Origin: an uncultured Thermotogaceae bacterium
Lineage (GTDB): Bacteria > Thermotogota > Thermotogae > MWEM01
DNA: 64,000 nucleotides
NCBI GenBank assembly: GCA_964462525.1
Contig: CAYWWY010000004.1
Coordinates: forward strand, 181,297-245,296
Direction: 5' to 3'
Shown here: one piece after another, positions 1-64,000 of the stretch
Position numbering within the stretch: the stretch's first letter is position 1
How the letters are laid out: every line of letters starts with the position of its first letter
Notes under the pieces: generated by a model
Told to the model about the DNA's origin: nothing
The model's database searches: none
What the model saw: only the letters and a program-made list of their open reading frames with translations
Program-made: the position numbers and the translations under genes

Positions 1-1473
1 GGAAAAGCCTATCACCCCAATGGCAACCTGTGGTATGAGGGGGAGTGGAAAGAGGGGAAGCGAGAAGGGGAAGGCAAACAGTATAATGAAGGGGGAAATT
101 TCCTCTATGAGGGGCAATGGAAGGCCAATCGATTCCACGGTTTAGGGAAGTTGTATGACCCTGATGGGCATTTGATCTACGATGGCTCCTTTTCCGCCGG
201 GAGAGAAGATGGAGAGGGAAGGCAATATCGCCCGGAAGGAGGATTGTCCTACCAGGGACAGTGGAAGGAAGGGAATCCCCATGGACAAGGGATTAAATAC
301 CATGAGAATGGTTTGATCTGGTATGATGGCAGTTTTGAAGGTGGTCAGTCGCACGGATGCGGAAAGGCGTACTATGAAGAAGGGGGTTTGGCGTATCAGG
401 GAAACTGGAAGGATGGCCTACGCCACGGTGAAGGTAAACTATATAATGCTGATGGCCATTTGGAATACTTCGGGCAATGGAACCAGGGTGAGCCTGTTGC
501 TCAGTTTATCGAAGAAGAGGGAGAAAGAGAAGAAATGAGTTCAGTTCATAATTTGCCCTTAGAATCCCTCAGGCAACGTCTTCCAGAATTTGAAGTGACA
601 GATCAGAGAGAGGTCATCATTGATCTTGGGCAATGTCTCGCCTTTCACTTCACCCCGCTATCTCCGTTGGAAATTGATTGGAACCCTTTTGCTGCCACAT
701 TACGGCAATTTGAAGAAAACCCGGATCTCACCTATGATCAATCCATCTTAAAGTCCTATTACGACGCCTATCCAAGAGAAAACAAGCAACAGGCTTTTAT
801 GCTCCCCACTACAAACCCTTATCCCCCGCTTTGGGATCTGAAAGCCAGGGCTGCTTTTCCCATGCCCTGGACCCGCCCGGAGCAATACGCACGATTCTAT
901 TTAGGCGCTGGGTTCATCCAGTATGAAGGGAAGGCTCCTGCATTCTCTGAGAAAAATATCTCCGAAATCGAACGCATGGTCTACGATTTCAGCCGTTCCC
1001 AACCTTTGTCTCAGTGGGTGCCTGAGGATAAACCCTCTCTAGGTAATCCGATCCCTCGACCGGGCTTAGCCGAGTTTGGTCCTGTCGAGCAGGAGGAGGG
1101 CGAAGCGATCTTTAAAAAACTGCTCGATACCTATATCTGCATTCGCACCATCGGATACCTTCCCGCCTTGTTCAAAGGAAGTGTGGTATCAGGAACGCTT
1201 TTGCTTCAAGAGGGTGATTACAGGTTTGTAGTGGGTTCCGGGATGTTTCTTGTGGCAGCATTGGCGGCATGCGGCTATAAAACGATTTCTGCTGTCCTTT
1301 CTCAAGATACTTTCGGCGTGGTTTCATTCAGCGATATCAGCCAACTTCCCTACGTGAAGCGAGATGTTTACCCCTTAGATACGGCGCAAACCCTTTTTCT
1401 CCAAGCATTTTCTCCTTTCAGAGATAAGGGAAAAGATATTTCTATAGAAGAAGGAGGGACAGATGAGCAATAA
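1..1473 (+). CDS. MORN-repeat protein, 5'-truncated at the window edge (reading frame 1 is open from position 1), with a C-terminal domain of unknown function
   Basis: Tandem YxGxWKxGxxHGxGxxY MORN motifs are translated from position 1 onward. The ORF track shows 151..1473 in the same frame with no stop upstream. The C-terminal ~300 aa carry no recognisable motif. Confidence 0.7.
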   Translation, partial: GKAYHPNGNLWYEGEWKEGKREGEGKQYNEGGNFLYEGQWKANRFHGLGKLYDPDGHLIYDGSFSAGREDGEGRQYRPEGGLSYQGQWKEGNPHGQGIKYHENGLIWYDGSFEGGQSHGCGKAYYEEGGLAYQGNWKDGLRHGEGKLYNADGHLEYFGQWNQGEPVAQFIEEEGEREEMSSVHNLPLESLRQRLPEFEVTDQREVIIDLGQCLAFHFTPLSPLEIDWNPFAATLRQFEENPDLTYDQSILKSYYDAYPRENKQQAFMLPTTNPYPPLWDLKARAAFPMPWTRPEQYARFYLGAGFIQYEGKAPAFSEKNISEIERMVYDFSRSQPLSQWVPEDKPSLGNPIPRPGLAEFGPVEQEEGEAIFKKLLDTYICIRTIGYLPALFKGSVVSGTLLLQEGDYRFVVGSGMFLVAALAACGYKTISAVLSQDTFGVVSFSDISQLPYVKRDVYPLDTAQTLFLQAFSPFRDKGKDISIEEGGTDEQ

Positions 1474-3487
1474 AATGAGAAAAAAGAAGACAAAATCCTC
1501 CGACCCAATAGCTACTGTGACAGCCAAACCAGCCTTGTCTCTCTATACAAAAAACCTGGTTTTTCTTAAAGCTTTCGCACCGCAGCTTGCAACACGAGTT
1601 GAAAGTCTTCCCTCTACCCGGAAATACCAGGTTCAAAAAACGGGCCCAAAAAACCTATGGAACCTCACTCTACCCGACCGAAATGGTTTTTTCTATGACC
1701 TCAACGATCCCATCGAACAAACCCGTGAAGAACTGAAGAAACTGGACTTGAAAAACGCGAAGTGTGTGCTTTTTTTGGGCTGTGGCTTGGGTTACGAGAT
1801 CGATTGCTTTTTACAGGATCATTCTCAGAAAGCGCCCACAACCCATATGGTGATTGTGGAAAAGGAGTTGGAGGTTTTTGCTGCTTCCATGCAAGTTCAG
1901 GATTATGCCGCTATGGGAAAACTGCTTTCTTTGCATTTGGTAGTGGGAGAACCACAGGAGGAATTGTTTGGTAAAATGCAAGACCAGTTCTCAGCAGGGT
2001 ATAAGCTTGTTGTATTATTAAAAGCCATGAAACCTGTTTTCCTCATGCAAACGTTACAGAGAAACAAAGAATACTATCTCCAAGCTCTTAAGGCCTTTCG
2101 CGAAGCAGGAATATACCGGTTGAATAATTTCGGAAATTCCATCGAAGACTCTTTGATCGGTGTACAGAATATGCTGGAGAATATCAACGAGATCATCTAC
2201 AACCCCGGAATCAACCTATTGTTTGATCAGTTCAAGGGAAAACCCGCAATCGTAGCCTCTACAGGTCCTTCCCTCAATAAAACAAAGCACTTGTTGAAAG
2301 GGCTTGAGGAAAAAGCATTGATTATTGCGCCTGAGGCATCTTTACGGCCACTTATGGCAATCGGGGTAAAACCACACATGATTGTTTCGATTGAACGCAC
2401 CCCAGAGGTTGTGCCTTTGATGGAAGGTTTTCAAAAAGAAGAGGTGTGCGATGTATACTATTCGGCAACTCCTGTAATATTGAACAAAGCCTATCAAGCC
2501 TATCCAGGGCCAAGAATCATAGTATACCGGAATTTCGATCATTTCAAATGGCTTCAGATAGATCGTGGAATTTTGAATATCTCACATTCGACAGGGAATA
2601 TGTCCTTTGAAATCGCAGCCGCAATGGGATGTGATCCCATCATTTTGATTGGTCAGGATCTTGCTTATGGTCGGGAAGGAATTACTCACGCATCGGGAGT
2701 CTTTCATGATGACAAGCAGAAATTCAAGCAGGAAAACCGGATACAGGTGCCGGGCAATGATGGTGAACCCGTCTATACAAATCAATTATGGCAGCTCTTC
2801 CGAACCTCTTATGAATTGGCGTTGTCAAAATACCCTGGCACCTGTATCAACTGTTCTGAAGGAGGGGCCTATATAAAAGGCTCAACATTTATGCGCTTCG
2901 AAGAAGCCATACCGAAATACATCACAAAACCCTATTTTCCGCTTGAAAAGATCAAATCACACCTAAGCCACTTTTCTTCCAAGCAGGCAGAAGAGGATAG
3001 AAAGCGCGTCTTCCAGTTGGTATTGGGCGCAATCGATGTGATGGAGGGGATGTACCAATCTTGTGCAGAAGCAGTTCAAGCTTTGAAAGATTATGATTCG
3101 GAATTATTAGCCTTATTGAACCAAAAAGACTATTGCAAAGAGAATGAGGAACGGCTAAAGTATATTCATTCACACATCAATGGATTCAAACTTCAAGTAC
3201 AAAAAAACAAAGAAACTTTTCAGCTGTTATTTATGCACATTATTCAATCATTTTATTTAAATTTCGAAATAGAAATGAATGCTATACCGAATAAACATGA
3301 TGTTTCCATAAAAGCTTCCATCGAAACCATTCTTTCTCAAAAGAAATGGTTTGCTGTCATCGGAGACACCGCAAAACTCTGCATTGGGTTGCTTGAAAAA
3401 GCAAAAGAAGATATTGTTCATCCTTATAATTCTTCGGGTGTTCGAGAAGAGTCGTTTAATAATCCTTCAAATCCTCCAAAAAACTAG
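1463..3487 (+). CDS. Motility accessory factor (Maf, DUF115 / MptE-like), a putative flagellin nonulosonic-acid glycosyltransferase
   Basis: 674 aa. Its length and motifs (LFLGCGLGYEI Rossmann-like segment, IVASTGPSLNK, C-terminal helical region) match the Maf/DUF115 family of Campylobacter and Helicobacter glycosylation islands. Its start overlaps the MORN gene stop by 11 nt. Confidence 0.75.
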   Translation: MSNKMRKKKTKSSDPIATVTAKPALSLYTKNLVFLKAFAPQLATRVESLPSTRKYQVQKTGPKNLWNLTLPDRNGFFYDLNDPIEQTREELKKLDLKNAKCVLFLGCGLGYEIDCFLQDHSQKAPTTHMVIVEKELEVFAASMQVQDYAAMGKLLSLHLVVGEPQEELFGKMQDQFSAGYKLVVLLKAMKPVFLMQTLQRNKEYYLQALKAFREAGIYRLNNFGNSIEDSLIGVQNMLENINEIIYNPGINLLFDQFKGKPAIVASTGPSLNKTKHLLKGLEEKALIIAPEASLRPLMAIGVKPHMIVSIERTPEVVPLMEGFQKEEVCDVYYSATPVILNKAYQAYPGPRIIVYRNFDHFKWLQIDRGILNISHSTGNMSFEIAAAMGCDPIILIGQDLAYGREGITHASGVFHDDKQKFKQENRIQVPGNDGEPVYTNQLWQLFRTSYELALSKYPGTCINCSEGGAYIKGSTFMRFEEAIPKYITKPYFPLEKIKSHLSHFSSKQAEEDRKRVFQLVLGAIDVMEGMYQSCAEAVQALKDYDSELLALLNQKDYCKENEERLKYIHSHINGFKLQVQKNKETFQLLFMHIIQSFYLNFEIEMNAIPNKHDVSIKASIETILSQKKWFAVIGDTAKLCIGLLEKAKEDIVHPYNSSGVREESFNNPSNPPKN

Positions 3488-4794
3488 TTCAACCGTTGAA
3501 AACCGCTATGACAGATTGGCCCTTTGAGGGCTTTCTTTTCTTGGTTTTGGGTTACCAAACGCTTAATTTCCGAAAAACTCTCTAATACCGCTTGCTTATA
3601 TTTTGCAATCGTTTCTTCGTTATGTGCAAAAGAGGCATAAAAAGCAGTGGAAGCAAGAAACCCTTTTTCGAGCATGAGTTGGGTGAAGAGGGTTTTCAGT
3701 ACTGAAGGCTCTGGGCAATCGAATCCGAAACGGCACAATGGGTCGATTCCGGAGATAAGGATTGAAAGACTCGCCTGGTCTGCGGCTTGAGCCCATATCT
3801 TTTTAATGGCTTTGCCTGCTTGGATCAATTTCGCTTGTGCCTTTGTTTTTCCCATCTTTTTAATGGTGGCTAAGGCTGCTGATGGGCCAATTCGATCGGT
3901 CCAGTAGGTGCTGCTGATGAATGAGTCTTGGGCTTTTTGCATGATCCCTCTTTTTCCAATGACGGCTGCCATGGGAAAGCCGTTGCTGATGCCTTTTGCA
4001 AAGATAGCGATGTCTGGTTTGTATTCATAGAGAAGGTGCGCTCCGCCCAAGCAAAGGCGAAATCCCGCGGTGATCTCGTCGATAACTAGAGGAATCTGGT
4101 TTTCTTGGGCGATCTGATTGACGGCTTGGAGAAAGTCTGGTCTGGGGTCGGTATTGCGTAGAGGTTCCATGACAATAGCCCCGATCCGATGTCGGTGGGT
4201 GCGCCATAGGTTGAGAAATTCTTGGGTGTCGTTGAAGTGAAAGGGAATGGCCGTTCCTTTCAATCCCCGGGGTACTCCAAGGGGTAGAAGGCCTGGGAGC
4301 AAGTGGCCATCCAGGGCTGCTTGGTCGGAAAGGTTGGAGGCCAAGTACCAGTCGCTCCATCCGTGGTAGCCGCAGAAGAGAATGGTGTCTTTTCGGGAGA
4401 AGGCCCGCGCTATGCGAACAGCGATAGCCATGGCCTCCCCTCCGCTCCGAGCATACCGTACCATCTGGGCCCAGGGATGGAGGCCGATCAGAAGCTCGGC
4501 CAGCTCCACTTCTTCGGGAGGGTTGAGTGTGTTCATGTTACCCTTTCCCACTGCTTCTATCACGGCAGTGTTGACCTCCTGGTCGGCATATCCGAGCGGG
4601 CAGGCTCCGATACCCATATAGCTGAAATCGTAATAATGATTATTATCCAGGTCCCAAACTTCGCATCCTTCGGAACGGCTGTAGTAAGCGGGCCATATGT
4701 CAGGGAGGAACATTTCCGGACGCTTGGAGAGGAGCTGGGTTCCGCCGGGTATGATAGTTTTGGCTTTTCGGTACAGGTCTTGTCCTTTGCCCAT
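3484..4794 (-). CDS. Class-III PLP aminotransferase (glutamate-1-semialdehyde 2,1-aminomutase-like)
   Basis: 436 aa. The GSA-AT family pattern is present, including the FAKGISNGFP PLP-lysine segment and a GYHGW motif. It is convergent with the Maf gene. Confidence 0.8.
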   Translation of the reverse strand: MGKGQDLYRKAKTIIPGGTQLLSKRPEMFLPDIWPAYYSRSEGCEVWDLDNNHYYDFSYMGIGACPLGYADQEVNTAVIEAVGKGNMNTLNPPEEVELAELLIGLHPWAQMVRYARSGGEAMAIAVRIARAFSRKDTILFCGYHGWSDWYLASNLSDQAALDGHLLPGLLPLGVPRGLKGTAIPFHFNDTQEFLNLWRTHRHRIGAIVMEPLRNTDPRPDFLQAVNQIAQENQIPLVIDEITAGFRLCLGGAHLLYEYKPDIAIFAKGISNGFPMAAVIGKRGIMQKAQDSFISSTYWTDRIGPSAALATIKKMGKTKAQAKLIQAGKAIKKIWAQAADQASLSILISGIDPLCRFGFDCPEPSVLKTLFTQLMLEKGFLASTAFYASFAHNEETIAKYKQAVLESFSEIKRLVTQNQEKKALKGPICHSGFQRLN

Positions 4795-4808
4795 TTTAAT
4801 GTGCCTCC

Positions 4809-6125
4809 TTAGATGGTTCTTTCGTCTTCCAAAGATTTTTTCAACCCTTCGTTGATGGGGATATGGATATTTTGCCCAGCTTCATGAGGATGGGACTTGA
4901 TCCACTTCAGGATTTCATCCATTCCAAAATACCTTCCTTCTTTTCCTAAGTCTTGAAAAATCTTCTGAATCAAATCGAAATCTTCCTGCTGATCGACTGT
5001 CCATCGCAGATGGCTGTAATTGGCTTGATCCAGTGCCACGTTTATCTTTCGCATATGCTTTCTCAAGTAAGGGGTGACATGTTCCCGATCAGACTTCATG
5101 GTGGCTTTTTGATTGGCTTGCTCCAAAGCATGGATACTAAAGACTTCCGTATCCAAACCATCGGGGTACGTGAGAAAGTCTATATTCGATGCGTAGTCCA
5201 CATTTTGCGCGTTATCTTGGTACACTTCTACGACCCGGTCAATGACCTCGGGGTCGATCAAAGGGCAATCTCCGGTTATCCGGACTAAGATCTGGGCCCG
5301 ATATGCTTTGGCGGCTTCGTAAAAGCGAGTAAGCACATCGTTCAGGTCCCCCCGATAGTAGGGGATTGCGTGATGCTCGCACAATTGAACCAGAGGGTTG
5401 TCGGAAGGATCCACAGATGTGGCAATGATGGTCTGGTGAACTGATCGGGCTTTTCGTACGCGATCGTAAACCTGCTGAATCATGGGTTTCCTCCCCAGCT
5501 CCTTGAGCACCTTACCTGGAAGCCGTGAGGAGCTGCACCGAGCCTGGATAATGGCTACCACTTTTTTTCCATATACCAGCCATCGTTGGCGTGTGATCGA
5601 CATGAACAAAGAATCGACATACTGTCCTTGAACGAGCTGATCCTGGCATTTTTTGCCCTCTTCCTGAAAACCGATTTTTCGGTAGATGGCGCTTGCTGAA
5701 GGGTTTGTTTCCAACACACCGAGATAGACCCGGTTCAAGTTCAGAATGGAGAAAGCGTAATCGACCACCAATTTTGTCGTTTGGGTTGCATATCCCTTTC
5801 CCCAGGAGGCTCTGTCTCCTATGAGGATTCCATAATCAGCCTTTCGGTTGATCCAGTCGATGTGATCGAGTTTAACGTTGCCGATGTGGCGGTTTTGGTC
5901 TTTCCGGTAGATGGCGAAGGTGATGCGGTAAGCATGGTTCGATGATGCAATGAAGCTTTGCACATCTTCTAGGGATTGCGGAGTTTTTCCGCTGACCAAA
6001 GTTCGTGTGACCTGCTCGTCGTTCATCCAGTCTACGTAGGTTTCTGTACATTCCTTTTGGGTTAGTTTTTTCAGACCGATCGATTCCGTTTCCAGGAAAT
6101 ACATCATTGGTTCCTCCCTTACCAT
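4809..6125 (-). CDS. Bifunctional GNAT N-acetyltransferase / CMP-nonulosonate cytidylyltransferase fusion (PseH-like plus PseF/NeuA-like)
   Basis: The N-terminal ~180 aa form a GNAT fold (RimL-like). The C-terminal ~250 aa begin VVAIIQARCSSSRLPGKVL, the acylneuraminate cytidylyltransferase (CMP-NeuAc/CMP-Pse synthetase) signature. Confidence 0.8.
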   Translation of the reverse strand: MVREEPMMYFLETESIGLKKLTQKECTETYVDWMNDEQVTRTLVSGKTPQSLEDVQSFIASSNHAYRITFAIYRKDQNRHIGNVKLDHIDWINRKADYGILIGDRASWGKGYATQTTKLVVDYAFSILNLNRVYLGVLETNPSASAIYRKIGFQEEGKKCQDQLVQGQYVDSLFMSITRQRWLVYGKKVVAIIQARCSSSRLPGKVLKELGRKPMIQQVYDRVRKARSVHQTIIATSVDPSDNPLVQLCEHHAIPYYRGDLNDVLTRFYEAAKAYRAQILVRITGDCPLIDPEVIDRVVEVYQDNAQNVDYASNIDFLTYPDGLDTEVFSIHALEQANQKATMKSDREHVTPYLRKHMRKINVALDQANYSHLRWTVDQQEDFDLIQKIFQDLGKEGRYFGMDEILKWIKSHPHEAGQNIHIPINEGLKKSLEDERTI

Positions 6126-7051
6126 TGTCTCGGATCGATGATATTGGTGGGAATGTCTGAAAAGACTTCCTTTTGTTTATGGATGGCCAGGCTTGGCACC
6201 TTATGAAGGGTATTCCAGACTTGGATGTTCTTTTTTAACTGTTCTTCCCTCTCCACACCGATTAAAACGCTGTCGATTTCGCGGAACTGTGCAACGAAGG
6301 CCATAGCTAATTGTTGAATAGAACAACCATATTCTATCGTCATCTCTTGTAGTTTCTTGAGATAAGGAGTTGCGTTTCTCAGTTTTTCGGGCAGGATTTC
6401 CTTGGAAAGGAAGAAGAAGCCTTGGAGATATATGCTTCGAGCGTAGATGGTCCACCCCTGATCTTTCATCCTCTGAAGAAGCTGGTTACGGAGGAACCTG
6501 TGGTCAAAGAGATTGAGTGGGATCTGAATGGAACGAATGGGTTCGATTGCTTTGGTCTTTTTAAGGAGATACTCTGCCTCCTGTGGCTCGTAGACTGATA
6601 TGCCTGCATGAAGGATCTTCCCCTTTTCTTGGGCTTGATGAAAGGCTTGGACGATTTCTGCCTGATACCGGAGGATGTCATGAAAGTCATGGAGCATAGC
6701 AAGAGACAGTTGTGGAAGGCCCATAGACACAATAGAAGCATTGATGCTGCGATGAATATTGTCTTCTACCCGTTCGGAAAGTGTTTTTTCTTTAGATAGA
6801 GATGCGATTTTGGTCCCGATCCAAAGATTCGGGATGTACTCAGGATGTTTTTCTAAAAATGCTCCTATACGGGATTCACTCTGGCCGTATGTGGAAGCTG
6901 TGTCCCAAGAGGTAATACCTTGATCAATAGCCAGGGCTAGGATTCGAAAGACCTCTTCTTGTACTGGCATCCCTTGAAAGTTTGCAATACCATAAGACAG
7001 GCCCAATTGAGCGGTACCCAATGTGAGCAATGAAATTTTCGGCTTTTGCAT
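6119..7051 (-). CDS. Aldo/keto reductase family oxidoreductase
   Basis: 310 aa with an AKR N-terminal pattern (LGTAQLG...YG, DTASTYG). It overlaps the neighbouring gene by 7 nt. Confidence 0.8.
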   Translation of the reverse strand: MQKPKISLLTLGTAQLGLSYGIANFQGMPVQEEVFRILALAIDQGITSWDTASTYGQSESRIGAFLEKHPEYIPNLWIGTKIASLSKEKTLSERVEDNIHRSINASIVSMGLPQLSLAMLHDFHDILRYQAEIVQAFHQAQEKGKILHAGISVYEPQEAEYLLKKTKAIEPIRSIQIPLNLFDHRFLRNQLLQRMKDQGWTIYARSIYLQGFFFLSKEILPEKLRNATPYLKKLQEMTIEYGCSIQQLAMAFVAQFREIDSVLIGVEREEQLKKNIQVWNTLHKVPSLAIHKQKEVFSDIPTNIIDPRQW

Positions 7052-7075
7052 ATTCCTTTTCTTTCTTCCCTTCTT

Positions 7076-7846
7076 TCATTCTTCCTTTTCTAGTTGAATG
7101 CCAATGGAAAGAAAGTATTTCTTCCCTTCTTCCAAAAACCAAGCATTTTGATAAGGAGGAAATGTTAGTGCCCTCAATAGGTTGATCCATTCTCGAGCAG
7201 TCTGTCTTTGATCCATCCGGATATGGAGAAGCTCTAAAAAATCGCTATGAGTGTGGTGGGTCCCTTCCTCAAGTGGTGTAAAAGGTGTGATTTTTCTTTG
7301 GAGATATGGGATCAAGGCCTTCTCTAAAACTTTAATCGAAGTGCGTTCCAGCTTGTGGTAAAGCGTTTTTGCGTTATCATCTGGTTCCACAGGCACTTTT
7401 TCTCTGTAGACAATTGGTCCTTGGTCTATCTTAGGGGTCATGATATGAAGGGTAACTCCCGCAGGAGAACCGTCGATCAGTGGCCATACATTCGGGTGCT
7501 TTCCTTTATTCCATGGAAGGTATCCGGTATGAAGATTCAGCGCATTTTCAAAAAGGACTAAAACCCTTTCTGGGATCAGATACCCAAAGTTTACTGAAAG
7601 TAAGATATCCGTATCTTGCTCTTTGATTGCTTGGACTATTTTATCCTGGGACTTTTTTTCCCAAGTGATAACGGAAATACCCTTATTTTCAGCAATCTCC
7701 TTGATTTCTCGAAGGCGTTGGGCATTTTTCTCTGGATGCACTAATAGCGCTTTGATAATGATTGTATCGCATTGCAAGAGGTATCGGAATGAAATGAGCC
7801 CATTGGTATTGTTTATCGCCAAAAGGATAGCAACCTTATCCGACAT
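7076..7846 (-). CDS. Sugar N-formyltransferase (formyl_trans_N fold)
   Basis: The NLHTGYLPWNKGKHP segment matches the N-x-H-x-S-L-L-P catalytic loop of Fmt/GART-type formyltransferases. A downstream KIDQGPIV segment supplies the catalytic Asp. Confidence 0.7.
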   Translation of the reverse strand: MSDKVAILLAINNTNGLISFRYLLQCDTIIIKALLVHPEKNAQRLREIKEIAENKGISVITWEKKSQDKIVQAIKEQDTDILLSVNFGYLIPERVLVLFENALNLHTGYLPWNKGKHPNVWPLIDGSPAGVTLHIMTPKIDQGPIVYREKVPVEPDDNAKTLYHKLERTSIKVLEKALIPYLQRKITPFTPLEEGTHHTHSDFLELLHIRMDQRQTAREWINLLRALTFPPYQNAWFLEEGKKYFLSIGIQLEKEE

Positions 7847-7850
7847 CTTG

Positions 7851-8531
7851 TCATTGAACCTTCCGAATCAAGATCAAAGGTTCAGCATACTGCAATCCCA
7901 CGCGGTTACCCCAATATTGGGCGTGATTGATAACTGAACCCAAAGATCGGGAATGGGGGTAGGGTTTCATTTCTGAAGCGTAGTGGGAAAGGGCTTTGAT
8001 CTTTTTCTGGATCGTGGTTTTGACATCAACATAGACATTTGGAGAAAAAGATGGTTGCGTTTGAGGTTCGAGCCAGTCTGTCGATGACGGAATGAAAAAC
8101 GAATAGATATCCGGGTGATCCGTTCCGTTCTGTGGTCGGCACGAGGTCATGACTGCCTGGAAAGTGATTCTGTGGTCGATGTTGAGGTCGTGGGAGAAGT
8201 GTGTCATGATAATGGTTGGTTTGTAAGAGGCAATCTCTTTTTCCACGGCTTTGACCACTTCTAAAAGGGGCAGTCGATCCATTGCATTGTCGGGGAAGTC
8301 TAAGAATTTGATTTCGCCAATCCCCAGGTATTTATTAGCCGCTTGCGCATCGGACCGCAATGATTCTAAAGGGCTGTATGTAGAACCTTGCTGTTGATCC
8401 CGAGAGAGCAGGCCAGTGGCGAGGATCAAGCTTTTGGCCATTGCGCCTTCTTCAATCCATCGGCATACGGTTGCTCCCACTCCCAGAAGTTCGTCGTCGG
8501 GATGTGCCGCTATGATCAGGATCTTATTCAT
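7851..8531 (-). CDS. LmbE/PIG-L family N-acetylglucosaminyl deacetylase
   Basis: AHPDDELLG zinc-binding motif. The true start is most likely the internal MNKILIIAAHPDDE (ATG at 8531); the longer track ORF (to 8678) overlaps the upstream gene by 155 nt. Confidence 0.75.
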   Translation of the reverse strand: MNKILIIAAHPDDELLGVGATVCRWIEEGAMAKSLILATGLLSRDQQQGSTYSPLESLRSDAQAANKYLGIGEIKFLDFPDNAMDRLPLLEVVKAVEKEIASYKPTIIMTHFSHDLNIDHRITFQAVMTSCRPQNGTDHPDIYSFFIPSSTDWLEPQTQPSFSPNVYVDVKTTIQKKIKALSHYASEMKPYPHSRSLGSVINHAQYWGNRVGLQYAEPLILIRKVQ

Positions 8532-9216
8532 CCTTTTCCCCTTTTTTTGGTCGAATCCGAACACGGGCTTCGATTGATCCGTTGCGTAGGGTGGCATGAT
8601 TGATTTCAAAACGAAAGCAATCCGTTTCAAGGTAGGCGGGTGGATATCCTTCAGCATCGAGCATGCGAATATGGTCATATATACTTACCAAATCTTTATT
8701 TCCTCTTAGGTTGCTTTCTTTCGGCGTTCTCCTTGGAAAGGTCGTTACCTTGCCTTTCTGAGGTTGGGGGACGATCGTTTCTTGGATCAATCGAGGGATC
8801 ATTTTCTGGAAAATGATTTCTGAAGCTCGTATATAAATCTCTTCAGCAGATCCATAAAGAGATAGCTCTTCTTTCATGTAAATTGGCCCGGCGTCTATCT
8901 CTCTAACTACGCGGATGGCTGAAATCTTTGTTTGGTAAATTCCTCTGCTGATAAGATTTTGTAATGGGCTCCCCCCTCTACCGAAAGGCAAATCGGTCAT
9001 ATGGAATACGATGCACTCAAAAGTGTCGTAAACCGACTTTGGAATGATCCATGACCAATGAGGAAAGAAGATCTTTTCTGGGCTGGATATTTCAGCAGTT
9101 TCCTTCAGAGTTTCCTTGTCTTGTATAATATCGAAGTCGTGCTCAGGAAAGAGAGCTTGGAGTTTCTTTGCTTGCTCCAGGTTCCACGATTTGGTTGTGG
9201 CAATGAGATATCGCAC
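8524..9216 (-). CDS. Second formyltransferase-fold protein (sugar N-formyltransferase-like, N-terminal catalytic domain only)
   Basis: IVFHMTDLPFGRGGSP segment (HxSLLPxxRG-type loop) and a VVREIDAGPIY Asp motif. 230 aa. Confidence 0.65.
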   Translation of the reverse strand: MRYLIATTKSWNLEQAKKLQALFPEHDFDIIQDKETLKETAEISSPEKIFFPHWSWIIPKSVYDTFECIVFHMTDLPFGRGGSPLQNLISRGIYQTKISAIRVVREIDAGPIYMKEELSLYGSAEEIYIRASEIIFQKMIPRLIQETIVPQPQKGKVTTFPRRTPKESNLRGNKDLVSIYDHIRMLDAEGYPPAYLETDCFRFEINHATLRNGSIEARVRIRPKKGEKDE

Positions 9217-9681
9217 TGGTTACCTTCTTTCTCTTGACGGTCCATGCTTTCCAAAAGCAATCCGGCGGGCCTTCTCCCTTTGACTTAATGCAGAATATGA
9301 AACCCCTTCCTATCGCCCTCAAATACTCTTTTTTTCATTCAGACCGGCTTTACCCTTTTCTTTCAAAGACATTTTTGGATCGGATGTTGAAAGGCATTTT
9401 CGGTTTCTGTTTGATTAAAAAAACCCCAGGATTCGTCCATGGTATGGCTCAGTACACTCGTGATTTTCGGAAGCCAAGTCCAGATAATGGCCTTGTCCAA
9501 ACTTATTATATCACACCGTCCGATCAATCCCATCGGTAAATAAAACAGAGAATCCAAACGGGTGCTAGAAAGAGCAGACAGAAGGGAGGACTTTGGGAAA
9601 ATGACAGTGAAGCCGCGGTTGGATGGAGCAGGCTGGTCCACGAGATCGGATCGTTGGATTGTTGAAATGGATTGTTACAGT

Positions 9682-10731
9682 TTATCCCACCCATTCCCAC
9701 CGCATTGGTGTTCCTCGAGAAATGGTTTTTTTCGCTGTTTTTCCCAGGATCTCTTTGAGGTATTTCGGATGAAGGCCGTCACCTGGGCGGATGGAACGGA
9801 CATTCTCCAAAGTGAAATGTTCGCCTGCTTTCATGTCTTTGACCACAAAAAGGGAACGAGAAAATACCTTGCCTTGGGTTTTGGCTTTTTGGGTGAGCTG
9901 ATAGCTTACCTTTCCCAGAGCCTTTTCCACATCCCGAACGGATTGGACCATCTGTTTGAATTCATGGGGTTCCAAAGAGAAGGCGCTGTCGGCTCCCCCT
10001 GCCTTGCGGTCGATGGTGAAGTGTTTTTCGATCACTTGAGTGCCCAAGGCTACAGCCGCAATAGGCGCGGAGATTCCCAGGGTGTGATCGGAAAGGCCGG
10101 TGATGACGCCGAAAGCCTGGGCCATGTGGGGGATTGTACGCAGATTTGCCTCTTCGATCGGGGCGGGGTATGCGCTTGTGCATTTGAGGAGGATGATCTG
10201 GTCGTTTCCTTGTCCTTTGCAGGTTTCCACCGCATCTTCAATATCAGCAAGAGTGGCCACGCCTGTGGAGATCAGGATGGGTTTTCCTTTTGCCGCCACA
10301 TGTGCGATGAGCGGTAGGTCATGGATCTCAAAAGAGGCGATTTTGTACAGAGGCACATCCATGGTTTCAAGAAAATCAGCGGCCGATGGGTCAAATGGAG
10401 TGGAAAACCAGATCAACCCGAGTTGTTCCGCATAGCCCTTCAATTGCGGTTGCCATTCCCAGGGTGTGTACGCTTCTTTGTAGAGGTCGTACAGGGTTCG
10501 GCCATCCCACAGCGTCCCTTGTTTGATCTTGAAGAATTCGTTATCGCAGTCGATGGTCATGGTGTCGGCTGTGTAGGTTTGGAGTTTGATGGCGTCCGCT
10601 CCTGATTCTTTGGCTGCTTCGATAATCCTTTTGGCCAGACGGATATCCTGCTGGTGATTGGCCGACATCTCTGCAATAATGAAGGTGGGATGACCTTCGC
10701 CGATGCTTCTTTCTGCTATTCGGACATGCAT
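9682..10731 (-). CDS. Nonulosonic acid synthase (NeuB/PseI/LegI family)
   Basis: 349 aa. The NeuB-family N-terminus (ERSIGEGHPTFIIAEMSANH) and TIM-barrel-plus-antifreeze-like C-terminal architecture are present. An AAGGAGGA RBS sits 5 nt upstream of the ATG. Confidence 0.85.
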   Translation of the reverse strand: MHVRIAERSIGEGHPTFIIAEMSANHQQDIRLAKRIIEAAKESGADAIKLQTYTADTMTIDCDNEFFKIKQGTLWDGRTLYDLYKEAYTPWEWQPQLKGYAEQLGLIWFSTPFDPSAADFLETMDVPLYKIASFEIHDLPLIAHVAAKGKPILISTGVATLADIEDAVETCKGQGNDQIILLKCTSAYPAPIEEANLRTIPHMAQAFGVITGLSDHTLGISAPIAAVALGTQVIEKHFTIDRKAGGADSAFSLEPHEFKQMVQSVRDVEKALGKVSYQLTQKAKTQGKVFSRSLFVVKDMKAGEHFTLENVRSIRPGDGLHPKYLKEILGKTAKKTISRGTPMRWEWVG

Positions 10732-10886
10732 GGGATCCTCCTTTTTTCGTTATCATTCTTGTATACTATGGGATAATCTATTTGAGCTTTCTTGGCTGAT
10801 GGATGAGAGGAGATTGCCGAATCAATAAAAACAAATTCGATGCAATCGTAAAAGATTTCAGTTCTGCCTTTCAAGCTGCTTTTAAT

Positions 10887-11828
10887 CTATAAATCCAGAT
10901 GGCCCTGAATCCATGTGTGCGTTTGCTGAATCCCTTCCTCGAGGCTGACTCTCGGGCTCCAATCCAATAGACTTTGGGCAAGAACAGGATTGCACTTGAG
11001 TTTCAGGATCTCCGCTTGGGGGTGGATGTGGGGCACATGGACGATCATTTCGCTGTTGGGTGCGATCATTTCTGCCAGCCTTCGAATGGGAATATCCTGG
11101 GATGTGCCTGCATTGAGGATCTTTCCCCATGCCTCTTTGGATTGGCTGGCTTTGTAGAGAAAGTCCACACAGTCTTCGACATACAATAGATCCCTGGTTT
11201 GCGTGCCATCACCGTAGATCTGCAAGGGCTGGTTTTTCATGGCGCGTTTGATGAAGACCGCCACCACACCCCCTTCTCCGTTGGTCTTCTGAAAGGGACC
11301 ATAGGTGTTGAAGGGGCGCACCACCATGGTGGGCAACCCATAGGAGTGATGGTAGGAGAGGGTCAAAGCTTCCCCGCTGAGTTTGGCCGCTGCGTAGGGG
11401 GATGCGGGTTTGGTGGGATGGGTTTCTGTGATCCCGCCTTCATCCATGCTTTGTTCGTACACCATGCATGTGGACATGAAAAGGAATGGGATGACCTGCT
11501 CCTTGCACTGTTGAAGGATCTGGAAGGTTCCAATGATGTCTCGGTCGATGGTTTGTTGGGGATCATCGATGGACTTTTGCACATTGATCTCGGCCGCCAG
11601 GTGGTAGACAAGATCCAACGGTTGTTTGAACAAGTCGATCACGGTTTTGGGATCGCGAATGTCTCCTTGGATGAACTGAAAGCGAGAGGAATCGCGGAAG
11701 GCCTCGATGTTTTCGATTCTCCCGTTGGATAGGTCGTCGAGGGCGATGACCGAATGGCCTTCATCGATCAGCCTGCGCACCAACCACCGTCCGATGAACC
11801 CCGCCCCTCCGGTGACAAGGGCGATCAT
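10887..11828 (-). CDS. NAD-dependent epimerase/dehydratase (extended SDR)
   Basis: VTGGAGFIGRWL Rossmann motif at the N-terminus. 313 aa. It overlaps the upstream dehydratase by 4 nt. Confidence 0.8.
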   Translation of the reverse strand: MIALVTGGAGFIGRWLVRRLIDEGHSVIALDDLSNGRIENIEAFRDSSRFQFIQGDIRDPKTVIDLFKQPLDLVYHLAAEINVQKSIDDPQQTIDRDIIGTFQILQQCKEQVIPFLFMSTCMVYEQSMDEGGITETHPTKPASPYAAAKLSGEALTLSYHHSYGLPTMVVRPFNTYGPFQKTNGEGGVVAVFIKRAMKNQPLQIYGDGTQTRDLLYVEDCVDFLYKASQSKEAWGKILNAGTSQDIPIRRLAEMIAPNSEMIVHVPHIHPQAEILKLKCNPVLAQSLLDWSPRVSLEEGIQQTHTWIQGHLDL

Positions 11829-12865
11829 GGCTCGACTTCCCGTTGAAGAATGGGCCAGATCAGCTCTTTGGTGCTGGGATAATCCAGCGGTTGCTCTTCA
11901 TGGGAGGCGTACAGGCGAGGGACACACGATTTGGCCAGCCCTTGGAAGCTATCCTCATACTCCTTTTGATCTCCCAGATATGGAAGGATCCCGAACATAT
12001 CGTCAAATTCCAACGCCCTTAGGCTTTCCTCTTCGGTCATCAATTCTTCATAAACTTTCTCCCCTGGCCGTTTTCCGATCACTTCAAATCGGTCATGCCC
12101 ATAGAACTCCGCAACGGCTTGGGCCAGTTCCTTCATCCGTACAACCGGCATCTTGAGTACAAAGGTTTCCCCCCCTCTGCCTACTTGGGCGGCTTTCAGA
12201 ATCAGCTCCACGGCATGTTCCTTGCTCATTACAAACCGCGTCATCTCAGGATCGGTGAGGGTTAACGGCGCCTTTTTCTTGGACTGCTCCATGAACAGGG
12301 GCAAAACGCTTCCCCGGCTCATGAGCACGTTTCCAAAACGCACGGTGATAAATCGGGCTTTTCGAGGTCCGCGATAGAATTGGGCCGAACTCATCAGCCG
12401 CTCAGCCAACAGTTTGGTGGCGCCCATGGTGTTGGTCGGTGCGGCCGCCTTGTCGGTGCTGGTATAGACGATGGTTTGCACGTTTTCCTGCAAAGCGCAT
12501 TCGATGACATTCTGCACGCCCATAACATTAGTCTTGACCGCTTCGAACGGGTTGTATTCGCAGGCAGGAACATGTTTCATCGCGGCGACGTTGAAAACGA
12601 TGTCGATCCCTTCCATGGCTCTTGCCAACCGGTCTTTATCTCGAACATCTCCGATAAGAAACCGGACAATGTCGGTGCTGGGGACTGCGCTGCCATTTTC
12701 ATAGAGCTCGAAGAGATGGAGTGCGTGCTGCATTTCGAATTGCTTATATTCATCTCGCGAGAATATTCGGACAACAGAGGGCTTGTCTTTAATAACCCTT
12801 TGAAGCAATGCTTTGCCTACTGTTCCCGTTCCGCCGATAATCAGGATTTTTTTCCCTGCAATCAT
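11825..12865 (-). CDS. UDP-GlcNAc 4,6-dehydratase (PseB/FlaA1/CapD-like)
   Basis: MIAGKKILIIGGTGTVGKAL start and length (346 aa) are typical of PseB/Cap5D-type polysaccharide biosynthesis dehydratases. It is the first gene of the minus-strand biosynthetic block. Confidence 0.8.
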   Translation of the reverse strand: MIAGKKILIIGGTGTVGKALLQRVIKDKPSVVRIFSRDEYKQFEMQHALHLFELYENGSAVPSTDIVRFLIGDVRDKDRLARAMEGIDIVFNVAAMKHVPACEYNPFEAVKTNVMGVQNVIECALQENVQTIVYTSTDKAAAPTNTMGATKLLAERLMSSAQFYRGPRKARFITVRFGNVLMSRGSVLPLFMEQSKKKAPLTLTDPEMTRFVMSKEHAVELILKAAQVGRGGETFVLKMPVVRMKELAQAVAEFYGHDRFEVIGKRPGEKVYEELMTEEESLRALEFDDMFGILPYLGDQKEYEDSFQGLAKSCVPRLYASHEEQPLDYPSTKELIWPILQREVEP

Positions 12866-12967
12866 CCGAGGTCATCCTTTCATTGTCATATGCTTTATTA
12901 TCGGAACAAATCTCCCAAGCTTGAAGAACTGGCATCAAAGAAAATAGGCTGGTCGTCATTACTTGTT

Positions 12968-13903
12968 TCACGCGGGGTCATCCAATCCTTCGAGGTATGT
13001 AATCCGGTTTCTCCCCGATTCTTTCGAGATATAGAGGGCCTCGTCGGCCGTTTTTACTAGGATCTCGGGTTTTTGTTCTCTGCCGGGGACTATGGTGGCC
13101 ACTCCTTGGCTGACAGTTACATACGAATCGACTTTCGACCATTCATGAGGGATTTGAAGGGCTTTTATGTTGTTCCGGAATAATTCAGCAACCTTGGTAG
13201 CGCCTTCAGAATCGGTGTTGGGGAGGATGCAGGCGAATTCTTCTCCGCCGTACCGGGCTGGGAGATCCGTTTTCCTGCGCAATGTCGCCTCCAAGACCTG
13301 GGCTACCTTTTTGAGGGATTCATCACCGGCCTGGTGGCCGTAGTGATCGTTGTAAAGCTTGAAGAAATCGATGTCGATCATAATGATGGAAAGGACCGAC
13401 ATAGCTCGCACAGAGAGCCCCCAAACTGTCTGCAAGTATTCGTTGAATTTGCGTCGATTGAAAATTCCGGTCAATCCGTCCCGATAGGATAGCGCTTCAA
13501 GGATATCTCTGTTGTTCTTGAGTTCCAGTTGGTTTTTGACTCGTGCTTTGACCACCACCGGTTTGAATGGCTTGGTGATGTAGTCCACCGCTCCGACCTC
13601 GAACCCGTAGATCTCATCCCGGTCTGTGTCTTTGCCGGTGATAAAAATGATGGGAATGGTTGCGGTGTTTGGATTGGATTTGATCTTCCTGCACACGTCA
13701 AACCCGTCCAGACCTGGCATCATTATATCCAGCAAAACCAAATCCGGAGGGGTGTCGGATTGGACGATTTTGATGGCTGTCTCCCCATTGTTGGCCACGC
13801 GCAAAGGATACAAAGGTCGTAAGATTTCCAGCAAGACGCGAATGTTCGTGGGCTCGTCATCCACGATCAAAATGGAATGATTGGTTTGATCCGTTTCGTT
13901 CAT
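12968..13903 (-). CDS. Response regulator receiver-GGDEF diguanylate cyclase
   Basis: A REC domain ([14 protein letters not shown]) is followed by a GGDEF domain with a GGEEF active site and an RxxD (RKTD) I-site. The true start is inferred at the internal MNETDQ ATG (13903). The upstream part of the track ORF overlaps the HK gene in another frame. Confidence 0.8.
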
Positions 13904-16724
13904 CAGATCCCTCCCCAAAAATCTCCAACTTTTCCACAAGAGCCTGTAATGCTTTCTGCGCTTCATGAAAATCAAATCGATTGACAGCCGATTCCAAAAG
14001 GGCAAACTCCTTTTGAGCGGCCGTTGAACCGATTCGTTCTCCCAATTCAGATACCAAGAGTTCGACATCTGGATTGTATTCCTGAATGCAATGTTCCATC
14101 CGCTGGATGTGCGATTGAAGCCATTGAAGATCCAACGGTCTCTCTTCCTGCGGTTTTGAGAATCTCGGTTGAAATGTTTGCTCGAATTGAGCAAGTCGTT
14201 CCATGATCGGTTCCATTTCCTGGCATAGGCGGTCGAAAAGGGAGTCGATGCCCTGTGCTTTGCTGATGATCGCTTCCTCCAGAGAAGCAGCGGCCTGAAA
14301 CACTCCATGAATGGATAGGTTTCCTGCAACCCCTTTCAACGAATGGACGATTCCCTCGGCTTGATCGAGGCGCTTCTCGGATATGGCTGCGCGGATGCGA
14401 TCCAGCGTATCTGCATTGTCTTTTCGAAAGTGGATCAGCAATCGGGCATAGAAAGGCTGATTCCCTTCGACTCGATCCAATCCGGATTGGATATCGATCC
14501 CCGCAATCATGGGAATCTGGATTTCTTGGGTGATAGGCTCGCTTCTGATCGGAATGTCGCTCAAGTCTCTATCCGGGAGCCGAATCCACCGGGCAATCAC
14601 AGAAAGCAACTCGTTGGGGTTGATTGGTTTGGTAATATAGTCGTTCATTCCCGCATTCAGGCATTCTTCGCGGATCCCCCTCAGAGCGTGAGCTGTCATC
14701 GCGACGATGGGCAACTCCGAGTACCGTTCGTTCTTCCGCAAGAAAGTGGTGGCTTCCAATCCGCCCATAACCGGCATCTGCACATCCATGAGAACCAAGT
14801 CATACGATGACCGGTTCAGCATGTCAATGGATTGTTGCCCGTTATCGGCAATCTCCACCTCGATCCCCGCATTTCGTAAGAGTTCTTCCGTGAGCTGTTG
14901 GTTGATCACGTTGTCTTCGACAAGCAACACCCGACCACCGGCCACTTTCTGACGGATTTCACGGGGATCCAATTCCTGATCGAAGCGGTTTTCGGGGAGC
15001 GGATCTTCGGAGGAAGGGATGCCAAAGGTGGCGGTAAAGCTAAAGACGCTCCCTTTTCTCACTGTACTGGTTACAGAGATGGAACCACCCATCATCTCCA
15101 CCAACCGTTTGGAAATGGTCAATCCCAATCCGGTTCCTCCATAATCGCGGGCTGTCGATGGTTCTCCTTGATAAAAAGGGGTAAATAAGCGATCCAACTG
15201 ATCCGGCGTCATTCCTTTGCCCGTATCTGTGACCGAAAAACGGATGGTACAGGTATGTTCACTTTCCTTTTCGCGTTCTATAGACAAATCTACCTTTCCT
15301 CTGTGGGTGAACTTGAATGCATTGTTGATCAAGTTGACCAACACTTGGGTGAGCCTCATCGAGTCTCCTGAAAGGGATTGTGGAATCGAAGAATCCAAGT
15401 GATGATGGAAGGCAATCCCTTTTTCTTCGGATTTCAGAGCGGTAATGTCCAAAATGTGTTCGACAACATCCGTGAGAGAAAATGGGGCAAACTCCATGGA
15501 CATCATGCCGGCTTCGATTTTCGAGAAATCGAGGATGTCATTGATGATGCCCAGCAGAGATTGAGCCGAGAAGTGTATTTTGTGTAGATAGTCTTTTTGC
15601 TTCGGGGTGAGTGTAGTATTTTGGGTCAAGGTGGCATATCCGATGATCGCATTCATGGGAGTGCGGATTTCGTGGCTCATGTTGGCCAAAAAAGTGCTTT
15701 TGGCTTGATTGGACGCTTCGGCCTTATCTTTGGCTGCGCGTAAATCTGTCTCGGATTGGAACAATCGCTCCAGTTTTTCTTTGATCGAAAGACGCATGAC
15801 ATTGAAAGAAGCGGCCAGAAAGCGCAGTTCTGAGAAGGATTCTACATCCACATAGGCGTCCAGCTCATTGTTGGTGATCGAAACGGCTTGGTCGGAGAGT
15901 TTGGCGATCGGCCGCGATATATATCGGTTGGAAAACCAAACCCCAAACCCGATGGCTAGCGCGAGAGAGAACGCAAGAATGCCCATGAACAGGATTTGGA
16001 CCGGTTGGATATAAACTTGGTAATCCTGAGCAGTGCGCGAAGCGAAGAAATACCAACCCGTCTGACCGATGGGCATATATCCCGCAAATCGGTTGCGCTC
16101 GACCGGGAAAACAGAAATGGCGCTGTCTGTAAAACCCGTAGGCAAGATCGATTCGATGGCAGTCTCGAAGCGTTTTGCGTCATCCATATCCCCGAAAACA
16201 ACAGAGCCTTTGCCATCGATGAGAAAGGCTTGTTCGAAAAACTCCGGTATTGCTCTGTTCAGAAAATGAACGATGGGTTCGCAATCGATCGTTGCCCGTA
16301 TTGCTCCGGTAGGGCGACCTTCGGGGTCTTTGATCATCCGCGAGTACAGCATCTGCCCTGTCTCGATCCTCCATGGGGGCTGGTCCGTCTCCTTTTCAGG
16401 CAGATAATCAATCGACCGGATGGATGGATGGATGGGCCATTCCCGATTTGGATCGGTCCAAATGGATAAGTTGATCGCCTCACGATCTCGTGTGGGGGTA
16501 GACTGAATCTGAACCAAGATCGGGGCAATGTCATCTTCAATCTGGTTGAAAAAACCGAAAACCAGTTCGGTTCCCGTGAAACGTAGGGCGCGGATCATCT
16601 CCTGCTCATAGATCCCTTGTATGACCTCAACAGACCGCATAAAGGAAAAGACCCCTAAGATGGTGATCGGAAGCACGAGTATGATGAAGATCATCCCGAT
16701 GAGCATGGTACGAATGCTGATCAT
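13857..16724 (-). CDS. Hybrid sensor histidine kinase (TM-periplasmic sensor, HAMP, HisKA, HATPase_c, REC, HPt)
   Basis: 955 aa with an N-terminal TM helix, an H-box ([11 protein letters not shown]), a G-box region, a receiver domain ([13 protein letters not shown]) and a C-terminal HPt-like helix bundle ([11 protein letters not shown]). Confidence 0.85.
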
Positions 16725-16835
16725 GGGTTCTCCCTCAACCTGGCTCGAATCGAGTCCCTTCTTGCTCGAGCGGTTTATTCAATTGTATCACATCTTCCGC
16801 AAAAACCCGGCAATTTAGGAAAAGCTCCCGATTAC

Positions 16836-18149
16836 TCAATGGCTTCGCAAAAGGATTGTGATGGTTGTCCCCAAACCCAGCTCGCTCTTTACCTGGATCT
16901 CTGCTTGAATCTTGCGCGCGATCTCTCGAGCGATAGCCATCCCGATTCCATGACCCACTGAGCGATCGGACCGCCTTGACCGATCCGTTCGGTAGAAGCG
17001 TTCAAACAGATTGGGGATTTCTCGGGGATCGATCCCGGGGCCATGATCCTGGATCTGGATCTGATCTTGTCCAAAACAAATCTCGACTGGGGTATGATCG
17101 TCAGAGAAGGCGACCGAGTTATCCACAAAGATCATAATCAATTGGCGCAATCCTGATGAATGGGATGCAACGGGGTCGGGAAATTCTTGATTCTCCCAGA
17201 AAAACGCCCGATCGGGATAACGCCTGTGAATGGAACTCTTCAGTTCTTCGATCCATGGTTTGCTCGCGAAGGGTTCCAGAGGCAGGTTGTCCTCTTCTTC
17301 CATCAGGCTAAGTGAGAGAAGCTGTTGGATCAAATGGCCCATTTCGTCTGCGGTTTCTCGAATGGCATCCACCGATTCGCGCGCAGCTTCCTGATCGCGC
17401 AACCCCCAGTTTTGAAGGAGTTGGGCATATCCTTTGATGCTGGTTATCGGTGTTCGCAATTCATGGGCCACATCTGACGAAAACCGTTTTTGCAGCTCCA
17501 GACCTCTTTGGATTTTTTCTAACATCTTATTGAGCGCATCTTTCAGCTCCACTATCTCTTGGGTGGTTTCGTTGGTTTCAAACCGCTTTTCCAACTGTTG
17601 GGCGTTTATCCCACGAATCTGTCCTGTCACCATCAACAAGGGCTTGAGGGACCAACTGGCCGCGAACCGGCCCAAAAAGAAAGAGAGTCCGACCAGGCAT
17701 CCTGCTAGAACGAAGAGCCAGTTGCGCATCGCATGTAGAGTATGAATGGCTGCAGTGGCTTCCTGGACCAATAAAAAGGTTTGACCGTCTGTCGTGTACT
17801 CGACCCCATAATACTTGAGGCCTTCTTCCACCTCCAGAAGACCTACATTTGCTTGACGTCCAATTCCAAAGGGATCCTGTAAGACTTCGAACCCCCGCAC
17901 GGGGCAATCTGTTACGGCAATATAGAGATACCGGATCAATTCCTGCCTTAGTGGATTGTTGACGCTGCGGCCGATTCCTCGACTCTGAGCGGATGCAGCA
18001 AAGTAATGCTCTGCCGTTTGGAGCATCTCTCGCTCTATCGATTCATACATCACCCTTTGAAACTGAGCGTACAGAAAGAAGACCGCGGTAAAAGACAGCG
18101 CGGTAAGGATCAATGTGTTGAGCCAGCCGATTTTGTGCGCTAATTTCAT
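16836..18149 (-). CDS. Sensor histidine kinase
   Basis: 437 aa with two TM segments, a HisKA H-box (AHELRTPITSIKGY) and an HATPase_c C-terminus. Confidence 0.8.
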   Translation of the reverse strand: MKLAHKIGWLNTLILTALSFTAVFFLYAQFQRVMYESIEREMLQTAEHYFAASAQSRGIGRSVNNPLRQELIRYLYIAVTDCPVRGFEVLQDPFGIGRQANVGLLEVEEGLKYYGVEYTTDGQTFLLVQEATAAIHTLHAMRNWLFVLAGCLVGLSFFLGRFAASWSLKPLLMVTGQIRGINAQQLEKRFETNETTQEIVELKDALNKMLEKIQRGLELQKRFSSDVAHELRTPITSIKGYAQLLQNWGLRDQEAARESVDAIRETADEMGHLIQQLLSLSLMEEEDNLPLEPFASKPWIEELKSSIHRRYPDRAFFWENQEFPDPVASHSSGLRQLIMIFVDNSVAFSDDHTPVEICFGQDQIQIQDHGPGIDPREIPNLFERFYRTDRSRRSDRSVGHGIGMAIAREIARKIQAEIQVKSELGLGTTITILLRSH

Positions 18150-18300
18150 AATCTCTGATCCGCTTTCAGAAAGATTGCCCTGGAAGTCCTTCGGATATCA
18201 GCCATCCCTCGATTCCCTTTCTGCGCTATCTGTTTCCGTTCTATCGTACCGCACATTTCTTGGAATTGGCTTAGAATTATGCAAGCGGTGGCTGCCTCCA

Positions 18301-19323
18301 TTATGCCTTGTCATGACCCTGACAACCGTCTGCGTCCACCCAAAAGACGGCATGATGCAGTCCGTTCCATCGCGGGTCGGTATACTCCGCTGGGTCGTTT
18401 ACAATCATGAGCGCCGAAAGGCGGTTGCCATACACCGCTCCGGTGTCGATATTGATCTGGATGAGCGATCCTCCGCCTTTCTCATACCGAAAATAGGCAT
18501 GTCCCTGTCTCAAGATCTCCATGACCTTCCGATCTACTCCGAATCGAGATCCGTAGGATCCTGCCAGGAGATGGGTGGGGGTATGTCCATGCACCAATAT
18601 GGCATTGTCAATCCTCTGATCCAATAGACTCCGGTTCCAGATATTGGATTCATCGATCGGAATGCCATATTGCTGCTCCAAGGCATGGAAATGTTCAAAG
18701 GATTTGGCTCGAAATATCTCTTTCAGAGGTACTTTTGGGTTGGGGGTGGCATGGCTGAACAGATATCGGATGGGGTCTCCCTTCGGGCGAACCACCCTTT
18801 CTTCATGAATGTATCGGAGATGTTCGAAAAATGTTTGGTATTGGGGTTTGAGGTCAAATTCACCCCGATTTCGCACATACGTCCGTGAACCCTGATCCAA
18901 GGCTCCTTCTTCTTGGATCAATCGGGGAAGGGGGGAGCGGGGATCAAAGGATTGGATTGTTTTCAGACCTCCGTTTCTCCGCGTGCACCAAAAATTCCCG
19001 TAGGCGGCCAAGATATCGGATCCCTTTTGGTACATCAAGAGTTGATCTTCATGGTTGCCCATAAGCAATACCGTTTCAACCGGGATGCTCCGTATGAAAT
19101 CCACTACTTCTCTCGATGCGGGTCCACGGTCGATATAGTCACCCAAAAAGATAAGCCGACAATGACTGGCTCTTTGAATGTACGGTTCGAGATAGGCGTA
19201 CAACTGGGTCAACGGCTCAACGCATCCATGAATGTCTCCAAACACAAGGATCATCTCGATCACTCCCTCAAAACGCTTGGGAATCAATGACTCAATTATA
19301 GCATGCAAGATCCTGCTGAGCAT
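18301..19323 (-). CDS. PPP-family metallophosphoesterase (Ser/Thr phosphatase / ApaH-like)
   Basis: GDIHGC ... GDYIDRG ... GNHE motifs. The real start may be the internal MILVFGDIHG (~19254). Confidence 0.75.
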   Translation of the reverse strand: MLSRILHAIIESLIPKRFEGVIEMILVFGDIHGCVEPLTQLYAYLEPYIQRASHCRLIFLGDYIDRGPASREVVDFIRSIPVETVLLMGNHEDQLLMYQKGSDILAAYGNFWCTRRNGGLKTIQSFDPRSPLPRLIQEEGALDQGSRTYVRNRGEFDLKPQYQTFFEHLRYIHEERVVRPKGDPIRYLFSHATPNPKVPLKEIFRAKSFEHFHALEQQYGIPIDESNIWNRSLLDQRIDNAILVHGHTPTHLLAGSYGSRFGVDRKVMEILRQGHAYFRYEKGGGSLIQINIDTGAVYGNRLSALMIVNDPAEYTDPRWNGLHHAVFWVDADGCQGHDKA

Positions 19324-19499
19324 TTTTCCAAATCCCGGTCAAAGCATCGGCGCGCAAGGAGAACTGTTCGCATGGATCCACATCGACAGTTTGCTGATTT
19401 TCTCTGGTTTTTTGATTGTTGAAAATAGATCCATGAATCGTGTATACTAATTGGGAGCTGTTTTTTTGTTAGCTGAAGGGGCCATATTCGGATCGGTTT

Positions 19500-22400
19500 T
19501 TGAAGAAAGAGGGTGGGATCATGAGCCAAAAAGGGCCAAACCCATTTCAATGGTTCTTCCAAAGCGCGCCAGTTGGATTCGCTCAGAAGAAAGTCATCTT
19601 CAGCTCTCATAGAAAACCAGAAGATTTCATCTTTCAGGACATCAACCCAGCCTTTGAGCAAATGACCGGTCTCAGCTATTCTCAAATTATCGGGAAATCC
19701 TTCCGACAGTTGTTTCCAAATCAAGATATCACCCCTTGGATTGTGTTATGCCAAAAAGCCATAGAGCATAACGGAGAGCAGGAAACTGTCCAATCTTTTC
19801 GGTTCTTGGGCCGACAGGTCTTAGCAAAGGGATTTGTCCAGGATTCGGAGCGCTTTTTTTTAACTCTTTCTTTTGATGCACAGGAACCCAAAAGGGTTCA
19901 GGACACTCAGCCACACCTTCCATATACCATAGAAGGGATTGGGGTTCCTTCCATCAACAATCAGATCCGTTTGCTCTCAGGCGCCGTGTATTCTGTGTTC
20001 AATCTCTACGATGAAGACAACCTGTTTTGCCGGACAGTAGATATAGCGGGAGAGAAAGAGTTGTTGGTTCAAATTTCTAAAGAGATGGGCAGTTCCATTC
20101 TGGGAAAGCGCTGGCGATGTGATCCAGACCATACCACCCAGTTCGCGGACCGAGCCATTACACGGTTTGCTGGATTGATCGCGTATGCGGGGGCAATGAT
20201 CCCTCCGTTGGACATCGCTCGGATCGAGGCGTTGTTGGACATAGGCGAAATCGTAGTGATTCCCATCAAGAAAGCAAGACGGCTTTTCGGCAATTTCACC
20301 CTGTTCATGAAGCCAGGGGCTGACTTGGAAAACGAGCATCTTTTGGAACCCTATGCTCAACAGGTTGGTCTTCTTCTAACGCATTCGATAGCCGAACGAA
20401 AATTGAAGAAAACACAAGCGCAGCTTATGAATATCATCAGCAATGTGCCCGGAATTGTCTTCCGGAGCAAATTTCAGGGTGAAGAACCCATGGAATTGGT
20501 CAGCGACGGATCATGGGTGCTTACCGGATACGCCTCGGATGATCCAATCTTTGCGTCCCGAACCAGCTTCTCATCCATGATCCACCCCGACGATCGGGAA
20601 TCTGTTCGACTGGCCATTGAGAAAGCGGTCGAGACCAATACATCCTATGAGGTGATATACCGGATTCACACGCAAGACGGAGCGGTGAAGTGGATCCAGG
20701 AACGGGGTCAATTGGTTTGGGAGAAAGAGGGGCAGATCTGGTTGGATGGCGTGATGGTCGACATTACCCAGCAGCAGGAGGCTCAAAGACAGCAAGACAT
20801 GCAAACACATCTCCAGAATATCCTCCTTCGGATCTCCAACACCTTTATCAACGAACCATTGGAGAGTATCGGTTCTGCGATTCAATCAGCACTTCATGAT
20901 CTGGCATCCTTTGTGGGCGCGGATCGAGCCTATATATATGATTATGATTTCGAGAAACTCACCTGCACCAACACCTTCGAATGGTGCGCCCCGGGAATCC
21001 TTCCTCAAATCGATCATATGCAGAATGTCTCTTTGAACATTCAGCCTGAATGGGTCAGGGCCCATCGGAAAGGAAACTCCATCTCCCTCCCGAATCTCGC
21101 GTCACTACCCTCCTCTAAAGCGAAAAAATCCTTGCAAAGTCGGCAGATTCAAAGCCTGATCGCTGTTCCTATGATGAAAGAAGGGGAATGCGTTGGTTTT
21201 GTCGGGTTCGATTCGGTTCGGACGACTCATAGATACTCTGATATGGAAGAATCCTTGCTCGATCTATTCACCCAAATGCTGGTCAACCTCAAAATCCGAC
21301 AAGAATCGCAAGCCCAACTGAGGAAAAGCGAAGGACAGTATCGGGCGATCGCTGAAGACACCCCAGCAATGATCTGCCGATCCTTGCCCGATACGAGACA
21401 CGAATTTGTCAATCGGGCATACTGCGAATACTACGGGAGAACACCCGAATCCTTGCTCGGAACCCCTTTTCTCGATTTGATCCCTCATGAACAGCGAGAA
21501 CGAGTTCGAAGAAACCTGGCGCAGTTGACAAAAGAATCCCCCAGCATCACTCATGAGCACCAAGCCGATGCCCCAGACGGCAAAGGAATCCGGTGGCACC
21601 GTTGGACCAACCGCGCCTTGTTCGATGATGATGGCCGGTTGGTATCCTACCAATCGGTCGGGATCGACATCACCGAAGAGCGAAACGTGCAAGATGCGCT
21701 CCGTTTGGCTCATGAACGATTGCAAACCGTTATCGACAGTTTGGACGCAACGATATATATAGCCGATATGGACAGCTATGAAGTCTTGCTGGTCAACAGA
21801 TACGGGAGTCAGAAATGGGGGGACTTCACCGGCACAAAATGTTGGCAAACCATGCATAAGGACCAGAGCGGACCCTGTTCGTTCTGCCCGAACCACAGAC
21901 TCTTGGATCCAGAAGGAACCCCAACTGGGATTCATCGATGGGAACACAGAAATCAGATCGATGGTCGATGGTACGAGTGTTGGGATCAAGCAATCGAATG
22001 GGTGGATGGGCGAATGGTCCACATGGCTGTTGCCTCAGATATTACTGAACGAAAGGTGATGGAACTGGAGCTTCGAAACAGCAAAGAACGCTATCAGGAC
22101 CTTTTCCGGGCAGGCATCGAGGGATTGGCCATCCACGATGAAGGGGTGATTCGGGAGGTCAATCCTTCGCTCGAGCGCATGCTTGGGTATGCTCGGGAAG
22201 AATTGGTGGGAAAGCTCGTCACCCAATTCGTTCATCCAGATGATCAGAATATTACATGGAAATTCAAAAACCAGGATTATCCCGTCCCCATCGAATTGAG
22301 AATGTTCAGAAAAAACGGGGAAATGATTTTTGTGGAAGCGGAAGCCAAAGACTTTCTTTTCGAGGGCAAGAATATGAGGATCACTGGGATTCAAGACATC

Positions 22401-24188
22401 ACCCGGAGAAAAATCGCCGAAGAAGCGATCATCGAACAATCTCAATTCAACGAAATGGCGAGCAAGTTATCCAAATCCTTCATCAGCGCCATCCCGAGCA
22501 CCATCAGCCAGAAGGTTCAGGATATGCTCATGGAATGTGGAAAATTCTTCCATGTGGATCGTACCTACGTATTTCGTGTGTCTGAGGACGGGCAAACCTT
22601 TTCCAACGCCTATGAATGGTGCGCTTTGGATATTCCTCCTCAAAAAGAATCTCTTCAAGAGGTTCCCGCATCGGGCCTGCAATGGATGCTTAAACAAATG
22701 AACGAAAAGGGATATGCGCAAATCGATGCTTCTGAAAGGCTTTCCAAAAAGGAACAACAGGAACAAGGGGCTTTCGATCATCGATTGCTCATCGACCGTT
22801 CTGGAAAGCGGGGGGTTCAAACCATGCTCGTCGTTCCCCTTTTTGACCTTCGCGGGTCCATCACGGGTTTTTTTGGTCTTGATACGATACGAAGCACCAA
22901 GCGATGGAATCCCGAAATCATTCCTTTGATTCAAGTACTCGCAGACCTCCTCTCCGACGCATTTCACAAGGTACGTTTGGAAGAGGAATGGCTGGAAGCC
23001 AGACATAGGGCAGATGAAGCGAACCGAGCCAAAAGCCGGTTTGTATCCAATATTTCGCACGAGATTCGCACACCGCTAAATAGCGTGATCGGGTTTTCTC
23101 ACCTACTGGAACACACCTCCATGAGCCCACAACAATATGAGTATGTGGGACACATTTCCTCATCGGCCAAGACTCTTTTGGCTTTGGTGAGCGATATTCT
23201 CGATCTATCGAAAATCGAAGCGGGAAGAATGGAAGTTCAGCAAAAACCCGCTTCGATCGAAGAGGTGTGTAAAACTGCCCTGGGATCGGTTCAGATTGCT
23301 GCCGAATCCAAGAATCTAAGCATTCAGTTGGAAATCCATCCCTCGCTTCGGGATATATTGATCGTGACCGATCCCGACCGCTTGAGGCAAGTTCTGGTCA
23401 ATCTGCTGGGCAATGCGGTCAAGTTCACCTCCGAAGGCGCAGTCTCCTTGATTGCGTCCTTGGAACAGTCTTTTAAGCCGAATGGAGAAGGTTCTATCCG
23501 GTTCTCTGTCAGGGATTCGGGACCGGGAATTGATCACAGGGACCAGCCTCGCCTTTTTGAAGAATTCTATCAGGTAGATAGCTCTTCCACACGGAGATTT
23601 GGAGGCGCCGGACTAGGGCTTGCGATCTCACAACGTATCTTAAAGCTAATGGATACTCGCCTTCAGCTTGTCAGTCAACCGGGAAGGGGCACAACCTTTT
23701 CATTTCTCATCAAGGCACGAAAAATTCTAGATCCGCCGATGCTTTTTTCAGCCGAATCTTCCGTACCTTCGAAACGCAAGAATAGCATAGCCGCCGGTTG
23801 GCAAGAAAAAGAATGGATCGTTCTGATCGCGGAAGATCATTCGCTCAACATGAAACTGATCAAGGCGCTTCTTTCCAAGAATCTACCGCGCGCAACCATA
23901 ATCGAAGCGAAAACAGGCCGTGAAGCAGTTGATCAAACCAGGAAAAAAACACCGGATCTGATCTTGATGGATCTGCTCATGCCTGAAATGGATGGAATCC
24001 AGGCCGCCAAGAGCATCCGCGATGAGGAAAGACAAGGCCATATTCCCATTATTGCTCTGACAGCCGCTGCAGAGACCACTGATCGGACCCGATGCTTCGA
24101 AGCGGGTATGGACGGGTATCTGACCAAACCCATTGTCTTGGGAGATCTTCTTTCGGAACTCCAGAAATGGTTTGAGCAAGACCCATAA
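19500..24188 (+). CDS. Large multi-PAS/GAF hybrid sensor histidine kinase with a C-terminal receiver
   Basis: 1562 aa with several PAS-like and GAF-like segments, HisKA (SHEIRTPLNSVIGF), HATPase_c and REC (LIAEDHSLNMKLI ... DLLMPEMDG). A TTG at 19500 and an ATG at 19521 are alternative starts. A TATACT -10 lies ~60 nt upstream. Confidence 0.85.
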   Translation: MKKEGGIMSQKGPNPFQWFFQSAPVGFAQKKVIFSSHRKPEDFIFQDINPAFEQMTGLSYSQIIGKSFRQLFPNQDITPWIVLCQKAIEHNGEQETVQSFRFLGRQVLAKGFVQDSERFFLTLSFDAQEPKRVQDTQPHLPYTIEGIGVPSINNQIRLLSGAVYSVFNLYDEDNLFCRTVDIAGEKELLVQISKEMGSSILGKRWRCDPDHTTQFADRAITRFAGLIAYAGAMIPPLDIARIEALLDIGEIVVIPIKKARRLFGNFTLFMKPGADLENEHLLEPYAQQVGLLLTHSIAERKLKKTQAQLMNIISNVPGIVFRSKFQGEEPMELVSDGSWVLTGYASDDPIFASRTSFSSMIHPDDRESVRLAIEKAVETNTSYEVIYRIHTQDGAVKWIQERGQLVWEKEGQIWLDGVMVDITQQQEAQRQQDMQTHLQNILLRISNTFINEPLESIGSAIQSALHDLASFVGADRAYIYDYDFEKLTCTNTFEWCAPGILPQIDHMQNVSLNIQPEWVRAHRKGNSISLPNLASLPSSKAKKSLQSRQIQSLIAVPMMKEGECVGFVGFDSVRTTHRYSDMEESLLDLFTQMLVNLKIRQESQAQLRKSEGQYRAIAEDTPAMICRSLPDTRHEFVNRAYCEYYGRTPESLLGTPFLDLIPHEQRERVRRNLAQLTKESPSITHEHQADAPDGKGIRWHRWTNRALFDDDGRLVSYQSVGIDITEERNVQDALRLAHERLQTVIDSLDATIYIADMDSYEVLLVNRYGSQKWGDFTGTKCWQTMHKDQSGPCSFCPNHRLLDPEGTPTGIHRWEHRNQIDGRWYECWDQAIEWVDGRMVHMAVASDITERKVMELELRNSKERYQDLFRAGIEGLAIHDEGVIREVNPSLERMLGYAREELVGKLVTQFVHPDDQNITWKFKNQDYPVPIELRMFRKNGEMIFVEAEAKDFLFEGKNMRITGIQDITRRKIAEEAIIEQSQFNEMASKLSKSFISAIPSTISQKVQDMLMECGKFFHVDRTYVFRVSEDGQTFSNAYEWCALDIPPQKESLQEVPASGLQWMLKQMNEKGYAQIDASERLSKKEQQEQGAFDHRLLIDRSGKRGVQTMLVVPLFDLRGSITGFFGLDTIRSTKRWNPEIIPLIQVLADLLSDAFHKVRLEEEWLEARHRADEANRAKSRFVSNISHEIRTPLNSVIGFSHLLEHTSMSPQQYEYVGHISSSAKTLLALVSDILDLSKIEAGRMEVQQKPASIEEVCKTALGSVQIAAESKNLSIQLEIHPSLRDILIVTDPDRLRQVLVNLLGNAVKFTSEGAVSLIASLEQSFKPNGEGSIRFSVRDSGPGIDHRDQPRLFEEFYQVDSSSTRRFGGAGLGLAISQRILKLMDTRLQLVSQPGRGTTFSFLIKARKILDPPMLFSAESSVPSKRKNSIAAGWQEKEWIVLIAEDHSLNMKLIKALLSKNLPRATIIEAKTGREAVDQTRKKTPDLILMDLLMPEMDGIQAAKSIRDEERQGHIPIIALTAAAETTDRTRCFEAGMDGYLTKPIVLGDLLSELQKWFEQDP

Positions 24189-24286
24189 GTTTCGCAACGA
24201 ATACAGAGATTGGGGAATGAGATCCGCTCGCTCTTCATTGGCGGTTGTGATATAATCGGGCATAAGATTTTCGCAAGGAGATTGAT

Positions 24287-25171
24287 ATGCTGCCGGAACA
24301 ACCATTGTATAGCCAATGGGAGAGCGATCAGTGGAAGGCCCTCCATACCTGGATGAAGCAACACATTACAAACTGCAGGCTTTGCCCAAGAAACTGCGGC
24401 GCGAATCGCCTTGCGAGCCAGGGAGCGTGCGGGCAAACGGACATGCCTCGGCTCTCCAACGCCGTGGTCCACACAGGGGAAGAACCTCCTTTGATTGAAG
24501 GAACCGGCGCCGGCGCCGTCTTTTTTTCCGGGTGCAGTATGCATTGCGTGTATTGTCAAAACTTTGGGTTCTCGCAGAAAAACATTGGCCGGACGATGAG
24601 GGTGCATGAGTTGACAGATACGTTTTTGCGTCTTCAAGAACAAGGCGTCTCCAATCTGGATCTAGTTACGCCCACCCCCCATTTGCCAGGAATTGTCGAG
24701 GCGATTCAGATCGGCAAAGAACGCGGGTTGCGTCTACCGATTGTGTACAACACCAGCAGCTATGAAAGTGTGGAAACCCTAAATCAATTGGATGGATTGG
24801 TGGATCTTTACCTTGCCGATATCCGATATACACGCGATGAGATTGGCCATCGGTACTCGGGAGTCCGTGATTACTGGTCAGTTGCCCAAAAGGCCCTTCA
24901 GGAGATGTACCGGCAGGTGGGCGCCAAACGGATGATTGTGCGCATGTTGGTTCTTCCGACTTTTGAGCCAATGATTCGGGACGGATTGGAGTTTTTGGCC
25001 TTGAATTTGTCGACTTCAGTTTTCATATCTTTGATGGCTCAATATTTTCCGGTATACAAAGCTTTGGGCGATTCTCGGATCGGAAGAAAATTGACCGCGA
25101 TCGAGTACGATCAAGCCCAACAATACCTGGAGGAGATGGGGTTTTCCAATGGTTGGGTTCAGGAATACTGA
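24287..25171 (+). CDS. Radical SAM protein (PflX / COG1313-like)
   Basis: CxxxCxxC motif in GCSMHCVYCQNF. 294 aa. Confidence 0.7.
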   Translation: MLPEQPLYSQWESDQWKALHTWMKQHITNCRLCPRNCGANRLASQGACGQTDMPRLSNAVVHTGEEPPLIEGTGAGAVFFSGCSMHCVYCQNFGFSQKNIGRTMRVHELTDTFLRLQEQGVSNLDLVTPTPHLPGIVEAIQIGKERGLRLPIVYNTSSYESVETLNQLDGLVDLYLADIRYTRDEIGHRYSGVRDYWSVAQKALQEMYRQVGAKRMIVRMLVLPTFEPMIRDGLEFLALNLSTSVFISLMAQYFPVYKALGDSRIGRKLTAIEYDQAQQYLEEMGFSNGWVQEY

Positions 25172-25208
25172 TCATACCCATTTTTTGTGTTCCCTAGGAG
25201 GGATTGCT

Positions 25209-26591
25209 ATGCAGAAAATCTATTGGGTTATGAACCGGCATTTACCGGTTTGGATCGTCGCTTTGATATTGTTGTCGATGCCCATCAGCTTGATTGGCGG
25301 AGGATTCCCACTGCGGATTGCAATCATGGCTGATCCCCATTTGTTTCCCCAGGAGTTGAATCCCAAAGGGGCAGCCTTTGAACGATATGTCAGCAATGAT
25401 CGGAAACTGCTGGCAGAGAGCGAGGCGATTCTCGAAAGCGCCATTCGGGATATTCTCAAACACAAACCCGATATGGTGCTCATTCCCGGAGATTTGACAA
25501 AAGACGCGGAACGGATCGCACACGAGCGGATGGTCGAAATCCTCGAAATCTTTTCGCGCCATGGCATCCCAGTTTTTGTTGTTCCGGGAAACCATGATAT
25601 CCTCAATCCACATGCTTTCCGCTACGAAGGCGATGCGCGTATCCGTGTTCCAACCATCAGCCCCGAAGAATTTTCTCAGCTGTATTGGGACTTTGGATAT
25701 GGACAAGCCCTCCAGCAAGATCCTCATTCGCTCAGCTACTTGGTCGAACCGGTTCCATGGCTCTGGGTGTTGTGTATCGACAGCGCCATCTATGAAGACA
25801 ACAAGAGTTTGGGGTATCCGGTCGTGGCAGGGCGCATCCGTGGTCCAACCCTGCAATGGATCCTTGAGATCATGGAAGAAGCAGAAAAACAAGGCAAACG
25901 GGTGATTGCGCAACTCCATCATGGAGTGGTCGCTCACTTCGACGCCCAACCCCTTGCTTTCCCGGAGTGGCTGATCGAAGATTGGGAAGAGACTGCGACG
26001 ATTCTCGCGGACGCGGGGTTGTCGATTGTCTTTACCGGCCATTTTCACGCTCAAGACGTTTCCTTGCTTGAAACGGAGCAAGGAAATCGGATTTTTGACA
26101 TACTAACCGGATCATTGGTCACTTTTCCCAATCCATGGAGAATGGTCGAGATTACGGAAGACTTTCTTGTTCGGATTGCCAGCCACAGAATCACAGAGAT
26201 CGATTTCGATACGCAAGGAATGCCCTTTGCCCAATATTCGGAAGAGATGCTGGTCAGGGGTTTGTTGGCACAGACGGAATGGCTGGCTATCGAGTTTTTT
26301 GAACGGATGGGGAATGATCCGGAAGAAGCGAGAAAGATCGCTCAGACCTTTGTTGAAATGCGCATAGCTGGAGTGGGAATTGCGGATATCGCCGTGAATC
26401 TCTTGAAACGGGTCCTTCAAGGGGATCAGAGACCGGATTTCCTTACAGGCCTGGCTGCGCAGGTCCTGGTTCATTCGGAACACCCGGTCTTTCAAGAAGT
26501 AGGCCAATTGCTGCAGGGTTTGGCTTATGACACCTTTCCACCCGACAACAACTTGACCATATGCTGGAATACACGAGAGGTGATCCAGTAA
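25209..26591 (+). CDS. Membrane-anchored calcineurin-like metallophosphoesterase
   Basis: An N-terminal hydrophobic segment is followed by GDLTKD ... GNHD ... GHFH phosphoesterase motifs. The start is taken at MQKIYW, which follows an AGGAGGG RBS. Confidence 0.75.
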   Translation: MQKIYWVMNRHLPVWIVALILLSMPISLIGGGFPLRIAIMADPHLFPQELNPKGAAFERYVSNDRKLLAESEAILESAIRDILKHKPDMVLIPGDLTKDAERIAHERMVEILEIFSRHGIPVFVVPGNHDILNPHAFRYEGDARIRVPTISPEEFSQLYWDFGYGQALQQDPHSLSYLVEPVPWLWVLCIDSAIYEDNKSLGYPVVAGRIRGPTLQWILEIMEEAEKQGKRVIAQLHHGVVAHFDAQPLAFPEWLIEDWEETATILADAGLSIVFTGHFHAQDVSLLETEQGNRIFDILTGSLVTFPNPWRMVEITEDFLVRIASHRITEIDFDTQGMPFAQYSEEMLVRGLLAQTEWLAIEFFERMGNDPEEARKIAQTFVEMRIAGVGIADIAVNLLKRVLQGDQRPDFLTGLAAQVLVHSEHPVFQEVGQLLQGLAYDTFPPDNNLTICWNTREVIQ

Positions 26592-26603
26592 CCTTCCTGA
26601 TAA

Positions 26604-28988
26604 TTACTTGGCTTTCCCCAAGATCAGGTTGATGATCTTTCCTGGGACATAGATGACTTTGACAATCGACTTTCCATCCAATTGACTGAAAAGCCGAGGT
26701 TCTTTTTGGATTGCTTCCATGATTTCGCCTTGGGTAGCATTCGGATGAATGGTGAGGGTCAGGCGATGCTTGCCTTGGATCTGAACCGGCAATTCAATAT
26801 CCGCTGTTGCCAGGTATTGATCGTAACCCTCCGGATAGCCCGAATTTAAAATCGTTCCGCTTTCCCCCATACCGCTATGAATTTCCTCGGCAAGAAAGGG
26901 GGCAAACAGCGACAGCATTCGAGCAAAGTCCAGCAAAAGCAGTTTTTCGATTGATTCTTCTTTGCCTGCTTCATTGACGAACTCCATGAGCGCAGCAATC
27001 GCTACATTGTACTTCAAATGCTCCACAGAATGGGAAAACCGTTCGATGGTACGAGCCATTTTGATTATCAAAGACTGTGAAGATCTTCCTTGAGGCAGCT
27101 GTGCGAGATCCCAGACCTTGCTCAAAAAGCGCTTGATCGCATCCATCCCCCCATCCCGAAAGTCACCCCCTTCCATAAAGTTGCCCATAAACATCAGGTA
27201 GGTCCGCAAGCAATCCACCCCATGGGAATCGAAATAGTCGTTGGGAATGACCATATTGCCTTTGGATTTGGCCATTTTGCTGCCATCCCGTACGATCATT
27301 CCGTGGCCGCGAAAATGCGGGAAGGGTTCTTCAAAAGGTATGATGCCCAAATCACTGAGAGCCATCGCAATGAACCGAGCATACATCAAATGGAGCATGG
27401 CATGCTCATTGCCTCCAATATACATATCAACCGGGTACCACTTTTGGATAATTTCTTCTCGGAACGGGACGTCTTCATCTTTTGGAGAAGCGTAGCGCAG
27501 ATAGTACCATGCGGAGTCTAGAAAATTGTCGTTTACATCCGTTTCTCTTCGAGCCGATCCTCCGCATGTGGGACATGTTGTATTGACAAAGGTCTCGTTA
27601 CGAGCCAAAGGAGATTTTCCGCTGCCGTCAGGGACAAAATCGTCGGTCAACGGAAGAAGAACGGGCAGGTCCTCTTCGGGAACTGGTACAATCCCGCAGG
27701 CATCACAGTAGATGATCGGAATGGGCGGTCCCCAATATCTTTGGCGAGAGATACACCAGTCATGGAGGTGATATGTGATCGCCTTGCGCGTATCGGGATG
27801 GGTTTCTTCGACTCGTTCAATGAACTCCTCACTCTTCCATCCGGAAAAAGGTCCGCTATCGATCATCTCGCCAAGCGCCCCATAAGGAAGATCGGAATCA
27901 GCGCACGCGATGACCTTGCGGATCTGCAAACCGTATTTTTTCGCAAAGGCATAGTCTCGTTCATCATGGGCTGGTACGCCCATTACAGCACCCGAACCAT
28001 ATCGGGCAAGCACATAGTCCCCCACCCACAGTGGAATTCGCTCCCCAGTGTAGGGATGGATGACATACCGCCCCAAAAAAAGACCTGTTTTTTCGCGTTT
28101 GATCGATGTTCGCTCCACTTCGTCCATGGCTTGCGTCTTTTGAATAAAGGCATCCAGTTGTTCTCTCAGTTCTTCCGATACCAAAGACTCAATGCCCGGA
28201 TACTCCGGAGCGATTGCCATGAAGGTGACTCCGAATACCGTATCCGGTCGGGTGGTAAAAGCCTGAATTTGATCTGACGACTGTTCCACCGGAAAGGAGA
28301 TTGTCGCTCCGGCGGACCGTCCGATCCAACTCTTCTGGAGATTTCTCGTGACATCGGTCCAATCCAACCGTTCCAGATTATCCAGCAATCGGTCCGCGTA
28401 TTGGGTGATGGTGAAAAACCATTGGCTCATCCTTCTTTGTTCCACACGGTTGCTGCATCGCTCGCACTCTCCGTCGATCACTTGTTCATCAGCCAAAACG
28501 GTTTTGCAGCATGGACACCAGTTCACTTCAGACATCCGCTTCTCAGCAAGCCCTGCTTTGTATAGCTGAAGGAAGATCCATTGTGTCCACCGATAGTATT
28601 CTGGTTGGGTCGTATTGATCTCGCTGTTCCAATCCATGATCGTCCCGATTTTCTTAAGCTGCTCTTCTCGAAAAAACTCAATGCTCTTCGGAGTGAGTCG
28701 GGAAGGATTCTCCCCCAGCCTCAAAGCATAATTCTCACTGTGAATCCCAAAGGCGTCAAAACCAATGGGTTCATAGACATCGTATCCTTGAAGCTTCTTA
28801 TACCGGCCGTACACATCCGATCCGATAAAAGAAAACATATTCCCAATATGCAACCCGCCTGCCGATGGATAGGGAAACATCATCAGATTGATAAATGGTT
28901 TGGGGGCATGCTCCAAATCAACGGCAAAAGGTCGTTTTCTTTCATAATAGGATTGCCATTTGGCTTCAATGCTGCGAAAATCGTACAT
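26604..28988 (-). CDS. leuS: Leucyl-tRNA synthetase
   Basis: HIGH-type (P..GGLHIGN) and KMSKS (KMAKSKGN) class-I motifs plus the CP1 editing-domain architecture. The start is inferred at MYDFRSIEAKW. Confidence 0.95.
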   Translation of the reverse strand: MYDFRSIEAKWQSYYERKRPFAVDLEHAPKPFINLMMFPYPSAGGLHIGNMFSFIGSDVYGRYKKLQGYDVYEPIGFDAFGIHSENYALRLGENPSRLTPKSIEFFREEQLKKIGTIMDWNSEINTTQPEYYRWTQWIFLQLYKAGLAEKRMSEVNWCPCCKTVLADEQVIDGECERCSNRVEQRRMSQWFFTITQYADRLLDNLERLDWTDVTRNLQKSWIGRSAGATISFPVEQSSDQIQAFTTRPDTVFGVTFMAIAPEYPGIESLVSEELREQLDAFIQKTQAMDEVERTSIKREKTGLFLGRYVIHPYTGERIPLWVGDYVLARYGSGAVMGVPAHDERDYAFAKKYGLQIRKVIACADSDLPYGALGEMIDSGPFSGWKSEEFIERVEETHPDTRKAITYHLHDWCISRQRYWGPPIPIIYCDACGIVPVPEEDLPVLLPLTDDFVPDGSGKSPLARNETFVNTTCPTCGGSARRETDVNDNFLDSAWYYLRYASPKDEDVPFREEIIQKWYPVDMYIGGNEHAMLHLMYARFIAMALSDLGIIPFEEPFPHFRGHGMIVRDGSKMAKSKGNMVIPNDYFDSHGVDCLRTYLMFMGNFMEGGDFRDGGMDAIKRFLSKVWDLAQLPQGRSSQSLIIKMARTIERFSHSVEHLKYNVAIAALMEFVNEAGKEESIEKLLLLDFARMLSLFAPFLAEEIHSGMGESGTILNSGYPEGYDQYLATADIELPVQIQGKHRLTLTIHPNATQGEIMEAIQKEPRLFSQLDGKSIVKVIYVPGKIINLILGKAK

Positions 28989-29001
28989 AATCGCCTCCGC
29001 G

Positions 29002-29397
29002 TCAGGATATAGTGTGGGGATTCCAATCTGGCATCGCCATCGAACCCGCTCGATCCCCAATCTCTACAGATAGTTCGAACTGTTCCATGCTCACCCGGCG
29101 GTGGATCATTTCCCGGAACTGGTGGAAGACATCCGGATCTTCATGATGCCTGGCTCTTTGGATGAGTTCCAACGGAATCCTACGCGCAGGATCGTACCCA
29201 TCAAAGATCACCAATTGGACATCGATATCGGTGAGTCCGGCTTCAGCCATATGTTCTTCCCCAAAGACCGCTTCGAAGGCCAAGAATATTTCATCATCGG
29301 TGATCCCCAATTGGGATAGTGATTGGGATACTTTTTCCATAAGGTCTGCGGGGTGAGCATGACCATTCATCATTTCTCGAATGATCATGAGCATAGT
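29002..29397 (-). CDS. Small hypothetical acidic protein directly upstream of leuS
   Basis: An ORF of ~130 aa runs from MLMIIREMM. I see no recognisable motif, and the start is uncertain. Confidence 0.35.
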   Translation of the reverse strand, partial: TMLMIIREMMNGHAHPADLMEKVSQSLSQLGITDDEIFLAFEAVFGEEHMAEAGLTDIDVQLVIFDGYDPARRIPLELIQRARHHEDPDVFHQFREMIHRRVSMEQFELSVEIGDRAGSMAMPDWNPHTIS

Positions 29398-29527
29398 CAC
29401 TTCTAGTAGGTCCGTATCGTACTTCAACACAAAGCTCCTTTCGTGCGAAAGATCGAAAGGTATTATACCACGTTTGCTCGGAAACCGGGCTGGTTTGGAT
29501 GGATGCACAAAGGGTAGGGGTTGGGGA

Positions 29528-30136
29528 TCAAGCGAGTCGGTCGAGTTGTTCACCAATAGCCTGGGCCGGCGCATCATCGTACGAAGTGGCTTCGGTGTGT
29601 GGTGTTCTTCGGGTCCGTGTTACCGTCTCGCCCCCTGCGGTATAGATCCTGCCACATTCGGGGCAGACGTCCATATGGATGGTGACCGATTGGGAGATTA
29701 CTTCCAATTGATCATCCGAGTCCGCTTTGGCTTTTTCTTGATGCACATGTTCCTGTTCGTGGGCATTGACCATTGTGAAAGAGTGTTCAGGCGGGATATG
29801 TTGGGGGGTTTGAAAAGAAACACCGGAATCATCCGAATCATCCTGATATCTTCGATTCGAACAGGTTTCGCATTCGTCAATCCCCAGTCGTTTGTCCAGC
29901 TTTGTTTGGAGATCATGTTCCAACCGTTCCGAGATGGATTGGCTGTATGCTACTTGACCCCGGGGTTGTTCGTACATAGGAGTCCGCTGAAACTGCTCCC
30001 CCCAATGATTTTGGATCCGATGGGGTGCAATTTCGGAAGTGGGTGAATTGGAACGATTGGGATGAGGATGGGCTACAGGCGCGGACGTATTTGGGGTGAA
30101 ACGATAAACCGCGAGATCTGTTCCAACTCTCATCAT
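29528..30136 (-). CDS. Hypothetical acidic protein with a split CxxC ... CxxC zinc-ribbon-like motif
   Basis: 202 aa with CETC and CPEC pairs about 70 aa apart, and a His- and Asp/Glu-rich spacer. Confidence 0.45.
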   Translation of the reverse strand: MMRVGTDLAVYRFTPNTSAPVAHPHPNRSNSPTSEIAPHRIQNHWGEQFQRTPMYEQPRGQVAYSQSISERLEHDLQTKLDKRLGIDECETCSNRRYQDDSDDSGVSFQTPQHIPPEHSFTMVNAHEQEHVHQEKAKADSDDQLEVISQSVTIHMDVCPECGRIYTAGGETVTRTRRTPHTEATSYDDAPAQAIGEQLDRLA

Positions 30137-30248
30137 ACACCTCCTCGTTTCATTTCAGAGCGCTCTGCTATTATATCACAAGACGAAGGGTTATGAAGAT
30201 TTCCTCTCATTCTTGCCAATCATTCTCTGTTTCCCCTGCGAGCGCACT

Positions 30249-30611
30249 TTATTCTTCGGAATCGTCCTCGCCCTCATCATCTTCCCACTGCTCCGGCATA
30301 GGTTCGGGCCCTTCTTCATCCCAAGGGCTCGTTGAAAAAGCCAATGGCTGTACAGAAGGACCCTCCACAGCCAACGCCCCCCCTTTGGGAATCCTCCGGC
30401 CCGATTCTTTGACTCGGTGTTTAATGGCTTCCAGTTCCTCGCTTGAAAGATGCGCATACATCCGTTTCCAGCTTTCATATGCTGCCATACGGATGGAATA
30501 CCGTTCGCATACTTCTTCGGGAGGCTTTGTTTTGGCCTCTTCCAGAATAGCCAGAATAAATTCGACGCTGCCAAAAGGATGGTTGATTCTCCCTTCCTGT
30601 CCGTTTGTCAC
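30249..30611 (-). CDS. IS3 OrfA (transposase_8)-like helix-turn-helix protein with an acidic C-terminal tail, orphan
   Basis: The segment VEFILAILEEAKTK..PEEVCERYSI..YESWKRMY parallels the InsE/OrfA HTH (EQIIAILKE...VSVAELCRKHGIS..FYKWRKKY). No OrfB/DDE partner follows. Confidence 0.5.
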   Translation of the reverse strand: MTNGQEGRINHPFGSVEFILAILEEAKTKPPEEVCERYSIRMAAYESWKRMYAHLSSEELEAIKHRVKESGRRIPKGGALAVEGPSVQPLAFSTSPWDEEGPEPMPEQWEDDEGEDDSEE

Positions 30612-30725
30612 AACCCACCTCTTTGCATGAGAAGTTTTGGATCTCTATGTCTGTATTATACTGGATGGGACGAAAAAAAAGCGCTTTTCTATGAAAAATG
30701 TTTCTTTTATGGGTGAAAATCAGGT

Positions 30726-30731
30726 ATAATT
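30726..30731 (+). promoter_or_regulatory. Putative sigma70 -10 box (TATAAT) upstream of the HAD hydrolase gene
   Basis: A TATAAT hexamer sits ~18 nt before the GAGGAGG RBS and TTG start. Confidence 0.3.
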
Positions 30732-30748
30732 CAGAGGAGGTGTTTGCA

Positions 30749-31600
30749 TTGGCAATCAACAAGATCCCAGACCATTTCGGGACCAAACGTTTGTTTATTT
30801 TGGATCTCGATGGCACTTTTTCGTTGGATGGCGTCCCTTTCCCCAAGGCAATTGAATTGATCCAGCTCTTCGAAAGCCGGAACCAATTTTATGTCTTTCT
30901 GACCAACAACTCATCGAACAGCCAGAAAACGTATTATCAATCCTTGCGAAGGATGGGTTTGCCTGTTCAGCAAGATCATGTGGTCACTTCAAATCAGCTC
31001 GCGGGATGGTATATCTTGGACCAATATCCACAAAAGACCATGATCTATTTAGGCACTCAGGACGGGGCAGAAGAATTGAAAGGAATGGGCCTTGATTTGG
31101 TTTTGCCTTATGATCGGTTTCGCGAGATCCCGGTGGACTTGGCTTTATTGGCCTATGATAATGGGATCACGTACGAAAAAATGAAGAATTTTGCGCTCGC
31201 TTTGCGGAAAGACATACCCTATTTGGCCACTCATCCGGATTTCAACTATCCTTCAAAGCAAGGGCTGTTACCTGACTGCGGATCCTACATTGCCCTGTTC
31301 CACGCTTCCACAGGAAAAACTCCAAACAGAATCTTCGGGAAGCCGGAATTCGATACATATCGCTTCCTCCTTCAAAAAAAAGGGATCTCTCCTGGTGAAG
31401 CTCTGATTATTGGGGATCGATTATATACAGATATTGCCGGTGGTGTCCAGGCTGGTATTGAAACCCTCTTGGTATTGAGCGGCGAAACCCAGGAAAAGGA
31501 TTTGGTCTCTTCCGATATTCAACCGACATGGGTCGTCGACTCGGTGGGTCAGTTCTATGATTGGTTGCTCACATTCCCGAAAGGATCGCCAGAAACATAG
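30749..31600 (+). CDS. HAD-superfamily IIA hydrolase (NagD-like sugar phosphatase)
   Basis: DLDGTF motif I and a C-terminal GDRLYTDI motif. A TTG start is inferred after the GAGGAGG RBS. Confidence 0.75.
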   Translation: MAINKIPDHFGTKRLFILDLDGTFSLDGVPFPKAIELIQLFESRNQFYVFLTNNSSNSQKTYYQSLRRMGLPVQQDHVVTSNQLAGWYILDQYPQKTMIYLGTQDGAEELKGMGLDLVLPYDRFREIPVDLALLAYDNGITYEKMKNFALALRKDIPYLATHPDFNYPSKQGLLPDCGSYIALFHASTGKTPNRIFGKPEFDTYRFLLQKKGISPGEALIIGDRLYTDIAGGVQAGIETLLVLSGETQEKDLVSSDIQPTWVVDSVGQFYDWLLTFPKGSPET

Positions 31601-31630
31601 CGGAAATATGGTATAATTCTATGACCCGTC

Positions 31631-33172
31631 ATGGTAGGAGGCGATCTCTTGCGTGCAGGCACATCGATCGACCGGTTTCTTTTAACAGTGTCCACCTTTT
31701 CCCGGGAGTTGAATACTGCCAGAAAGCTCAACGATGTTTTTTCTGCGATCAACAATGTTCTGAAACGGTTTTTTCAGATCTCCTCCACTCTGGTGATGAT
31801 TCAGAAGAAGGATGAATGGGAACCTGTTTTTTCAGACCCTGAGTTCCCAATCCCTATGGAAGAGCTTAAAACCTATATTGATCTTTCTTCAGACCGAAAA
31901 GCGCATAGTTTTTTCCCGGTTGATGAAGGGATTTTGTTGATCCTCCCCTCTCTGAAATCCGGACAGGTGCTTACCTTTTTTTTCGCTTTAATCCCGGGAA
32001 ATTCGGATGATATTCGTCAAGAATTCGACAGTATCATCAATTTTATCAGTTTTTTTTCTGGGATCGTGATCGAAAATCTTCAGCTCTATCATGAAGTCGT
32101 TGAGCAATCCGCCATACAAGAGACGCTGAAAAAATACTTTCTCACCATTTTGGATTCGATTGATGAAGCAATCATGGTATGGAATAAAGAAGTTGAAATG
32201 TCCTTTGTTAATCTAAGTTTTCGGCATATGAATCTATCCGACTCGGTTATGGAAACAGTGAAAGGAATCGCCCGCAAGACGATGAGCGACCAAGCGGGTT
32301 TTTCTGTAGAAAAAGAGATCGATGAAGCCTTTTACTCTTTCAATTCTGTTTGGATGGAAGCGCAGGAAGAAGCTTTGGTCCGAATGGAAGACATTACCCG
32401 ATCAAAGGAACTCGAGCGATTAAAACGGATTGATCAGATGAAGACCGAATTTGTGTCCAATATTTCACACGAATTGCGAACGCCCCTTTCAGCAATTAAG
32501 GCTTATGGCGAGACCGTCATCGATTCTTTGGGTACAACCGATACCGAAACAATTCAAGAATTTATGGGGACTTTGCTCGAACAAAGTGACCATTTGGAAT
32601 TCCTGCTCGAACAGTTGTTGGACTTCTCAAAATTGGAAGACCATTCCCTGCAAATGGAGCGGAAGGCGCACGATCTTCAACCCCTTGTGGAAAAGACCGT
32701 TAAGAGTATTTTACCCAACTCGGATGGAAGCGTTGACATCCAATTGGATTTGCCTGATGTGCCAATCGAAGTTTTGATCGACAAAAAGCGGATGAATCAA
32801 GTTCTTGGCCACATCATCAAAAATGCCATCAAGTACCGGAATCCCGATAGATCCACGACCGTTATCCGAGTAACAATCACCAAACAAGAGGATTCCGTCT
32901 TAATCACTATAGCCGATAACGGGATTGGCATTCCCGAAGAGAGCCTAGAGAGAATCTTTGAAAAGTTCTATCGCGTTGAGTCGGGCTTGACCTATGCTGT
33001 CGAAGGTACCGGTCTTGGTTTGGCTATATGCAAAGAAATTATGGAAGGCCATAAAGGAAAAATCTGGGCAGAAAGCTCTTTAGAATTGGGATCGACCTTT
33101 TTTCTACAGATCCCACTCAACCGAATGGCGGATACAGCGGATGGAATTGAAAAAGACACTGCAGAAGATTGA
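31631..33172 (+). CDS. Cytoplasmic sensor histidine kinase (GAF-like N-terminus, HisKA, HATPase_c)
   Basis: H-box SHELRTPLSAIKAY and a G-box region. No TM helix is predicted. Confidence 0.8.
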   Translation: MVGGDLLRAGTSIDRFLLTVSTFSRELNTARKLNDVFSAINNVLKRFFQISSTLVMIQKKDEWEPVFSDPEFPIPMEELKTYIDLSSDRKAHSFFPVDEGILLILPSLKSGQVLTFFFALIPGNSDDIRQEFDSIINFISFFSGIVIENLQLYHEVVEQSAIQETLKKYFLTILDSIDEAIMVWNKEVEMSFVNLSFRHMNLSDSVMETVKGIARKTMSDQAGFSVEKEIDEAFYSFNSVWMEAQEEALVRMEDITRSKELERLKRIDQMKTEFVSNISHELRTPLSAIKAYGETVIDSLGTTDTETIQEFMGTLLEQSDHLEFLLEQLLDFSKLEDHSLQMERKAHDLQPLVEKTVKSILPNSDGSVDIQLDLPDVPIEVLIDKKRMNQVLGHIIKNAIKYRNPDRSTTVIRVTITKQEDSVLITIADNGIGIPEESLERIFEKFYRVESGLTYAVEGTGLGLAICKEIMEGHKGKIWAESSLELGSTFFLQIPLNRMADTADGIEKDTAED

Positions 33173-33986
33173 ACAGCTGCCGTCTCCGGATTTCGTCCTG
33201 CAAAAGATTGTGGAGACGGCTTCCAGCCCTAACTCTTCTGCAAAGGACCTGAATGAAATAGCCAAAAAGGATCAGGCATTTGCTTCCAAAATCCTGAAAC
33301 TGGCCAATTCTACCTACTACGGATTGCCGCGAAAGGTATCACAACTCACTGAAGCCATAATGATTTTGGGGTTTAAGACGGTCCGGAATATGGCGTTGAG
33401 CATTTTTACCCATGACAATTACTATCGATTTCGGGCTAAGAACATCGATATCAAAGATATTTGGAAACACGCCGTTTCTTGCGCCACTGTCGGCGAAATG
33501 ATCGCGGAACGAATCGGATATCCAAATAAAGAAGAGCTGTTTATGTGTGGATTGATGCATGATATTGGGAAAACGGTACAAGCGATGGTTGTTCCAGAGT
33601 TGTTCGAGCAATTGATCGCTTTGGCGCGGCTTCGCAAGGTATCGTATTACCAAGCTGAGCGATTGATCGAAATTCCGACTCATGAAGTCTTCGCAGAGAT
33701 GTTGCTTCAAAATTGGGATTTTCCGGAAATGGTCATTGCCGCGGCGTCGTTTCACCATCGGCCCAAAAGTTTGGGTACATCGATCTACTCGGATCTGGTG
33801 TATATCACAACATTATCCACCTATATCGCGGAACGGATGAAGTTTGGAGACAATGGGTCTGGAACCCATATCTCTCTTCCTTTGCAGGTATGGCATGAGC
33901 TGGGGCTTACGCCCAGCAGTTTTCATGAGATCGTGCAGAAAACGCAGCACAAAATTGACCGTTTGGATGATTTTTTTTCGATTTGA
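33141..33986 (+). CDS. HDOD-domain signalling protein
   Basis: HDOD pattern (LPSP..VLQKI ... ASKILKLANSTYYG ... AIMILGF ... GLMHDIGK). Its start overlaps the HK gene end by 32 nt. Confidence 0.8.
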   Translation: MELKKTLQKIEQLPSPDFVLQKIVETASSPNSSAKDLNEIAKKDQAFASKILKLANSTYYGLPRKVSQLTEAIMILGFKTVRNMALSIFTHDNYYRFRAKNIDIKDIWKHAVSCATVGEMIAERIGYPNKEELFMCGLMHDIGKTVQAMVVPELFEQLIALARLRKVSYYQAERLIEIPTHEVFAEMLLQNWDFPEMVIAAASFHHRPKSLGTSIYSDLVYITTLSTYIAERMKFGDNGSGTHISLPLQVWHELGLTPSSFHEIVQKTQHKIDRLDDFFSI

Positions 33987-34049
33987 ACCATGGAGTGGGA
34001 TCATCCCCATGAAGCATGATTATCAATATTAGACACAGGAGGGAATGGT

Positions 34050-35072
34050 ATGCGCGTAGGGATTTTAACCGGGGGTGGAGATTGCCCAGGGCTGAATGCT
34101 GTCGTTCGGGGCATTGTCCATGCCAAACCGGAGGATATGGAGATCTTTGGTTTTATGAATGGGTGGAATGGACTTTTGACCGGAGAACATACGATCTTAG
34201 CAACCGAAGATGTGGAAGGGATTCATATTTTGGGGGGAACCATCCTGGGTACTTCTCGAACCAATCCCTTTAATCGCGAAGAGGACACTCAAAAAATGTT
34301 CCAAACCCTGGAAAAACTGAGGATTGATTCCTTGATCGCGATTGGTGGCGACGATACTCTTTCTGTTGGCGCGAAGCTATCTTCGTCGGGGTTCAATGTA
34401 GTAGGAGTGCCAAAAACCATCGATAATGATGTATCCCATACGGATTATACATTCGGTTTTCATACGGCTGTAAATGTGGGCGCAGACGCAATTGATCGTC
34501 TTCATTCCACAGCTAAGTCCCACAGCCGGATCTTCTTCGTGGAACTAATGGGCCGGGAAGCAGGATGGATCGCTATAGAAGCGGGGCTTGCCGCAGGCGC
34601 GCATCTTATTCTCATTCCAGAGTATCCGATGACCTTGAAAGAGGTGCTGCAAATCGTGCAACATAGGATGGAGCGTTCTCAATATGCCGTGATCGCTGTT
34701 GCGGAAGGGTTTAAACCGACAGAATTGGAGAAAGCCGTTGGAGATCAAAAACAATCTGATGCGTTCGGGCACATTCGCTTGGGTGGAATTGCCCACTACC
34801 TTGCTGAAGTGACCAAAGAGCACCTCAAACATGATACCCGTTCTGTTGTTTTGGGTCACCTCCTTCGAGGAGGAACGCCAACGGCATTCGATCGGATTCT
34901 CGGGACCCGCTACGGAGTCAAGGCGATGGAATTAATCAAGAATGGTGATTTTGGCCGAATGGTTGCATTGAAAGGAAATGAAATTGTTTCCGTTCCGATT
35001 GAATATGGTGTGGCTACCAAAAAACTGGTACCCTATGAATACTATCAATTGGCATCGCTCTTCTTTGGATGA
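34050..35072 (+). CDS. pfp: 6-phosphofructokinase, predicted pyrophosphate-dependent
   Basis: MRVGILTGGGDCPGLNAVVRG start. GGDDT and PKTIDND carry the Asp-for-Gly104 and Lys-for-Gly124 substitutions (E. coli PfkA numbering) diagnostic of PPi-PFKs. Confidence 0.85.
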   Translation: MRVGILTGGGDCPGLNAVVRGIVHAKPEDMEIFGFMNGWNGLLTGEHTILATEDVEGIHILGGTILGTSRTNPFNREEDTQKMFQTLEKLRIDSLIAIGGDDTLSVGAKLSSSGFNVVGVPKTIDNDVSHTDYTFGFHTAVNVGADAIDRLHSTAKSHSRIFFVELMGREAGWIAIEAGLAAGAHLILIPEYPMTLKEVLQIVQHRMERSQYAVIAVAEGFKPTELEKAVGDQKQSDAFGHIRLGGIAHYLAEVTKEHLKHDTRSVVLGHLLRGGTPTAFDRILGTRYGVKAMELIKNGDFGRMVALKGNEIVSVPIEYGVATKKLVPYEYYQLASLFFG

Positions 35073-35099
35073 TGGAGTGAGCATGCGAAAGGGTCGTGT

Positions 35100-35648
35100 A
35101 TGAATCGATTCCCCCATCCGTATCCCCAATGGGCCTTAGCAGTTATTGAGGCTTATGTCTGTCATCATAAGAAGCTGGACTCATTCGACGATCTCCCCCC
35201 AGATATGCAAACGCGCCGAGCCGGCTGCTTTGTTACTTTACATACAATCGACGGGCTATTACGCGGGTGCATTGGGACCATCGAACCATCTGGAGCGCAT
35301 TTAGCGATGGAAATTCGGAATAATGCGATATCTGCTGCTACAAAGGATCCGCGATTCCCGCCCGTATCATGCGCTGAGGTGCCGGATTTACGTATCTCTG
35401 TAGATGTTTTGGGGCAACCTGAGCCAATCGTCGATGATCGCGAACTGGATCCCAGACGATATGGAATCATTGTGGAGCACGGAGTTCGAAAAGGATTGCT
35501 CTTGCCCGATCTTGAGGGAGTTGACCGGGTCTCCCAGCAAATTTCAATCGCGCGTATGAAAGCGGGAATCCCGGAAGGGGTTCCCCTTACGATCTATCGG
35601 TTTTCTGTCGAACGGTATCTGGATTTTGAGCAAGGAGGGAACGAATGA
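35100..35648 (+). CDS. AMMECR1-domain protein (AmmeMemoRadiSam system component)
   Basis: 182 aa with the CFVTL...LRGCIGT AMMECR1 signature. Confidence 0.8.
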   Translation: MNRFPHPYPQWALAVIEAYVCHHKKLDSFDDLPPDMQTRRAGCFVTLHTIDGLLRGCIGTIEPSGAHLAMEIRNNAISAATKDPRFPPVSCAEVPDLRISVDVLGQPEPIVDDRELDPRRYGIIVEHGVRKGLLLPDLEGVDRVSQQISIARMKAGIPEGVPLTIYRFSVERYLDFEQGGNE

Positions 35649-36646
35649 GGGAAGCTCTCTTCTATGAAGAATTTCCCACAGCGGAAGAACCCAAAACCAT
35701 CCGTTGCACCTTATGCCCTCACCTATGCGTATTAACCCATCATCAGGCCGGGTTGTGCATGGTACGGAGCAACGAAAATGGAGTGATGTATTCCACCAAT
35801 TACGGACGGATTTCTTCGATCTCTATGGATCCGATCGAAAAAAAACCGTTGTATCACTTTCATCCAGGGCAGATGATCCTTTCGGTCGGTAGTTGGGGAT
35901 GCAATTTTCGATGCCCTTGGTGTCAGAACTGGGAGATCGCTCAAGAGAAACCGGCTACCCAAAACGTCTATTCGGATCGATTGATTGATATCGCCATCAA
36001 TCGACAGTCGGATGGAATCGCCTTCACGTACAATGAACCTCTTGTTTGGTTCGAGTTTGTATTGGATACCACACGAATGGCAAACGCGAACGGATTGTAC
36101 AATGTCTTGGTCACTAACGGGTATATCAACGAAGAACCGTTTCATCTTCTGCTTCAGACCGTAACAGCCATGAATATTGATTTGAAAGGATTCCAAGCCA
36201 AGTGGTACAAAAAGCGCTGTGGCGGAGATCTGGAAGTGGTTAAGCGCAACATTCGCAAAGCCTATCTCGAAGGCATTCATATCGAGCTTACTACTCTGAT
36301 CATCCCCGGCGAAAACGATGACGATCCAACACTTCGTGAACTAGTGGAATGGGTCGCTTCTATTAGCGATACGATTCCATTGCACTTAACTCGATACCAT
36401 CCGGCCCATCATTTTCAGAAGCCCCCTACGGACCTGTCCACGATGCACCACTTGTATGAGGTTGCGCGTGGATCTTTACAATATGTCTATCTGGGGAACC
36501 ATAACGATCTGGACACCTCCAGTACCTATTGTCCTTCATGCAACCATTTGGCCATCCAGCGAATCGGGTACGAAATCCGCCGATTCGGGATTAACGAACA
36601 GGGAGAATGCACTCAATGCGGGAAAAAACTAAATCTGATCTTGTAA
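35645..36646 (+). CDS. AmmeMemoRadiSam-system radical SAM enzyme (PFL-activase-like)
   Basis: CxxxCxxC in GCNFRCPWCQNW, and an N-terminal CTLCPHLCVL Cys cluster. A 4-nt overlap with the AMMECR1 gene indicates translational coupling. Confidence 0.8.
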   Translation: MREALFYEEFPTAEEPKTIRCTLCPHLCVLTHHQAGLCMVRSNENGVMYSTNYGRISSISMDPIEKKPLYHFHPGQMILSVGSWGCNFRCPWCQNWEIAQEKPATQNVYSDRLIDIAINRQSDGIAFTYNEPLVWFEFVLDTTRMANANGLYNVLVTNGYINEEPFHLLLQTVTAMNIDLKGFQAKWYKKRCGGDLEVVKRNIRKAYLEGIHIELTTLIIPGENDDDPTLRELVEWVASISDTIPLHLTRYHPAHHFQKPPTDLSTMHHLYEVARGSLQYVYLGNHNDLDTSSTYCPSCNHLAIQRIGYEIRRFGINEQGECTQCGKKLNLIL

Positions 36647-36648
36647 AG

Positions 36649-37674
36649 ATGTCGCGGAAGGCCTGGTACATGGCATACGGGGGAATCGGAGTAATGACAA
36701 TCATCCTGATTGCGATCGCTATGCGTCAGCCCCCTGCTTACCTTTCTCGAGATGGATTTCTCATGGGCACCTACGTGCGTGTTGTTGTTCATTCTTCCAA
36801 GGATCCCTACATGATCATGGATGCCATATTCCGCGAACTCAAGCGCATCGAAGCGAAATTTGATCCCTATCGGGAAGGCAGCGAGATTTATGCCATCAAC
36901 AAAAATGGAGCCACATTGACGGATATTGACCAAGAAACGCGGTTTGTCATTGAACGATCCCTTTCGATCGCGCGGGCAACTAACGGAGCTTACGATCCCG
37001 CGCTTGGACGGATCATTCAATTGTGGGGGTTCGAACGGATTTCCGACTCCTCTTTTCAGCCGCGTGTGCCGACACAGCAAGAAATTGCTGATGTTCTTCA
37101 TTCATCGGGATACTACCATGTGGAGATCACGTCCATGGGGATCCGTCTTTTGGAGAGCGCTCAATTGGATTTGGGTGGAATCGTTAAGGGATATGCGATC
37201 GATCGGTCAATCCAGGTTGCACGGGCATTGGATCCAAAAGTCAATGGATATATCGACGCAGGGGGAGATATCGGTTTCTTGGGGGCCAAATTCGGTACAG
37301 CCGACTGGCTTGTGGGCATCCAGAATCCCCGCCCGGGATCCCCGGAGGATGACACGCCCATTCACATCCTATACCTACGGGAAGGCGCCGTGGCTACCAG
37401 CGGAGATTACCAAAGGTATTTTATGGTAGACGCGAAGCGGTATCACCATGTAATAAACCCATTTACCGGAACACCTGTGGATGGGGTTATATCTTCCACA
37501 GTTATCGCAAACACAGCCATGGATGCAGATGCATTGTCAACTGCCGCGATGGTTCTAGGGAGCGAAATTGCGGTCCATACGATTCCTCAGTTGGGTGGGC
37601 AAGTGTTCCTGATTTCGGAACAAGGGGTCCATCGGTATTCAACCGGGTTCTCCCATTTTTTGAATCCAAGGTAG
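36649..37674 (+). CDS. apbE: FAD:protein FMN transferase (ApbE family)
   Basis: N-terminal TM segment, LGGIVKGYAIDR and SGDYQRYF ApbE motifs. The start is chosen just after the radical SAM stop. The longer track ORF begins at 36607. Confidence 0.8.
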   Translation: MSRKAWYMAYGGIGVMTIILIAIAMRQPPAYLSRDGFLMGTYVRVVVHSSKDPYMIMDAIFRELKRIEAKFDPYREGSEIYAINKNGATLTDIDQETRFVIERSLSIARATNGAYDPALGRIIQLWGFERISDSSFQPRVPTQQEIADVLHSSGYYHVEITSMGIRLLESAQLDLGGIVKGYAIDRSIQVARALDPKVNGYIDAGGDIGFLGAKFGTADWLVGIQNPRPGSPEDDTPIHILYLREGAVATSGDYQRYFMVDAKRYHHVINPFTGTPVDGVISSTVIANTAMDADALSTAAMVLGSEIAVHTIPQLGGQVFLISEQGVHRYSTGFSHFLNPR

Positions 37675-37682
37675 GCATCATT

Positions 37683-38081
37683 GTGCAACCGTCTTTTCCC
37701 AAGATGTGGACTCCTATGGATCTTTTGCTGATCATGGGGATTATTTTGGTGATCGGATCAGCAATTGTTTTCCAAATGAATGATCCGACAATCCCATCCC
37801 AGGTTTTGGTGGAAATATCCGGGGTCGTTGCCTATCAATATACTCTCCCCGTGCGGGGGTCATACCTTTTGACTATTAATGGAAGAGAAGCCATGGTTCT
37901 GGAGATCTCAGAATATCGTGTACGGTTAACCTCTTCTGACTGCCCATTTCAGCGATGTGTTCATCATGGATTTCTGAAAAGACCATCGGATGCCATTATC
38001 TGTGTGCCAAACGAAACCGTTGTTCGATATAACACCAACCCGGTTTTACCAGATGCTCCATGGGACGTAATGACACGATGA
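37683..38081 (+). CDS. NusG domain II-containing membrane protein (DUF1312)
   Basis: 132 aa with an N-terminal TM helix and a small beta domain. It has the typical position between ApbE and a Gx transporter. Confidence 0.55.
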   Translation: MQPSFPKMWTPMDLLLIMGIILVIGSAIVFQMNDPTIPSQVLVEISGVVAYQYTLPVRGSYLLTINGREAMVLEISEYRVRLTSSDCPFQRCVHHGFLKRPSDAIICVPNETVVRYNTNPVLPDAPWDVMTR

Positions 38082-38629
38082 AACCGAGTGAGAGGACCGG
38101 GGAATCGGTTCGACTCGGCCTTTTGGTGGTTCTGAGCGCGACAATGTATATGATGGAAACCTTTTTACCCGGGTTTTTTTTGGTTCCAGGCTTCCGGTGG
38201 GGCTTTTCCAATTCGATCGTTCTGTTCTGCGTGATTGGTGGGCGCTACCGTGATGGGATTATTGTGAGCGCGCTGAAGAGCGTCTTGGGTTCTTTTTTCA
38301 CAGGCACGTTATTCTCATTCCCGTTTCTACTCGGCTTTGGCGGAGTGATCAGTGGGGCTGTAGCGATGATTCTTGCACGGAAAACCCGATTGTTCGGGAT
38401 TTCGGGAATCAGTATCATTGGAGCCTGCGTCAACAATACTGTTCAGCTTTTTTTGGCATCAATCATTGTGCGTTCCCAGCAAGTGATGGCCCTTATGCCT
38501 TATATTATCCTAGTGGGCACTGTCAGTGCAGTGGTGAACGCGATTATTGTTTCAGGAGGTCTTCGATGGTTGCGAAAGAGAAAACTCAACTGGTTCTTGT
38601 ATCCCAATCCCCGAGAAGGAAAGAGTTGA
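38078..38629 (+). CDS. Gx transporter family protein (HepT/heptaprenyl diphosphate synthase component I-like)
   Basis: A polytopic membrane protein. ATGA overlap with the upstream gene. Family membership is inferred from its TM topology and conserved position after the DUF1312 gene. Confidence 0.55.
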   Translation: MKPSERTGESVRLGLLVVLSATMYMMETFLPGFFLVPGFRWGFSNSIVLFCVIGGRYRDGIIVSALKSVLGSFFTGTLFSFPFLLGFGGVISGAVAMILARKTRLFGISGISIIGACVNNTVQLFLASIIVRSQQVMALMPYIILVGTVSAVVNAIIVSGGLRWLRKRKLNWFLYPNPREGKS

Positions 38630-39168
38630 TCAAACGACTAGATCTACCATTCCAAACCATTTCGCCCGATCATCTCCACGAAAACTCTCAGGAATCCGTA
38701 CCTCAACTACACACCCTGGAAGTTGCGCAATGGAAGATGGATTCCGTTTTGAACCAAAACGCCCCTGCGCCAGGGCAAATATGGATTTCAGCCGATACAA
38801 TTGTGGTGTATCAAGATCACCTCTTAGGGAAACCGAAAGACAAAGAGGATGCCTTTCGGATGTTGGCTGTCCTTTGCGGAAAATGGCATTTTGTATATAC
38901 AGGCGTTGTGATGAATGCATATGGTTTTGACTCCAATGAGCAAGTCATTCAATTTTGCGAAGAAACACGGGTAAAATTCCGGAATGTTCCCGCTTCCATG
39001 ATTCGCCGAATCTTGGATAAAGAAGAAGCTTTGGATAAAGCGGGCGCATATGCCATTCAAGGATATGGGGGGCTCCTTGTAGAACGAATTGTCGGGGATT
39101 ACTACAACGTTATGGGATTTCCTCTGGGCCGCATATGGGAAACCCTTTTGAGTTTGGGAGCCTATTGA
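38566..39168 (+). CDS. maf: Maf-like nucleoside triphosphate pyrophosphatase (septum formation protein)
   Basis: LVSQSPRRKELI N-terminal motif and a Maf-family C-terminus (GAYAIQG). ~200 aa. Confidence 0.8.
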   Translation: MVAKEKTQLVLVSQSPRRKELIKRLDLPFQTISPDHLHENSQESVPQLHTLEVAQWKMDSVLNQNAPAPGQIWISADTIVVYQDHLLGKPKDKEDAFRMLAVLCGKWHFVYTGVVMNAYGFDSNEQVIQFCEETRVKFRNVPASMIRRILDKEEALDKAGAYAIQGYGGLLVERIVGDYYNVMGFPLGRIWETLLSLGAY

Positions 39169-39891
39169 GTGCTGCCCAGAGAAAAACTGGAGATTTATGG
39201 TCCCGGATCGCTAACCAACGAAGAATTGATGGCTGTGCTCCTGCGCACCGGATCGAAAGAACACGATGTCTTTTCCCTTTCGTCCACCCTTTTTCGGGAT
39301 CATGGGCAATCTCTGTTCAAAATCCGAAAACGGACACTGATGGAGTTGATGACGTACAACGGAATGGGAAAGGTAAAAAGTATTACAATTCAAGCGGCCT
39401 TAGAATTAGGAATCCGGATGTATCGCGAATTGGCTGCGCAGAAGGTTCAAGTTCGGGTACCAGGCGATGTCTTTATTCTGTGCACCGATATGGTCTTTCT
39501 GGATCAGGAATTGGTTCGTGTTGTATCGCTCAACACGAAATCCATGGTAATCGGAATCGACGATGTTACCATCGGAACCACCAACGCATCCCTGGTTCAT
39601 CCACGGGAGGTCTTTCGAAAAGCCATAGGCCATAACGCAACGTCCATTATCTTGGCCCATAATCACCCGTCAGGGGATCCAAAACCCAGCCCACAGGATC
39701 AAGAAATTACTCAAAAGATCCGTGAATCTGGTGAAATATTGGGAATCCCATTAACCGATCATATCATTATGGGTGGGTCCCGGTATTTTAGTTTCACCCT
39801 GGGAACAGTCTTTGAAGAAAAGGAGGTTCAATGGGATGAGCGAGCAGGATCGGCAATTGCAGAAGCTGCTTCAGATCAAAAAAGGGATTGA
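39169..39891 (+). CDS. radC: RadC-like JAB-domain protein (UPF0758)
   Basis: An HhH N-terminus (ELMAVLLRTG) and a JAMM motif (HNHPSGDPKPSPQD). Confidence 0.85.
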   Translation: MLPREKLEIYGPGSLTNEELMAVLLRTGSKEHDVFSLSSTLFRDHGQSLFKIRKRTLMELMTYNGMGKVKSITIQAALELGIRMYRELAAQKVQVRVPGDVFILCTDMVFLDQELVRVVSLNTKSMVIGIDDVTIGTTNASLVHPREVFRKAIGHNATSIILAHNHPSGDPKPSPQDQEITQKIRESGEILGIPLTDHIIMGGSRYFSFTLGTVFEEKEVQWDERAGSAIAEAASDQKRD

Positions 39892-41149
39892 GTTGGATTT
39901 GGAAAAACAAGGAAAGCTTAAAAAGAAACCAGGTGATGGCTCCGGTCCACGAACCCGATTGAGCTTGTCTGAAGATATAAAGCGAAGACTGGGCGAAAAG
40001 AAGGGCTTGGCAACCGGTATAGAGACCATTTTTATCCTGAGCGACTTGGACGAGTTTCATGCCGCCAATCCCGATATTGAACTGATTCAGTATCTGCGCG
40101 CGGAAAAAGATCGGATATCCAATCCCTTGCATCGGCAGAATATAGAAGGACTTATTTCCCTTCTGGAAAGACAGACAAAAAAAGCACAGGAAATCTTCCA
40201 AACTGCGCTCAAATTCGATCGCTCTGACTATGTCACCTTCAATTACCTCGAAACCCGCTTATTCGATCAACAATTGACCCAAGAAATGGTGGCTCAGTTT
40301 TTCAAAGACTTTCCCAGCTCCCCCTATCCTTTGTTGCTCATCCAAGAGTTTTTGGTCTTTCATCTTTCTTCAGCCGAATCAGTTCGAAAATGGCTGGACA
40401 TTTTACAAAAAGCCTTTCCTCAGGAGCAATACCAATTGTTTGATAATATGTGGAATTTCCGGATTAAAGACATGTATAGCCAAGCGATGGCTATGTATCG
40501 AACAAATCACTTTAAGGAATTTCACTCCATCTGTATTGGATCGGCAACCATGCTCGATAAAGAATTGGGTAACCCTCAACTTGCTTCGGACATGCTTAAG
40601 AAACGGAAAGACTATCCTTGCGCCCGTCTCTTTGACGCTTTTTATTCTCGACAGTTTCGACAAAACCAACGCGTTCCCATCGCTTATTGCCCTTTCGGAC
40701 TCTACATATACTGCAAACAATTGGCTCTCGAAAAAAACTACAAAAGGATCATGCGTGTGGGGCAAAAACTTCTGGAAATCCGGGAACCCTATGGATTTGT
40801 TTTAAAAGGAGTGGCCCTTTTGAACCAAGGCAACACAGAAGAAGCCAAACATGTATGGTACGAACTGCTAAAGATCTTCGAAACGCTGATATTCCTGATC
40901 TTCCCTCGATCTACAACAGATTATAAAGGATTGGGACTCTCCTCTGCCGACCAACCAACCATGATTACCCGATACGAAGCGGCTCTGGAGTTCGATCGTT
41001 TCTCCGAGTTCATCGACTCGATCATGGAAAAGTTCGGCGATTTTGAGTTTTTCCTTTTTCCCTATGAAGAATACCGGGTTTTCTTTGGACACCGAAAATG
41101 CTCTCGCGCCTATGATCTTGCCGATATCATGAAAGGGGGGGATGTGTAA
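39836..41149 (+). CDS. Hypothetical protein, predicted largely alpha-helical
   Basis: ORF of 438 aa starting at an ATG 10 nt after an AAGGAGG RBS. I see no recognisable motif. It overlaps the radC 3' end in another frame. Confidence 0.5.
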   Translation: MSEQDRQLQKLLQIKKGIELDLEKQGKLKKKPGDGSGPRTRLSLSEDIKRRLGEKKGLATGIETIFILSDLDEFHAANPDIELIQYLRAEKDRISNPLHRQNIEGLISLLERQTKKAQEIFQTALKFDRSDYVTFNYLETRLFDQQLTQEMVAQFFKDFPSSPYPLLLIQEFLVFHLSSAESVRKWLDILQKAFPQEQYQLFDNMWNFRIKDMYSQAMAMYRTNHFKEFHSICIGSATMLDKELGNPQLASDMLKKRKDYPCARLFDAFYSRQFRQNQRVPIAYCPFGLYIYCKQLALEKNYKRIMRVGQKLLEIREPYGFVLKGVALLNQGNTEEAKHVWYELLKIFETLIFLIFPRSTTDYKGLGLSSADQPTMITRYEAALEFDRFSEFIDSIMEKFGDFEFFLFPYEEYRVFFGHRKCSRAYDLADIMKGGDV

Positions 41150-41970
41150 TGCGCCCTGATCGGCCAATGGAGCTTCTCTGGCCTTTGGGTTCGACATCGT
41201 TACGAGCAAAAAACGAATCTCCCATAGTAATCACGGGAAAGGCCTACCTTGATGAAATATGCGGGGAGATGGGTTTTGACTTGGATTTCCCGTTCGAAGG
41301 CGGTGATTTTGTGGCCAATGAACGGGAATTACTTCGCATTACAGGAGATCTGAACCGGGTTCTTTTTTTTCGAGAGAGTCTGCTGCCAGCCTTTTGCGAG
41401 ATGCTCGGTATCGCGACAGCCCTATACAGGATGAAGGAAGTATGCAAACGGATCAATCCTTCCATATTGCTTATTATCCGTAGTCCGGACGCTGTTTTTG
41501 CCAATACCACATTGCTTCAACAAGCCATAGAAGACACGGGAAGCATCTATTGGCCGAGCACCATTTGCGACGGAATCGTCCATATGGAAGTATGGAAAGA
41601 AATGGGTCATATTGATAAAACCATTGATCTGTATCGTCGTTCTTTGATTCCCAATTTAAAATTATTAGTAGAATGCAACAATCTCTCAGATGCCATAACC
41701 GCTATGAAATCCGGAGCGGAAGGAATTGTGCTCAAAGGGGTTCGCGCAGAAATTGCTGCCGATATCGCCCGCGGTCTTCGAGAACGGTTTAAGAAGAGCT
41801 ACATCGAATACTGTGGTTCTCTGGATAGCAACAATATCGAAGGCTTTGCTCATGCGGGCCTGGATGCGCTGGGAATTATCGAGTTATCCAAACTTCGAAG
41901 TCCGGTTTCCTTAGACCTTGCCTTCCTATCCAATCAGGAGGGCTCAGAGCAAGATGAATCATCCTCATGA
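41149..41970 (+). CDS. NadC/ModD-like type II phosphoribosyltransferase-fold protein, possibly catalytically divergent
   Basis: The segments RVLFFRESLL, LLVECNNLSDAITAMKSGAEGIVLKGV and IEYCGSL..NIEGFAHAGLDALGI parallel NadC [38 protein letters not shown] and LEVSGNV..TLREFAETGVDFISVG. The canonical R/K residues are partly replaced. Confidence 0.45.
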   Translation: MRPDRPMELLWPLGSTSLRAKNESPIVITGKAYLDEICGEMGFDLDFPFEGGDFVANERELLRITGDLNRVLFFRESLLPAFCEMLGIATALYRMKEVCKRINPSILLIIRSPDAVFANTTLLQQAIEDTGSIYWPSTICDGIVHMEVWKEMGHIDKTIDLYRRSLIPNLKLLVECNNLSDAITAMKSGAEGIVLKGVRAEIAADIARGLRERFKKSYIEYCGSLDSNNIEGFAHAGLDALGIIELSKLRSPVSLDLAFLSNQEGSEQDESSS

Positions 41971-42652
41971 TTCGGTTTACGAGCGAGTCACAGTTGTTTT
42001 GGACGCATCCTCTTCTCGCTACTTGATCGGATTATGCGCGCATACAACCAAGATCAATCAGAGCATGGCTTTGGACCCTTCTTTGGTCAAAGGGGAAGAT
42101 CTATTGCATATTGTTCAATTGATGTTATCTACCGTAAATGCACACCCGAAGGCGATCAAACTATGGATCACCACTAGAGGACCCGGGTCCTTTACGGGAT
42201 TGCGAGTGGTGATGAGCGCGCTAAAATCGATCGGAGCGGTATGGGCCTGTCCGATTGTCAGTATTCCCACTTTGTATGCGCTCGCATCAATCACAGACCT
42301 CGCCGACGGATCCCCGGTTGTAATGAAGGCGAGAAAAGGCTTGTATTATCTCTATCGGAAAGGAGATCCCGCTATGGATTATCAGACTGTAACGCTTCCT
42401 GAGGTGATGGATCAAACCCGCAACAGCCCAGTGATTGGTTGGGAGGGGAGGATCCCTCAATCCATAGACGACCGAAAAAGCGCAGTTCGGAGCATCCAGC
42501 TGACAGCAGATCATCTGATGGATCTTGGACTGGGTTGCTTCTCAAAGAATACCTTTCTGTCTGACGTCTATACTCTCATCCCGGACTACGCGGGCGCTTC
42601 TGTCGCTGAAATTCGCCATCGAAATTCCAAAAGGGTAGGGGGGCAATCATGA
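41954..42652 (+). CDS. tsaB: tRNA threonylcarbamoyladenosine biosynthesis protein TsaB (YeaZ-like)
   Basis: TTRGPGSFTGLRVVMSALKSIG motif and ~230 aa length. Confidence 0.75.
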   Translation: MNHPHDSVYERVTVVLDASSSRYLIGLCAHTTKINQSMALDPSLVKGEDLLHIVQLMLSTVNAHPKAIKLWITTRGPGSFTGLRVVMSALKSIGAVWACPIVSIPTLYALASITDLADGSPVVMKARKGLYYLYRKGDPAMDYQTVTLPEVMDQTRNSPVIGWEGRIPQSIDDRKSAVRSIQLTADHLMDLGLGCFSKNTFLSDVYTLIPDYAGASVAEIRHRNSKRVGGQS

Positions 42653-42981
42653 AAATCATTACTCCTTTGGGTGAGATTCAAATCAGTTTCAATGTTCTTA
42701 AAAGCCTTATATATCAAGCGCTCATAGAAAGCTACGGATTGGTTCGCATGGATGATGTCAATATCATCACGAAATACCTTGGCGGAGATGATAAAGGGAT
42801 TCGCGTTCGGGAAGAAGAAGATGGTTTAGCAATTGATGTTTTTCCCGTAGTTTCGTATGGGATGAAGATTGATCAAATCGCCATCAACGCCCAAGAAAAT
42901 ATCAGTTATAAACTTCTTGAAATGCTTGGTGTTGAACCGAAAGAGGTAAACGTCCATTTTCTGGGTATCAAGATCGACTAA
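42649..42981 (+). CDS. Asp23/Gls24 family alkaline shock protein (YloU-like)
   Basis: 110 aa with an Asp23 (DUF322) pattern. It lies immediately upstream of a DAK2 protein, as in the yloU-yloV pair. Confidence 0.75.
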   Translation: MKIITPLGEIQISFNVLKSLIYQALIESYGLVRMDDVNIITKYLGGDDKGIRVREEEDGLAIDVFPVVSYGMKIDQIAINAQENISYKLLEMLGVEPKEVNVHFLGIKID

Positions 42982-42996
42982 ACTCGAGGTGTTCAT

Positions 42997-44688
42997 ATGG
43001 AAGAATTGAAAACCATCAACGGTGCCTTTTTAAAGAGCGCCTTCAAGAAGGCCACCGAAAACCTCATTAACCATAAAGATGAAATCAATGCGTTGAATGT
43101 TTTCCCCGTTCCCGATGGCGACACAGGCTCTAATATGACAGCGTGCATGATGGAAGCGTGCAGAGAACTGGATCTGGTTAAATTCGAATCAGTTAAAAAC
43201 GTTGCCGACGCGATCAAAACAGGGACATTGATGGGCGCGCGAGGAAACTCGGGTGTGATTCTATCCCAAATTTTCAGTGGGTTTTGTGAGGTGATCTCCA
43301 AAGAAAAGCAGATTGACCTTCCTTTATTCAGCGAAGCATTGAAACGAGCCAACCACATCGCCAAGAGCGCGGTAATCAAACCGGTGCGAGGGACAATTCT
43401 TACGCTAATCGAAGATATTTCTCAATACATGGAAAAGAACATGGATCAATATCCGCATTTCCTCCCCTTCTTGGAGGCCATGAATCGACGGTCTTTTCTT
43501 GTCGTGAAGCGAACCCAAGAGATGATGCCCAAACTCAAACAGGCTGGTGTAGTCGATGCGGGCGCCAAAGGGTTGGCATACATCTTTGAGGGAATGTATC
43601 GATTTGCCACGGGTGAGACCAAGGTATCGATCAGCGCGGATGTTTCCCTTCCTTCCCAAGGCGCTGTCATCATGGAAGAAGATCTCACCTATCAGTACTG
43701 CACCGAATTTATGCTCAAGCTCTTCCCGGGTGTGGAAAATGGGTATATTCAGAACCTGAAAGCCTCCTTCGAGGATTTGGGGGATTCAATTGTGGTTGTT
43801 CATGATGGAAACCTGCTCCGTGGACATATCCACACCGATCATCCCGGACTCATCGTTGAAATGTCTCTTGAATTGGGAGAACTTGGGATGCTGAAAGTGG
43901 ACAATATGAAAGAACAACACCAAAACGTGATCATGGAGCAGGAAGCGCAAAGGAAAGAACCCCATCAATTGACGAGTCCTTCGGTATCTGATCGATCCGT
44001 TTCAACCGAGCAAGAAACGAAAAGCATCGCTTTCGTGGCTGTTTCTCCCGGCGAAGGAATTGCAGAAATTTTCCGAGAAATGAATGTGGATCAGATTGTG
44101 AATGGGGGACAAACCATGAACCCAAGCACTTCCGATATTTTTACGGCCATTCACAATACCCATGCCCAGCACACCATTATCCTTCCCAACAACCCCAATG
44201 TGGTTTTGGCCGCAGAAAGCGCCGCCAATATGGCTTCGGAAGAAGGAATGGCCACTACCGTTCTTCCAACCAATTCCATCCAGGAAGGAATCGCTTGCTT
44301 GATCGCTTATGTGGAGACTCGTTCTTTGGAAGAGAATATCACTGCGATGCGAGAGGCACGGAAAGAGGTTCTTTCTTTGTTTGTGACCAAAGCAATTCGC
44401 GATTCGGTAATTGAAGGCTACAAGATTGTTCAAGGGGATTTCCTCTTTTTTGAAGGCAAACACCTAATCTTACATAACAGAGACTTATTCGAAACTGTGA
44501 TAAAAGGCCTTGAATCCTGTCAGGCCAATGATTACGAAGTGATGACCCTTTTTTATGGGGATGAAGTGACTGAAGACGAAAGCAAACGAGTGGTAGAGAT
44601 CGCAAAGGAACTTTTCCCTAACTTGGAAGTTTCGCTTTATCATGGCGGCCAACCGCATTATCCGTTCTTTATATCGCTGGAGAAATAA
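42997..44688 (+). CDS. DAK2-domain fusion protein YloV
   Basis: DGDTGSNM phosphate-binding motif in an N-terminal DAK2 domain. 563 aa. Confidence 0.85.
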   Translation: MEELKTINGAFLKSAFKKATENLINHKDEINALNVFPVPDGDTGSNMTACMMEACRELDLVKFESVKNVADAIKTGTLMGARGNSGVILSQIFSGFCEVISKEKQIDLPLFSEALKRANHIAKSAVIKPVRGTILTLIEDISQYMEKNMDQYPHFLPFLEAMNRRSFLVVKRTQEMMPKLKQAGVVDAGAKGLAYIFEGMYRFATGETKVSISADVSLPSQGAVIMEEDLTYQYCTEFMLKLFPGVENGYIQNLKASFEDLGDSIVVVHDGNLLRGHIHTDHPGLIVEMSLELGELGMLKVDNMKEQHQNVIMEQEAQRKEPHQLTSPSVSDRSVSTEQETKSIAFVAVSPGEGIAEIFREMNVDQIVNGGQTMNPSTSDIFTAIHNTHAQHTIILPNNPNVVLAAESAANMASEEGMATTVLPTNSIQEGIACLIAYVETRSLEENITAMREARKEVLSLFVTKAIRDSVIEGYKIVQGDFLFFEGKHLILHNRDLFETVIKGLESCQANDYEVMTLFYGDEVTEDESKRVVEIAKELFPNLEVSLYHGGQPHYPFFISLEK

Positions 44689-44708
44689 TCGATGCAAGGT
44701 CCCCGCAC

Positions 44709-45281
44709 ATGACTCGGAAAGAACGGTTGATCCTTTCCGTTTTGCTTGTTGTAATCATCATTGGGATTGGATTTGCCCTGTATTATGACAAACGCCCGAT
44801 TCCTGTTTCAAAAGGATATGAGTCAACTTCGAATCCCCCGGAATCGATCGTTTCTTTCCCCTTAGATCTGAACACTGCTTCCACGCGGGATTTGGAAGCA
44901 GTCAAAGGGATCGGCCCTGTGAAAGCCCAAGCCATTGTTGCCTACCGAGAGCAACAAGGAGGCTTTCGGCGAGTGGAAGACTTGCTGGACGTGAACGGGA
45001 TCGGTCCGGTCACATACGAGTCGATGAAAGAGTGGGTATTTGTAGGAAATTCTGATTTATTTCCGTCTTCAATACCTGTACCCAATGGCAAGGTCAACCT
45101 CAATCGAGCTTCTGCCGACGAGTTAATCCGTCTTCCCGGAATCGGTCCGGTGAAGGCGCAAAGCATTATCGATTACCGGAACCAACACGGTCTTTTTGGA
45201 TCGATTGATCAGATCTTGGAAGTGAAAGGCATCGGTCCTGCAACATTGGATTCGCTCAGGAATTTGGTTTCTATAGACTAA
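44709..45281 (+). CDS. comEA: ComEA-like DNA-binding protein with tandem helix-hairpin-helix repeats
   Basis: Signal/TM N-terminus, then two copies of a LN.AS...L..V.GIGPVKAQAI..YR...G.F..ED/IDQ.L.V.GIGP module. Confidence 0.8.
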   Translation: MTRKERLILSVLLVVIIIGIGFALYYDKRPIPVSKGYESTSNPPESIVSFPLDLNTASTRDLEAVKGIGPVKAQAIVAYREQQGGFRRVEDLLDVNGIGPVTYESMKEWVFVGNSDLFPSSIPVPNGKVNLNRASADELIRLPGIGPVKAQSIIDYRNQHGLFGSIDQILEVKGIGPATLDSLRNLVSID

Positions 45282-45300
45282 CAACGCAAAAGGAGGAAAC

Positions 45301-45807
45301 ATGATGAGCAAGAATGTCACAAAAGTGGTACTCGTTGTTATGGTAGTCCTTCTCCTCACTTTTTCTGTTTTTGGGGGAACAGCAAGGTCTGCGGCAGCAA
45401 GAACACCCGTAATCGCGTTTATCGATTTTGATCAAGCAGGCGAACAGTACACAGAGGCCAAAACCCTGCTACAGGAGTATCAGGCGGATGTTGAATACTA
45501 CAACAGTTTGCTCCGACCCCTCGAAAATGAGCTTATGCAGATGCAAAGCATGGGAAATGTCGGGAGTGACTTCCAGCTGAAACAGAATGAGTACCTGCTA
45601 CAAAAACAGCGATACCAGACCCAGCTTCAGAACAAATATACGCCTCGATTGGATGCCATCAATGAAAAATTGATCACCTTGGCAAAAGAGTATGCGCAGA
45701 TAAACGGGATTGATGTGCTAATGACCAATAAGGTTGCTATATATGTTGATTTCTCGTACGATGTCACACAGGAGTTCGTAACCTTCGCTAACTCCCGGGC
45801 ACAATAG
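45301..45807 (+). CDS. OmpH/Skp-like periplasmic chaperone
   Basis: Signal peptide, VIAFIDFDQA start, a coiled-coil middle and a VLMTNKVAIYVDFSYDVTQEF end typical of the Skp family. Confidence 0.65.
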   Translation: MMSKNVTKVVLVVMVVLLLTFSVFGGTARSAAARTPVIAFIDFDQAGEQYTEAKTLLQEYQADVEYYNSLLRPLENELMQMQSMGNVGSDFQLKQNEYLLQKQRYQTQLQNKYTPRLDAINEKLITLAKEYAQINGIDVLMTNKVAIYVDFSYDVTQEFVTFANSRAQ

Positions 45808-45828
45808 AGGGATGGATCGGAACAGCTT

Positions 45829-46542
45829 TTGACGCATATTCTCAAGTGCTTGGATTTACGAAAAAAATACGGGCGGCGCGAGGTTGTCAAGGGAGCGAAT
45901 GTAGAGGTCAATTCAGGGGAAATCGTGGGTCTTCTTGGGCCAAACGGAGCGGGAAAAACCACTATTTTCCGCATGATCCTGGGATTGGTGATCCCTTCTT
46001 CGGGTTCCATCCTGTTAGATGATCAAGAGATTACCCACACCCCAATCCATCTGCGGGCGCTGCAAGGGATCACATATCTTCCTCAAGAGCTATCGGTATT
46101 CAATGGCGTCCGAGTCGAAGAGAATATCCAAATTGTCCTGGAAAACCTCAAAGTTCCTCCAAAGCGAATCAAAGAAAAAACTCAAGCCCTTCTTGAAGAG
46201 TTCGGCATTTCCAACCTGGCCCGCCAAGGTACAGACACTTTGTCGGGCGGAGAGAAAAGACGGTTGGAGTTGGCTCGGATGATGACATTAGATCCCAAAT
46301 TCATTCTTTTGGATGAACCGTTTAGTGGGATTGATCCCATGACAGTCAAAGACATTCAGAAGCTGAGCATTTCTCTTCGAAATCGGGGTATGGGGCTCAT
46401 AGTCACCGATCACAATATCGAAGACATCCGAAAGATCGTTGATCGAATCTATGTCATCCATAAAGGAGAAGTCCTCTCCCAAGGTCCTCCTGAGGAAGTA
46501 TTGAACAATCCATTGGTGATCGAACACTTTCTAGGAGTATAG
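45829..46542 (+). CDS. lptB: ABC transporter ATP-binding protein (LptB-like)
   Basis: Walker A GPNGAGKTT, signature LSGGEKRRLELAR and Walker B ILLDEP. A TTG start is inferred. Confidence 0.75.
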   Translation: MTHILKCLDLRKKYGRREVVKGANVEVNSGEIVGLLGPNGAGKTTIFRMILGLVIPSSGSILLDDQEITHTPIHLRALQGITYLPQELSVFNGVRVEENIQIVLENLKVPPKRIKEKTQALLEEFGISNLARQGTDTLSGGEKRRLELARMMTLDPKFILLDEPFSGIDPMTVKDIQKLSISLRNRGMGLIVTDHNIEDIRKIVDRIYVIHKGEVLSQGPPEEVLNNPLVIEHFLGV

Positions 46543-46559
46543 CAGTGAAGGAGGTCCAA

Positions 46560-47111
46560 ATGAATATTGCCGTGATCGGTTATTCAGGAGATGCAAAGGC
46601 GTCTCCTGTTTTTGAGTTGAGAGACCTGTGTTATGCTCTTGGAGCATGGATCGGATCAGAAAGACACCGGCTCTGGAGCGGTGGGAGAGATGGGGTGATG
46701 GAACTGGTCAGTCAAGCTGCTCAAGATCAAGGAGCGACAACAATCGGGGTTTTGCCTTATGATCGTTCTCAACCCGGAATTGACCCAAACCCATGGTTGG
46801 ATCTTCCCATATTCACAGGTCTTGATTATCAAATGCGGAGCTTGATCCTGTTACAAAATGCCGAATGTGTGATTTCTGTCGGCGGACAATGCGGAACAGC
46901 CTTGGAGATTATTGCTGCATATTCATACAGCAAACCGCTCTTTTTGATGAAAGGCACAGGAGGATGGACTGATCGAATGGCTTTGATTTTTGCGCACCAT
47001 ACCCAACCTGTCTTTTTAGATCAACGCGCTTTGGCTCCTGTCTGGATCGCAGACGGGATGGCCGATTTTCAAACCCTGTTTCATAGAGAGTTTCCAAGGA
47101 GTCGATCATGA
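46560..47111 (+). CDS. TIGR00725-family / LOG-like Rossmann-fold protein
   Basis: MNIAVIGYSGD ... SGGRDGVMELV ... TIGVLP pattern. A GAAGGAGG RBS lies 5 nt upstream. ATGA overlap with the next gene. Confidence 0.65.
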   Translation: MNIAVIGYSGDAKASPVFELRDLCYALGAWIGSERHRLWSGGRDGVMELVSQAAQDQGATTIGVLPYDRSQPGIDPNPWLDLPIFTGLDYQMRSLILLQNAECVISVGGQCGTALEIIAAYSYSKPLFLMKGTGGWTDRMALIFAHHTQPVFLDQRALAPVWIADGMADFQTLFHREFPRSRS

Positions 47112-48196
47112 AAATCTGTGTGATTGGAGCCGGAAACGGTGGTCAGGCGCTTGCTGCGTACCTTGCCCTAAAAGGGGAATCCGTTACACTATTCAACCGA
47201 AGTCGGAAACGAATCAGCCCGATTATGCGATCCCGGACCATTCGTTTGGAAGGGTCCATCTTTGATAGCGCTCAGCTCGATGGAATTACAACCAATCTCG
47301 AAGAAGCGGTGCACGGAGCCTCTCTCATCATGGTGGTGGTCCCGGCCTTTGCCCATCGAGATGTGGCGGAAAAATTGGCCCCGGTTTTGGAAGACGGGCA
47401 AGTAGTCCTACTGAATCCCGGACGCACATTCGGAGCACTGGAATTTCGAATGATTCTTGAGCAGATGAAGGTGACTAAAGAAATCATCCTTGCTGAAGCC
47501 CAAACCTTTGTGTTTGCGTCCAGGGCTTCGAACCCTGGAGTAGTGAATATTTTTCGAATCAAGAATGCTGTCCCAGTTGCGGCATTGCCCGCCAATCAGA
47601 ACAAAGCCGTTGCTGATCTTCTTGAACCCATTATGCCTGAGTTTATTGTCGAAAAAAATACCCTTCATACGAGCCTGAACAATATCGGGGCTGTATTTCA
47701 CCCTGCAGCGCTCATTTTGAACGCCGGTTGGGTGGAATCAACCGCGGGGAAGTTCGAATTTTATCTCGATGGGATTACCCGTTCGGTAGCAAAGGTGTTA
47801 GAAGAGATTGACTCGGAACGGTGCCAATTGGCAAAGGCGTTGGGGTTAGAACCGCAGACAGCCAAATCATGGCTCGACTATGCTTATGATGTGTACGGTT
47901 CTAATTTATACGAAGCCATTCATAGCAATACAGGCTATCAAGGAATCATGGCCCCCCCAAGTCTTCAAAACCGGTATATCTTGGAAGACGTTCCCATGAG
48001 CTTGGTTCCGATTGCCTCGATGGCAAAAGCTTTTGGAATCTCTACTCCCACGATTGATTCTATTGTCCAACTGTCCTCGGTTTTGATGCAAACGGATTTT
48101 GCCCGCGAGGGCAGGACAATCGAAAAACTCGGCTTAACGGGAAGGACGGCGGAAGAAATTCAAACGATTATTGAAGAAGGGATCACCGACTCGTGA
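47108..48196 (+). CDS. Opine (octopine/nopaline) dehydrogenase-family NAD(P) oxidoreductase
   Basis: N-terminal MKICVIGAGNGGQALAAYLA dinucleotide-binding motif. 362 aa. Confidence 0.65.
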   Translation: MKICVIGAGNGGQALAAYLALKGESVTLFNRSRKRISPIMRSRTIRLEGSIFDSAQLDGITTNLEEAVHGASLIMVVVPAFAHRDVAEKLAPVLEDGQVVLLNPGRTFGALEFRMILEQMKVTKEIILAEAQTFVFASRASNPGVVNIFRIKNAVPVAALPANQNKAVADLLEPIMPEFIVEKNTLHTSLNNIGAVFHPAALILNAGWVESTAGKFEFYLDGITRSVAKVLEEIDSERCQLAKALGLEPQTAKSWLDYAYDVYGSNLYEAIHSNTGYQGIMAPPSLQNRYILEDVPMSLVPIASMAKAFGISTPTIDSIVQLSSVLMQTDFAREGRTIEKLGLTGRTAEEIQTIIEEGITDS

Positions 48197-49863
48197 AGAT
48201 CATATGCGCCTCCCTTGGAGGATGCGTGCACACAGCAGGCCTCCTGCGCTTTACTCAGCTCGCTCAAGAACAAGGACATCGTTGCACCTATTTGGGTGGG
48301 GCGGTGCCTATCGACAAGTTGATCGGAAGCATCATTGAAATCGAGCCCGATATGGCGGCATTGAGTTATCGACTGAGCCCCAACGGGCTGCGTGGTATCC
48401 TTGACGAACTCTTTGTACAGCTTTCGATCCGCGAAACACCCCATATCGATTTCTGGTTTGGTGGAACGCCTGAGACGGTTGGTGTTGCTCGGACATATGA
48501 ACCATTCACTCGGTTTTTTGACGGCAGTGAAACGGAGAAAGAGGTGCTTCATGCCCTCACCGATACCGCTCCCGGAGATCATCAAGTTCACATCCCTCCC
48601 CAAACATTGGTCGAACGAATCAAGTGGAAGGCACCCTACCCACTGCTTCGCCACCATATTGGGTTGCCTACCCTGCGGCAAACCAGCCAGAGCATCCGAT
48701 CGCTCGCAAAATCGGGGGTCCTAGATATCATTTCTCTTGCGCCGGATCAAAACGCTCAGCAGTATTGGTTTCACCCCCACAAGATGGACCCAACCCAGGA
48801 TGGGGCGGGAGGTGCTCCATTTCGAGATCGTAAGGATTTTCGAACCATGTATATGGCCAGCCGTACCGGAAACTACCCTTTGCTCCGATGCTACTCCGGA
48901 ACGCAGGATATCATCCCCTTTTCTCAGATGTTGATCGAGACGATCCAGAATGCTTGGGCGGCGATCCCTTTGACCTGGTATTCCGAGATGGACCGCAGAT
49001 CCGAAAGGCCTTTGGCGCAAGCAATTTCCGAAAATCAGGAGGCCATTCGATACAATGCGGATAAGGGGTTGCCTGTAGAAATCAATGAGGCCCACCAATG
49101 GGGATTGCGGTTTGCCCATGATGCGATGGAGGTTGCTGTTTCTGCAATTGCCGTCCATAACGCGAAGGTCTTAGGGGTTAAAGAGCACATCATGCAATTC
49201 ATGCTTTGCACCCCCCCCGAAATCTCTCCCGCGATGGATCTTGCCAAAGCTCTTGCCAAGTGGGAGATGGCTATAGAGATTGCTCACACTACTAGTATCC
49301 GACCCATGCGAATTATCAAAATGATCCGAACCGGTCTTCTTTCCTTTCGTACGAATCCGTTTCGGTCGATTGGTCAGTTGACCGGTTCCATGATGATCGG
49401 TTCATTTTTGCGACCCGAAATTGTCCATGTGGTCGCCTATTGCGAGGCAATCCGAAGAGCCAGTTCTCGAGTGATCATTGAAAGCGCAACTATGGTTCAA
49501 CAAATAATGGAAGAATCAAACAAGGGCCTTCCCGATTGTACTGCTGATCAAAAAATCCGGGATCGGAAAGAACAGCTGAAAGATGAAGCAAGCCAAATCC
49601 TTGAAGCCATTCGCAATTTGGATCGAAGCAATCTGGATCCCCTATGTGATCCCGTAATCATGGAAAAAGCAATTCAGATTGGTATCCTGGACGCTCCCGG
49701 ATTAGGTACCTATGGCTGCGAAAAAAAAATCCGAACCCAAGTCGTCCATGGAAGAAATGAAGTGATCGATGATTTTGGTCAACCGATCACGGAAAGCAAT
49801 CGGTTGGCTATGGTTTTTTCCCATCAGAGGAAGAGTACGATGAAACCGACTGTCCAGCAATAG
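48193..49863 (+). CDS. Cobalamin-binding-domain protein with a ~430-aa C-terminal domain of unknown function
   Basis: The N-terminal 125 aa align to B12-binding Rossmann domains (KIICASLGGCVHTAG ... GAVP ... AALSYRLSP ... GGTP), but CxHxxG replaces DxHxxG. GTGA overlap with the upstream gene. Confidence 0.5.
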   Translation: MKIICASLGGCVHTAGLLRFTQLAQEQGHRCTYLGGAVPIDKLIGSIIEIEPDMAALSYRLSPNGLRGILDELFVQLSIRETPHIDFWFGGTPETVGVARTYEPFTRFFDGSETEKEVLHALTDTAPGDHQVHIPPQTLVERIKWKAPYPLLRHHIGLPTLRQTSQSIRSLAKSGVLDIISLAPDQNAQQYWFHPHKMDPTQDGAGGAPFRDRKDFRTMYMASRTGNYPLLRCYSGTQDIIPFSQMLIETIQNAWAAIPLTWYSEMDRRSERPLAQAISENQEAIRYNADKGLPVEINEAHQWGLRFAHDAMEVAVSAIAVHNAKVLGVKEHIMQFMLCTPPEISPAMDLAKALAKWEMAIEIAHTTSIRPMRIIKMIRTGLLSFRTNPFRSIGQLTGSMMIGSFLRPEIVHVVAYCEAIRRASSRVIIESATMVQQIMEESNKGLPDCTADQKIRDRKEQLKDEASQILEAIRNLDRSNLDPLCDPVIMEKAIQIGILDAPGLGTYGCEKKIRTQVVHGRNEVIDDFGQPITESNRLAMVFSHQRKSTMKPTVQQ

Positions 49864-50588
49864 ATAGAGAAAAAGAAGAGCTTCCGGATTTTGGCCAATT
49901 GATAGAGAAACCAAAGAGCCATCCATCCTGTTCCGATCGAAACCAAGAATCCCGCCATATTGGGTCCCGATACAGTGATTGAACCTGCTTCCAAAACAAA
50001 CCCACCCAAGATCGCGGGTATGGATAGCAAGAATGAGAACTGTAGGGCCGCTTCTCTCTTGAGCCCCAAAAGCAAAGCGCCAAAAAGAGTGATCCCGCTC
50101 CGAGAAATCCCAGGCAGGATTGCGGCCGCTTGAAAAAGACCAATCAGCACTCCGCTGCGGATGCCCACTTCAAAAAGGGGAATCCTTTCGCGCTGAAGCC
50201 GATCAGACAAAAAAAGGAGAACCCCCGTAATCCATAAGTTGGCCGCAATCACCCAGTTTACGCTTAAATACGAATCCAAAAACCCTTTAATCGCAAGACC
50301 AACGATTACCGCGGGCAGTGTGCCCGCGACTATGGCCGCGGTTAACCGAAGGGATCGAAGTTCTCGACTCCATAAGCCCTGGAAGATCGAGAATATCTCT
50401 TTGCGAAGAAAAAAAAGAACGGCAATGAGCGTGCCTACGTGGAGCAGGATGACTAAAGGCGTATCGATGTCAGCCCCAAAAAGATTCCGGTATAAAAAAA
50501 GATGCCCTGAACTCGATACAGGGAGGAACTCCGTAAACCCTTGAAGGGCTCCAGCGCCGATGGAGTGAATCCAATCAATCATGAACAA
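49824..50588 (-). CDS. uppP: Undecaprenyl-diphosphate phosphatase
   Basis: FLPVSSSGHL and PGISRSG BacA-family motifs. 254 aa polytopic membrane protein. Confidence 0.85.
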   Translation of the reverse strand: MFMIDWIHSIGAGALQGFTEFLPVSSSGHLFLYRNLFGADIDTPLVILLHVGTLIAVLFFLRKEIFSIFQGLWSRELRSLRLTAAIVAGTLPAVIVGLAIKGFLDSYLSVNWVIAANLWITGVLLFLSDRLQRERIPLFEVGIRSGVLIGLFQAAAILPGISRSGITLFGALLLGLKREAALQFSFLLSIPAILGGFVLEAGSITVSGPNMAGFLVSIGTGWMALWFLYQLAKIRKLFFFSIYCWTVGFIVLFL

Positions 50589-51431
50589 TTATACGGGCGA
50601 GGCGAGTTGCTGAATTACGCCCATAAGAAGAGCAGATATGGAAAGTCCTGTCTTCTGCGCGATTTCGATGACTTCTTCCGCGGTAAGCGGTTGAAGATCG
50701 TCCGGAACAGCGCGATCGGTAATCGCTGAAATCCCGAGCACCTTAATCCCAGAATGGGCGCAAACGATCACTTCGGGGATTGTGGACATGCCTACTGCAT
50801 CTGCCCCCATATGCCGGAGCATCCGGAGTTCGGCAGGAGTTTCAAAGTTTGGCCCGCTGACCCCAACATATACCCCTTCGTAAATTGGGATCGATAGACG
50901 ATGCGCGACTTCACGTGCAATATCGATTAGCTCGGGATCATATACCGAAGACATGTCCGGAAATCGGGGGCCCCACTCGTCGATATTGAAACCCACCAAA
51001 GGATTGTCACCCATCATGTTGATATGATCGGTAATCATCATCGGCATCCCGACTTCAAAATCAGGGTTAAGCCCTCCAGCAGCATTGGTGACCATCAGGT
51101 ATTGAATCCCCAACAATTGAAGAATGCGGATTGGAAAGGTAATTTCTTTCATGGAATATCCTTCGTAGAAATGATGCCTTCCGTTCATCAATACCACAGG
51201 AACACCCGCGAGTTTTCCAAATACGAACTCTCCTTTGTGGCCGGGAGCGGTTGACGTAGGATGGCCCGGAATTTCATTGTATGAGAACGTTTCTACCTCT
51301 TCCAGATCCTCTCGCATTCCCCCCAAACCCGATCCCAATACAATTCCGATTTTCGGTATCACCAGGGGTTTTTCCTTCAACCACAGCGCCGCTTCTTTGA
51401 CCCGTTGTTTGTATTGATCCATCTGATTCAC
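50589..51431 (-). CDS. Purine nucleoside phosphorylase (PNP-I / PunA-type, trimeric family)
   Basis: 280 aa with a PNP family-2 pattern (GSGLGG ... HEGYSM ... VGMSTIPE). Confidence 0.8.
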   Translation of the reverse strand: MNQMDQYKQRVKEAALWLKEKPLVIPKIGIVLGSGLGGMREDLEEVETFSYNEIPGHPTSTAPGHKGEFVFGKLAGVPVVLMNGRHHFYEGYSMKEITFPIRILQLLGIQYLMVTNAAGGLNPDFEVGMPMMITDHINMMGDNPLVGFNIDEWGPRFPDMSSVYDPELIDIAREVAHRLSIPIYEGVYVGVSGPNFETPAELRMLRHMGADAVGMSTIPEVIVCAHSGIKVLGISAITDRAVPDDLQPLTAEEVIEIAQKTGLSISALLMGVIQQLASPV

Positions 51432-51521
51432 CTGCTTTCTCAGGACTCGAGATTATCCCAACTATCTACCAACACACCATGCCAATAGGCATGGTGTGTT
51501 GTAACGAATAATGTAACTCGT

Positions 51522-53201
51522 TTAGATTACGGGAGGAATGTCCTCTCGTTCAACATTGGACCAATTTCCATGTATCTTCATTTGATTTGTTTCGATCACC
51601 GTGCGAACGCGAACAAATATCGGATCCCCATGACCCATAAATCTTTCGGGAATTTGGATCTGGGGGGTTCTCACATAAACCACTTGGGTATATGTATTGC
51701 CCGAAGGGAAGGAAGGATATTTGGAGCACTGGACTTCATAGGAAAGGGTTTTGTGTATGATCCCGGCGAATGGATCGTTGTATTCGAAATCCAGGTCGCA
51801 AACCCATCGTTTGCTGACACCATCAAAAAATAAGTATTCCCAGTCTTTAATAAAAGGGGCACCAATATCCGGTTGAAACAGGAAAGAATGGAGTTCTCCG
51901 GTTCGCGTATGCTGTCCATCAGAAGAATCCACCCGGATCCAATACGTTTTTCCGGAAACGAGTTTTTTGTTGAGCGTGTACTGCTTGATCCGATCTGATT
52001 GGCCGTTCGGTAACATCTGAAGTTTGGATTCTCCCAAATAGATCCAGTAGGTGACATCGTCAAAGTCGGGGTCATCTCCGCCAGTCCATCGTATCACAAA
52101 GTTCGTTGGATCGGCCACTGCTGTCACGCGAATCCCCGGAGAGAAAATGATCGCTTTTGTCGGAGCGCGATTGGTCACATCGATCTCTGTTTCCAACCGG
52201 GTGGCCGCATCTCCTCCGTCAACAGCGCGAATTGTGTACATCGTGGGCCCTCTTACTGCGCCAAAATCCCAAAGATACACATAACTGCCCACCGGGTTGT
52301 CGGCTTCTACAAAGACTCGGTCGATCAAACGACCGCCGCGATGCAGTTCAAACCATCGGGTATCGTCATCATCCACACGAACCGGAATCCGGAAGCCTTC
52401 TCGCCGTTGCGTCAAGTGCTCTTCCCACGAAGGGGTACCGAGGACAGGAATGGACGGTTGGGTAAGACGGACTCGGAAGCGGTCCAGTTCGATGACATAT
52501 AGATTATCAAACTTATCTTTGACTTCCAAAGACAAAACATACAATGCATTGGTAGGAGTCCGTTCTTGAATCGTCCAGTGAATGGTATGCTTATCCTCAT
52601 ATTTGCCTTCTCCCAATATCTGGGTGCCTACTAGGTCGGTTCTTGAGAGCTTCCACTTAACCATATAGTCTTTGAGATCGGCTTCGGAAATTCCGGGATC
52701 ATCAATCTGCACTTTCAATTCCACCTGTTGGTTTCGTCGCAGATTGTTTCGGTTTTCAACGAGAACCCCGTTCACATAAGTTGAAAAGGTAGTGAGGGGA
52801 GTATGTTTTTGGATTGTGAGGCTTAAGGCGCTGCTTTTTGCGCTTTGCGCATCATACATTGCCTCTACCGATACTTGGAAGCTTCCGGGTTTGGAAAACG
52901 TATGGGTAAGGGTTTTGTCTTTGGTTGTAACTTGCTCCGCTGCTCCTCCCACCAATTGGATCGTCCATCGATATTCTTTTATGGTCGGTTCAGCAGCAAA
53001 TACATCGCCTACGCCTCCCGAACCGGTCATCGTCACTTTGGCGGTAAACACTACCGTTTCGCCGATATATCGAGTCTTTGTCTCAAGCGGCTCGATCGAA
53101 ACATTAACCACTTTTTGAAGATTGAAACAACCTGTTGCCATAATCATGATCGCGGTAAGCACAATTAGGGATACGATCGTTTTTTTCATCACCATTACCA
53201 C
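51522..53201 (-). CDS. Predicted surface lipoprotein with Ig-like / PKD-like beta domains
   Basis: Signal peptide with an ATGC lipobox, and a repetitive beta-rich sequence. Confidence 0.5.
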   Translation of the reverse strand: MVMVMKKTIVSLIVLTAIMIMATGCFNLQKVVNVSIEPLETKTRYIGETVVFTAKVTMTGSGGVGDVFAAEPTIKEYRWTIQLVGGAAEQVTTKDKTLTHTFSKPGSFQVSVEAMYDAQSAKSSALSLTIQKHTPLTTFSTYVNGVLVENRNNLRRNQQVELKVQIDDPGISEADLKDYMVKWKLSRTDLVGTQILGEGKYEDKHTIHWTIQERTPTNALYVLSLEVKDKFDNLYVIELDRFRVRLTQPSIPVLGTPSWEEHLTQRREGFRIPVRVDDDDTRWFELHRGGRLIDRVFVEADNPVGSYVYLWDFGAVRGPTMYTIRAVDGGDAATRLETEIDVTNRAPTKAIIFSPGIRVTAVADPTNFVIRWTGGDDPDFDDVTYWIYLGESKLQMLPNGQSDRIKQYTLNKKLVSGKTYWIRVDSSDGQHTRTGELHSFLFQPDIGAPFIKDWEYLFFDGVSKRWVCDLDFEYNDPFAGIIHKTLSYEVQCSKYPSFPSGNTYTQVVYVRTPQIQIPERFMGHGDPIFVRVRTVIETNQMKIHGNWSNVEREDIPPVI

Positions 53202-53647
53202 TCCCCTACCTTTATTCTAAAAGATGCTTCAATAACAGGAAACGTGCTGATCCCCCCGTCCCAAGTGACGTAGGTCTTTCCGCCCAAGGAAAAGGTATAT
53301 CCTTCATTCACATACTGTAGTCCCACGCCTACAAAAAAACCATTCGTTTCAAAAAAGGGGCCATCAAAAAACTCATTGCCCCACGCAAACCCAACACCCA
53401 CTGTCGGTGTAATCATCCAAGGCATTCGCAGCGTAAGATCAACGACCGACAAAAACCCGAATCCCCGGACAATGAGGAAATCCATGGATACCTGAGCATA
53501 ATCAAAAACAAGACCCACATTATATCCTCCTGTGATTTCCTCGCGGATATTTTGCATTTTAATCCCTAACTCGAACCGCGACTGTGCAACCCCTACGCAC
53601 GATAGCAAAACCATGGCTACGGCCAAACACAACAGAAGCCTTTTCAT
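53195..53647 (-). CDS. Small outer-membrane beta-barrel protein
   Basis: Signal peptide, alternating amphipathic strands and a C-terminal aromatic residue (…IKVGEW). 150 aa. Confidence 0.55.
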   Translation of the reverse strand: MKRLLLCLAVAMVLLSCVGVAQSRFELGIKMQNIREEITGGYNVGLVFDYAQVSMDFLIVRGFGFLSVVDLTLRMPWMITPTVGVGFAWGNEFFDGPFFETNGFFVGVGLQYVNEGYTFSLGGKTYVTWDGGISTFPVIEASFRIKVGEW

Positions 53648-53666
53648 GAAACCCCCCTCTCTTCAA

Positions 53667-55670
53667 TCATTCTGTTGATGGTTGCGGAATCCTATCCAAT
53701 CTTTTCTCTGATTGCTTCGAATCCGTTTTTTCTTCCTTTGCCTTCGGCTCATTATGTTTCCGAATCTCAACCTCGAGTAAATCTCTAAGCATATCTCCTT
53801 CGATGACTTCCTTCTCCAGAAGAATATCAGCCAGATGATCGAATGCCGCGCGGTACTGTCGAACAAGATTAGCGGCCGTTTGGTAGGCATCTTCAATAAT
53901 CATTCGAATTTCTTGATCGATCTTGGCCGATGTTCCTTCGCTGATCTTGGCTTTGGAAAACTCTTTGCCCAAAAAGACCTCTTGCTCATCTTTACCCCAA
54001 GCGACAGGGCCAAGATCTTTGCTCATGCCCAGCTCGCAGATCATGAAGCGAGCCATTTGAGTAGCTCGATGGATGTCATCTTGCGCGCCGCTTGTGATCT
54101 CGTTGAATACTACCTCTTCCGCGGCTCTTCCCCCAAGCAAAACCGTAATTTTGTCCATCAGTTCGCTTTTGGAGTATAGATACTTCTCTTCTTTGGGCAG
54201 GGGTAGCGTATAAGCCAGCGCCTTATGCCCACGAGGAATAATGGACACTCGATGAATTGGATCGGCATGTTTCAGAAGCGTTCCCATTACCGCATGACCC
54301 AGTTCATGATAAGCGATGACGCGTTTTTCCTTCTGCCCCAGGATCCGGCTTCTTCGTTCTGGGCCTGCGACTACTCGGTCGATCGCTTCTTCCAGTTCGG
54401 TCATGGTGATGGTTTCTTTATTGGCTCGAACTGCCAGAAGGGAGGCTTCGTTCACCAAGTTTTCTAGATCGGCCCCGACAAATCCCGGTGTTCTTCGCGC
54501 AAGGACTGTCATATCAACTTCGGGGTTTACCGGTCTCTTTTTTGCGTATATTTGTAGGATCGCTTCCCGACCCCGTACATCAGGAGGATCCACCATGACC
54601 TTCCGATCGAACCGACCCGGACGAAGCAAAGCGGGATCCAAGATATCTGGCCGGTTTGTGGCTGCCATTACAATGATCCCTTCGTTCACTTCAAAACCGT
54701 CCATCTCCACAAGGATTTGATTTAACGTTTGCTCTCTCTCGTCATGACCTCCACCCAAACCCGCTCCTCTATGTCTGCCGACTGCATCGATTTCATCGAC
54801 AAAAAGCAAAGAGGGAGATGCTGCTTTTGCTTGGTTGAAAAGATCCCGAACACGGGCCGCGCCTACACCAACAAATAACTCGACAAAATCAGACCCACTC
54901 ATATGAAAGAAGGGAACATTGGCTTCTCCGGCCACAGCTCGCGCAAGGAGGGTCTTTCCTGTTCCCGGAGGTCCCACCAGAAGAACGCCTTTTGGCATAC
55001 GCGCGCCCAGTTTGCTGAACTTGGCCGGCTCTTTGAGAAACAGAACCATCTCCTGCAAATCTTCAACGGCTTCATCAACCCCCGCCACATCTTTGAAGGT
55101 AATTCGATGCTTACCTGCTGCCATCATTCGTGCGGGGCTTTTTGTGAACGTGAAGGCTTGATTGTTCCTACCCGCCATGGAACGCATCATGGCAAAAAAG
55201 ATGAAGAGAATAAAAAGCAACGGCAACACGTTCAAAATGATCACCCAGAACATATTTCCGGTATCCTGTTTTCCGGTAATGACCACATCCCGTTCTAGCA
55301 ATTCATCGATTAAGGCTTCTTGATTCATCGCCCAGGGAGCGTACACCTCAAAGGCTCTACCCTGAAATCTTGGGTCTTTTCTCTCAAAAATGATGGTCCC
55401 TGAATCTTCGAAAGTCACTTTCTTTATTTCATCATGTTGAACCATTTTCATAAAATCTGTAAAATCAACTGTTTGTGTTGTTTGTACTCCCGGTCGATAC
55501 ACTGTTGCGATCAGGATGACTGCAAGCACGATGACGATCAGGAAATACAATTGGCTCCTCGGCCTTGGAGGCTTAGACCCCAGCTGATTTCTTGGGTCCC
55601 TTCGATACCGATTGGGATCGTTTGAGTTTTGATTGGCGAATAGATACCAGAAATCACGTAAAGTTTTCAA
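53667..55670 (-). CDS. ftsH: ATP-dependent zinc metalloprotease FtsH
   Basis: AAA Walker A (GPPGTGKT), SRH and the HEXGH zinc motif (HELGHA). Confidence 0.95.
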
Positions 55671-55702
55671 TTAAATGCGGTGAAACCGCTCCCTCCCTTC
55701 CT

Positions 55703-57151
55703 TTAGCGAAAAGGCAAAATAGATGATGGGCATAGACGAATGGAAAGTACCTTTTTCGTTTGCGAATCGAGGGGGTACTTTCCTGAGCGTTTGATTCCCA
55801 CACACCAAATTATATCATTTTTTCCATCAATTAGGACCATGGTTTTTTTTCTTTTGCTTCGAGGAACCCGATATTCCTGGAATAATTTCGAAAGTTTCTT
55901 TCTTCCTCCAAACCCAAGAAGACTCATTCTGTCTCCTGGAGCCCAATAACGAAGAGTTAGAGGAAAGGGAATGTCATCATAATCCATAAGAATCTCAGTG
56001 TCCTCTTTGGGAAACAAAACCGGTAGCCCGAGAAATGGATACGGATCAAAAAAAAGAAGCGGGACGTCGCCAGGTACGCTGATTCGGATTGGTTCATGGA
56101 CTTGATCAACAATCAAGGGAAGCGGAAACCCGGAAAACCTAGGTTTTTCTCGCACTTCAAGTCGGATTGAATCGTAATCCCTGTGAAAGGATGCGTCCGC
56201 ATCGATCGTGATGGAAAAGTTTCCTGGGTCTTGCAATCGCCTGATAATTTGCTGGCACTTTTCCCCTGTCATTCCTATGGCGCTTCCCCTCCAACGATAA
56301 TACCCCCGAATGATCACCTCTCGTTGTATGGATTCTTCAAGGATCCCGATCTGTTTTGGGAAAAGCGCCCTTTTTTCGTTTATATCCATTTGTTGGATTA
56401 GCGGCTCAAGCATAGTCTCCAAGGCCAGATTACCTGATGAGAAGTTCTCCAAGCTTCGAAGAAGGTTCTTTCGGACAGACTGGCCGAACGACTCTTCGAG
56501 AAAAGGAATCAACTCATTCCGAATCCGATTCCTCTGAAACCGCTGGTCTTGGTTGGAAGGATCTTCTCGAAATTCGATTTGGTTTTCCTTTGCATATCGA
56601 CGAATTTCTTCCTTCGAGAAATGCAATAGCGGCCGGGCGAACGGGGGAGAAAAAGGTTTGATCGACTGAATCCCGTTCAGACCAGTCCCTCGAAGGCAGC
56701 GCATAAGAAAGGTTTCAAGAAGGTCATCTTGATGATGGGCCGTCATGATACAGCTGCTTTTTGATTCCTTCATTGTATCTTCAAGAAAAGCCATCCGTCT
56801 TTTTCGAAAGACTGCTTCCAAGCTTTGACCGGAAAAAAGCCCCGTTTTGTGTTTGTATCCCAATTCCTCTCTGCGGGTGAAAGAAGAAATCCCCATGGAT
56901 TGACATACAGACGCTACAAACGAGGCGTCGGATGAAGATTCGTTGCGATACCCATGATCGAAATGGGCAACGGCCATTTGATGGTTCTTTTCTTTCCAAA
57001 CTGAATTGAAGGCATGTAGCATAACCATGGAATCCATGCCGCCAGATACAGCCAAAAGCCAACGACAGCTGGAAAGACCATATTCATCAACAAAAAGAGA
57101 AAGGTCCTCGAAAACCCTTTCTGTGATCGTTTTTTTTGTTCCTTTCATGAT
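55703..57151 (-). CDS. tilS: tRNA(Ile)-lysidine synthetase
   Basis: PP-loop SGGMDS motif. The start is inferred at MKGTKK. The longer track ORF (to 57214) runs into the tRNA gene and is spurious there. Confidence 0.85.
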   Translation of the reverse strand: MMKGTKKTITERVFEDLSLFVDEYGLSSCRWLLAVSGGMDSMVMLHAFNSVWKEKNHQMAVAHFDHGYRNESSSDASFVASVCQSMGISSFTRREELGYKHKTGLFSGQSLEAVFRKRRMAFLEDTMKESKSSCIMTAHHQDDLLETFLMRCLRGTGLNGIQSIKPFSPPFARPLLHFSKEEIRRYAKENQIEFREDPSNQDQRFQRNRIRNELIPFLEESFGQSVRKNLLRSLENFSSGNLALETMLEPLIQQMDINEKRALFPKQIGILEESIQREVIIRGYYRWRGSAIGMTGEKCQQIIRRLQDPGNFSITIDADASFHRDYDSIRLEVREKPRFSGFPLPLIVDQVHEPIRISVPGDVPLLFFDPYPFLGLPVLFPKEDTEILMDYDDIPFPLTLRYWAPGDRMSLLGFGGRKKLSKLFQEYRVPRSKRKKTMVLIDGKNDIIWCVGIKRSGKYPLDSQTKKVLSIRLCPSSILPFR

Positions 57152-57175
57152 ACCCCTTTTTGCCGTATAAAGGAA

Positions 57176-57565
<390 letters not shown>

Positions 57566-57586
57566 TGGGAACACGGGAAGAAAAAG

Positions 57587-57614
57587 GCGGCTCAAATGAG
57601 CCGCTTTTTCGTTT
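57587..57614 (+). terminator. Rho-independent terminator after the ferredoxin gene
   Basis: GCGGCTCA-AAT-GAGCCGC hairpin followed by TTTTTCGTTT. Confidence 0.75.
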
Positions 57615-57658
57615 ATGAAGCGTCAAAAGAATCCAAAAGATAAGAAGGAGCGAATCAA

Positions 57659-59086
57659 ATGCCGAATGACCAAAATCCATGGAAAGACCTTTCTGAACGA
57701 CTGACCTTTCAAACCAAAGAAGTATGGAAACATCGAGATCATCAAAAGATCCACAATTTCGGAGGAGATTACAAAGAATTCTTGGGTAGTGGAGTTACAG
57801 AGCGTTTGTGTGTCGAACACCTTCTCGCAAAAGCGAAAGCAAATGGATATGTTTCCTTTGAAGAGTGGCAAAAGAACCCTCCCTCTCTAATCGCGAACCA
57901 AAAGTTCTGGATCGAAAATCGAGGAAAAGGCGCTGCTTTCTTTCGTCTGGGAAGCTCGTTGGATGAAGGGATCAATTTCATTGCTTCACACATCGATTCT
58001 CCGCGGTTGGACATCAAACCAGGAGCCTTTTATGAAGATACGCAATTTGCGTTAGCCAAAACCCATTATTATGGCGGGGTAAAGAAATACCAGTGGTTTA
58101 ATCTCCCATTGGCTTTGGTTGGCGTTGTTGTTCAGAATACTGGGAATAAGATCAATGTAAGAATTGGTATGGATCCTGACGATCCGGTTTTGATGATTTC
58201 CGACCTGCTTCCCCATTTGGATCGCAGAGAAGGCGATGTTTCCAAAGTCTTCCAGGCAGAAACTCTTAATATTCTCATGGGAACCATATCGATCACAGAC
58301 GAGGAAGGCGTAAAAGACCCTGTTTTGCTTAACATCCTCAACCTGCTTTACGAAAAATACGGTCTTGTGCAAGAGGATTTTGTCAGCGCAGAATTACAGG
58401 CTGTACCTGCTTACCCCCCAAGGGATTTGGGATTGGACCGGAGTATGATAGGTGGATACGGGCATGATGATCGCGCATGCGCATATACATCGTTTCGGGC
58501 TCTACTTGATGCGCAACCGGCCCAAAGGACTTCATGCGCGCTGTTTTTGGATAAGGAAGAGATTGGAAGCGCAGGAAACACAGGCGCTCAACACCATTTT
58601 TGGAAACCGGCCCTTCGCAACATATTGTCGCTTTCTTCCAGCGAACGGGATGTGGATGAAATTCTTCAACGATCGACGTTGCTTTCCGCAGACGGTTGCG
58701 ACCCTTTGAATCCTTCGTTCAAAGACATTCACGATCCAAGAAACGCACCCAAAATGGGGCATGGAATCTGTATCGTCAAGTATACCGGAGCGCGGGGCAA
58801 ATCAGGATCGAATGACGCGCACGCAGAAGTTATGGGCGCCATACGCAAGCTCTTCCATCAGCAAAAGATCCATTGGCAGCACGGGCTTTTAGGGAAAGTG
58901 GATTTGGGCGGTGGAGGAACCGTTGCCCAGTTCTATGCGAATCAGGGAATCTCGGTTGTGGATGTTGGGCTTCCCGTAATGGCAATGCATGCGCCCTATG
59001 AAATCATCAGCAAAGCAGATCTGTATGAAACGTATCTGGGATATAAAGCGTTCTTCGAACATTATCAAGACAATCCGGCTTGTTAA
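57659..59086 (+). CDS. M18-family aminopeptidase
   Basis: HIDSPRLDIKP motif and ~475 aa length, typical of M18 aspartyl/ApeA-type aminopeptidases. Confidence 0.8.
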   Translation: MPNDQNPWKDLSERLTFQTKEVWKHRDHQKIHNFGGDYKEFLGSGVTERLCVEHLLAKAKANGYVSFEEWQKNPPSLIANQKFWIENRGKGAAFFRLGSSLDEGINFIASHIDSPRLDIKPGAFYEDTQFALAKTHYYGGVKKYQWFNLPLALVGVVVQNTGNKINVRIGMDPDDPVLMISDLLPHLDRREGDVSKVFQAETLNILMGTISITDEEGVKDPVLLNILNLLYEKYGLVQEDFVSAELQAVPAYPPRDLGLDRSMIGGYGHDDRACAYTSFRALLDAQPAQRTSCALFLDKEEIGSAGNTGAQHHFWKPALRNILSLSSSERDVDEILQRSTLLSADGCDPLNPSFKDIHDPRNAPKMGHGICIVKYTGARGKSGSNDAHAEVMGAIRKLFHQQKIHWQHGLLGKVDLGGGGTVAQFYANQGISVVDVGLPVMAMHAPYEIISKADLYETYLGYKAFFEHYQDNPAC

Positions 59087-59153
59087 CATAGACAACCACA
59101 GGGGTAGGAATCGCCACACGGTATCCTGCCCTGTTGATAAGGAATGATTGGGG

Positions 59154-59825
59154 ATGAGCAAAAAGACAAAGAGGATCGCTCAGTTCATCAAGCGACTGAT
59201 CGATATCGTTTTTTCTCTGGTCCTACTGGTCATAATCAGCCCGCTTTTTGCTTTGATCATACTCGCAATTCTATGGGAAGATGGAAAGCCTGTGTTTTTT
59301 CTCCAAAAACGGTTGGGGATTCACGGCAGGGTCTTTCTCATCCGAAAGTTTCGGAGTATGGTTGTCAACGCAGAAAAGCAAGGGGCCGGAATATTTATCG
59401 AACCCCAGGATTCAAGAATTACCCGTACCGGCCGGTGGCTCCGAAAAACCAGTTTGGATGAACTACCTCAATTGATGAATGTCTTGAAGGGCGAGATGAG
59501 TTTCATCGGACCTCGCCCCCCCCTACCCTATTACCCCAAGTCCTATGGCGATTATGAGCCTTGGGTAAAGGAACGGTTTTCCATGCGACCCGGAATTACT
59601 GGCTTGGCTCAAGTGCACGGGAGAAACGAGATCGATTGGTATGAGCGGTTTCGGTGGGACCTGATCTACGTCCAGAAATGGACTCTTTGCTTGGATCTGT
59701 CTATTCTCTTTCAAACCTTCACAACCGTCTTCAAAGCAAAAGGAATCTATGGAAAAAACCAAACCGTAGATGGGCAAAATAATGAACTGCAAAAAAAACC
59801 AACCAAGAAAGAGCCGCCTTCTTAG
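59154..59825 (+). CDS. Small phosphoglycosyl transferase (bacterial sugar transferase, PglC/WbaP C-terminal-domain type)
   Basis: A single N-terminal TM segment, then KRLGIHGRVFLIRKFRSM and PRPPLP motifs. The start is inferred at MSKKTKR. Confidence 0.8.
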   Translation: MSKKTKRIAQFIKRLIDIVFSLVLLVIISPLFALIILAILWEDGKPVFFLQKRLGIHGRVFLIRKFRSMVVNAEKQGAGIFIEPQDSRITRTGRWLRKTSLDELPQLMNVLKGEMSFIGPRPPLPYYPKSYGDYEPWVKERFSMRPGITGLAQVHGRNEIDWYERFRWDLIYVQKWTLCLDLSILFQTFTTVFKAKGIYGKNQTVDGQNNELQKKPTKKEPPS

Positions 59826-60328
59826 GATTCCAGGATTTTCCCCATGATGATTTCGTCCATGTACACCCCATCAACAAAATAGACCGCTTTCTTTCTTCCC
59901 TCCTCAATAAACCCCAAAGACCGGTATAAATGATACGCCCGTGCGTTATGGGCCATGCACCCCAGATCAAGACGATGAATGCCTCTTTCTTTCGCCCATT
60001 GCTCCATATGCCAAAATAGGGATTTACCGATCCCTTTTCCTGTATATGCCTCAAGAATGCCCACAACGATCGTGGCCGTTCTCTTATTCCGTTGTACAGT
60101 CCCACCCATTGCGCTCAGAAATCCTACGATAGTTCCTTCTCTTTTGGCCAAAAAAACCATCTGATTGGACCTTTGAAGGATTTGACGAATATATTCTTTC
60201 ATCGTTTCTTCTGTGGTCGTCCGTTCTCCTGGTTCCAGAAGCAAAAAACGAGATTGGCGATCCAATTCAGTCCGGAGTTGCAGGTATGTCAACGCGTCGT
60301 CTTCTCGAATCTCGGAAATCGTCGTCAA
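59822..60328 (-). CDS. GNAT family N-acetyltransferase
   Basis: 168 aa with acetyl-CoA-binding motif A (VQRNKRTATIVVGILEAYTGKGIGKSL). Confidence 0.75.
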   Translation of the reverse strand: MTTISEIREDDALTYLQLRTELDRQSRFLLLEPGERTTTEETMKEYIRQILQRSNQMVFLAKREGTIVGFLSAMGGTVQRNKRTATIVVGILEAYTGKGIGKSLFWHMEQWAKERGIHRLDLGCMAHNARAYHLYRSLGFIEEGRKKAVYFVDGVYMDEIIMGKILES

Positions 60329-60408
60329 CGGAACTCCCTCCCCATTTTCCTATTGGTTTCGGCCATTCCACAAAGCGGATGGCTATCAGCATTATCGATC
60401 AAATCAAT

Positions 60409-60437
60409 CGAAAAAACAGGAGGCCATTCAGGCCTCC
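60409..60437 (-). terminator. Rho-independent terminator downstream of the minus-strand substrate-binding protein gene
   Basis: Perfect 9-bp inverted repeat CAGGAGGCC-ATTCA-GGCCTCCTG. On the minus strand it is followed by T6. An A-run on the plus side makes it potentially bidirectional. Confidence 0.7.
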
Positions 60438-60458
60438 TGTTTGGAGTTTGGATAAATC

Positions 60459-61967
60459 TTATCGATCGATCCAGGTTTGCTTCAAAAATACGGTACTTTC
60501 AGTGGGTAGGGTAAGGAACCCGTTCACCGAAAGTTTTCCCACATGAATGTTGTTGGGAGAATACAGGAACAGGATCGGTGAATCCGCAACCAAGATCCGC
60601 TGGAGTTCTTCGTAGACAAGTTTTCGCTTGGCCTGATCTACAGTTTCAATCCCCAGATCCAAGAGTTCATCCACTTTGGGATTGCCGTATTGGAAGACGT
60701 TGGTGGACCCTCCGGTTCGGAAAGTTCGATTGAGCTGAATATCCGGTTCAACAGAACCACTGTTCATGGATACGAACGAATCAAAATCGCTTTCTCTCCA
60801 ATTAGCAATAAAAATGCCCCATTCCACAATGTTGATATGGGCCCGGACACCCACTTCAAGAAGCTGCGCCTGGATTACCTGCGCCACTTTATCGAAGTTA
60901 AACCGTTGGGCTGCTGTGATCGAGAATTCAAACCCATTGGGATATCCGGCTTTCGTAAGTAGTTCTTTGGCTTTGGCGGGGTTGTATGTATATTCCGGTA
61001 ATTCGGAAGGGGGAATGGCCCAGTCCAAAGACGGGTTGAGCACTCCGGTTGGCATCGCTTCTCCAAAAGTGACTACTTGAATGATTGCTTCCCGATTGAT
61101 AGCATAGTTTAGGGCATTGCGCACATCTGGATTGTCCAACGGTGGACGGCTTGCATTAAACCCAAGCAGATAGTAACTAAGCACAGGTGTTCGATCGATC
61201 ATCCATTGAGATTCAGGAAATTGCCCAAGGTTCAAAGGTTCGCTTAATTGGATCAGATCCACATTTCCACTCTTGAGGGCTGAGACACGAGAAATTTCTT
61301 CGGGAATGATCACAAATCGGAGTTCATCCAGATAGGGCAACCCTGGTTCGAAGTAATGGGGGTTTTTGACAAAGTGAAGGTAGTTTCCTGCAACAAATTC
61401 TTTCAAGATGAATGGCCCAACCCCGTTTGTCGCGAGCTGGAGATTGGCTCCCGATTCGACAAATTTCTTGGAAATGATTGAGCTGTTCCCTGTGGCAAAG
61501 TTGGGAAGAATAACAGACGCAACAGGCGCTTTGAGAATGAAGATTACTTTATTGGCGCCCAAAGTTTCAACACTGCTTACTTGCGCATAAAAACTGGCGG
61601 CCGGAGATTGAACAGCCGGATCCAGAATCCGGTTGAAGGTGAAAAGGACATCCTCTACGGTCAAAAGGGTTCCATCGTGAAAGCGGACTCCTTCGCGGAT
61701 TGTAAAGACAATAGTGTATGGATTCGGAATCTCCATCTCGCTTGCAATATGGGGAACCAGATTCATTTTTTCGTCGAATCTGAGCAAACCGCCATACACA
61801 AGCTCAAGCACTCGGTGAGAGGCGAAAGCAGTGACCAACGTTGGATCTAGCCCCACTGGTTCAGTGTTGAGCGCCATCACCAAGCGGCCCCCGCTCTTGG
61901 GCGCGTTGGCAAATGCTGCCACACTGATCAACATTGCTACCATGAAAATGATTATTGCTTTTTTCAT
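60459..61967 (-). CDS. ABC transporter substrate-binding protein, family 5 (peptide/nickel type)
   Basis: Signal peptide and a ~500 aa SBP_bac_5 architecture. Confidence 0.8.
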   Translation of the reverse strand: MKKAIIIFMVAMLISVAAFANAPKSGGRLVMALNTEPVGLDPTLVTAFASHRVLELVYGGLLRFDEKMNLVPHIASEMEIPNPYTIVFTIREGVRFHDGTLLTVEDVLFTFNRILDPAVQSPAASFYAQVSSVETLGANKVIFILKAPVASVILPNFATGNSSIISKKFVESGANLQLATNGVGPFILKEFVAGNYLHFVKNPHYFEPGLPYLDELRFVIIPEEISRVSALKSGNVDLIQLSEPLNLGQFPESQWMIDRTPVLSYYLLGFNASRPPLDNPDVRNALNYAINREAIIQVVTFGEAMPTGVLNPSLDWAIPPSELPEYTYNPAKAKELLTKAGYPNGFEFSITAAQRFNFDKVAQVIQAQLLEVGVRAHINIVEWGIFIANWRESDFDSFVSMNSGSVEPDIQLNRTFRTGGSTNVFQYGNPKVDELLDLGIETVDQAKRKLVYEELQRILVADSPILFLYSPNNIHVGKLSVNGFLTLPTESTVFLKQTWIDR

Positions 61968-62044
61968 ACAATCCCTCCTTATAGAGTTGTATACTTATTA
62001 TAACATGATACCCATAGGAATCTCAACCAATTGCGCAGTACGCC

Positions 62045-62899
62045 TTACTTTCCTACTCGGGGGTCTAGTACATCCCGCAAGCCGTCTCCGATGATATTGA
62101 TGCTTAAAACAATCACTGCAATGACTAGACCAGGAAATAGAGCCATCCATGGAGCACTCAGAAGATAGTTGTTCCCCTGTCCCACCATGGAACCTAAAGT
62201 GGGGTGAGGAGGAGGCACTCCCAAACCCAAGAATCCCAATCCTGCTTCCGTCAACAAGGCTGTGGAAAGGTTGGTAGTGAACGTTACAATCACGATAGAA
62301 GAAATGTTGGGAAGGATATCCGTAATCATGATCTTCAAATGGCTTTTTCCCAAAGCCCGAGACGCTTTGACAAAGAGACTCTCTCGCAACGCAATCGTCG
62401 ATCCTCGTATTGTGCGCGCAAATATGGGCACATACACGACGCCAATGGCGATAATCAGATTGGTCATGCTGGCTCCAAACATGGCAATGATGAATAGCGC
62501 CAAAATTATGGATGGGAAGGCAAAAAAGGAATCGATCACCCTCATGATGATCTGATCCACCCATTTTCCAAAATACCCGGACACTACGCCAAATACCGTT
62601 CCGATCCCTGTCGCCATCATTATGGACAGTACCGCGATTTTCATTGTGTTCTGAGCGCCATAAGCAGTTCGAGATAGGATATCTCTTCCGAATTGATCCG
62701 TTCCAAACCAGTGCTGGACGGAAGGACCTTTCATCAAAGCTGTGTAGTCCATCTTGAGGGGATCATAAGCTGCGAACACATGGGGCATTATCACAACCAT
62801 AACGACAAAAGCAAAAATGATCAAACTACCCAACTGAAGGGGGTTTTTGGCGAACCTTCTGAATCCTCGCCGAAACGCTTTGCGATTGCTCATCTTCAC
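62045..62899 (-). CDS. ABC transporter permease (DppC/OppC-like)
   Basis: Polytopic. The EAA-loop region resembles the BPD_transp_1 permease motif. Confidence 0.8.
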   Translation of the reverse strand: MKMSNRKAFRRGFRRFAKNPLQLGSLIIFAFVVMVVIMPHVFAAYDPLKMDYTALMKGPSVQHWFGTDQFGRDILSRTAYGAQNTMKIAVLSIMMATGIGTVFGVVSGYFGKWVDQIIMRVIDSFFAFPSIILALFIIAMFGASMTNLIIAIGVVYVPIFARTIRGSTIALRESLFVKASRALGKSHLKIMITDILPNISSIVIVTFTTNLSTALLTEAGLGFLGLGVPPPHPTLGSMVGQGNNYLLSAPWMALFPGLVIAVIVLSINIIGDGLRDVLDPRVGK

Positions 62900-62906
62900 G
62901 ACTCCC

Positions 62907-63860
62907 TCAACTCAGTTCGATCCGGGGATCGATAAAGGTGTACAAAATATCAACAGCAATGTTGAGCAAAACAATGACCACAGCGATAAATAGGACAACC
63001 CCTTGAACCAATGGGTAGTCTCGTTCGTTCACTGCCTGAAGAAGCATTCGACCCATTCCGGGAAGGGCAAACATGGATTCTGTGATGATGGTTCCCCCAA
63101 ACAAAAAGCCCAGTTGGATTCCTGCCGTCGTGGTAACTGGGATCAGGGCATTTCTCAGGGCATGATGAAAGATTACTTTTCTGTTTTTGGCCCCTTTGGC
63201 CTTGGCTACCTTAATATACTCCTGTGACATGACATCCAGCATTGATGTTCGCGCCATCCGTAAGATCTGGGCAGCAATCATGAGACCAAGAGTAATCGAA
63301 GGGAGAAACATTACCTGGAGGTTCTGAACGGGATTGTGGTGAAAGGGCACATATCCGAAGATGGTAAAGTTTTGCACAGTCGAGGATACCCAAACGATGA
63401 GAAGGGCCCCTACCCAGAAAGAGGGAGCAGACAACCCGACCAACCCAAAAAAACGAACCGAATGGTCCAATGGACTGTTTCGTTTGATGGCCGAAGTGAT
63501 CCCTAAAGGAATTCCAATCAAGAGGCTCAACCCCAATGCCATGATGGAAAGCTGAAACGTGACGGGGATCTTTTCTACAAGGAGCTGGGCAACTGATTGT
63601 CCACTACGCATGGAAATCCCCATATCCAACTTCAACACATTTCCCAACCAAATCATGTATTGGATTGGAACCGGTTTATCAAGCGAATACTGGCGGTAGA
63701 GATCCTCCATTTGTTGGGGAGTGAGAAAATTTTGGGTTCCTTGGATGATATCGACAATATCCCCGGGTACAAGATGGATCGCGATAAAGACAAAAAAAGT
63801 GACCAAAAGAATTGTGGGTATGGCCGATAGCAACCTTCCAATTAAATAGCTCCCCTTCAC
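62907..63860 (-). CDS. ABC transporter permease (DppB/OppB-like)
   Basis: Polytopic 317-aa BPD_transp_1 permease, first gene of the importer operon seen in the window. Confidence 0.8.
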   Translation of the reverse strand: MKGSYLIGRLLSAIPTILLVTFFVFIAIHLVPGDIVDIIQGTQNFLTPQQMEDLYRQYSLDKPVPIQYMIWLGNVLKLDMGISMRSGQSVAQLLVEKIPVTFQLSIMALGLSLLIGIPLGITSAIKRNSPLDHSVRFFGLVGLSAPSFWVGALLIVWVSSTVQNFTIFGYVPFHHNPVQNLQVMFLPSITLGLMIAAQILRMARTSMLDVMSQEYIKVAKAKGAKNRKVIFHHALRNALIPVTTTAGIQLGFLFGGTIITESMFALPGMGRMLLQAVNERDYPLVQGVVLFIAVVIVLLNIAVDILYTFIDPRIELS

Positions 63861-64000
63861 AGACCTCGATTCTCCTCTCGTTTTATGATTGTGTTTCGCG
63901 CAGGTACAACCTCAGACAGTCGATGATATCATTCTTTCCATTGCGGTTCCTTCGATCGATTGGACAATTGTCCGATACGGATCAACCTTGATCTTTTGGA

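What the first reader, a model, noticed from the sequence alone, without database searches (positions are those of the whole stretch)
1..12865. Flagellin-type nonulosonic acid glycosylation island with a non-canonical enzyme set
A Maf (DUF115) motility accessory factor sits next to a complete-looking nonulosonate pathway: PseB-like 4,6-dehydratase, SDR epimerase/dehydratase, NeuB/PseI-family synthase and a CMP-transferase. The set differs from the textbook Pse (PseBCHGIF) and Leg routes in several ways. There is no DegT/PseC-type aminotransferase and no PseG-type UDP-sugar hydrolase. In their place are a class-III (GSA-aminomutase-like) aminotransferase, an LmbE/PIG-L deacetylase, an aldo-keto reductase and two formyltransferase-fold enzymes. 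The most parsimonious product is an N-formylated 5,7-diamino nonulosonic acid (Pse5Ac7Fm-type sugars are known from Pseudomonas O-antigens), made here by an undescribed combination of steps and presumably transferred to flagellin by Maf.
Basis: partly seen in the sequence, partly recalled or inferred. Interest (0 to 1): 0.7.

Follow-up and report, generated by a model that had tools for sequence, protein, structure and literature searches.

The report
Flagellin pseudaminic-acid sugar-decoration gene island
This is a gene island for decorating flagellin with a pseudaminic-acid-type sugar in an uncultured Thermotogota bacterium, assembled from modules already seen elsewhere, and unusual mainly because two standard steps (PseC amination, PseG UDP removal) are not encoded in the 64-kb window.

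Summary
The gene inventory is real. It runs MORN protein, Maf, class-III aminotransferase (AT3), GNAT fused to a cytidylyltransferase (CT), aldo-keto reductase (AKR), sugar N-formyltransferase (FT), LmbE deacetylase, a formyltransferase-fold protein (FTs), PseI, and two SDRs. Flagellins of 969 and about 2100 aa lie just left of the window, so a flagellin glycosylation island is well supported.

The "non-canonical set" breaks down into recurring modules:
- The two SDRs are Pen and Pal, the characterised Bacillus thuringiensis two-enzyme replacement for PseB.
- FT is a PseJ/VioF-type 4-amino-sugar N-formyltransferase.
- AKR–CT–AT3, often with a GNAT, occurs in at least 596 species. It normally sits inside clusters that also carry PseC, and has been noted but not characterised in Aeromonas.
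- FTs–LmbE recurs beside pseI elsewhere.

AT3 is therefore probably not a general PseC substitute. No PseC or PseG homologue exists anywhere in the 64 kb, and the same layout is intact in an 86%-identical relative. Either these steps are encoded elsewhere in the genome, which I favour, or the island uses an undescribed route. The product is probably an N-formylated Pse-type sugar.

Verdict: new variant of a known kind, moderate interest.

The parts
1..1473 (+). MORN-repeat protein. The window holds the C-terminal ~490 aa of a 543-aa protein whose start lies left of the window. The N-terminus has MORN repeats. The ~310-aa C-terminal domain matches no known family. Its stop overlaps the maf start by 11 nt.
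   Evidence: PF02493 MORN. Full length taken from L001 13322-14953. Only 3 homologues in 5.8 billion proteins. A 50%-identical homologue again sits between a giant flagellin and Maf. Not PseG-like. The AF2 model was unusable, pLDDT 36.
1463..3487 (+). Maf (motility accessory factor), the putative flagellin nonulosonate O-glycosyltransferase.
   Evidence: PF01973 137 bits and PF20157 43 bits. NCBIfam FlagModPseD domain 183 bits, below the 670 cut-off.
3484..4794 (-). AT3: class-III (GSA-aminomutase-like) PLP aminotransferase, 436 aa. It belongs to a very widespread, highly conserved family tied to nonulosonate clusters.
   Evidence: PF00202. More than 8000 homologues, 61-68% identical across phyla. 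At least 596 species representatives. Nearest solved structures are GSA aminomutases, with sugar 6'-aminotransferases NeoN/GenB further down the list.
4809..6125 (-). Fusion of an N-terminal GNAT N-acetyltransferase (aa ~1-186) with a C-terminal SpsF-type cytidylyltransferase (aa ~187-438). The CT is the presumed CMP-nonulosonate synthetase.
   Evidence: PF13302 + PF02348. Best structure for the CT half is 6oew, E 2.7e-35. No TIGR03584 PseF hit at E <= 1e-5; PseH scores 43.8 bits against a cut-off of 93. The GNAT groups with GNATs that travel with AKR-CT-AT3. Gene callers start it at 6104/6107.
6119..7051 (-). Aldo-keto reductase, part of the conserved AKR-CT-AT3 module.
   Evidence: PF00248 129 bits. 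Adjacent to CT and AT3 in most loci. Nearest structures are Kv-beta and YghZ, only ~60 bits.
7076..7846 (-). FT: sugar N-formyltransferase of the 4-amino-4,6-dideoxyhexose type (PseJ / VioF / WbtJ-like).
   Evidence: PF00551 + PF18216. NF005755 at 120 bits. PDB matches 6v33, 4nv1, 4yfv, 4pzu, and 6ci4 PseJ at E 2.4e-20. The Asn-x-His and Asp catalytic residues align with E. coli FMT.
7851..8531 (-). LmbE/PIG-L family metal-dependent de-N-acetylase (226 aa from the ATG at 8531).
   Evidence: PF02585 86.6 bits. BshB1/2 sub-threshold. Called as 226 aa. The AHPDDE motif is visible in the sequence.
8524..9216 (-). FTs: short formyltransferase-fold protein (230 aa) of the 1ZGH family. The catalytic Asn is replaced throughout the family, and the function is unknown. 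It forms a recurring pair with LmbE next to pseI.
   Evidence: PF21553 77 bits. PDB 1zgh E 1.2e-74. The FTs-LmbE pair also occurs in L067, L081 and L087. Asn is replaced by Val or Cys while His and Asp are kept.
9217..9681 (.). 465-bp non-coding spacer between pseI and FTs.
   Evidence: No Rfam match here: the only match in the window is a tRNA at 57179-57251. The sequence was read. The promoter and terminator scan gave no more hits than shuffled sequence.
9682..10731 (-). PseI, pseudaminic acid synthase (NeuB family + SAF domain).
   Evidence: TIGR03586 510.9 bits, above the 340.25 cut-off. TIGR03569 NeuB 325.6 bits, below its 399.65 cut-off. PF03102 318 bits.
10887..11828 (-). Pal-type SDR. 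In B. thuringiensis Pal is the UDP-6-deoxy-D-GlcNAc-5,6-ene 4-oxidase / 5,6-reductase / 5-epimerase.
   Evidence: PDB 6bwl 'Pal' E 3.9e-113, 381 bits; the next hit scores 196 bits. Activity as quoted in PMC5109656.
11825..12865 (-). Pen-type SDR. In B. thuringiensis Pen is the UDP-GlcNAc 4-oxidase / 5,6-dehydratase / 4-reductase. This is the first gene of the operon.
   Evidence: PDB 6bwc 303.6 bits, compared with 228.7 bits for H. pylori PseB 2gn4. That 6bwc is B. thuringiensis Pen is from memory (the PDB table labels it CapD). TIGR03589 PseB 316.9 bits, below the 407.75 cut-off. The Pen-Pal pair also occurs in L005, L083 and L091.

Best explanation
This is a Maf-dependent flagellin glycosylation island of an uncultured Kosmotogaceae-like Thermotogota bacterium. 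It makes a CMP-activated, N-formylated pseudaminic-acid-type nonulosonate and attaches it to the very large flagellins encoded immediately to the left. It is a mosaic of modules that each recur elsewhere.

Proposed steps:
1. [quoted passage not shown] This rests on strong homology to characterised, crystallised enzymes.
2. C4 transamination (PseC) and UDP hydrolysis (PseG) are not encoded in the window. I infer they are most likely supplied from another locus of the genome. The PseC-PseG(-PseH) block that sits between the dehydratase and pseI in related clusters has been lost or relocated as a unit.
3. FT formylates the 4-amino group, as PseJ does, which gives N7-formyl in the final sugar. LmbE removes an N-acetyl group. 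FTs and/or the GNAT re-acylate. This step is inferred.
4. PseI condenses the hexose with PEP. PseI meets the curated equivalog cut-off.
5. The conserved AKR-CT-AT3(+GNAT) module activates the acid as the CMP-sugar, using the SpsF-type CT. I also propose that it tailors the sugar: AKR plus the class-III transaminase convert a hydroxyl through a ketone to an amine, and the GNAT acetylates it. This tailoring role is hypothesis only.
6. Maf transfers the sugar to Ser/Thr of flagellin. This is inferred from family membership.
For: **Identity as a flagellin island**
- Maf domains are present.
- Flagellins of 969 aa and ~2100 aa are adjacent, and the arrangement is the same in four assemblies.
- A more distant relative has giant flagellin-MORN-Maf-SDR-CT-GNAT-Pen-Pal.
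- No Wzx, Wzy or glycosyltransferase was found among the main ORFs annotated across the 64 kb.

**Pse chemistry**
- PseI scores above the curated cut-off.
- The best solved structures for the two SDRs are Pen (6bwc) and Pal (6bwl).
- The Pen/Pal reaction is described in PMC5109656 and PMC7439481.

**Formylation and deacetylation**
- FT is closest to 4-amino-sugar N-formyltransferases including PseJ, with an intact triad.
- In Ca. Kuenenia, a deacetylase plus formyltransferase in a nonulosonate cluster correlates with CMP-nonulosonates carrying a free amine and an N-formyl group.

**CT as the activating enzyme**
- It is the only cytidylyltransferase in most of these clusters.
- B. subtilis SpsF is needed for transfer of legionaminic acid but not for its synthesis.

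**AT3 is not PseC**
- 26 of 29 comparable loci carry DegT as well.
- The nearest outgroup AT3s (65-68% identity) sit in complete canonical clusters.
- The window's AT3 keeps every invariant residue of the family.

**Module coupling**
- AT3-CT fusions exist: P0052 and L087.
- An AKR-CT fusion exists in Vibrio, and GNAT-CT is fused here.
- The window's GNAT groups with the module-associated GNATs.

**The layout is functional**
- All ORFs are intact here and in the relative whose AT3 is 86% identical, L008.
Against: - No PseC or PseG was found in 64 kb, and I could not examine the rest of the genome. Supply in trans is therefore an assumption.
- Loss of PseC and PseG together from an otherwise self-contained operon, conserved in two diverged genomes, is also what a self-sufficient alternative route would look like.
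- Compact clusters PseB-CT-AT3-NeuB-DUF218-X in Bacteroidales and Blautia also lack DegT and PseG. This shows AT3 can be the only aminotransferase near a nonulosonate synthase.
- The tailoring role proposed for AKR and AT3 has no experimental support.
- FTs lacks the catalytic Asn, so its activity is unknown.
- The CT is not a PseF-family member.
- Flagellin glycosylation itself is not shown.
Confidence: 0.55

Rival explanations
1. Self-sufficient alternative route, essentially the first reader's idea. The island needs no PseC or PseG. The class-III aminotransferase AT3 installs the amine that becomes N7. It would act on the Pen/Pal 4-keto product, on the free sugar, or on a 7-keto nonulosonate after condensation. 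FT or the GNAT then acylates the amine, and another island protein (FTs, LmbE, AKR or the MORN C-domain) removes UDP.
For: - No PseC or PseG in 64 kb by sensitive profile search.
- The operon is intact and conserved in the relative whose AT3 is 86% identical.
- DegT-less and PseG-less compact clusters exist, with a true PseB (510 bits), CT, AT3 and a NeuB-family synthase, in Bacteroidales and Blautia.
- AT3 homologues also occur in sugar-catabolic neighbourhoods with NanA-like, NanE and ROK genes, which suggests activity on free sugars.
- The island has one aminotransferase plus two N-acyltransferases, the right count for a 5,7-diacylamido sugar.
Against: - AT3 orthologues at 60-68% identity sit next to PseC in 26 of 29 loci, and in complete canonical clusters. 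An enzyme this conserved is unlikely to have changed substrate only here.
- As far as I know, all characterised NDP-4-keto-sugar aminotransferases are DegT-type, not class III.
- No candidate UDP-sugar hydrolase could be identified. The MORN C-domain shows no PseG similarity.
Confidence: 0.28
2. Different product. Without PseC the 4-keto group is reduced rather than aminated, for example by AKR. PseI would then make a 5-amino-7-hydroxy-9-deoxy nonulosonate, or another non-Pse acid, with AT3 placing an amine elsewhere.
For: - PseC is absent.
- AKR and AT3 are both carbonyl-directed enzymes.
- An 8-amino nonulosonate exists in nature.
Against: - PseI scores well above the equivalog cut-off for pseudaminic acid synthase.
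- FT belongs to the 4-amino-4,6-dideoxyhexose N-formyltransferase group, which implies a 4-amino intermediate.
- As far as I know, no such 7-hydroxy-9-deoxy acid has been reported on flagellins.
Confidence: 0.1
3. Decaying or non-functional remnant. The island lost pseC and pseG and no longer makes a nonulosonate.
For: Two canonical steps are missing. A 465-bp non-coding gap follows pseI.
Against: - All eleven ORFs are full length with intact motifs.
- The same layout is kept at 86% AT3 protein identity in L008 and in four assemblies.
- Adjacent genes overlap or abut (for example FTs/LmbE, Pal/Pen and MORN/maf), as in an expressed operon.
Confidence: 0.05

Closest known systems
Bacillus thuringiensis seven-enzyme CMP-pseudaminic acid pathway (Pen, Pal, Pam, Pdi, Phy, Ppa, Pcp; Li et al. 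2015, cited in PMC5109656; structures 6BWC, 6BWL)
   Same: The first two enzymes here are Pen and Pal orthologues (304 and 381 bits to the solved structures). They are adjacent and in the same order. A PseI-type synthase follows.
   Different: There is no DegT aminotransferase (Pam) and no UDP-sugar hydrolase (Phy/PseG). The cytidylyltransferase is SpsF-type and fused to a GNAT. The extra AKR, AT3, FT, LmbE and FTs genes are not, to my knowledge, part of the seven-enzyme pathway. The island is linked to Maf and flagellins.
Aeromonas polar-flagellin glycosylation islands, group I (Forn-Cuni et al. 2021, PMC7874193)
   Same: Maf lies next to the flagellin genes. The pse genes have an aldo/keto reductase before pseF and a class-III aminotransferase after it. 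Some subgroups add a deacetylase, and subgroups ID and IE lack PseG. The glycan is a single Pse derivative, for example 403 Da in strain AH-1.
   Different: Aeromonas keeps pseB and pseC, whereas this island has Pen/Pal and no pseC. No formyltransferases are reported there. That the Aeromonas enzymes belong to the same families is inferred from identical synteny, not checked by sequence.
PseJ-type N-formyl pseudaminic acid pathway (PDB 6CI4; the organism, Anoxybacillus kamchatkensis, and the reference, Reimer et al. 2018, are from memory)
   Same: A formyltransferase of the sugar N-formyltransferase group sits in a Pse cluster and would give a 7-N-formyl Pse.
   Different: FT is closer to dTDP-Qui4N formyltransferases (6v33, 4nv1; E ~1e-29) than to PseJ (E 2e-20). 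Its substrate would normally come from PseC, which is missing here.
Ca. Kuenenia stuttgartiensis nonulosonate cluster with deacetylase + formyltransferase (SugarBase preprint, 10.64898/2026.04.20.719630)
   Same: A deacetylase and a formyltransferase lie between the early genes and neuB. The measured CMP-nonulosonates carry one free amine and one N-formyl group.
   Different: The authors describe it as a legionaminic-acid-related cluster with legB, legC and legG homologues, and report these sugars on complex O-glycans rather than on flagellin. Sequence relatedness to the window's LmbE, FT and FTs was not tested.
Canonical Campylobacter/Helicobacter PseB-C-H-G-I-F pathway with Maf/PseD/PseE
   Same: The overall logic is the same: UDP-GlcNAc to a 6-deoxy-4-keto sugar, then condensation with PEP by PseI, then the CMP-sugar, then Maf-type transfer to flagellin.
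   Different: PseB is replaced by Pen + Pal. PseC and PseG are absent. PseF is replaced by an SpsF-type enzyme. The GNAT is only PseH-like (44 bits against a cut-off of 93).

Membership tests
Maf-type flagellin nonulosonate glycosylation island | Maf (MptE-like / DUF115) glycosyltransferase | tested here: met
   PF01973 137 bits and PF20157. PseD-domain model 183 bits, sub-threshold for the PseD name.
Maf-type flagellin nonulosonate glycosylation island | Physical linkage to flagellin genes | tested here: met
   On the same contig, flagellins of 969 aa and ~2100 aa start 176 bp and ~4 kb beyond the MORN gene, outside the window.
Maf-type flagellin nonulosonate glycosylation island | Flagellin actually carries the sugar | not testable with these tools
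   Needs mass spectrometry of flagellin. The central regions are 19% Ser+Thr, which is only permissive.
CMP-pseudaminic acid pathway | Pseudaminic acid synthase PseI | tested here: met
   TIGR03586 510.9 bits, above the 340.25 cut-off. The NeuB model scores below its cut-off.
CMP-pseudaminic acid pathway | Formation of UDP-4-keto-6-deoxy-L-AltNAc (PseB, or Pen + Pal) | tested here: met
   Best solved relatives are Pen 6bwc (304 bits) and Pal 6bwl (381 bits). The PseB equivalog cut-off is not reached, 317 against 408.
CMP-pseudaminic acid pathway | DegT-type C4 aminotransferase PseC | tested here: not met
   Profile of 36 PseC sequences against six frames of 64 kb: best E 0.09.
CMP-pseudaminic acid pathway | UDP-sugar hydrolase PseG | tested here: not met
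   Profile of 16 PseG sequences: best E 0.07 in the window. The same profile finds PseG proteins with no precomputed Pfam hit at 163-188 bits.
CMP-pseudaminic acid pathway | N4-acyltransferase (PseH acetyl- or PseJ formyl-transferase) | tested here: inconclusive
   The GNAT domain is PseH-like at 43.8 bits, below the 93.1 cut-off, and groups with module-associated GNATs. FT is PseJ/VioF-like with an intact triad. The substrate is unproven.
CMP-pseudaminic acid pathway | CMP-Pse synthetase PseF (TIGR03584 family) | tested here: not met
   No TIGR03584 hit at E <= 1e-5, although the model does detect another protein, L005's second CT. The enzyme is SpsF-type (6oew) and presumed to be a functional analogue.
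   Genes right of the island are two-component and GGDEF signalling proteins followed by housekeeping genes. No Wzx, Wzy or glycosyltransferase was found among the main ORFs annotated across the 64 kb; shorter ORFs were not scanned.
AKR-CT-AT3 nonulosonate module (uncharacterised, widespread) | Adjacent aldo-keto reductase, SpsF-type cytidylyltransferase and 436-aa class-III aminotransferase in a NeuB/PseI cluster | tested here: met
   The window has AKR, GNAT-CT and AT3 in that order. The same trio occurs in L005-L007, L088-L090 and many others. 33 of 51 well-flanked loci have CT and 24 of 51 have AKR.

The most novel reading that the evidence does not exclude
The island is self-sufficient and encodes a PseC- and PseG-independent route to an N-formylated pseudaminic-acid-type sugar. 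In this route a class-III (omega-transaminase-like) enzyme, not a DegT enzyme, installs an amine, and UDP is removed by an unrecognised protein. More broadly, the GNAT-AKR-CT-AT3 module, present in at least 596 species, would be an undescribed nonulosonate amination and tailoring system. It could, for example, make 5,7,8-triamino acids of the kind known from Tenacibaculum maritimum.
Probability: 0.25. Interest if true: 0.75.

Novelty: new variant of a known kind. Interest (0 to 1): 0.42.

Why it matters
Pseudaminic acids are needed for flagellar assembly and virulence in several pathogens, and they are targets for inhibitors, vaccines and antibodies. The pathway is usually taught as six fixed enzymes.

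This island and the roughly 80 loci compared with it show three things:
- A class-III aminotransferase, aldo-keto reductase and SpsF-type cytidylyltransferase module is among the most widespread accessories of Pse clusters across bacteria and archaea, yet it has no assigned reaction.
- A formyltransferase-fold protein lacking the catalytic Asn recurs together with an LmbE deacetylase beside pseI.
- A few lineages, including this one, carry the module with no PseC or PseG nearby.

Working out what the module does would explain unexplained glycan masses on Aeromonas flagellins. It might also reveal a second way to aminate nonulosonates. The window itself is one more example rather than a new principle, unless the genome proves to lack pseC and pseG.

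Tried and rejected
1. **LPS/capsule cluster.** Rejected. No Wzx, Wzy or glycosyltransferase was found among the main ORFs annotated across the 64 kb, and flagellins are adjacent.
2. **NeuAc or Kdo synthase.** Rejected by the curated cut-offs.
3. **MORN C-terminal domain as a hidden PseG.** There is no profile similarity. Only 3 homologues exist. The AlphaFold model from a 3-sequence alignment had pLDDT 36 and was unusable, so no fold search was run.
4. **Remnants of pseC or pseG in the intergenic gaps.** None were found in the six-frame profile search. The 465-bp gap has no Rfam match, and promoter and terminator hits were no more frequent than in shuffled sequence.
5. **Second cytidylyltransferases in related loci as true PseF.** None reaches the PseF cut-off. 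The best is L005's second CT at 71 bits against a cut-off of 206.
6. **The unknown ~205-aa protein X of the compact PseB-CT-AT3-NeuB-DUF218-X clusters.** No NCBIfam, Pfam or PDB match.
7. **Literature search for a characterised function of the class-III aminotransferase or AKR in Pse clusters.** Only genomic descriptions were found. The Tenacibaculum O-antigen paper did not link its 8-amino sugar to these genes.
8. **Organism names from cluster look-up.** None were returned. Taxonomy was inferred from LeuRS instead.

Full report
**1. What is in the sequence**

ORF listing and Pfam/NCBIfam scans show eleven genes between 1 and 12865.

On the + strand:
- A MORN-repeat protein at 1-1473. It is cut at the window edge and its full length is 543 aa.
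- Maf at 1463-3487, overlapping the MORN stop by 11 nt.

Convergent on the - strand is a nine-gene operon. In transcription order:
- Pen-like SDR, 12865-11825
- Pal-like SDR, 11828-10887
- PseI, 10731-9682
- a 465-bp gap
- a short formyltransferase-fold protein FTs, 9216-8524
- LmbE/PIG-L deacetylase, 8531-7851
- sugar N-formyltransferase FT, 7846-7076
- aldo-keto reductase AKR, 7051-6119
- a GNAT-cytidylyltransferase fusion, 6125-4809
- class-III aminotransferase AT3, 4794-3484

To the right the island ends at a response-regulator/GGDEF gene and histidine kinases. The remainder of the window is housekeeping, including LeuRS, PFK, ApbE, RadC, FtsH and TilS. No Wzx, Wzy or glycosyltransferase was found among the main ORFs annotated.

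It missed the GNAT fusion and the MORN gene.

**2. Surroundings beyond the window**

The exact AT3 protein occurs on contigs from several ENA assemblies, all with the same gene order. Left of the MORN gene these contigs carry a 969-aa flagellin and a ~2100-aa flagellin, each with Flagellin_N and Flagellin_C domains.

A more distant relative, whose MORN protein is 50% identical, has a 1511-aa flagellin followed by MORN, Maf, SDR, CT, GNAT, Pen and Pal.

Linkage to flagellin is thus conserved, and the flagellin-glycosylation reading is well supported. LeuRS places the organism near Kosmotoga and Mesotoga at 64-66% identity, so it is an uncultured Thermotogota bacterium.

**3. Dissecting the 'non-canonical' set**

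(a) *The two SDRs.* Their best solved relatives are 6BWC (304 bits, against 229 for H. pylori PseB) and 6BWL 'Pal' (381 bits; the next hit is 196). 6BWC is deposited as 'CapD'; that it is B. thuringiensis Pen is from memory. These are the B. thuringiensis enzymes that together replace PseB. The same Pen-Pal pair precedes a DegT gene in a Methanoperedenaceae archaeon (L005) and a Chloroflexi locus (L083).

(b) *PseI.* It meets the curated equivalog cut-off for pseudaminic acid synthase and fails the NeuB cut-off.

(c) *FT.* It is closest to solved 4-amino-4,6-dideoxyhexose N-formyltransferases: 6v33, WbtJ 4nv1, VioF, Rv3404c and PseJ 6ci4. It keeps the Asn-x-His and Asp catalytic residues.

(d) *FTs.* It matches the structural-genomics entry 1ZGH at E 1e-74. 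In every member examined the catalytic Asn is Val or Cys, while His and Asp are kept. FTs followed by LmbE recurs directly beside pseI in Sphingobacterium (L067), Omnitrophota (L081) and Njordibacter (L087). All three of those clusters also have PseB, PseC and PseG.

(e) *The cytidylyltransferase.* It is SpsF-type (6oew) and not a member of the PseF family. B. subtilis SpsF is required for transfer of legionaminic acid but not for its synthesis, which fits a CMP-nonulosonate synthetase.

**4. The class-III aminotransferase**

AT3 belongs to a strikingly conserved family:
- More than 8000 database hits, nearly all of the top hits 436 aa long.
- 61-68% identity across Omnitrophota, Bacteroidota, Saganbacteria, Margulisbacteria and Methanoperedenaceae.
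- At least 596 species representatives in the genome collection.

I annotated 83 related loci with reference proteins and home-made profiles. The usual arrangement is PseB-PseC-[AKR]-CT-AT3-PseG-...-PseI.

Among 51 loci with at least 5 kb on both sides, 29 hold a PseB-type enzyme and a NeuB/PseI. Of those 29:
- 26 also hold DegT/PseC.
- 15 hold a recognisable PseG.

The nearest AT3 relatives outside the window's own lineage (65-68% identity) lie in complete clusters of the form PseB-PseC-PseG-PseH-PseI-AKR-CT-AT3.

Fusions tie the module together:
- AT3-CT fusions: P0052 and L087.
- An AKR-CT fusion in Vibrio (PMC7371886).
- The GNAT-CT fusion in this window.

The window's GNAT domain groups with GNATs placed immediately before AKR or after AT3 in other loci (114-120 bits). 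It does not group with the GNATs at the PseG/PseI position of those same loci.

The pattern of an AKR before pseF and a class-III aminotransferase after pseF has been described, without an assigned function, for 96 Aeromonas strains (PMC7874193).

The conserved role of AT3 is therefore not that of PseC. It is an accessory of unknown reaction that is coupled to the cytidylyltransferase.

Its structural relatives include the sugar 6'-aminotransferases NeoN and GenB, which to my knowledge work with a dehydrogenase partner. On that basis I propose an alcohol to ketone to amine (to acetamide) tailoring module. This is a hypothesis. A chemical precedent exists in the 8-amino-pentadeoxy-nonulosonate of Flexibacter maritimus.

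**5. What is really unusual**

No PseC or PseG homologue exists anywhere in the 64 kb. The six-frame profile search gave best E values of 0.09 and 0.07. The PseG profile is demonstrably sensitive.

Only the window and L008, a MAG labelled Thermotogaceae whose AT3 is 86% identical, show this exact layout, with all ORFs intact.

In related clusters PseC-PseG(-PseH) form a contiguous block between the dehydratase and pseI. That is exactly where the window has a 155-bp Pal-PseI junction. A single loss or relocation event would explain the absence of both genes.

Because the rest of the operon is conserved, the missing steps must be supplied in one of two ways:
- from elsewhere in the genome, which I favour at about 0.55 and could not test; or
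- by island enzymes, at about 0.28.

The second possibility gains some support from compact clusters in Bacteroidales and Blautia schinkii. These run PseB-CT-AT3-NeuB-DUF218-X, with a true PseB at 510 bits, and have no DegT or PseG nearby. AT3 homologues are also found in sugar-catabolic neighbourhoods.

**6. Product**

A PseJ/VioF-type formyltransferase together with an LmbE deacetylase points to a Pse-type acid with an N-formyl group and possibly a free or re-acylated second amine. A recent preprint linked a deacetylase plus formyltransferase in a nonulosonate cluster to CMP-nonulosonates carrying one free and one formylated amine. The exact substitution pattern cannot be derived from sequence.

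**7. Comparison and verdict**

The island works like the Aeromonas, Campylobacter and Geobacillus flagellin Pse islands.

Membership tests give:
- Met: Maf, flagellin linkage, PseI, Pen/Pal.
- Not met in the window: PseC, PseG, PseF-family synthetase.
- Inconclusive: the N4-acyltransferase.

It is a new variant of a known kind, a mosaic of one characterised module (Pen/Pal), one known enzyme type (N-formyltransferase) and two recurrent but uncharacterised modules (AKR-CT-AT3-GNAT and FTs-LmbE).

Its interpretation is partly supported. The flagellin Pse island and probable N-formylation stand. The claim that the extra enzymes replace PseC and PseG is not supported by the comparative data, although it is not excluded for this lineage.

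Noticed in passing
L001 15129-18038 (-) and 19049 onward (+), immediately left of window position 1; L091 3412-7947: Very large flagellins (969 aa, ~2100 aa, and 1511 aa in a relative), each with Flagellin_N and Flagellin_C ends, lie next to the island in a Thermotogota lineage. The central region is 19% Ser+Thr.
   Followed up: partly
window 1-1473 (+); L091 10001-11599: A MORN-repeat protein with a ~310-aa C-terminal domain of no known family overlaps the maf start by 11 nt, suggesting translational coupling. It is conserved between a giant flagellin and Maf in a 50%-identical relative. Only 3 homologues were found in 5.8 billion proteins, and the structure prediction failed.
   Followed up: partly
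L015 5337-10716; L018 8209-13592; L048 8164-13748: Compact six-gene clusters PseB-CT-AT3-NeuB(ambiguous NeuB/PseI)-DUF218-unknown ~205-aa protein occur in Bacteroidales and Blautia schinkii, with no DegT, PseG or GNAT nearby. This may be a nonulosonate route built from non-homologous replacements.
   Followed up: partly
L076 7484-11302; L045 8373-11314; L066 9959-12329: AT3 homologues at ~50% identity sit outside biosynthetic clusters. One lies next to NanA-like lyase, NanE and ROK kinase genes. Others lie next to a 3-keto-disaccharide hydrolase plus an amidohydrolase, or a GFO/IDH/MocA oxidoreductase. This suggests activity on free amino or keto sugars.
   Followed up: partly
window 8524-9216; L067 12211-12903; L081 14782-15483; L087 15058-15735: The 1ZGH-like formyltransferase-fold family lacks the catalytic Asn in all members examined (Val or Cys instead) but keeps His and Asp. 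It is always followed by an LmbE deacetylase next to pseI.
   Followed up: partly
L087 9266-11305; protein P0052: Natural fusions of the SpsF-type cytidylyltransferase with the class-III aminotransferase, 679 and 708 aa.
   Followed up: no
window 12968-24188: A dense block of signalling genes lies directly right of the island. It contains a response regulator-GGDEF, a 955-aa hybrid histidine kinase with an Hpt domain, a second histidine kinase, a metallophosphoesterase, and a 1562-aa multi-PAS/GAF hybrid kinase.
   Followed up: no
window 9217-9681: An unusually long (465 bp) non-coding spacer inside the operon, between pseI and FTs. There is no Rfam match and no convincing promoter or terminator.
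   Followed up: partly
window 57179-57251 (-): A single tRNA gene, the only Rfam match in the window.
   Followed up: no

Follow-up and report, generated by a model that had tools for sequence, protein, structure and literature searches.

The window analysed here, the whole 64,000-nt stretch of DNA, carries three closely packed genes that encode a protein of SLOG cluster 4, an opine dehydrogenase (ODH) and a cobalamin (B12)-binding protein (Table 1). Direct reading confirms the three open reading frames of an earlier note on this DNA and their junctions, ATGA at 47108-47111 and GTGA at 48193-48196. The domain calls made there also hold for all three products (PF18306/TIGR00725, PF02317 and PF02310). 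A GGAGG precedes the ATG at 46560. Since overlaps are common throughout the window (they occur in 17 of the 46 co-directional ORF pairs and in five cases measure exactly 4 nt), those seen here are operon packing and imply no special functional bond. The ODH/B12 pair forms the end of a long housekeeping operon in the window. Codon changes relative to a locus about 85-87% identical (L001) indicate that all three genes are under purifying selection, synonymous and non-synonymous changes numbering 39 and 28 in the SLOG gene, 106 and 6 in the ODH gene and 136 and 81 in the B12 gene.

Table 1. Genes, domains and motif of the locus, in window coordinates.
Feature	Position	Strand	Remarks
SLOG cluster-4 / TIGR00725 gene	46560..47111	+	183 aa from ATG; alternative GTG start at 46545
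Opine dehydrogenase (ODH) gene	47108..48196	+	362 aa
B12 protein gene	48193..49863	+	556 aa, GTG start
N-terminal cobalamin-binding Rossmann domain (aa 1-125)	48193..48567	+	PF02310 at residues 2-103, no helical cap
Variant lower-ligand motif C11-V-H13-T-A-G16	48223..48240	+	DxHxxG with Cys for Asp
Predicted GlmE-like (beta/alpha)8 TIM barrel (about aa 140-445)	48610..49527	+	From AF2 strands, alignment A1 and hhalign to GlmE
C-terminal helical and beta-hairpin region (aa 446-556)	49528..49863	+	Aligns with the C-terminal part of GlmE

The first gene product matches PF18306 (LDcluster4; 1.5e-32, 112.7 bits against a cutoff of 26.3) and TIGR00725 (118.2 bits, cutoff 106.9). Its nearest solved relative is PDB 1RCU of Thermotoga maritima (3.6e-45), and it also matches the molybdenum-cofactor (Moco) carrier protein (7e-10). 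An identity as a LOG phosphoribohydrolase was considered and rejected, the scores being 24.4 against 300 for NF058542, 21.4 against 96 for TIGR00730 and 17.6 against 27 for PF03641; the LOG motif PGGxGTxxE reads VGGQCGTALE in this protein, with one residue extra. Among 161 related loci, the window and L001 are the only two where a SLOG gene adjoins the ODH/B12 pair, the other 159 having none. The gene is a lineage-specific local neighbour, outside the conserved module. The earlier note had treated the three genes as a triad and had offered, as one option, a LOG-like protein acting on nucleotide-derived signals; the gene neighbourhoods support neither idea. The T. maritima origin of the closest solved relative tells against the triad as well, that clade being reported to have no B12 enzymes except MetH and RNR (PMC3509894).

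What is conserved is the pair. Of 80 species genomes from eight phyla, about 72 have the ODH gene directly before the B12 gene; the pair is found in Thermotogota, Bacillota, Caldisericota, Dictyoglomota, Bacteroidota, Ignavibacteriota, WOR-3 and a Thermoplasmata archaeon. The reciprocal search from the ODH, counted over the 37 metagenome loci with adequate flanks, finds the B12 gene adjacent in 34 (25 downstream, 9 upstream). Exceptions are four Youngiibacter/Clostridiaceae loci, where no ODH adjoins the B12 gene, and two to three loci at which the ODH occurs with a ligase but the B12 gene is missing. Most loci show the pair by itself or in housekeeping surroundings, and glycan genes are not found nearby. 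The conserved unit is thus a widespread, almost obligate dyad of ODH and B12 protein. Independent occurrence in relatives, which the earlier note had named as evidence against its triad, is found for the SLOG gene but not for the ODH and B12 genes.

The window ODH matches PF02317 (Octopine_DH; 1.3e-47) and aligns over its full length, residues 4-356, with ArODH/CENDH (PDB 1BG6; 3e-82). It has the N-terminal dinucleotide fold, with the GxGxxG/A motif reading IGAGNGG, followed by the Octopine_DH helical domain. The catalytic His-Asp dyad and Arg (H202, D297 and R292 in ArODH numbering) are all kept, as they are among B12-linked ODHs generally (70/70, 69/70 and 70/70, respectively). Arg at position 111, Gly at 198 and Arg at 35 are likewise present, in the window and in 70/70, 69/70 and 69/70 of the B12-linked enzymes. 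By mutagenesis, R111 and G198 confer Asp/Glu specificity and R35 the use of NADPH (PMC10787698). These residues belong to a recently described subclass, the mODHs, which condense acidic L-amino acids with pyruvate, and for one of which, mODH-48, the reductive condensation of an L-amino acid with pyruvate has been measured in vitro (PMC10787698). mODH-48 shares 54% identity with the window ODH and 81% with the B12-adjacent ODH of locus L057. With every catalytic and specificity residue of the characterised enzymes in place, the window ODH is assigned by its residues to the acidic-amino-acid mODH subclass, and it probably accepts NADPH. The modest kcat and high KM of the mODHs suggest that Asp is not the native substrate.

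The B12 protein belongs to a family of more than 2000 homologues, carried by 489 species genomes; the spread over about 490 species and eight phyla takes in mostly anaerobes and thermophiles. The B12-binding domain scores 35.7 bits against PF02310 (cutoff 32.1), and a profile search with it finds the B12 domains of OraE, MetH, GlmS and KamE. In the AF2 model (pLDDT 85.7), alternating beta and alpha elements extend as far as residue 123. The replacement of DxHxxG by CxHxxG, on which the earlier note had remarked, is real (G-G-C11-V-H13-T-A-G16). In alignment A1, H13, G16 and F89-G90-G91-T92 are invariant. The first motif position is variable, with 55 Cys, 19 Asp and 1 Glu across 78 family members (Cys about 72%). 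Most members of the family have CxHxxG, which is not a peculiarity of the window copy.

The remaining 430 or so residues, previously described as being of unknown fold, are predicted by profile searches and structure prediction to form a TIM barrel like that of glutamate mutase E (GlmE). The top Foldseek match of the B12 protein is GlmE (1cb7_B; E 2e-14, TM 0.59/0.67 across 450 columns), followed by the lysine and ornithine aminomutases and then by methylmalonyl-CoA mutase. PF06368 matches 13 of 18 family members, at best with 8.7e-7, and does not match the window protein itself at E 0.1. At the level of residues the likeness is weak, the hhalign probability to GlmE being only 7-13%. Invariant barrel residues cluster at the C-terminal ends of the eight strands in the model and in alignment A1: R153-H154-H155, D185-Q186-N187-Q189, R232/Y234/G236/T237, N253/W255, E296/H301-Q302-W303/R306, Q335/M337, R379 and H412/E418/R422. 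In the C-terminal region, GILDAPGL is aligned against GVLDVPFAP of GlmE. Because the C-terminal part is a GlmE-like barrel, we consider the B12 protein to be probably a single-chain mutase dependent on adenosylcobalamin (AdoCbl).

The low-confidence hhalign alignment hints at the active site. Invariant E418, in the motif AYCEA, aligns with the ribose-binding Glu of GlmE, Glu330, a contact of the adenosyl ribose. Glutamate itself is bound in GlmE (1CB7) by three arginines, Glu171 and Tyr181. These substrate residues are mostly missing in the same alignment: the first Arg is plausibly matched by R153, the Arg of YTR aligns with Q189, that of QIRHG with Y234, Glu171 with A256 and Tyr181 with L260. 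Since two of the three arginines, Glu171 and Tyr181 are unconserved, the substrate would not simply be glutamate. The four-helix cap domain PF02607 is found neither in the window protein nor in any of 18 members, and neither PF02574 nor PF00809, the methyl-donor/acceptor barrels, in the window protein or these 18. Residues 1-125 of alignment A1 hold no invariant Lys for PLP, and the B12 protein has no radical-SAM motif. Among relatives, MutL/GlmL is fused to three proteins (P0145, P0148 and P0149), and fusions to an ATP-grasp domain also occur. In L123 and L127 the next gene after that for the B12 protein encodes a GlmL homologue, and in L112 it encodes an adenosyltransferase of the PduO type; neither occurs in the window or at most loci.

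Additional partners are optional. In 44 loci the pair has an ATP-grasp or AsnB-like gene no further than 3 kb away, the commonest third partner being a diverged D-Ala-D-Ala-ligase paralogue; the AsnB-like partner matches TIGR03104 with 5.6e-42, under that model's cutoff. The window itself contains no such ligase gene, and no glycosyltransferase gene adjoins its pair. In 14 loci a c-di-AMP riboswitch (RF00379; 79-114 bits, gathering score 38) is found directly upstream of the ODH gene and on its strand, and the leader of L065 has a complete arrangement of promoter, aptamer and terminator. The linkage was seen only at Bacillota-type loci plus one high-GC locus, and the controlled Bacillota operons usually consist of just the ODH and B12 genes; the window has no RF00379 aptamer above the gathering score. 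This riboswitch ends transcription upon binding c-di-AMP, which governs the homeostasis of K+, glutamate and osmotic state (PMC10636490, PMC3766115). Expression of the operon is therefore expected at low c-di-AMP, a state of K+ shortage or of osmotic or envelope stress. We found no literature report of an ODH/B12-mutase operon within the c-di-AMP riboswitch regulon.

The earlier note had mentioned, as one possibility, a B12-dependent rearrangement coupled to reductive condensation and giving an opine-like product. This proves to be the best reading of the evidence, given the near-obligate pairing, the GlmE-like mutase and the complete set of catalytic and specificity residues in the ODH (PMC10787698). 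The ODH would use NAD(P)H to condense an acidic L-amino acid of the Asp/Glu type with pyruvate into an N-(1-carboxyethyl) amino acid. The mutase, with its His-on B12 domain fused to the GlmE-like barrel and with AdoCbl as the most likely cofactor, would isomerise either the amino-acid substrate or else the opine. Together the two enzymes would yield a rearranged polycarboxylate opine, with which an ATP-grasp or AsnB-like ligase may then form an amide in many lineages. In Bacillota, an operon switched on at low c-di-AMP would point to a product that serves as osmolyte or K+ counter-ion; some lineages appear instead to use it as a building block of surface polysaccharides. Gene linkage, riboswitch linkage, folds, catalytic residues and the in vitro activity of an ODH orthologue are observations, whereas the form of the cofactor, the sequence of the steps, the substrate, the product and its role are inferred. 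We regard as evenly balanced the proposal that the two genes form a module making such a compound, whether as osmolyte/K+ counter-ion or as envelope block. A bolder version is possible but less likely than not: this would be an unrecognised and widespread pathway in which a new class of single-chain AdoCbl mutase, with a Cys-x-His motif and a non-glutamate site, rearranges an opine or acidic amino acid, leading to a polyanionic compatible solute or K+ counter-ion made at low c-di-AMP. If true, it would give the first B12-dependent step of osmolyte biosynthesis and the first physiological role of bacterial acidic-substrate opine dehydrogenases.

Several other readings compete with the opine module. 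The main role could be decoration of the envelope or of glycans: the pair would supply an uncommon acidic amino acid or an opine, and the ligases would couple it through amide bonds to peptidoglycan precursors or to sugars of the uronic-acid type. Some O-antigens carry N-(1-carboxyethyl) amino acids as substituents. In Sporomusa (L010) and Hathewaya (L015, L021) the pair sits between genes for a Wzx flippase and for ATP-grasp, DUF7033, AsnB and glycosyltransferase proteins, and upstream are genes for a UDP-sugar dehydrogenase, a Gfo/Idh/MocA oxidoreductase, a DegT aminotransferase and a hexapeptide acetyltransferase. A gene of the UDP-sugar-dehydrogenase family lies right before the ODH gene in L027, L029 and L059. 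The prominence of the D-Ala-D-Ala-ligase paralogue fits too, and genes for remodelling of the cell wall are among the targets of c-di-AMP riboswitches (PMC3766115, PMC9960051). However, the pair mostly lies away from glycan genes, the riboswitch operons of Bacillota usually comprise the two genes alone, and the window pair adjoins neither ligase nor glycosyltransferase; we consider this role rather unlikely as the main one. It is unlikely, too, that the B12 protein is a true variant of glutamate mutase, converting L-glutamate to 3-methylaspartate that the ODH then traps with pyruvate, which is one step order of the opine module. GlmE is the best structural match, GlmL/MutL occurs as fusions and neighbours, and the mODHs favour aspartate-shaped substrates, 3-methylaspartate not being among those assayed; the replacement of substrate residues by Q189, Y234, A256 and L260, low in confidence as that alignment is, points the other way.

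The remaining readings fare worse. ODH reactions are reversible, the hosts are fermentative anaerobes, and anaerobes use GlmES, KamDE and OraSE in fermentation, so the pair might be catabolic and degrade an opine or acidic amino acid from the environment, the ODH working in the oxidative direction and the mutase supplying a fermentation pathway. This is very unlikely: genes for methylaspartase, a transporter or downstream fermentation steps are not conserved near the pair, ATP-dependent ligase partners suggest biosynthesis, and switching on at low c-di-AMP suits accumulation and not degradation. We consider highly improbable a real triad in the window lineage, with the SLOG protein as a nucleotide- or cofactor-binding partner (sensor or carrier) of the pair. 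The ATGA overlap could mean translational coupling, L001 keeps the same arrangement, SLOG relatives include a molybdenum-cofactor carrier protein, and the riboswitch of other lineages is missing from the window. Yet the association is confined to those two loci, 4-nt overlaps are frequent in the window, constraint on the SLOG gene is weaker, and the SLOG family is present in T. maritima, which does not have the pair. Database names such as 'methionine synthase', together with weak B12-domain matches to MetH and corrinoid proteins, would make the B12 protein a corrinoid methyltransferase, a reading to which we give almost no credence. Those matches are limited to the generic B12 domain, the cap and any homocysteine- or pterin-binding domain are not found, the barrel resembles mutases and not the barrels of MetH, relatives show links to GlmL and adenosyltransferase, and no NCBIfam model claims the family.

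To our knowledge, few AdoCbl isomerase reactions are known, and new substrate classes have each drawn mechanistic and biotechnological interest. The B12 family is large and well conserved; it has neither a solved structure nor a curated model, and the names given to it in databases mislead. The pairing supplies a genomic partner for the acid-specific ODHs, and hence a route to their native substrate. The opine proposal is directly testable, as it concerns two soluble enzymes of thermophiles and few candidate substrates.

Compared with known systems, the first gene product is a clear member of the TIGR00725/SLOG cluster 4 group of TM1055 (PDB 1RCU) and the Chlamydomonas Moco carrier protein, but has no linkage to the pair outside its own lineage. 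The NAGGN osmolyte pathway uses the AsnO amidotransferase and the Ngg ATP-grasp ligase, and is not known to include an opine dehydrogenase or a B12 enzyme. The likeness lies in AsnB-like and ATP-grasp enzymes that build an amino-acid-derived osmolyte; in the pair loci the ligases are optional. With the ydaO/kimA regulon the Bacillota operons share the same RF00379 RNA and a terminator-type expression platform directly upstream. Whereas known members so far are mainly K+/osmolyte transporters and cell-wall hydrolases, here a biosynthetic operon would be added. GlmS/GlmE with GlmL/MutL (1CB7; E. coli O157 ECs_0762-0764) has the same His-ligand B12 Rossmann domain and TIM-barrel fold, apparently with the ribose-binding Glu kept and GlmL homologues fused or adjacent in some relatives. 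The B12 protein differs in being one polypeptide with an N-terminal B12 domain, in usually having Cys for the Asp of DxHxxG and in the apparent loss of most of the substrate 'arginine claw', Glu171 and Tyr181, and its gene never adjoins methylaspartase and nearly always adjoins the ODH. Lysine 5,6-aminomutase and ornithine 4,5-aminomutase are second-tier structural matches, less similar than GlmE, although the B12 domain is closest in sequence to that of OraE; unlike these PLP/AdoCbl enzymes, the B12 protein has no invariant PLP lysine. Finally, the window ODH shares family, fold, catalytic His/Arg/Asp and R111 with G198 with ArODH/CENDH (1BG6) and the hot-spring mODHs, which were published as stand-alone biocatalysts with no mention of genomic context or physiological role (PMC10787698), whereas here they appear as the partners of a putative B12 mutase.

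An opine dehydrogenase (ODH) and a 556-aa B12 protein, encoded side by side in the window, form an almost obligate gene pair, to which the LOG-like protein encoded just before them (SLOG; SLOG cluster-4/TIGR00725) does not belong. Homologues of the B12 protein number more than 2000 in the protein collection, with 190 representatives at E <1e-30 in the library clustered at 50%, and 489 species-representative genomes carry relatives. About 72 of the best 80 loci among these genomes, taken with 10-kb flanks, have an ODH homologue immediately ahead of the B12 gene; the loci without an adjoining ODH are mostly truncated contigs, plus four Youngiibacter/Clostridiaceae loci. In the reciprocal test, a metagenome scan seeded by an ODH alignment, a B12-family gene adjoins the ODH in 34 of the 37 loci whose flanks reach 1.7 kb or more on each side of it (25 downstream, 9 upstream). 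The hosts are Thermotogota, Bacillota (Clostridia, Negativicutes), Caldisericota, Dictyoglomota, Bacteroidales, Ignavibacteriota, WOR-3 and one Thermoplasmata archaeon. By tblastn, a SLOG homologue is present in a single genome locus of the 80 (L001, from an uncultured Thermotogaceae MAG) and in none of 80 metagenome loci, and conservation of the triad is therefore rejected. The closest solved relative of the SLOG protein is TM1055 of Thermotoga maritima, from a clade in which MetH and RNR are reported to be the sole B12 enzymes (PMC3509894); hence, the SLOG family occurs independently of the pair. The earlier note had framed the three genes as one unit: the pairing of ODH with the B12 protein survives the comparison of neighborhoods, the membership of the SLOG protein does not.

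In the window itself, inspection of the sequence recovers the three open reading frames as first described, with four-base overlaps, ATGA between the SLOG and ODH genes and GTGA between the ODH and B12 genes. Profile searches concur with the domains first assigned. The SLOG protein matches PF18306 (SLOG cluster 4; 1.5e-32) and TIGR00725 (118 bits; cutoff, 107), the ODH matches PF02317 (Octopine_DH; 1.3e-47), and residues 2-103 of the B12 protein match the B12-binding domain PF02310, barely over the cutoff; the rest of that protein has no further domain detectable by Pfam or NCBIfam models. The overlaps are not taken as evidence of coupling, since they are common in the window: 17 of its 46 co-directional ORF pairs overlap, 5 of them by exactly four bases.

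Coordinates of the features discussed, in window numbering
Feature	Positions	Strand	Remarks
SLOG gene	46560-47111	+	alternative GTG start at 46545; GGAGG ahead of the first ATG
ODH gene	47108-48196	+	
B12 protein gene	48193-49863	+	
Undecaprenyl-diphosphatase-like gene	49824-50588	-	longest ORF
TilS-like ORF	55703-57214	-	longest ORF
tRNA gene	57179-57251	-	

Codon comparison with L001, an 87%-identical relative, shows purifying selection on all three genes (synonymous/non-synonymous changes: SLOG, 39/28; ODH, 106/6; B12 protein, 136/81). The constraint on ODH is far above that of the flanking SLOG and B12 genes: 98% amino acid identity at 89% nucleotide identity, vs. about 85% amino acid identity for its neighbors. 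Recombination or a chimera as the source of the apparent 99% ODH identity in L001 is rejected because the DNA identity is even, ~88–90%, along the whole region; strong purifying selection accounts for it instead. At its 3′-end the B12 gene overlaps the 3′-end of the convergent undecaprenyl-diphosphatase-like ORF by 40 nt (49824-49863), with no terminator space between the two. Elsewhere in the window, a tRNA gene covers the initial 36 nt of a TilS-like ORF, whose N-terminus (MSRPWVRIPPLAP...) resembles translated tRNA; its true start is therefore probably the downstream MKGTKK.

An AlphaFold2 model of the B12 protein is confident (18-sequence alignment; mean pLDDT 85.7, pTM 0.78) and places a Rossmann domain at the N-terminus (residues 1-125), then a poorly ordered linker, a beta/alpha barrel of eight strands and a helical/beta-hairpin tail. 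The best Foldseek match in the PDB is glutamate mutase subunit E, GlmE (1cb7_B; E 2e-14, TM 0.59/0.67, 450 columns), followed by lysine 5,6-aminomutase, ornithine 4,5-aminomutase, methylmalonyl-CoA mutase and IcmF. Pfam Met_asp_mut_E is matched by 13 of the 18 family members (best 8.7e-7) and not by the window protein; sequence-only PDB searches with the C-terminal domain (phmmer, profile) found B12 domains alone. Given the GlmE match and the 13 relatives, the ~430 C-terminal residues are no longer the unknown fold that the earlier note had made of them, and the protein is predicted to be a GlmS-like B12 domain fused to a GlmE-like barrel. The family has no NCBIfam model and no solved structure, and databases give it generic or wrong names ("methionine synthase," "methylmalonyl-CoA mutase cobalamin-binding subunit").

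A B12 protein could be a methyl carrier or an adenosylcobalamin radical enzyme, and several observations point to the latter. Domain searches of the window protein and the 18 members found no cap domain (PF02607), methyltransferase barrel or radical-SAM motif. MutL/GlmL, the glutamate-mutase chaperone, is fused to the more distant relatives P0145, P0148, and P0149, a GlmL homologue directly follows the B12 gene in L123 and L127, and in L112 it is followed by a PduO-type cob(I)alamin adenosyltransferase. In an hhalign alignment of low statistical confidence to a profile of GlmE built from the E. coli O157 gene as seed, the invariant E418 falls on Glu330, the residue of GlmE in contact with the adenosyl ribose. 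The mutase, as modeled, has the fold and some hallmark residues of AdoCbl isomerases, and a few relatives or loci also have their helper proteins. The substrate would not simply be glutamate: in the same low-confidence alignment, the glutamate-binding residues of GlmE are not conserved, its three substrate arginines aligning with R153 (plausible), Q189, and Y234, Glu171 with A256, and Tyr181 with L260. No methylaspartase or GlmE proper was found near the pair. A PLP-dependent aminomutase, a kind of enzyme found among the next Foldseek matches, is argued against by the absence of an invariant lysine in the B12 domain. The invariant residues of the family gather at the C-terminal ends of all eight barrel strands, and many of those in the barrel are basic (R153, H154, H155, R232, H301, R306, R379, H412, and R422). 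We regard the protein as a distinct GlmE-like mutase with a different, probably polyanionic, substrate.

The B12 motif of the window protein reads GGC11-V-H13-TAG16. The replacement of DxHxxG by CxHxxG, which had been called a variant, is thus real but is the majority state of the family: among 78 members the Asp position is Cys in 55, Asp in 19 and Glu in 1, and the His and Gly are invariant. A sister subfamily of ~620 aa (L136 4701-8014, P0164, P0168 and kin; some MutL-fused, as P0145 and P0149) retains the canonical motif (DAHTLG).

The ODH aligns over its full length with Arthrobacter N-(1-D-carboxyethyl)-L-norvaline dehydrogenase (ArODH; 1BG6; E 3e-82), and keeps the catalytic His202, Arg292, and Asp297. 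Six enzymes of a subclass called mODH, from a hot-spring metagenome, were characterized in 2024; in contrast to ArODH, these favor acidic L-amino acids (Asp, Glu, cysteate, homocysteate, and 2-aminopimelate) with pyruvate, mostly accept NADPH, and are of modest kcat (about 1 s-1), with a millimolar KM for Asp (PMC10787698). By mutagenesis, the acidic specificity was traced to Arg at ArODH position 111 together with Gly at 198, and Arg at 35 indicates NADPH use (PMC10787698). The window ODH has all three residues, as do nearly all B12-linked ODHs (R111 in 70/70, G198 in 69/70, R35 in 69/70). One of the characterized enzymes, mODH-48, is 54% identical to the window ODH and 81% identical to the B12-adjoining ODH of a Kosmotogaceae genome (L057). 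In vitro, the subclass has been shown to convert acidic amino acids to their N-(1-carboxyethyl) derivatives, so that one partner of the pair has chemistry measured on enzymes of its subclass. The study does not include 3-methylaspartate among the substrates assayed, nor mention cobalamin, neighboring genes or a physiological role (PMC10787698).

The ODH is preceded by a long leader in many loci. In nine Bacillota loci an Rfam scan places in it, on the same strand, a c-di-AMP riboswitch (RF00379) at 79–114 bits against a gathering score of 38, and a covariance model from these leaders added a tenth genome locus and four more metagenome loci, L102 and L136 among the latter. In Thermoanaerobacter (L065) a near-consensus promoter is followed by the aptamer, a terminator hairpin with T-run and the ODH; in L102 the order is riboswitch, ODH, B12 gene, and a Ddl-like ligase gene. 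A riboswitch also stands, with an ODH, upstream of the sister-subfamily mutase of L136, on a contig of 67% GC. No cobalamin or amino acid riboswitch or T-box reached the gathering score upstream of the pair, the c-di-AMP class alone doing so, and in the window neither the Rfam scan nor the covariance model found a riboswitch upstream of the pair. By these predictions, c-di-AMP riboswitches control the pair in one phylum. The class is known from K+ importers, osmolyte and amino acid transporters and wall-remodeling enzymes, and c-di-AMP signals how available K+ is and has ties to glutamate, the counter-ion of K+ (PMC10636490; PMC3766115). Since the ligand-bound riboswitch stops transcription (PMC10636490; PMC3766115), the ODH-mutase operon should be expressed at low c-di-AMP.

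Beyond the pair, the sole recurrent neighbors are ATP-dependent enzymes that form amide bonds: 31 loci have a diverged D-Ala-D-Ala-ligase paralogue, which scores under the Ddl model cutoffs, 11 an AsnB-like amidotransferase and 3 a second ATP-grasp type. Of the 78 genome loci with a B12 gene called, 44 have a ligase of some type no more than 3 kb from that gene, and in P0136 the mutase is naturally fused to a glutathione-synthetase/RimK-type ATP-grasp domain. No ligase homologue was found anywhere within the 64-kb window. Sporomusa aerivorans and two species of Hathewaya carry the pair inside a polysaccharide cluster (UDP-sugar dehydrogenase, Gfo/Idh/MocA oxidoreductase, DegT aminotransferase, hexapeptide acetyltransferase, and Wzx flippase) that also encodes an ATP-grasp enzyme, DUF7033, a full-length AsnB and glycosyltransferases. 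A UDP-sugar-dehydrogenase-family gene directly precedes the ODH in three Thermotogaceae loci. Other neighbors, such as HrcA-GrpE-DnaJ, NAD synthase, glycerate kinase, RNase HII and GlnA, were rejected as conserved partners, being housekeeping and lineage-specific.

Individual loci vary. In Thermosipho (L004, L007, and L009 6679-12983) a locally conserved order is glycerate kinase (DUF4147 + MOFRL), D-2-hydroxyacid dehydrogenase, ODH, B12 mutase, Ddl-like ligase, UPF0047/YjbQ and a sigma-54 activator; the D-2-hydroxyacid dehydrogenase could supply the 2-oxo acid. The Youngiibacter/Clostridiaceae loci (L037, L038, L044, and L046) have the B12 gene without an adjacent ODH, unlike the related Proteiniclasticum loci; in both, an MGS-like gene precedes the B12 gene, and the gene after it encodes a conserved protein of 581 aa (cluster c7), its sole match a weak one to PEPCK_ATP. 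An ODH and a ligase with no detectable adjoining B12 gene occur in the metagenome loci L128, L160, and L149 (AsnB-like) and L124, L152, and L156 (ATP-grasp), which suggests that the mutase step can be dispensable or encoded elsewhere. On one short contig (L139 277-2791) a GlmL/MutL-like gene directly follows the ODH, with no B12-family match between.

ODH and mutase may act sequentially on an Asp/Glu-type skeleton. The mutase could act first and the ODH second, e.g., via a 3-methylaspartate-like intermediate, or the ODH first, the mutase then rearranging a tricarboxylate opine, an order that fits the very basic barrel. Either order would yield a rearranged polyanionic opine, a model that we consider evenly balanced between right and wrong. 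Should it hold, the expected induction at low c-di-AMP suggests, tentatively, that the product is a compatible solute or K+ counter-ion; NAGGN osmolyte synthesis, which employs AsnB-like and ATP-grasp enzymes, is a precedent. Somewhat less probable within the same model is envelope decoration, the product being joined to uronic-acid glycans in some lineages, as the polysaccharide-cluster contexts suggest. The two roles need not be mutually exclusive across lineages.

In the open-access full-text literature, no paper was found that links an opine dehydrogenase to a B12 protein or to a c-di-AMP riboswitch. B12 mutases, opine dehydrogenases and SLOG proteins are all kinds of component already known. 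What appears to be undescribed is this mutase family, single-chain, mostly Cys-x-His and with a non-glutamate active site, together with its obligate pairing with an ODH and its place in the c-di-AMP riboswitch regulon.
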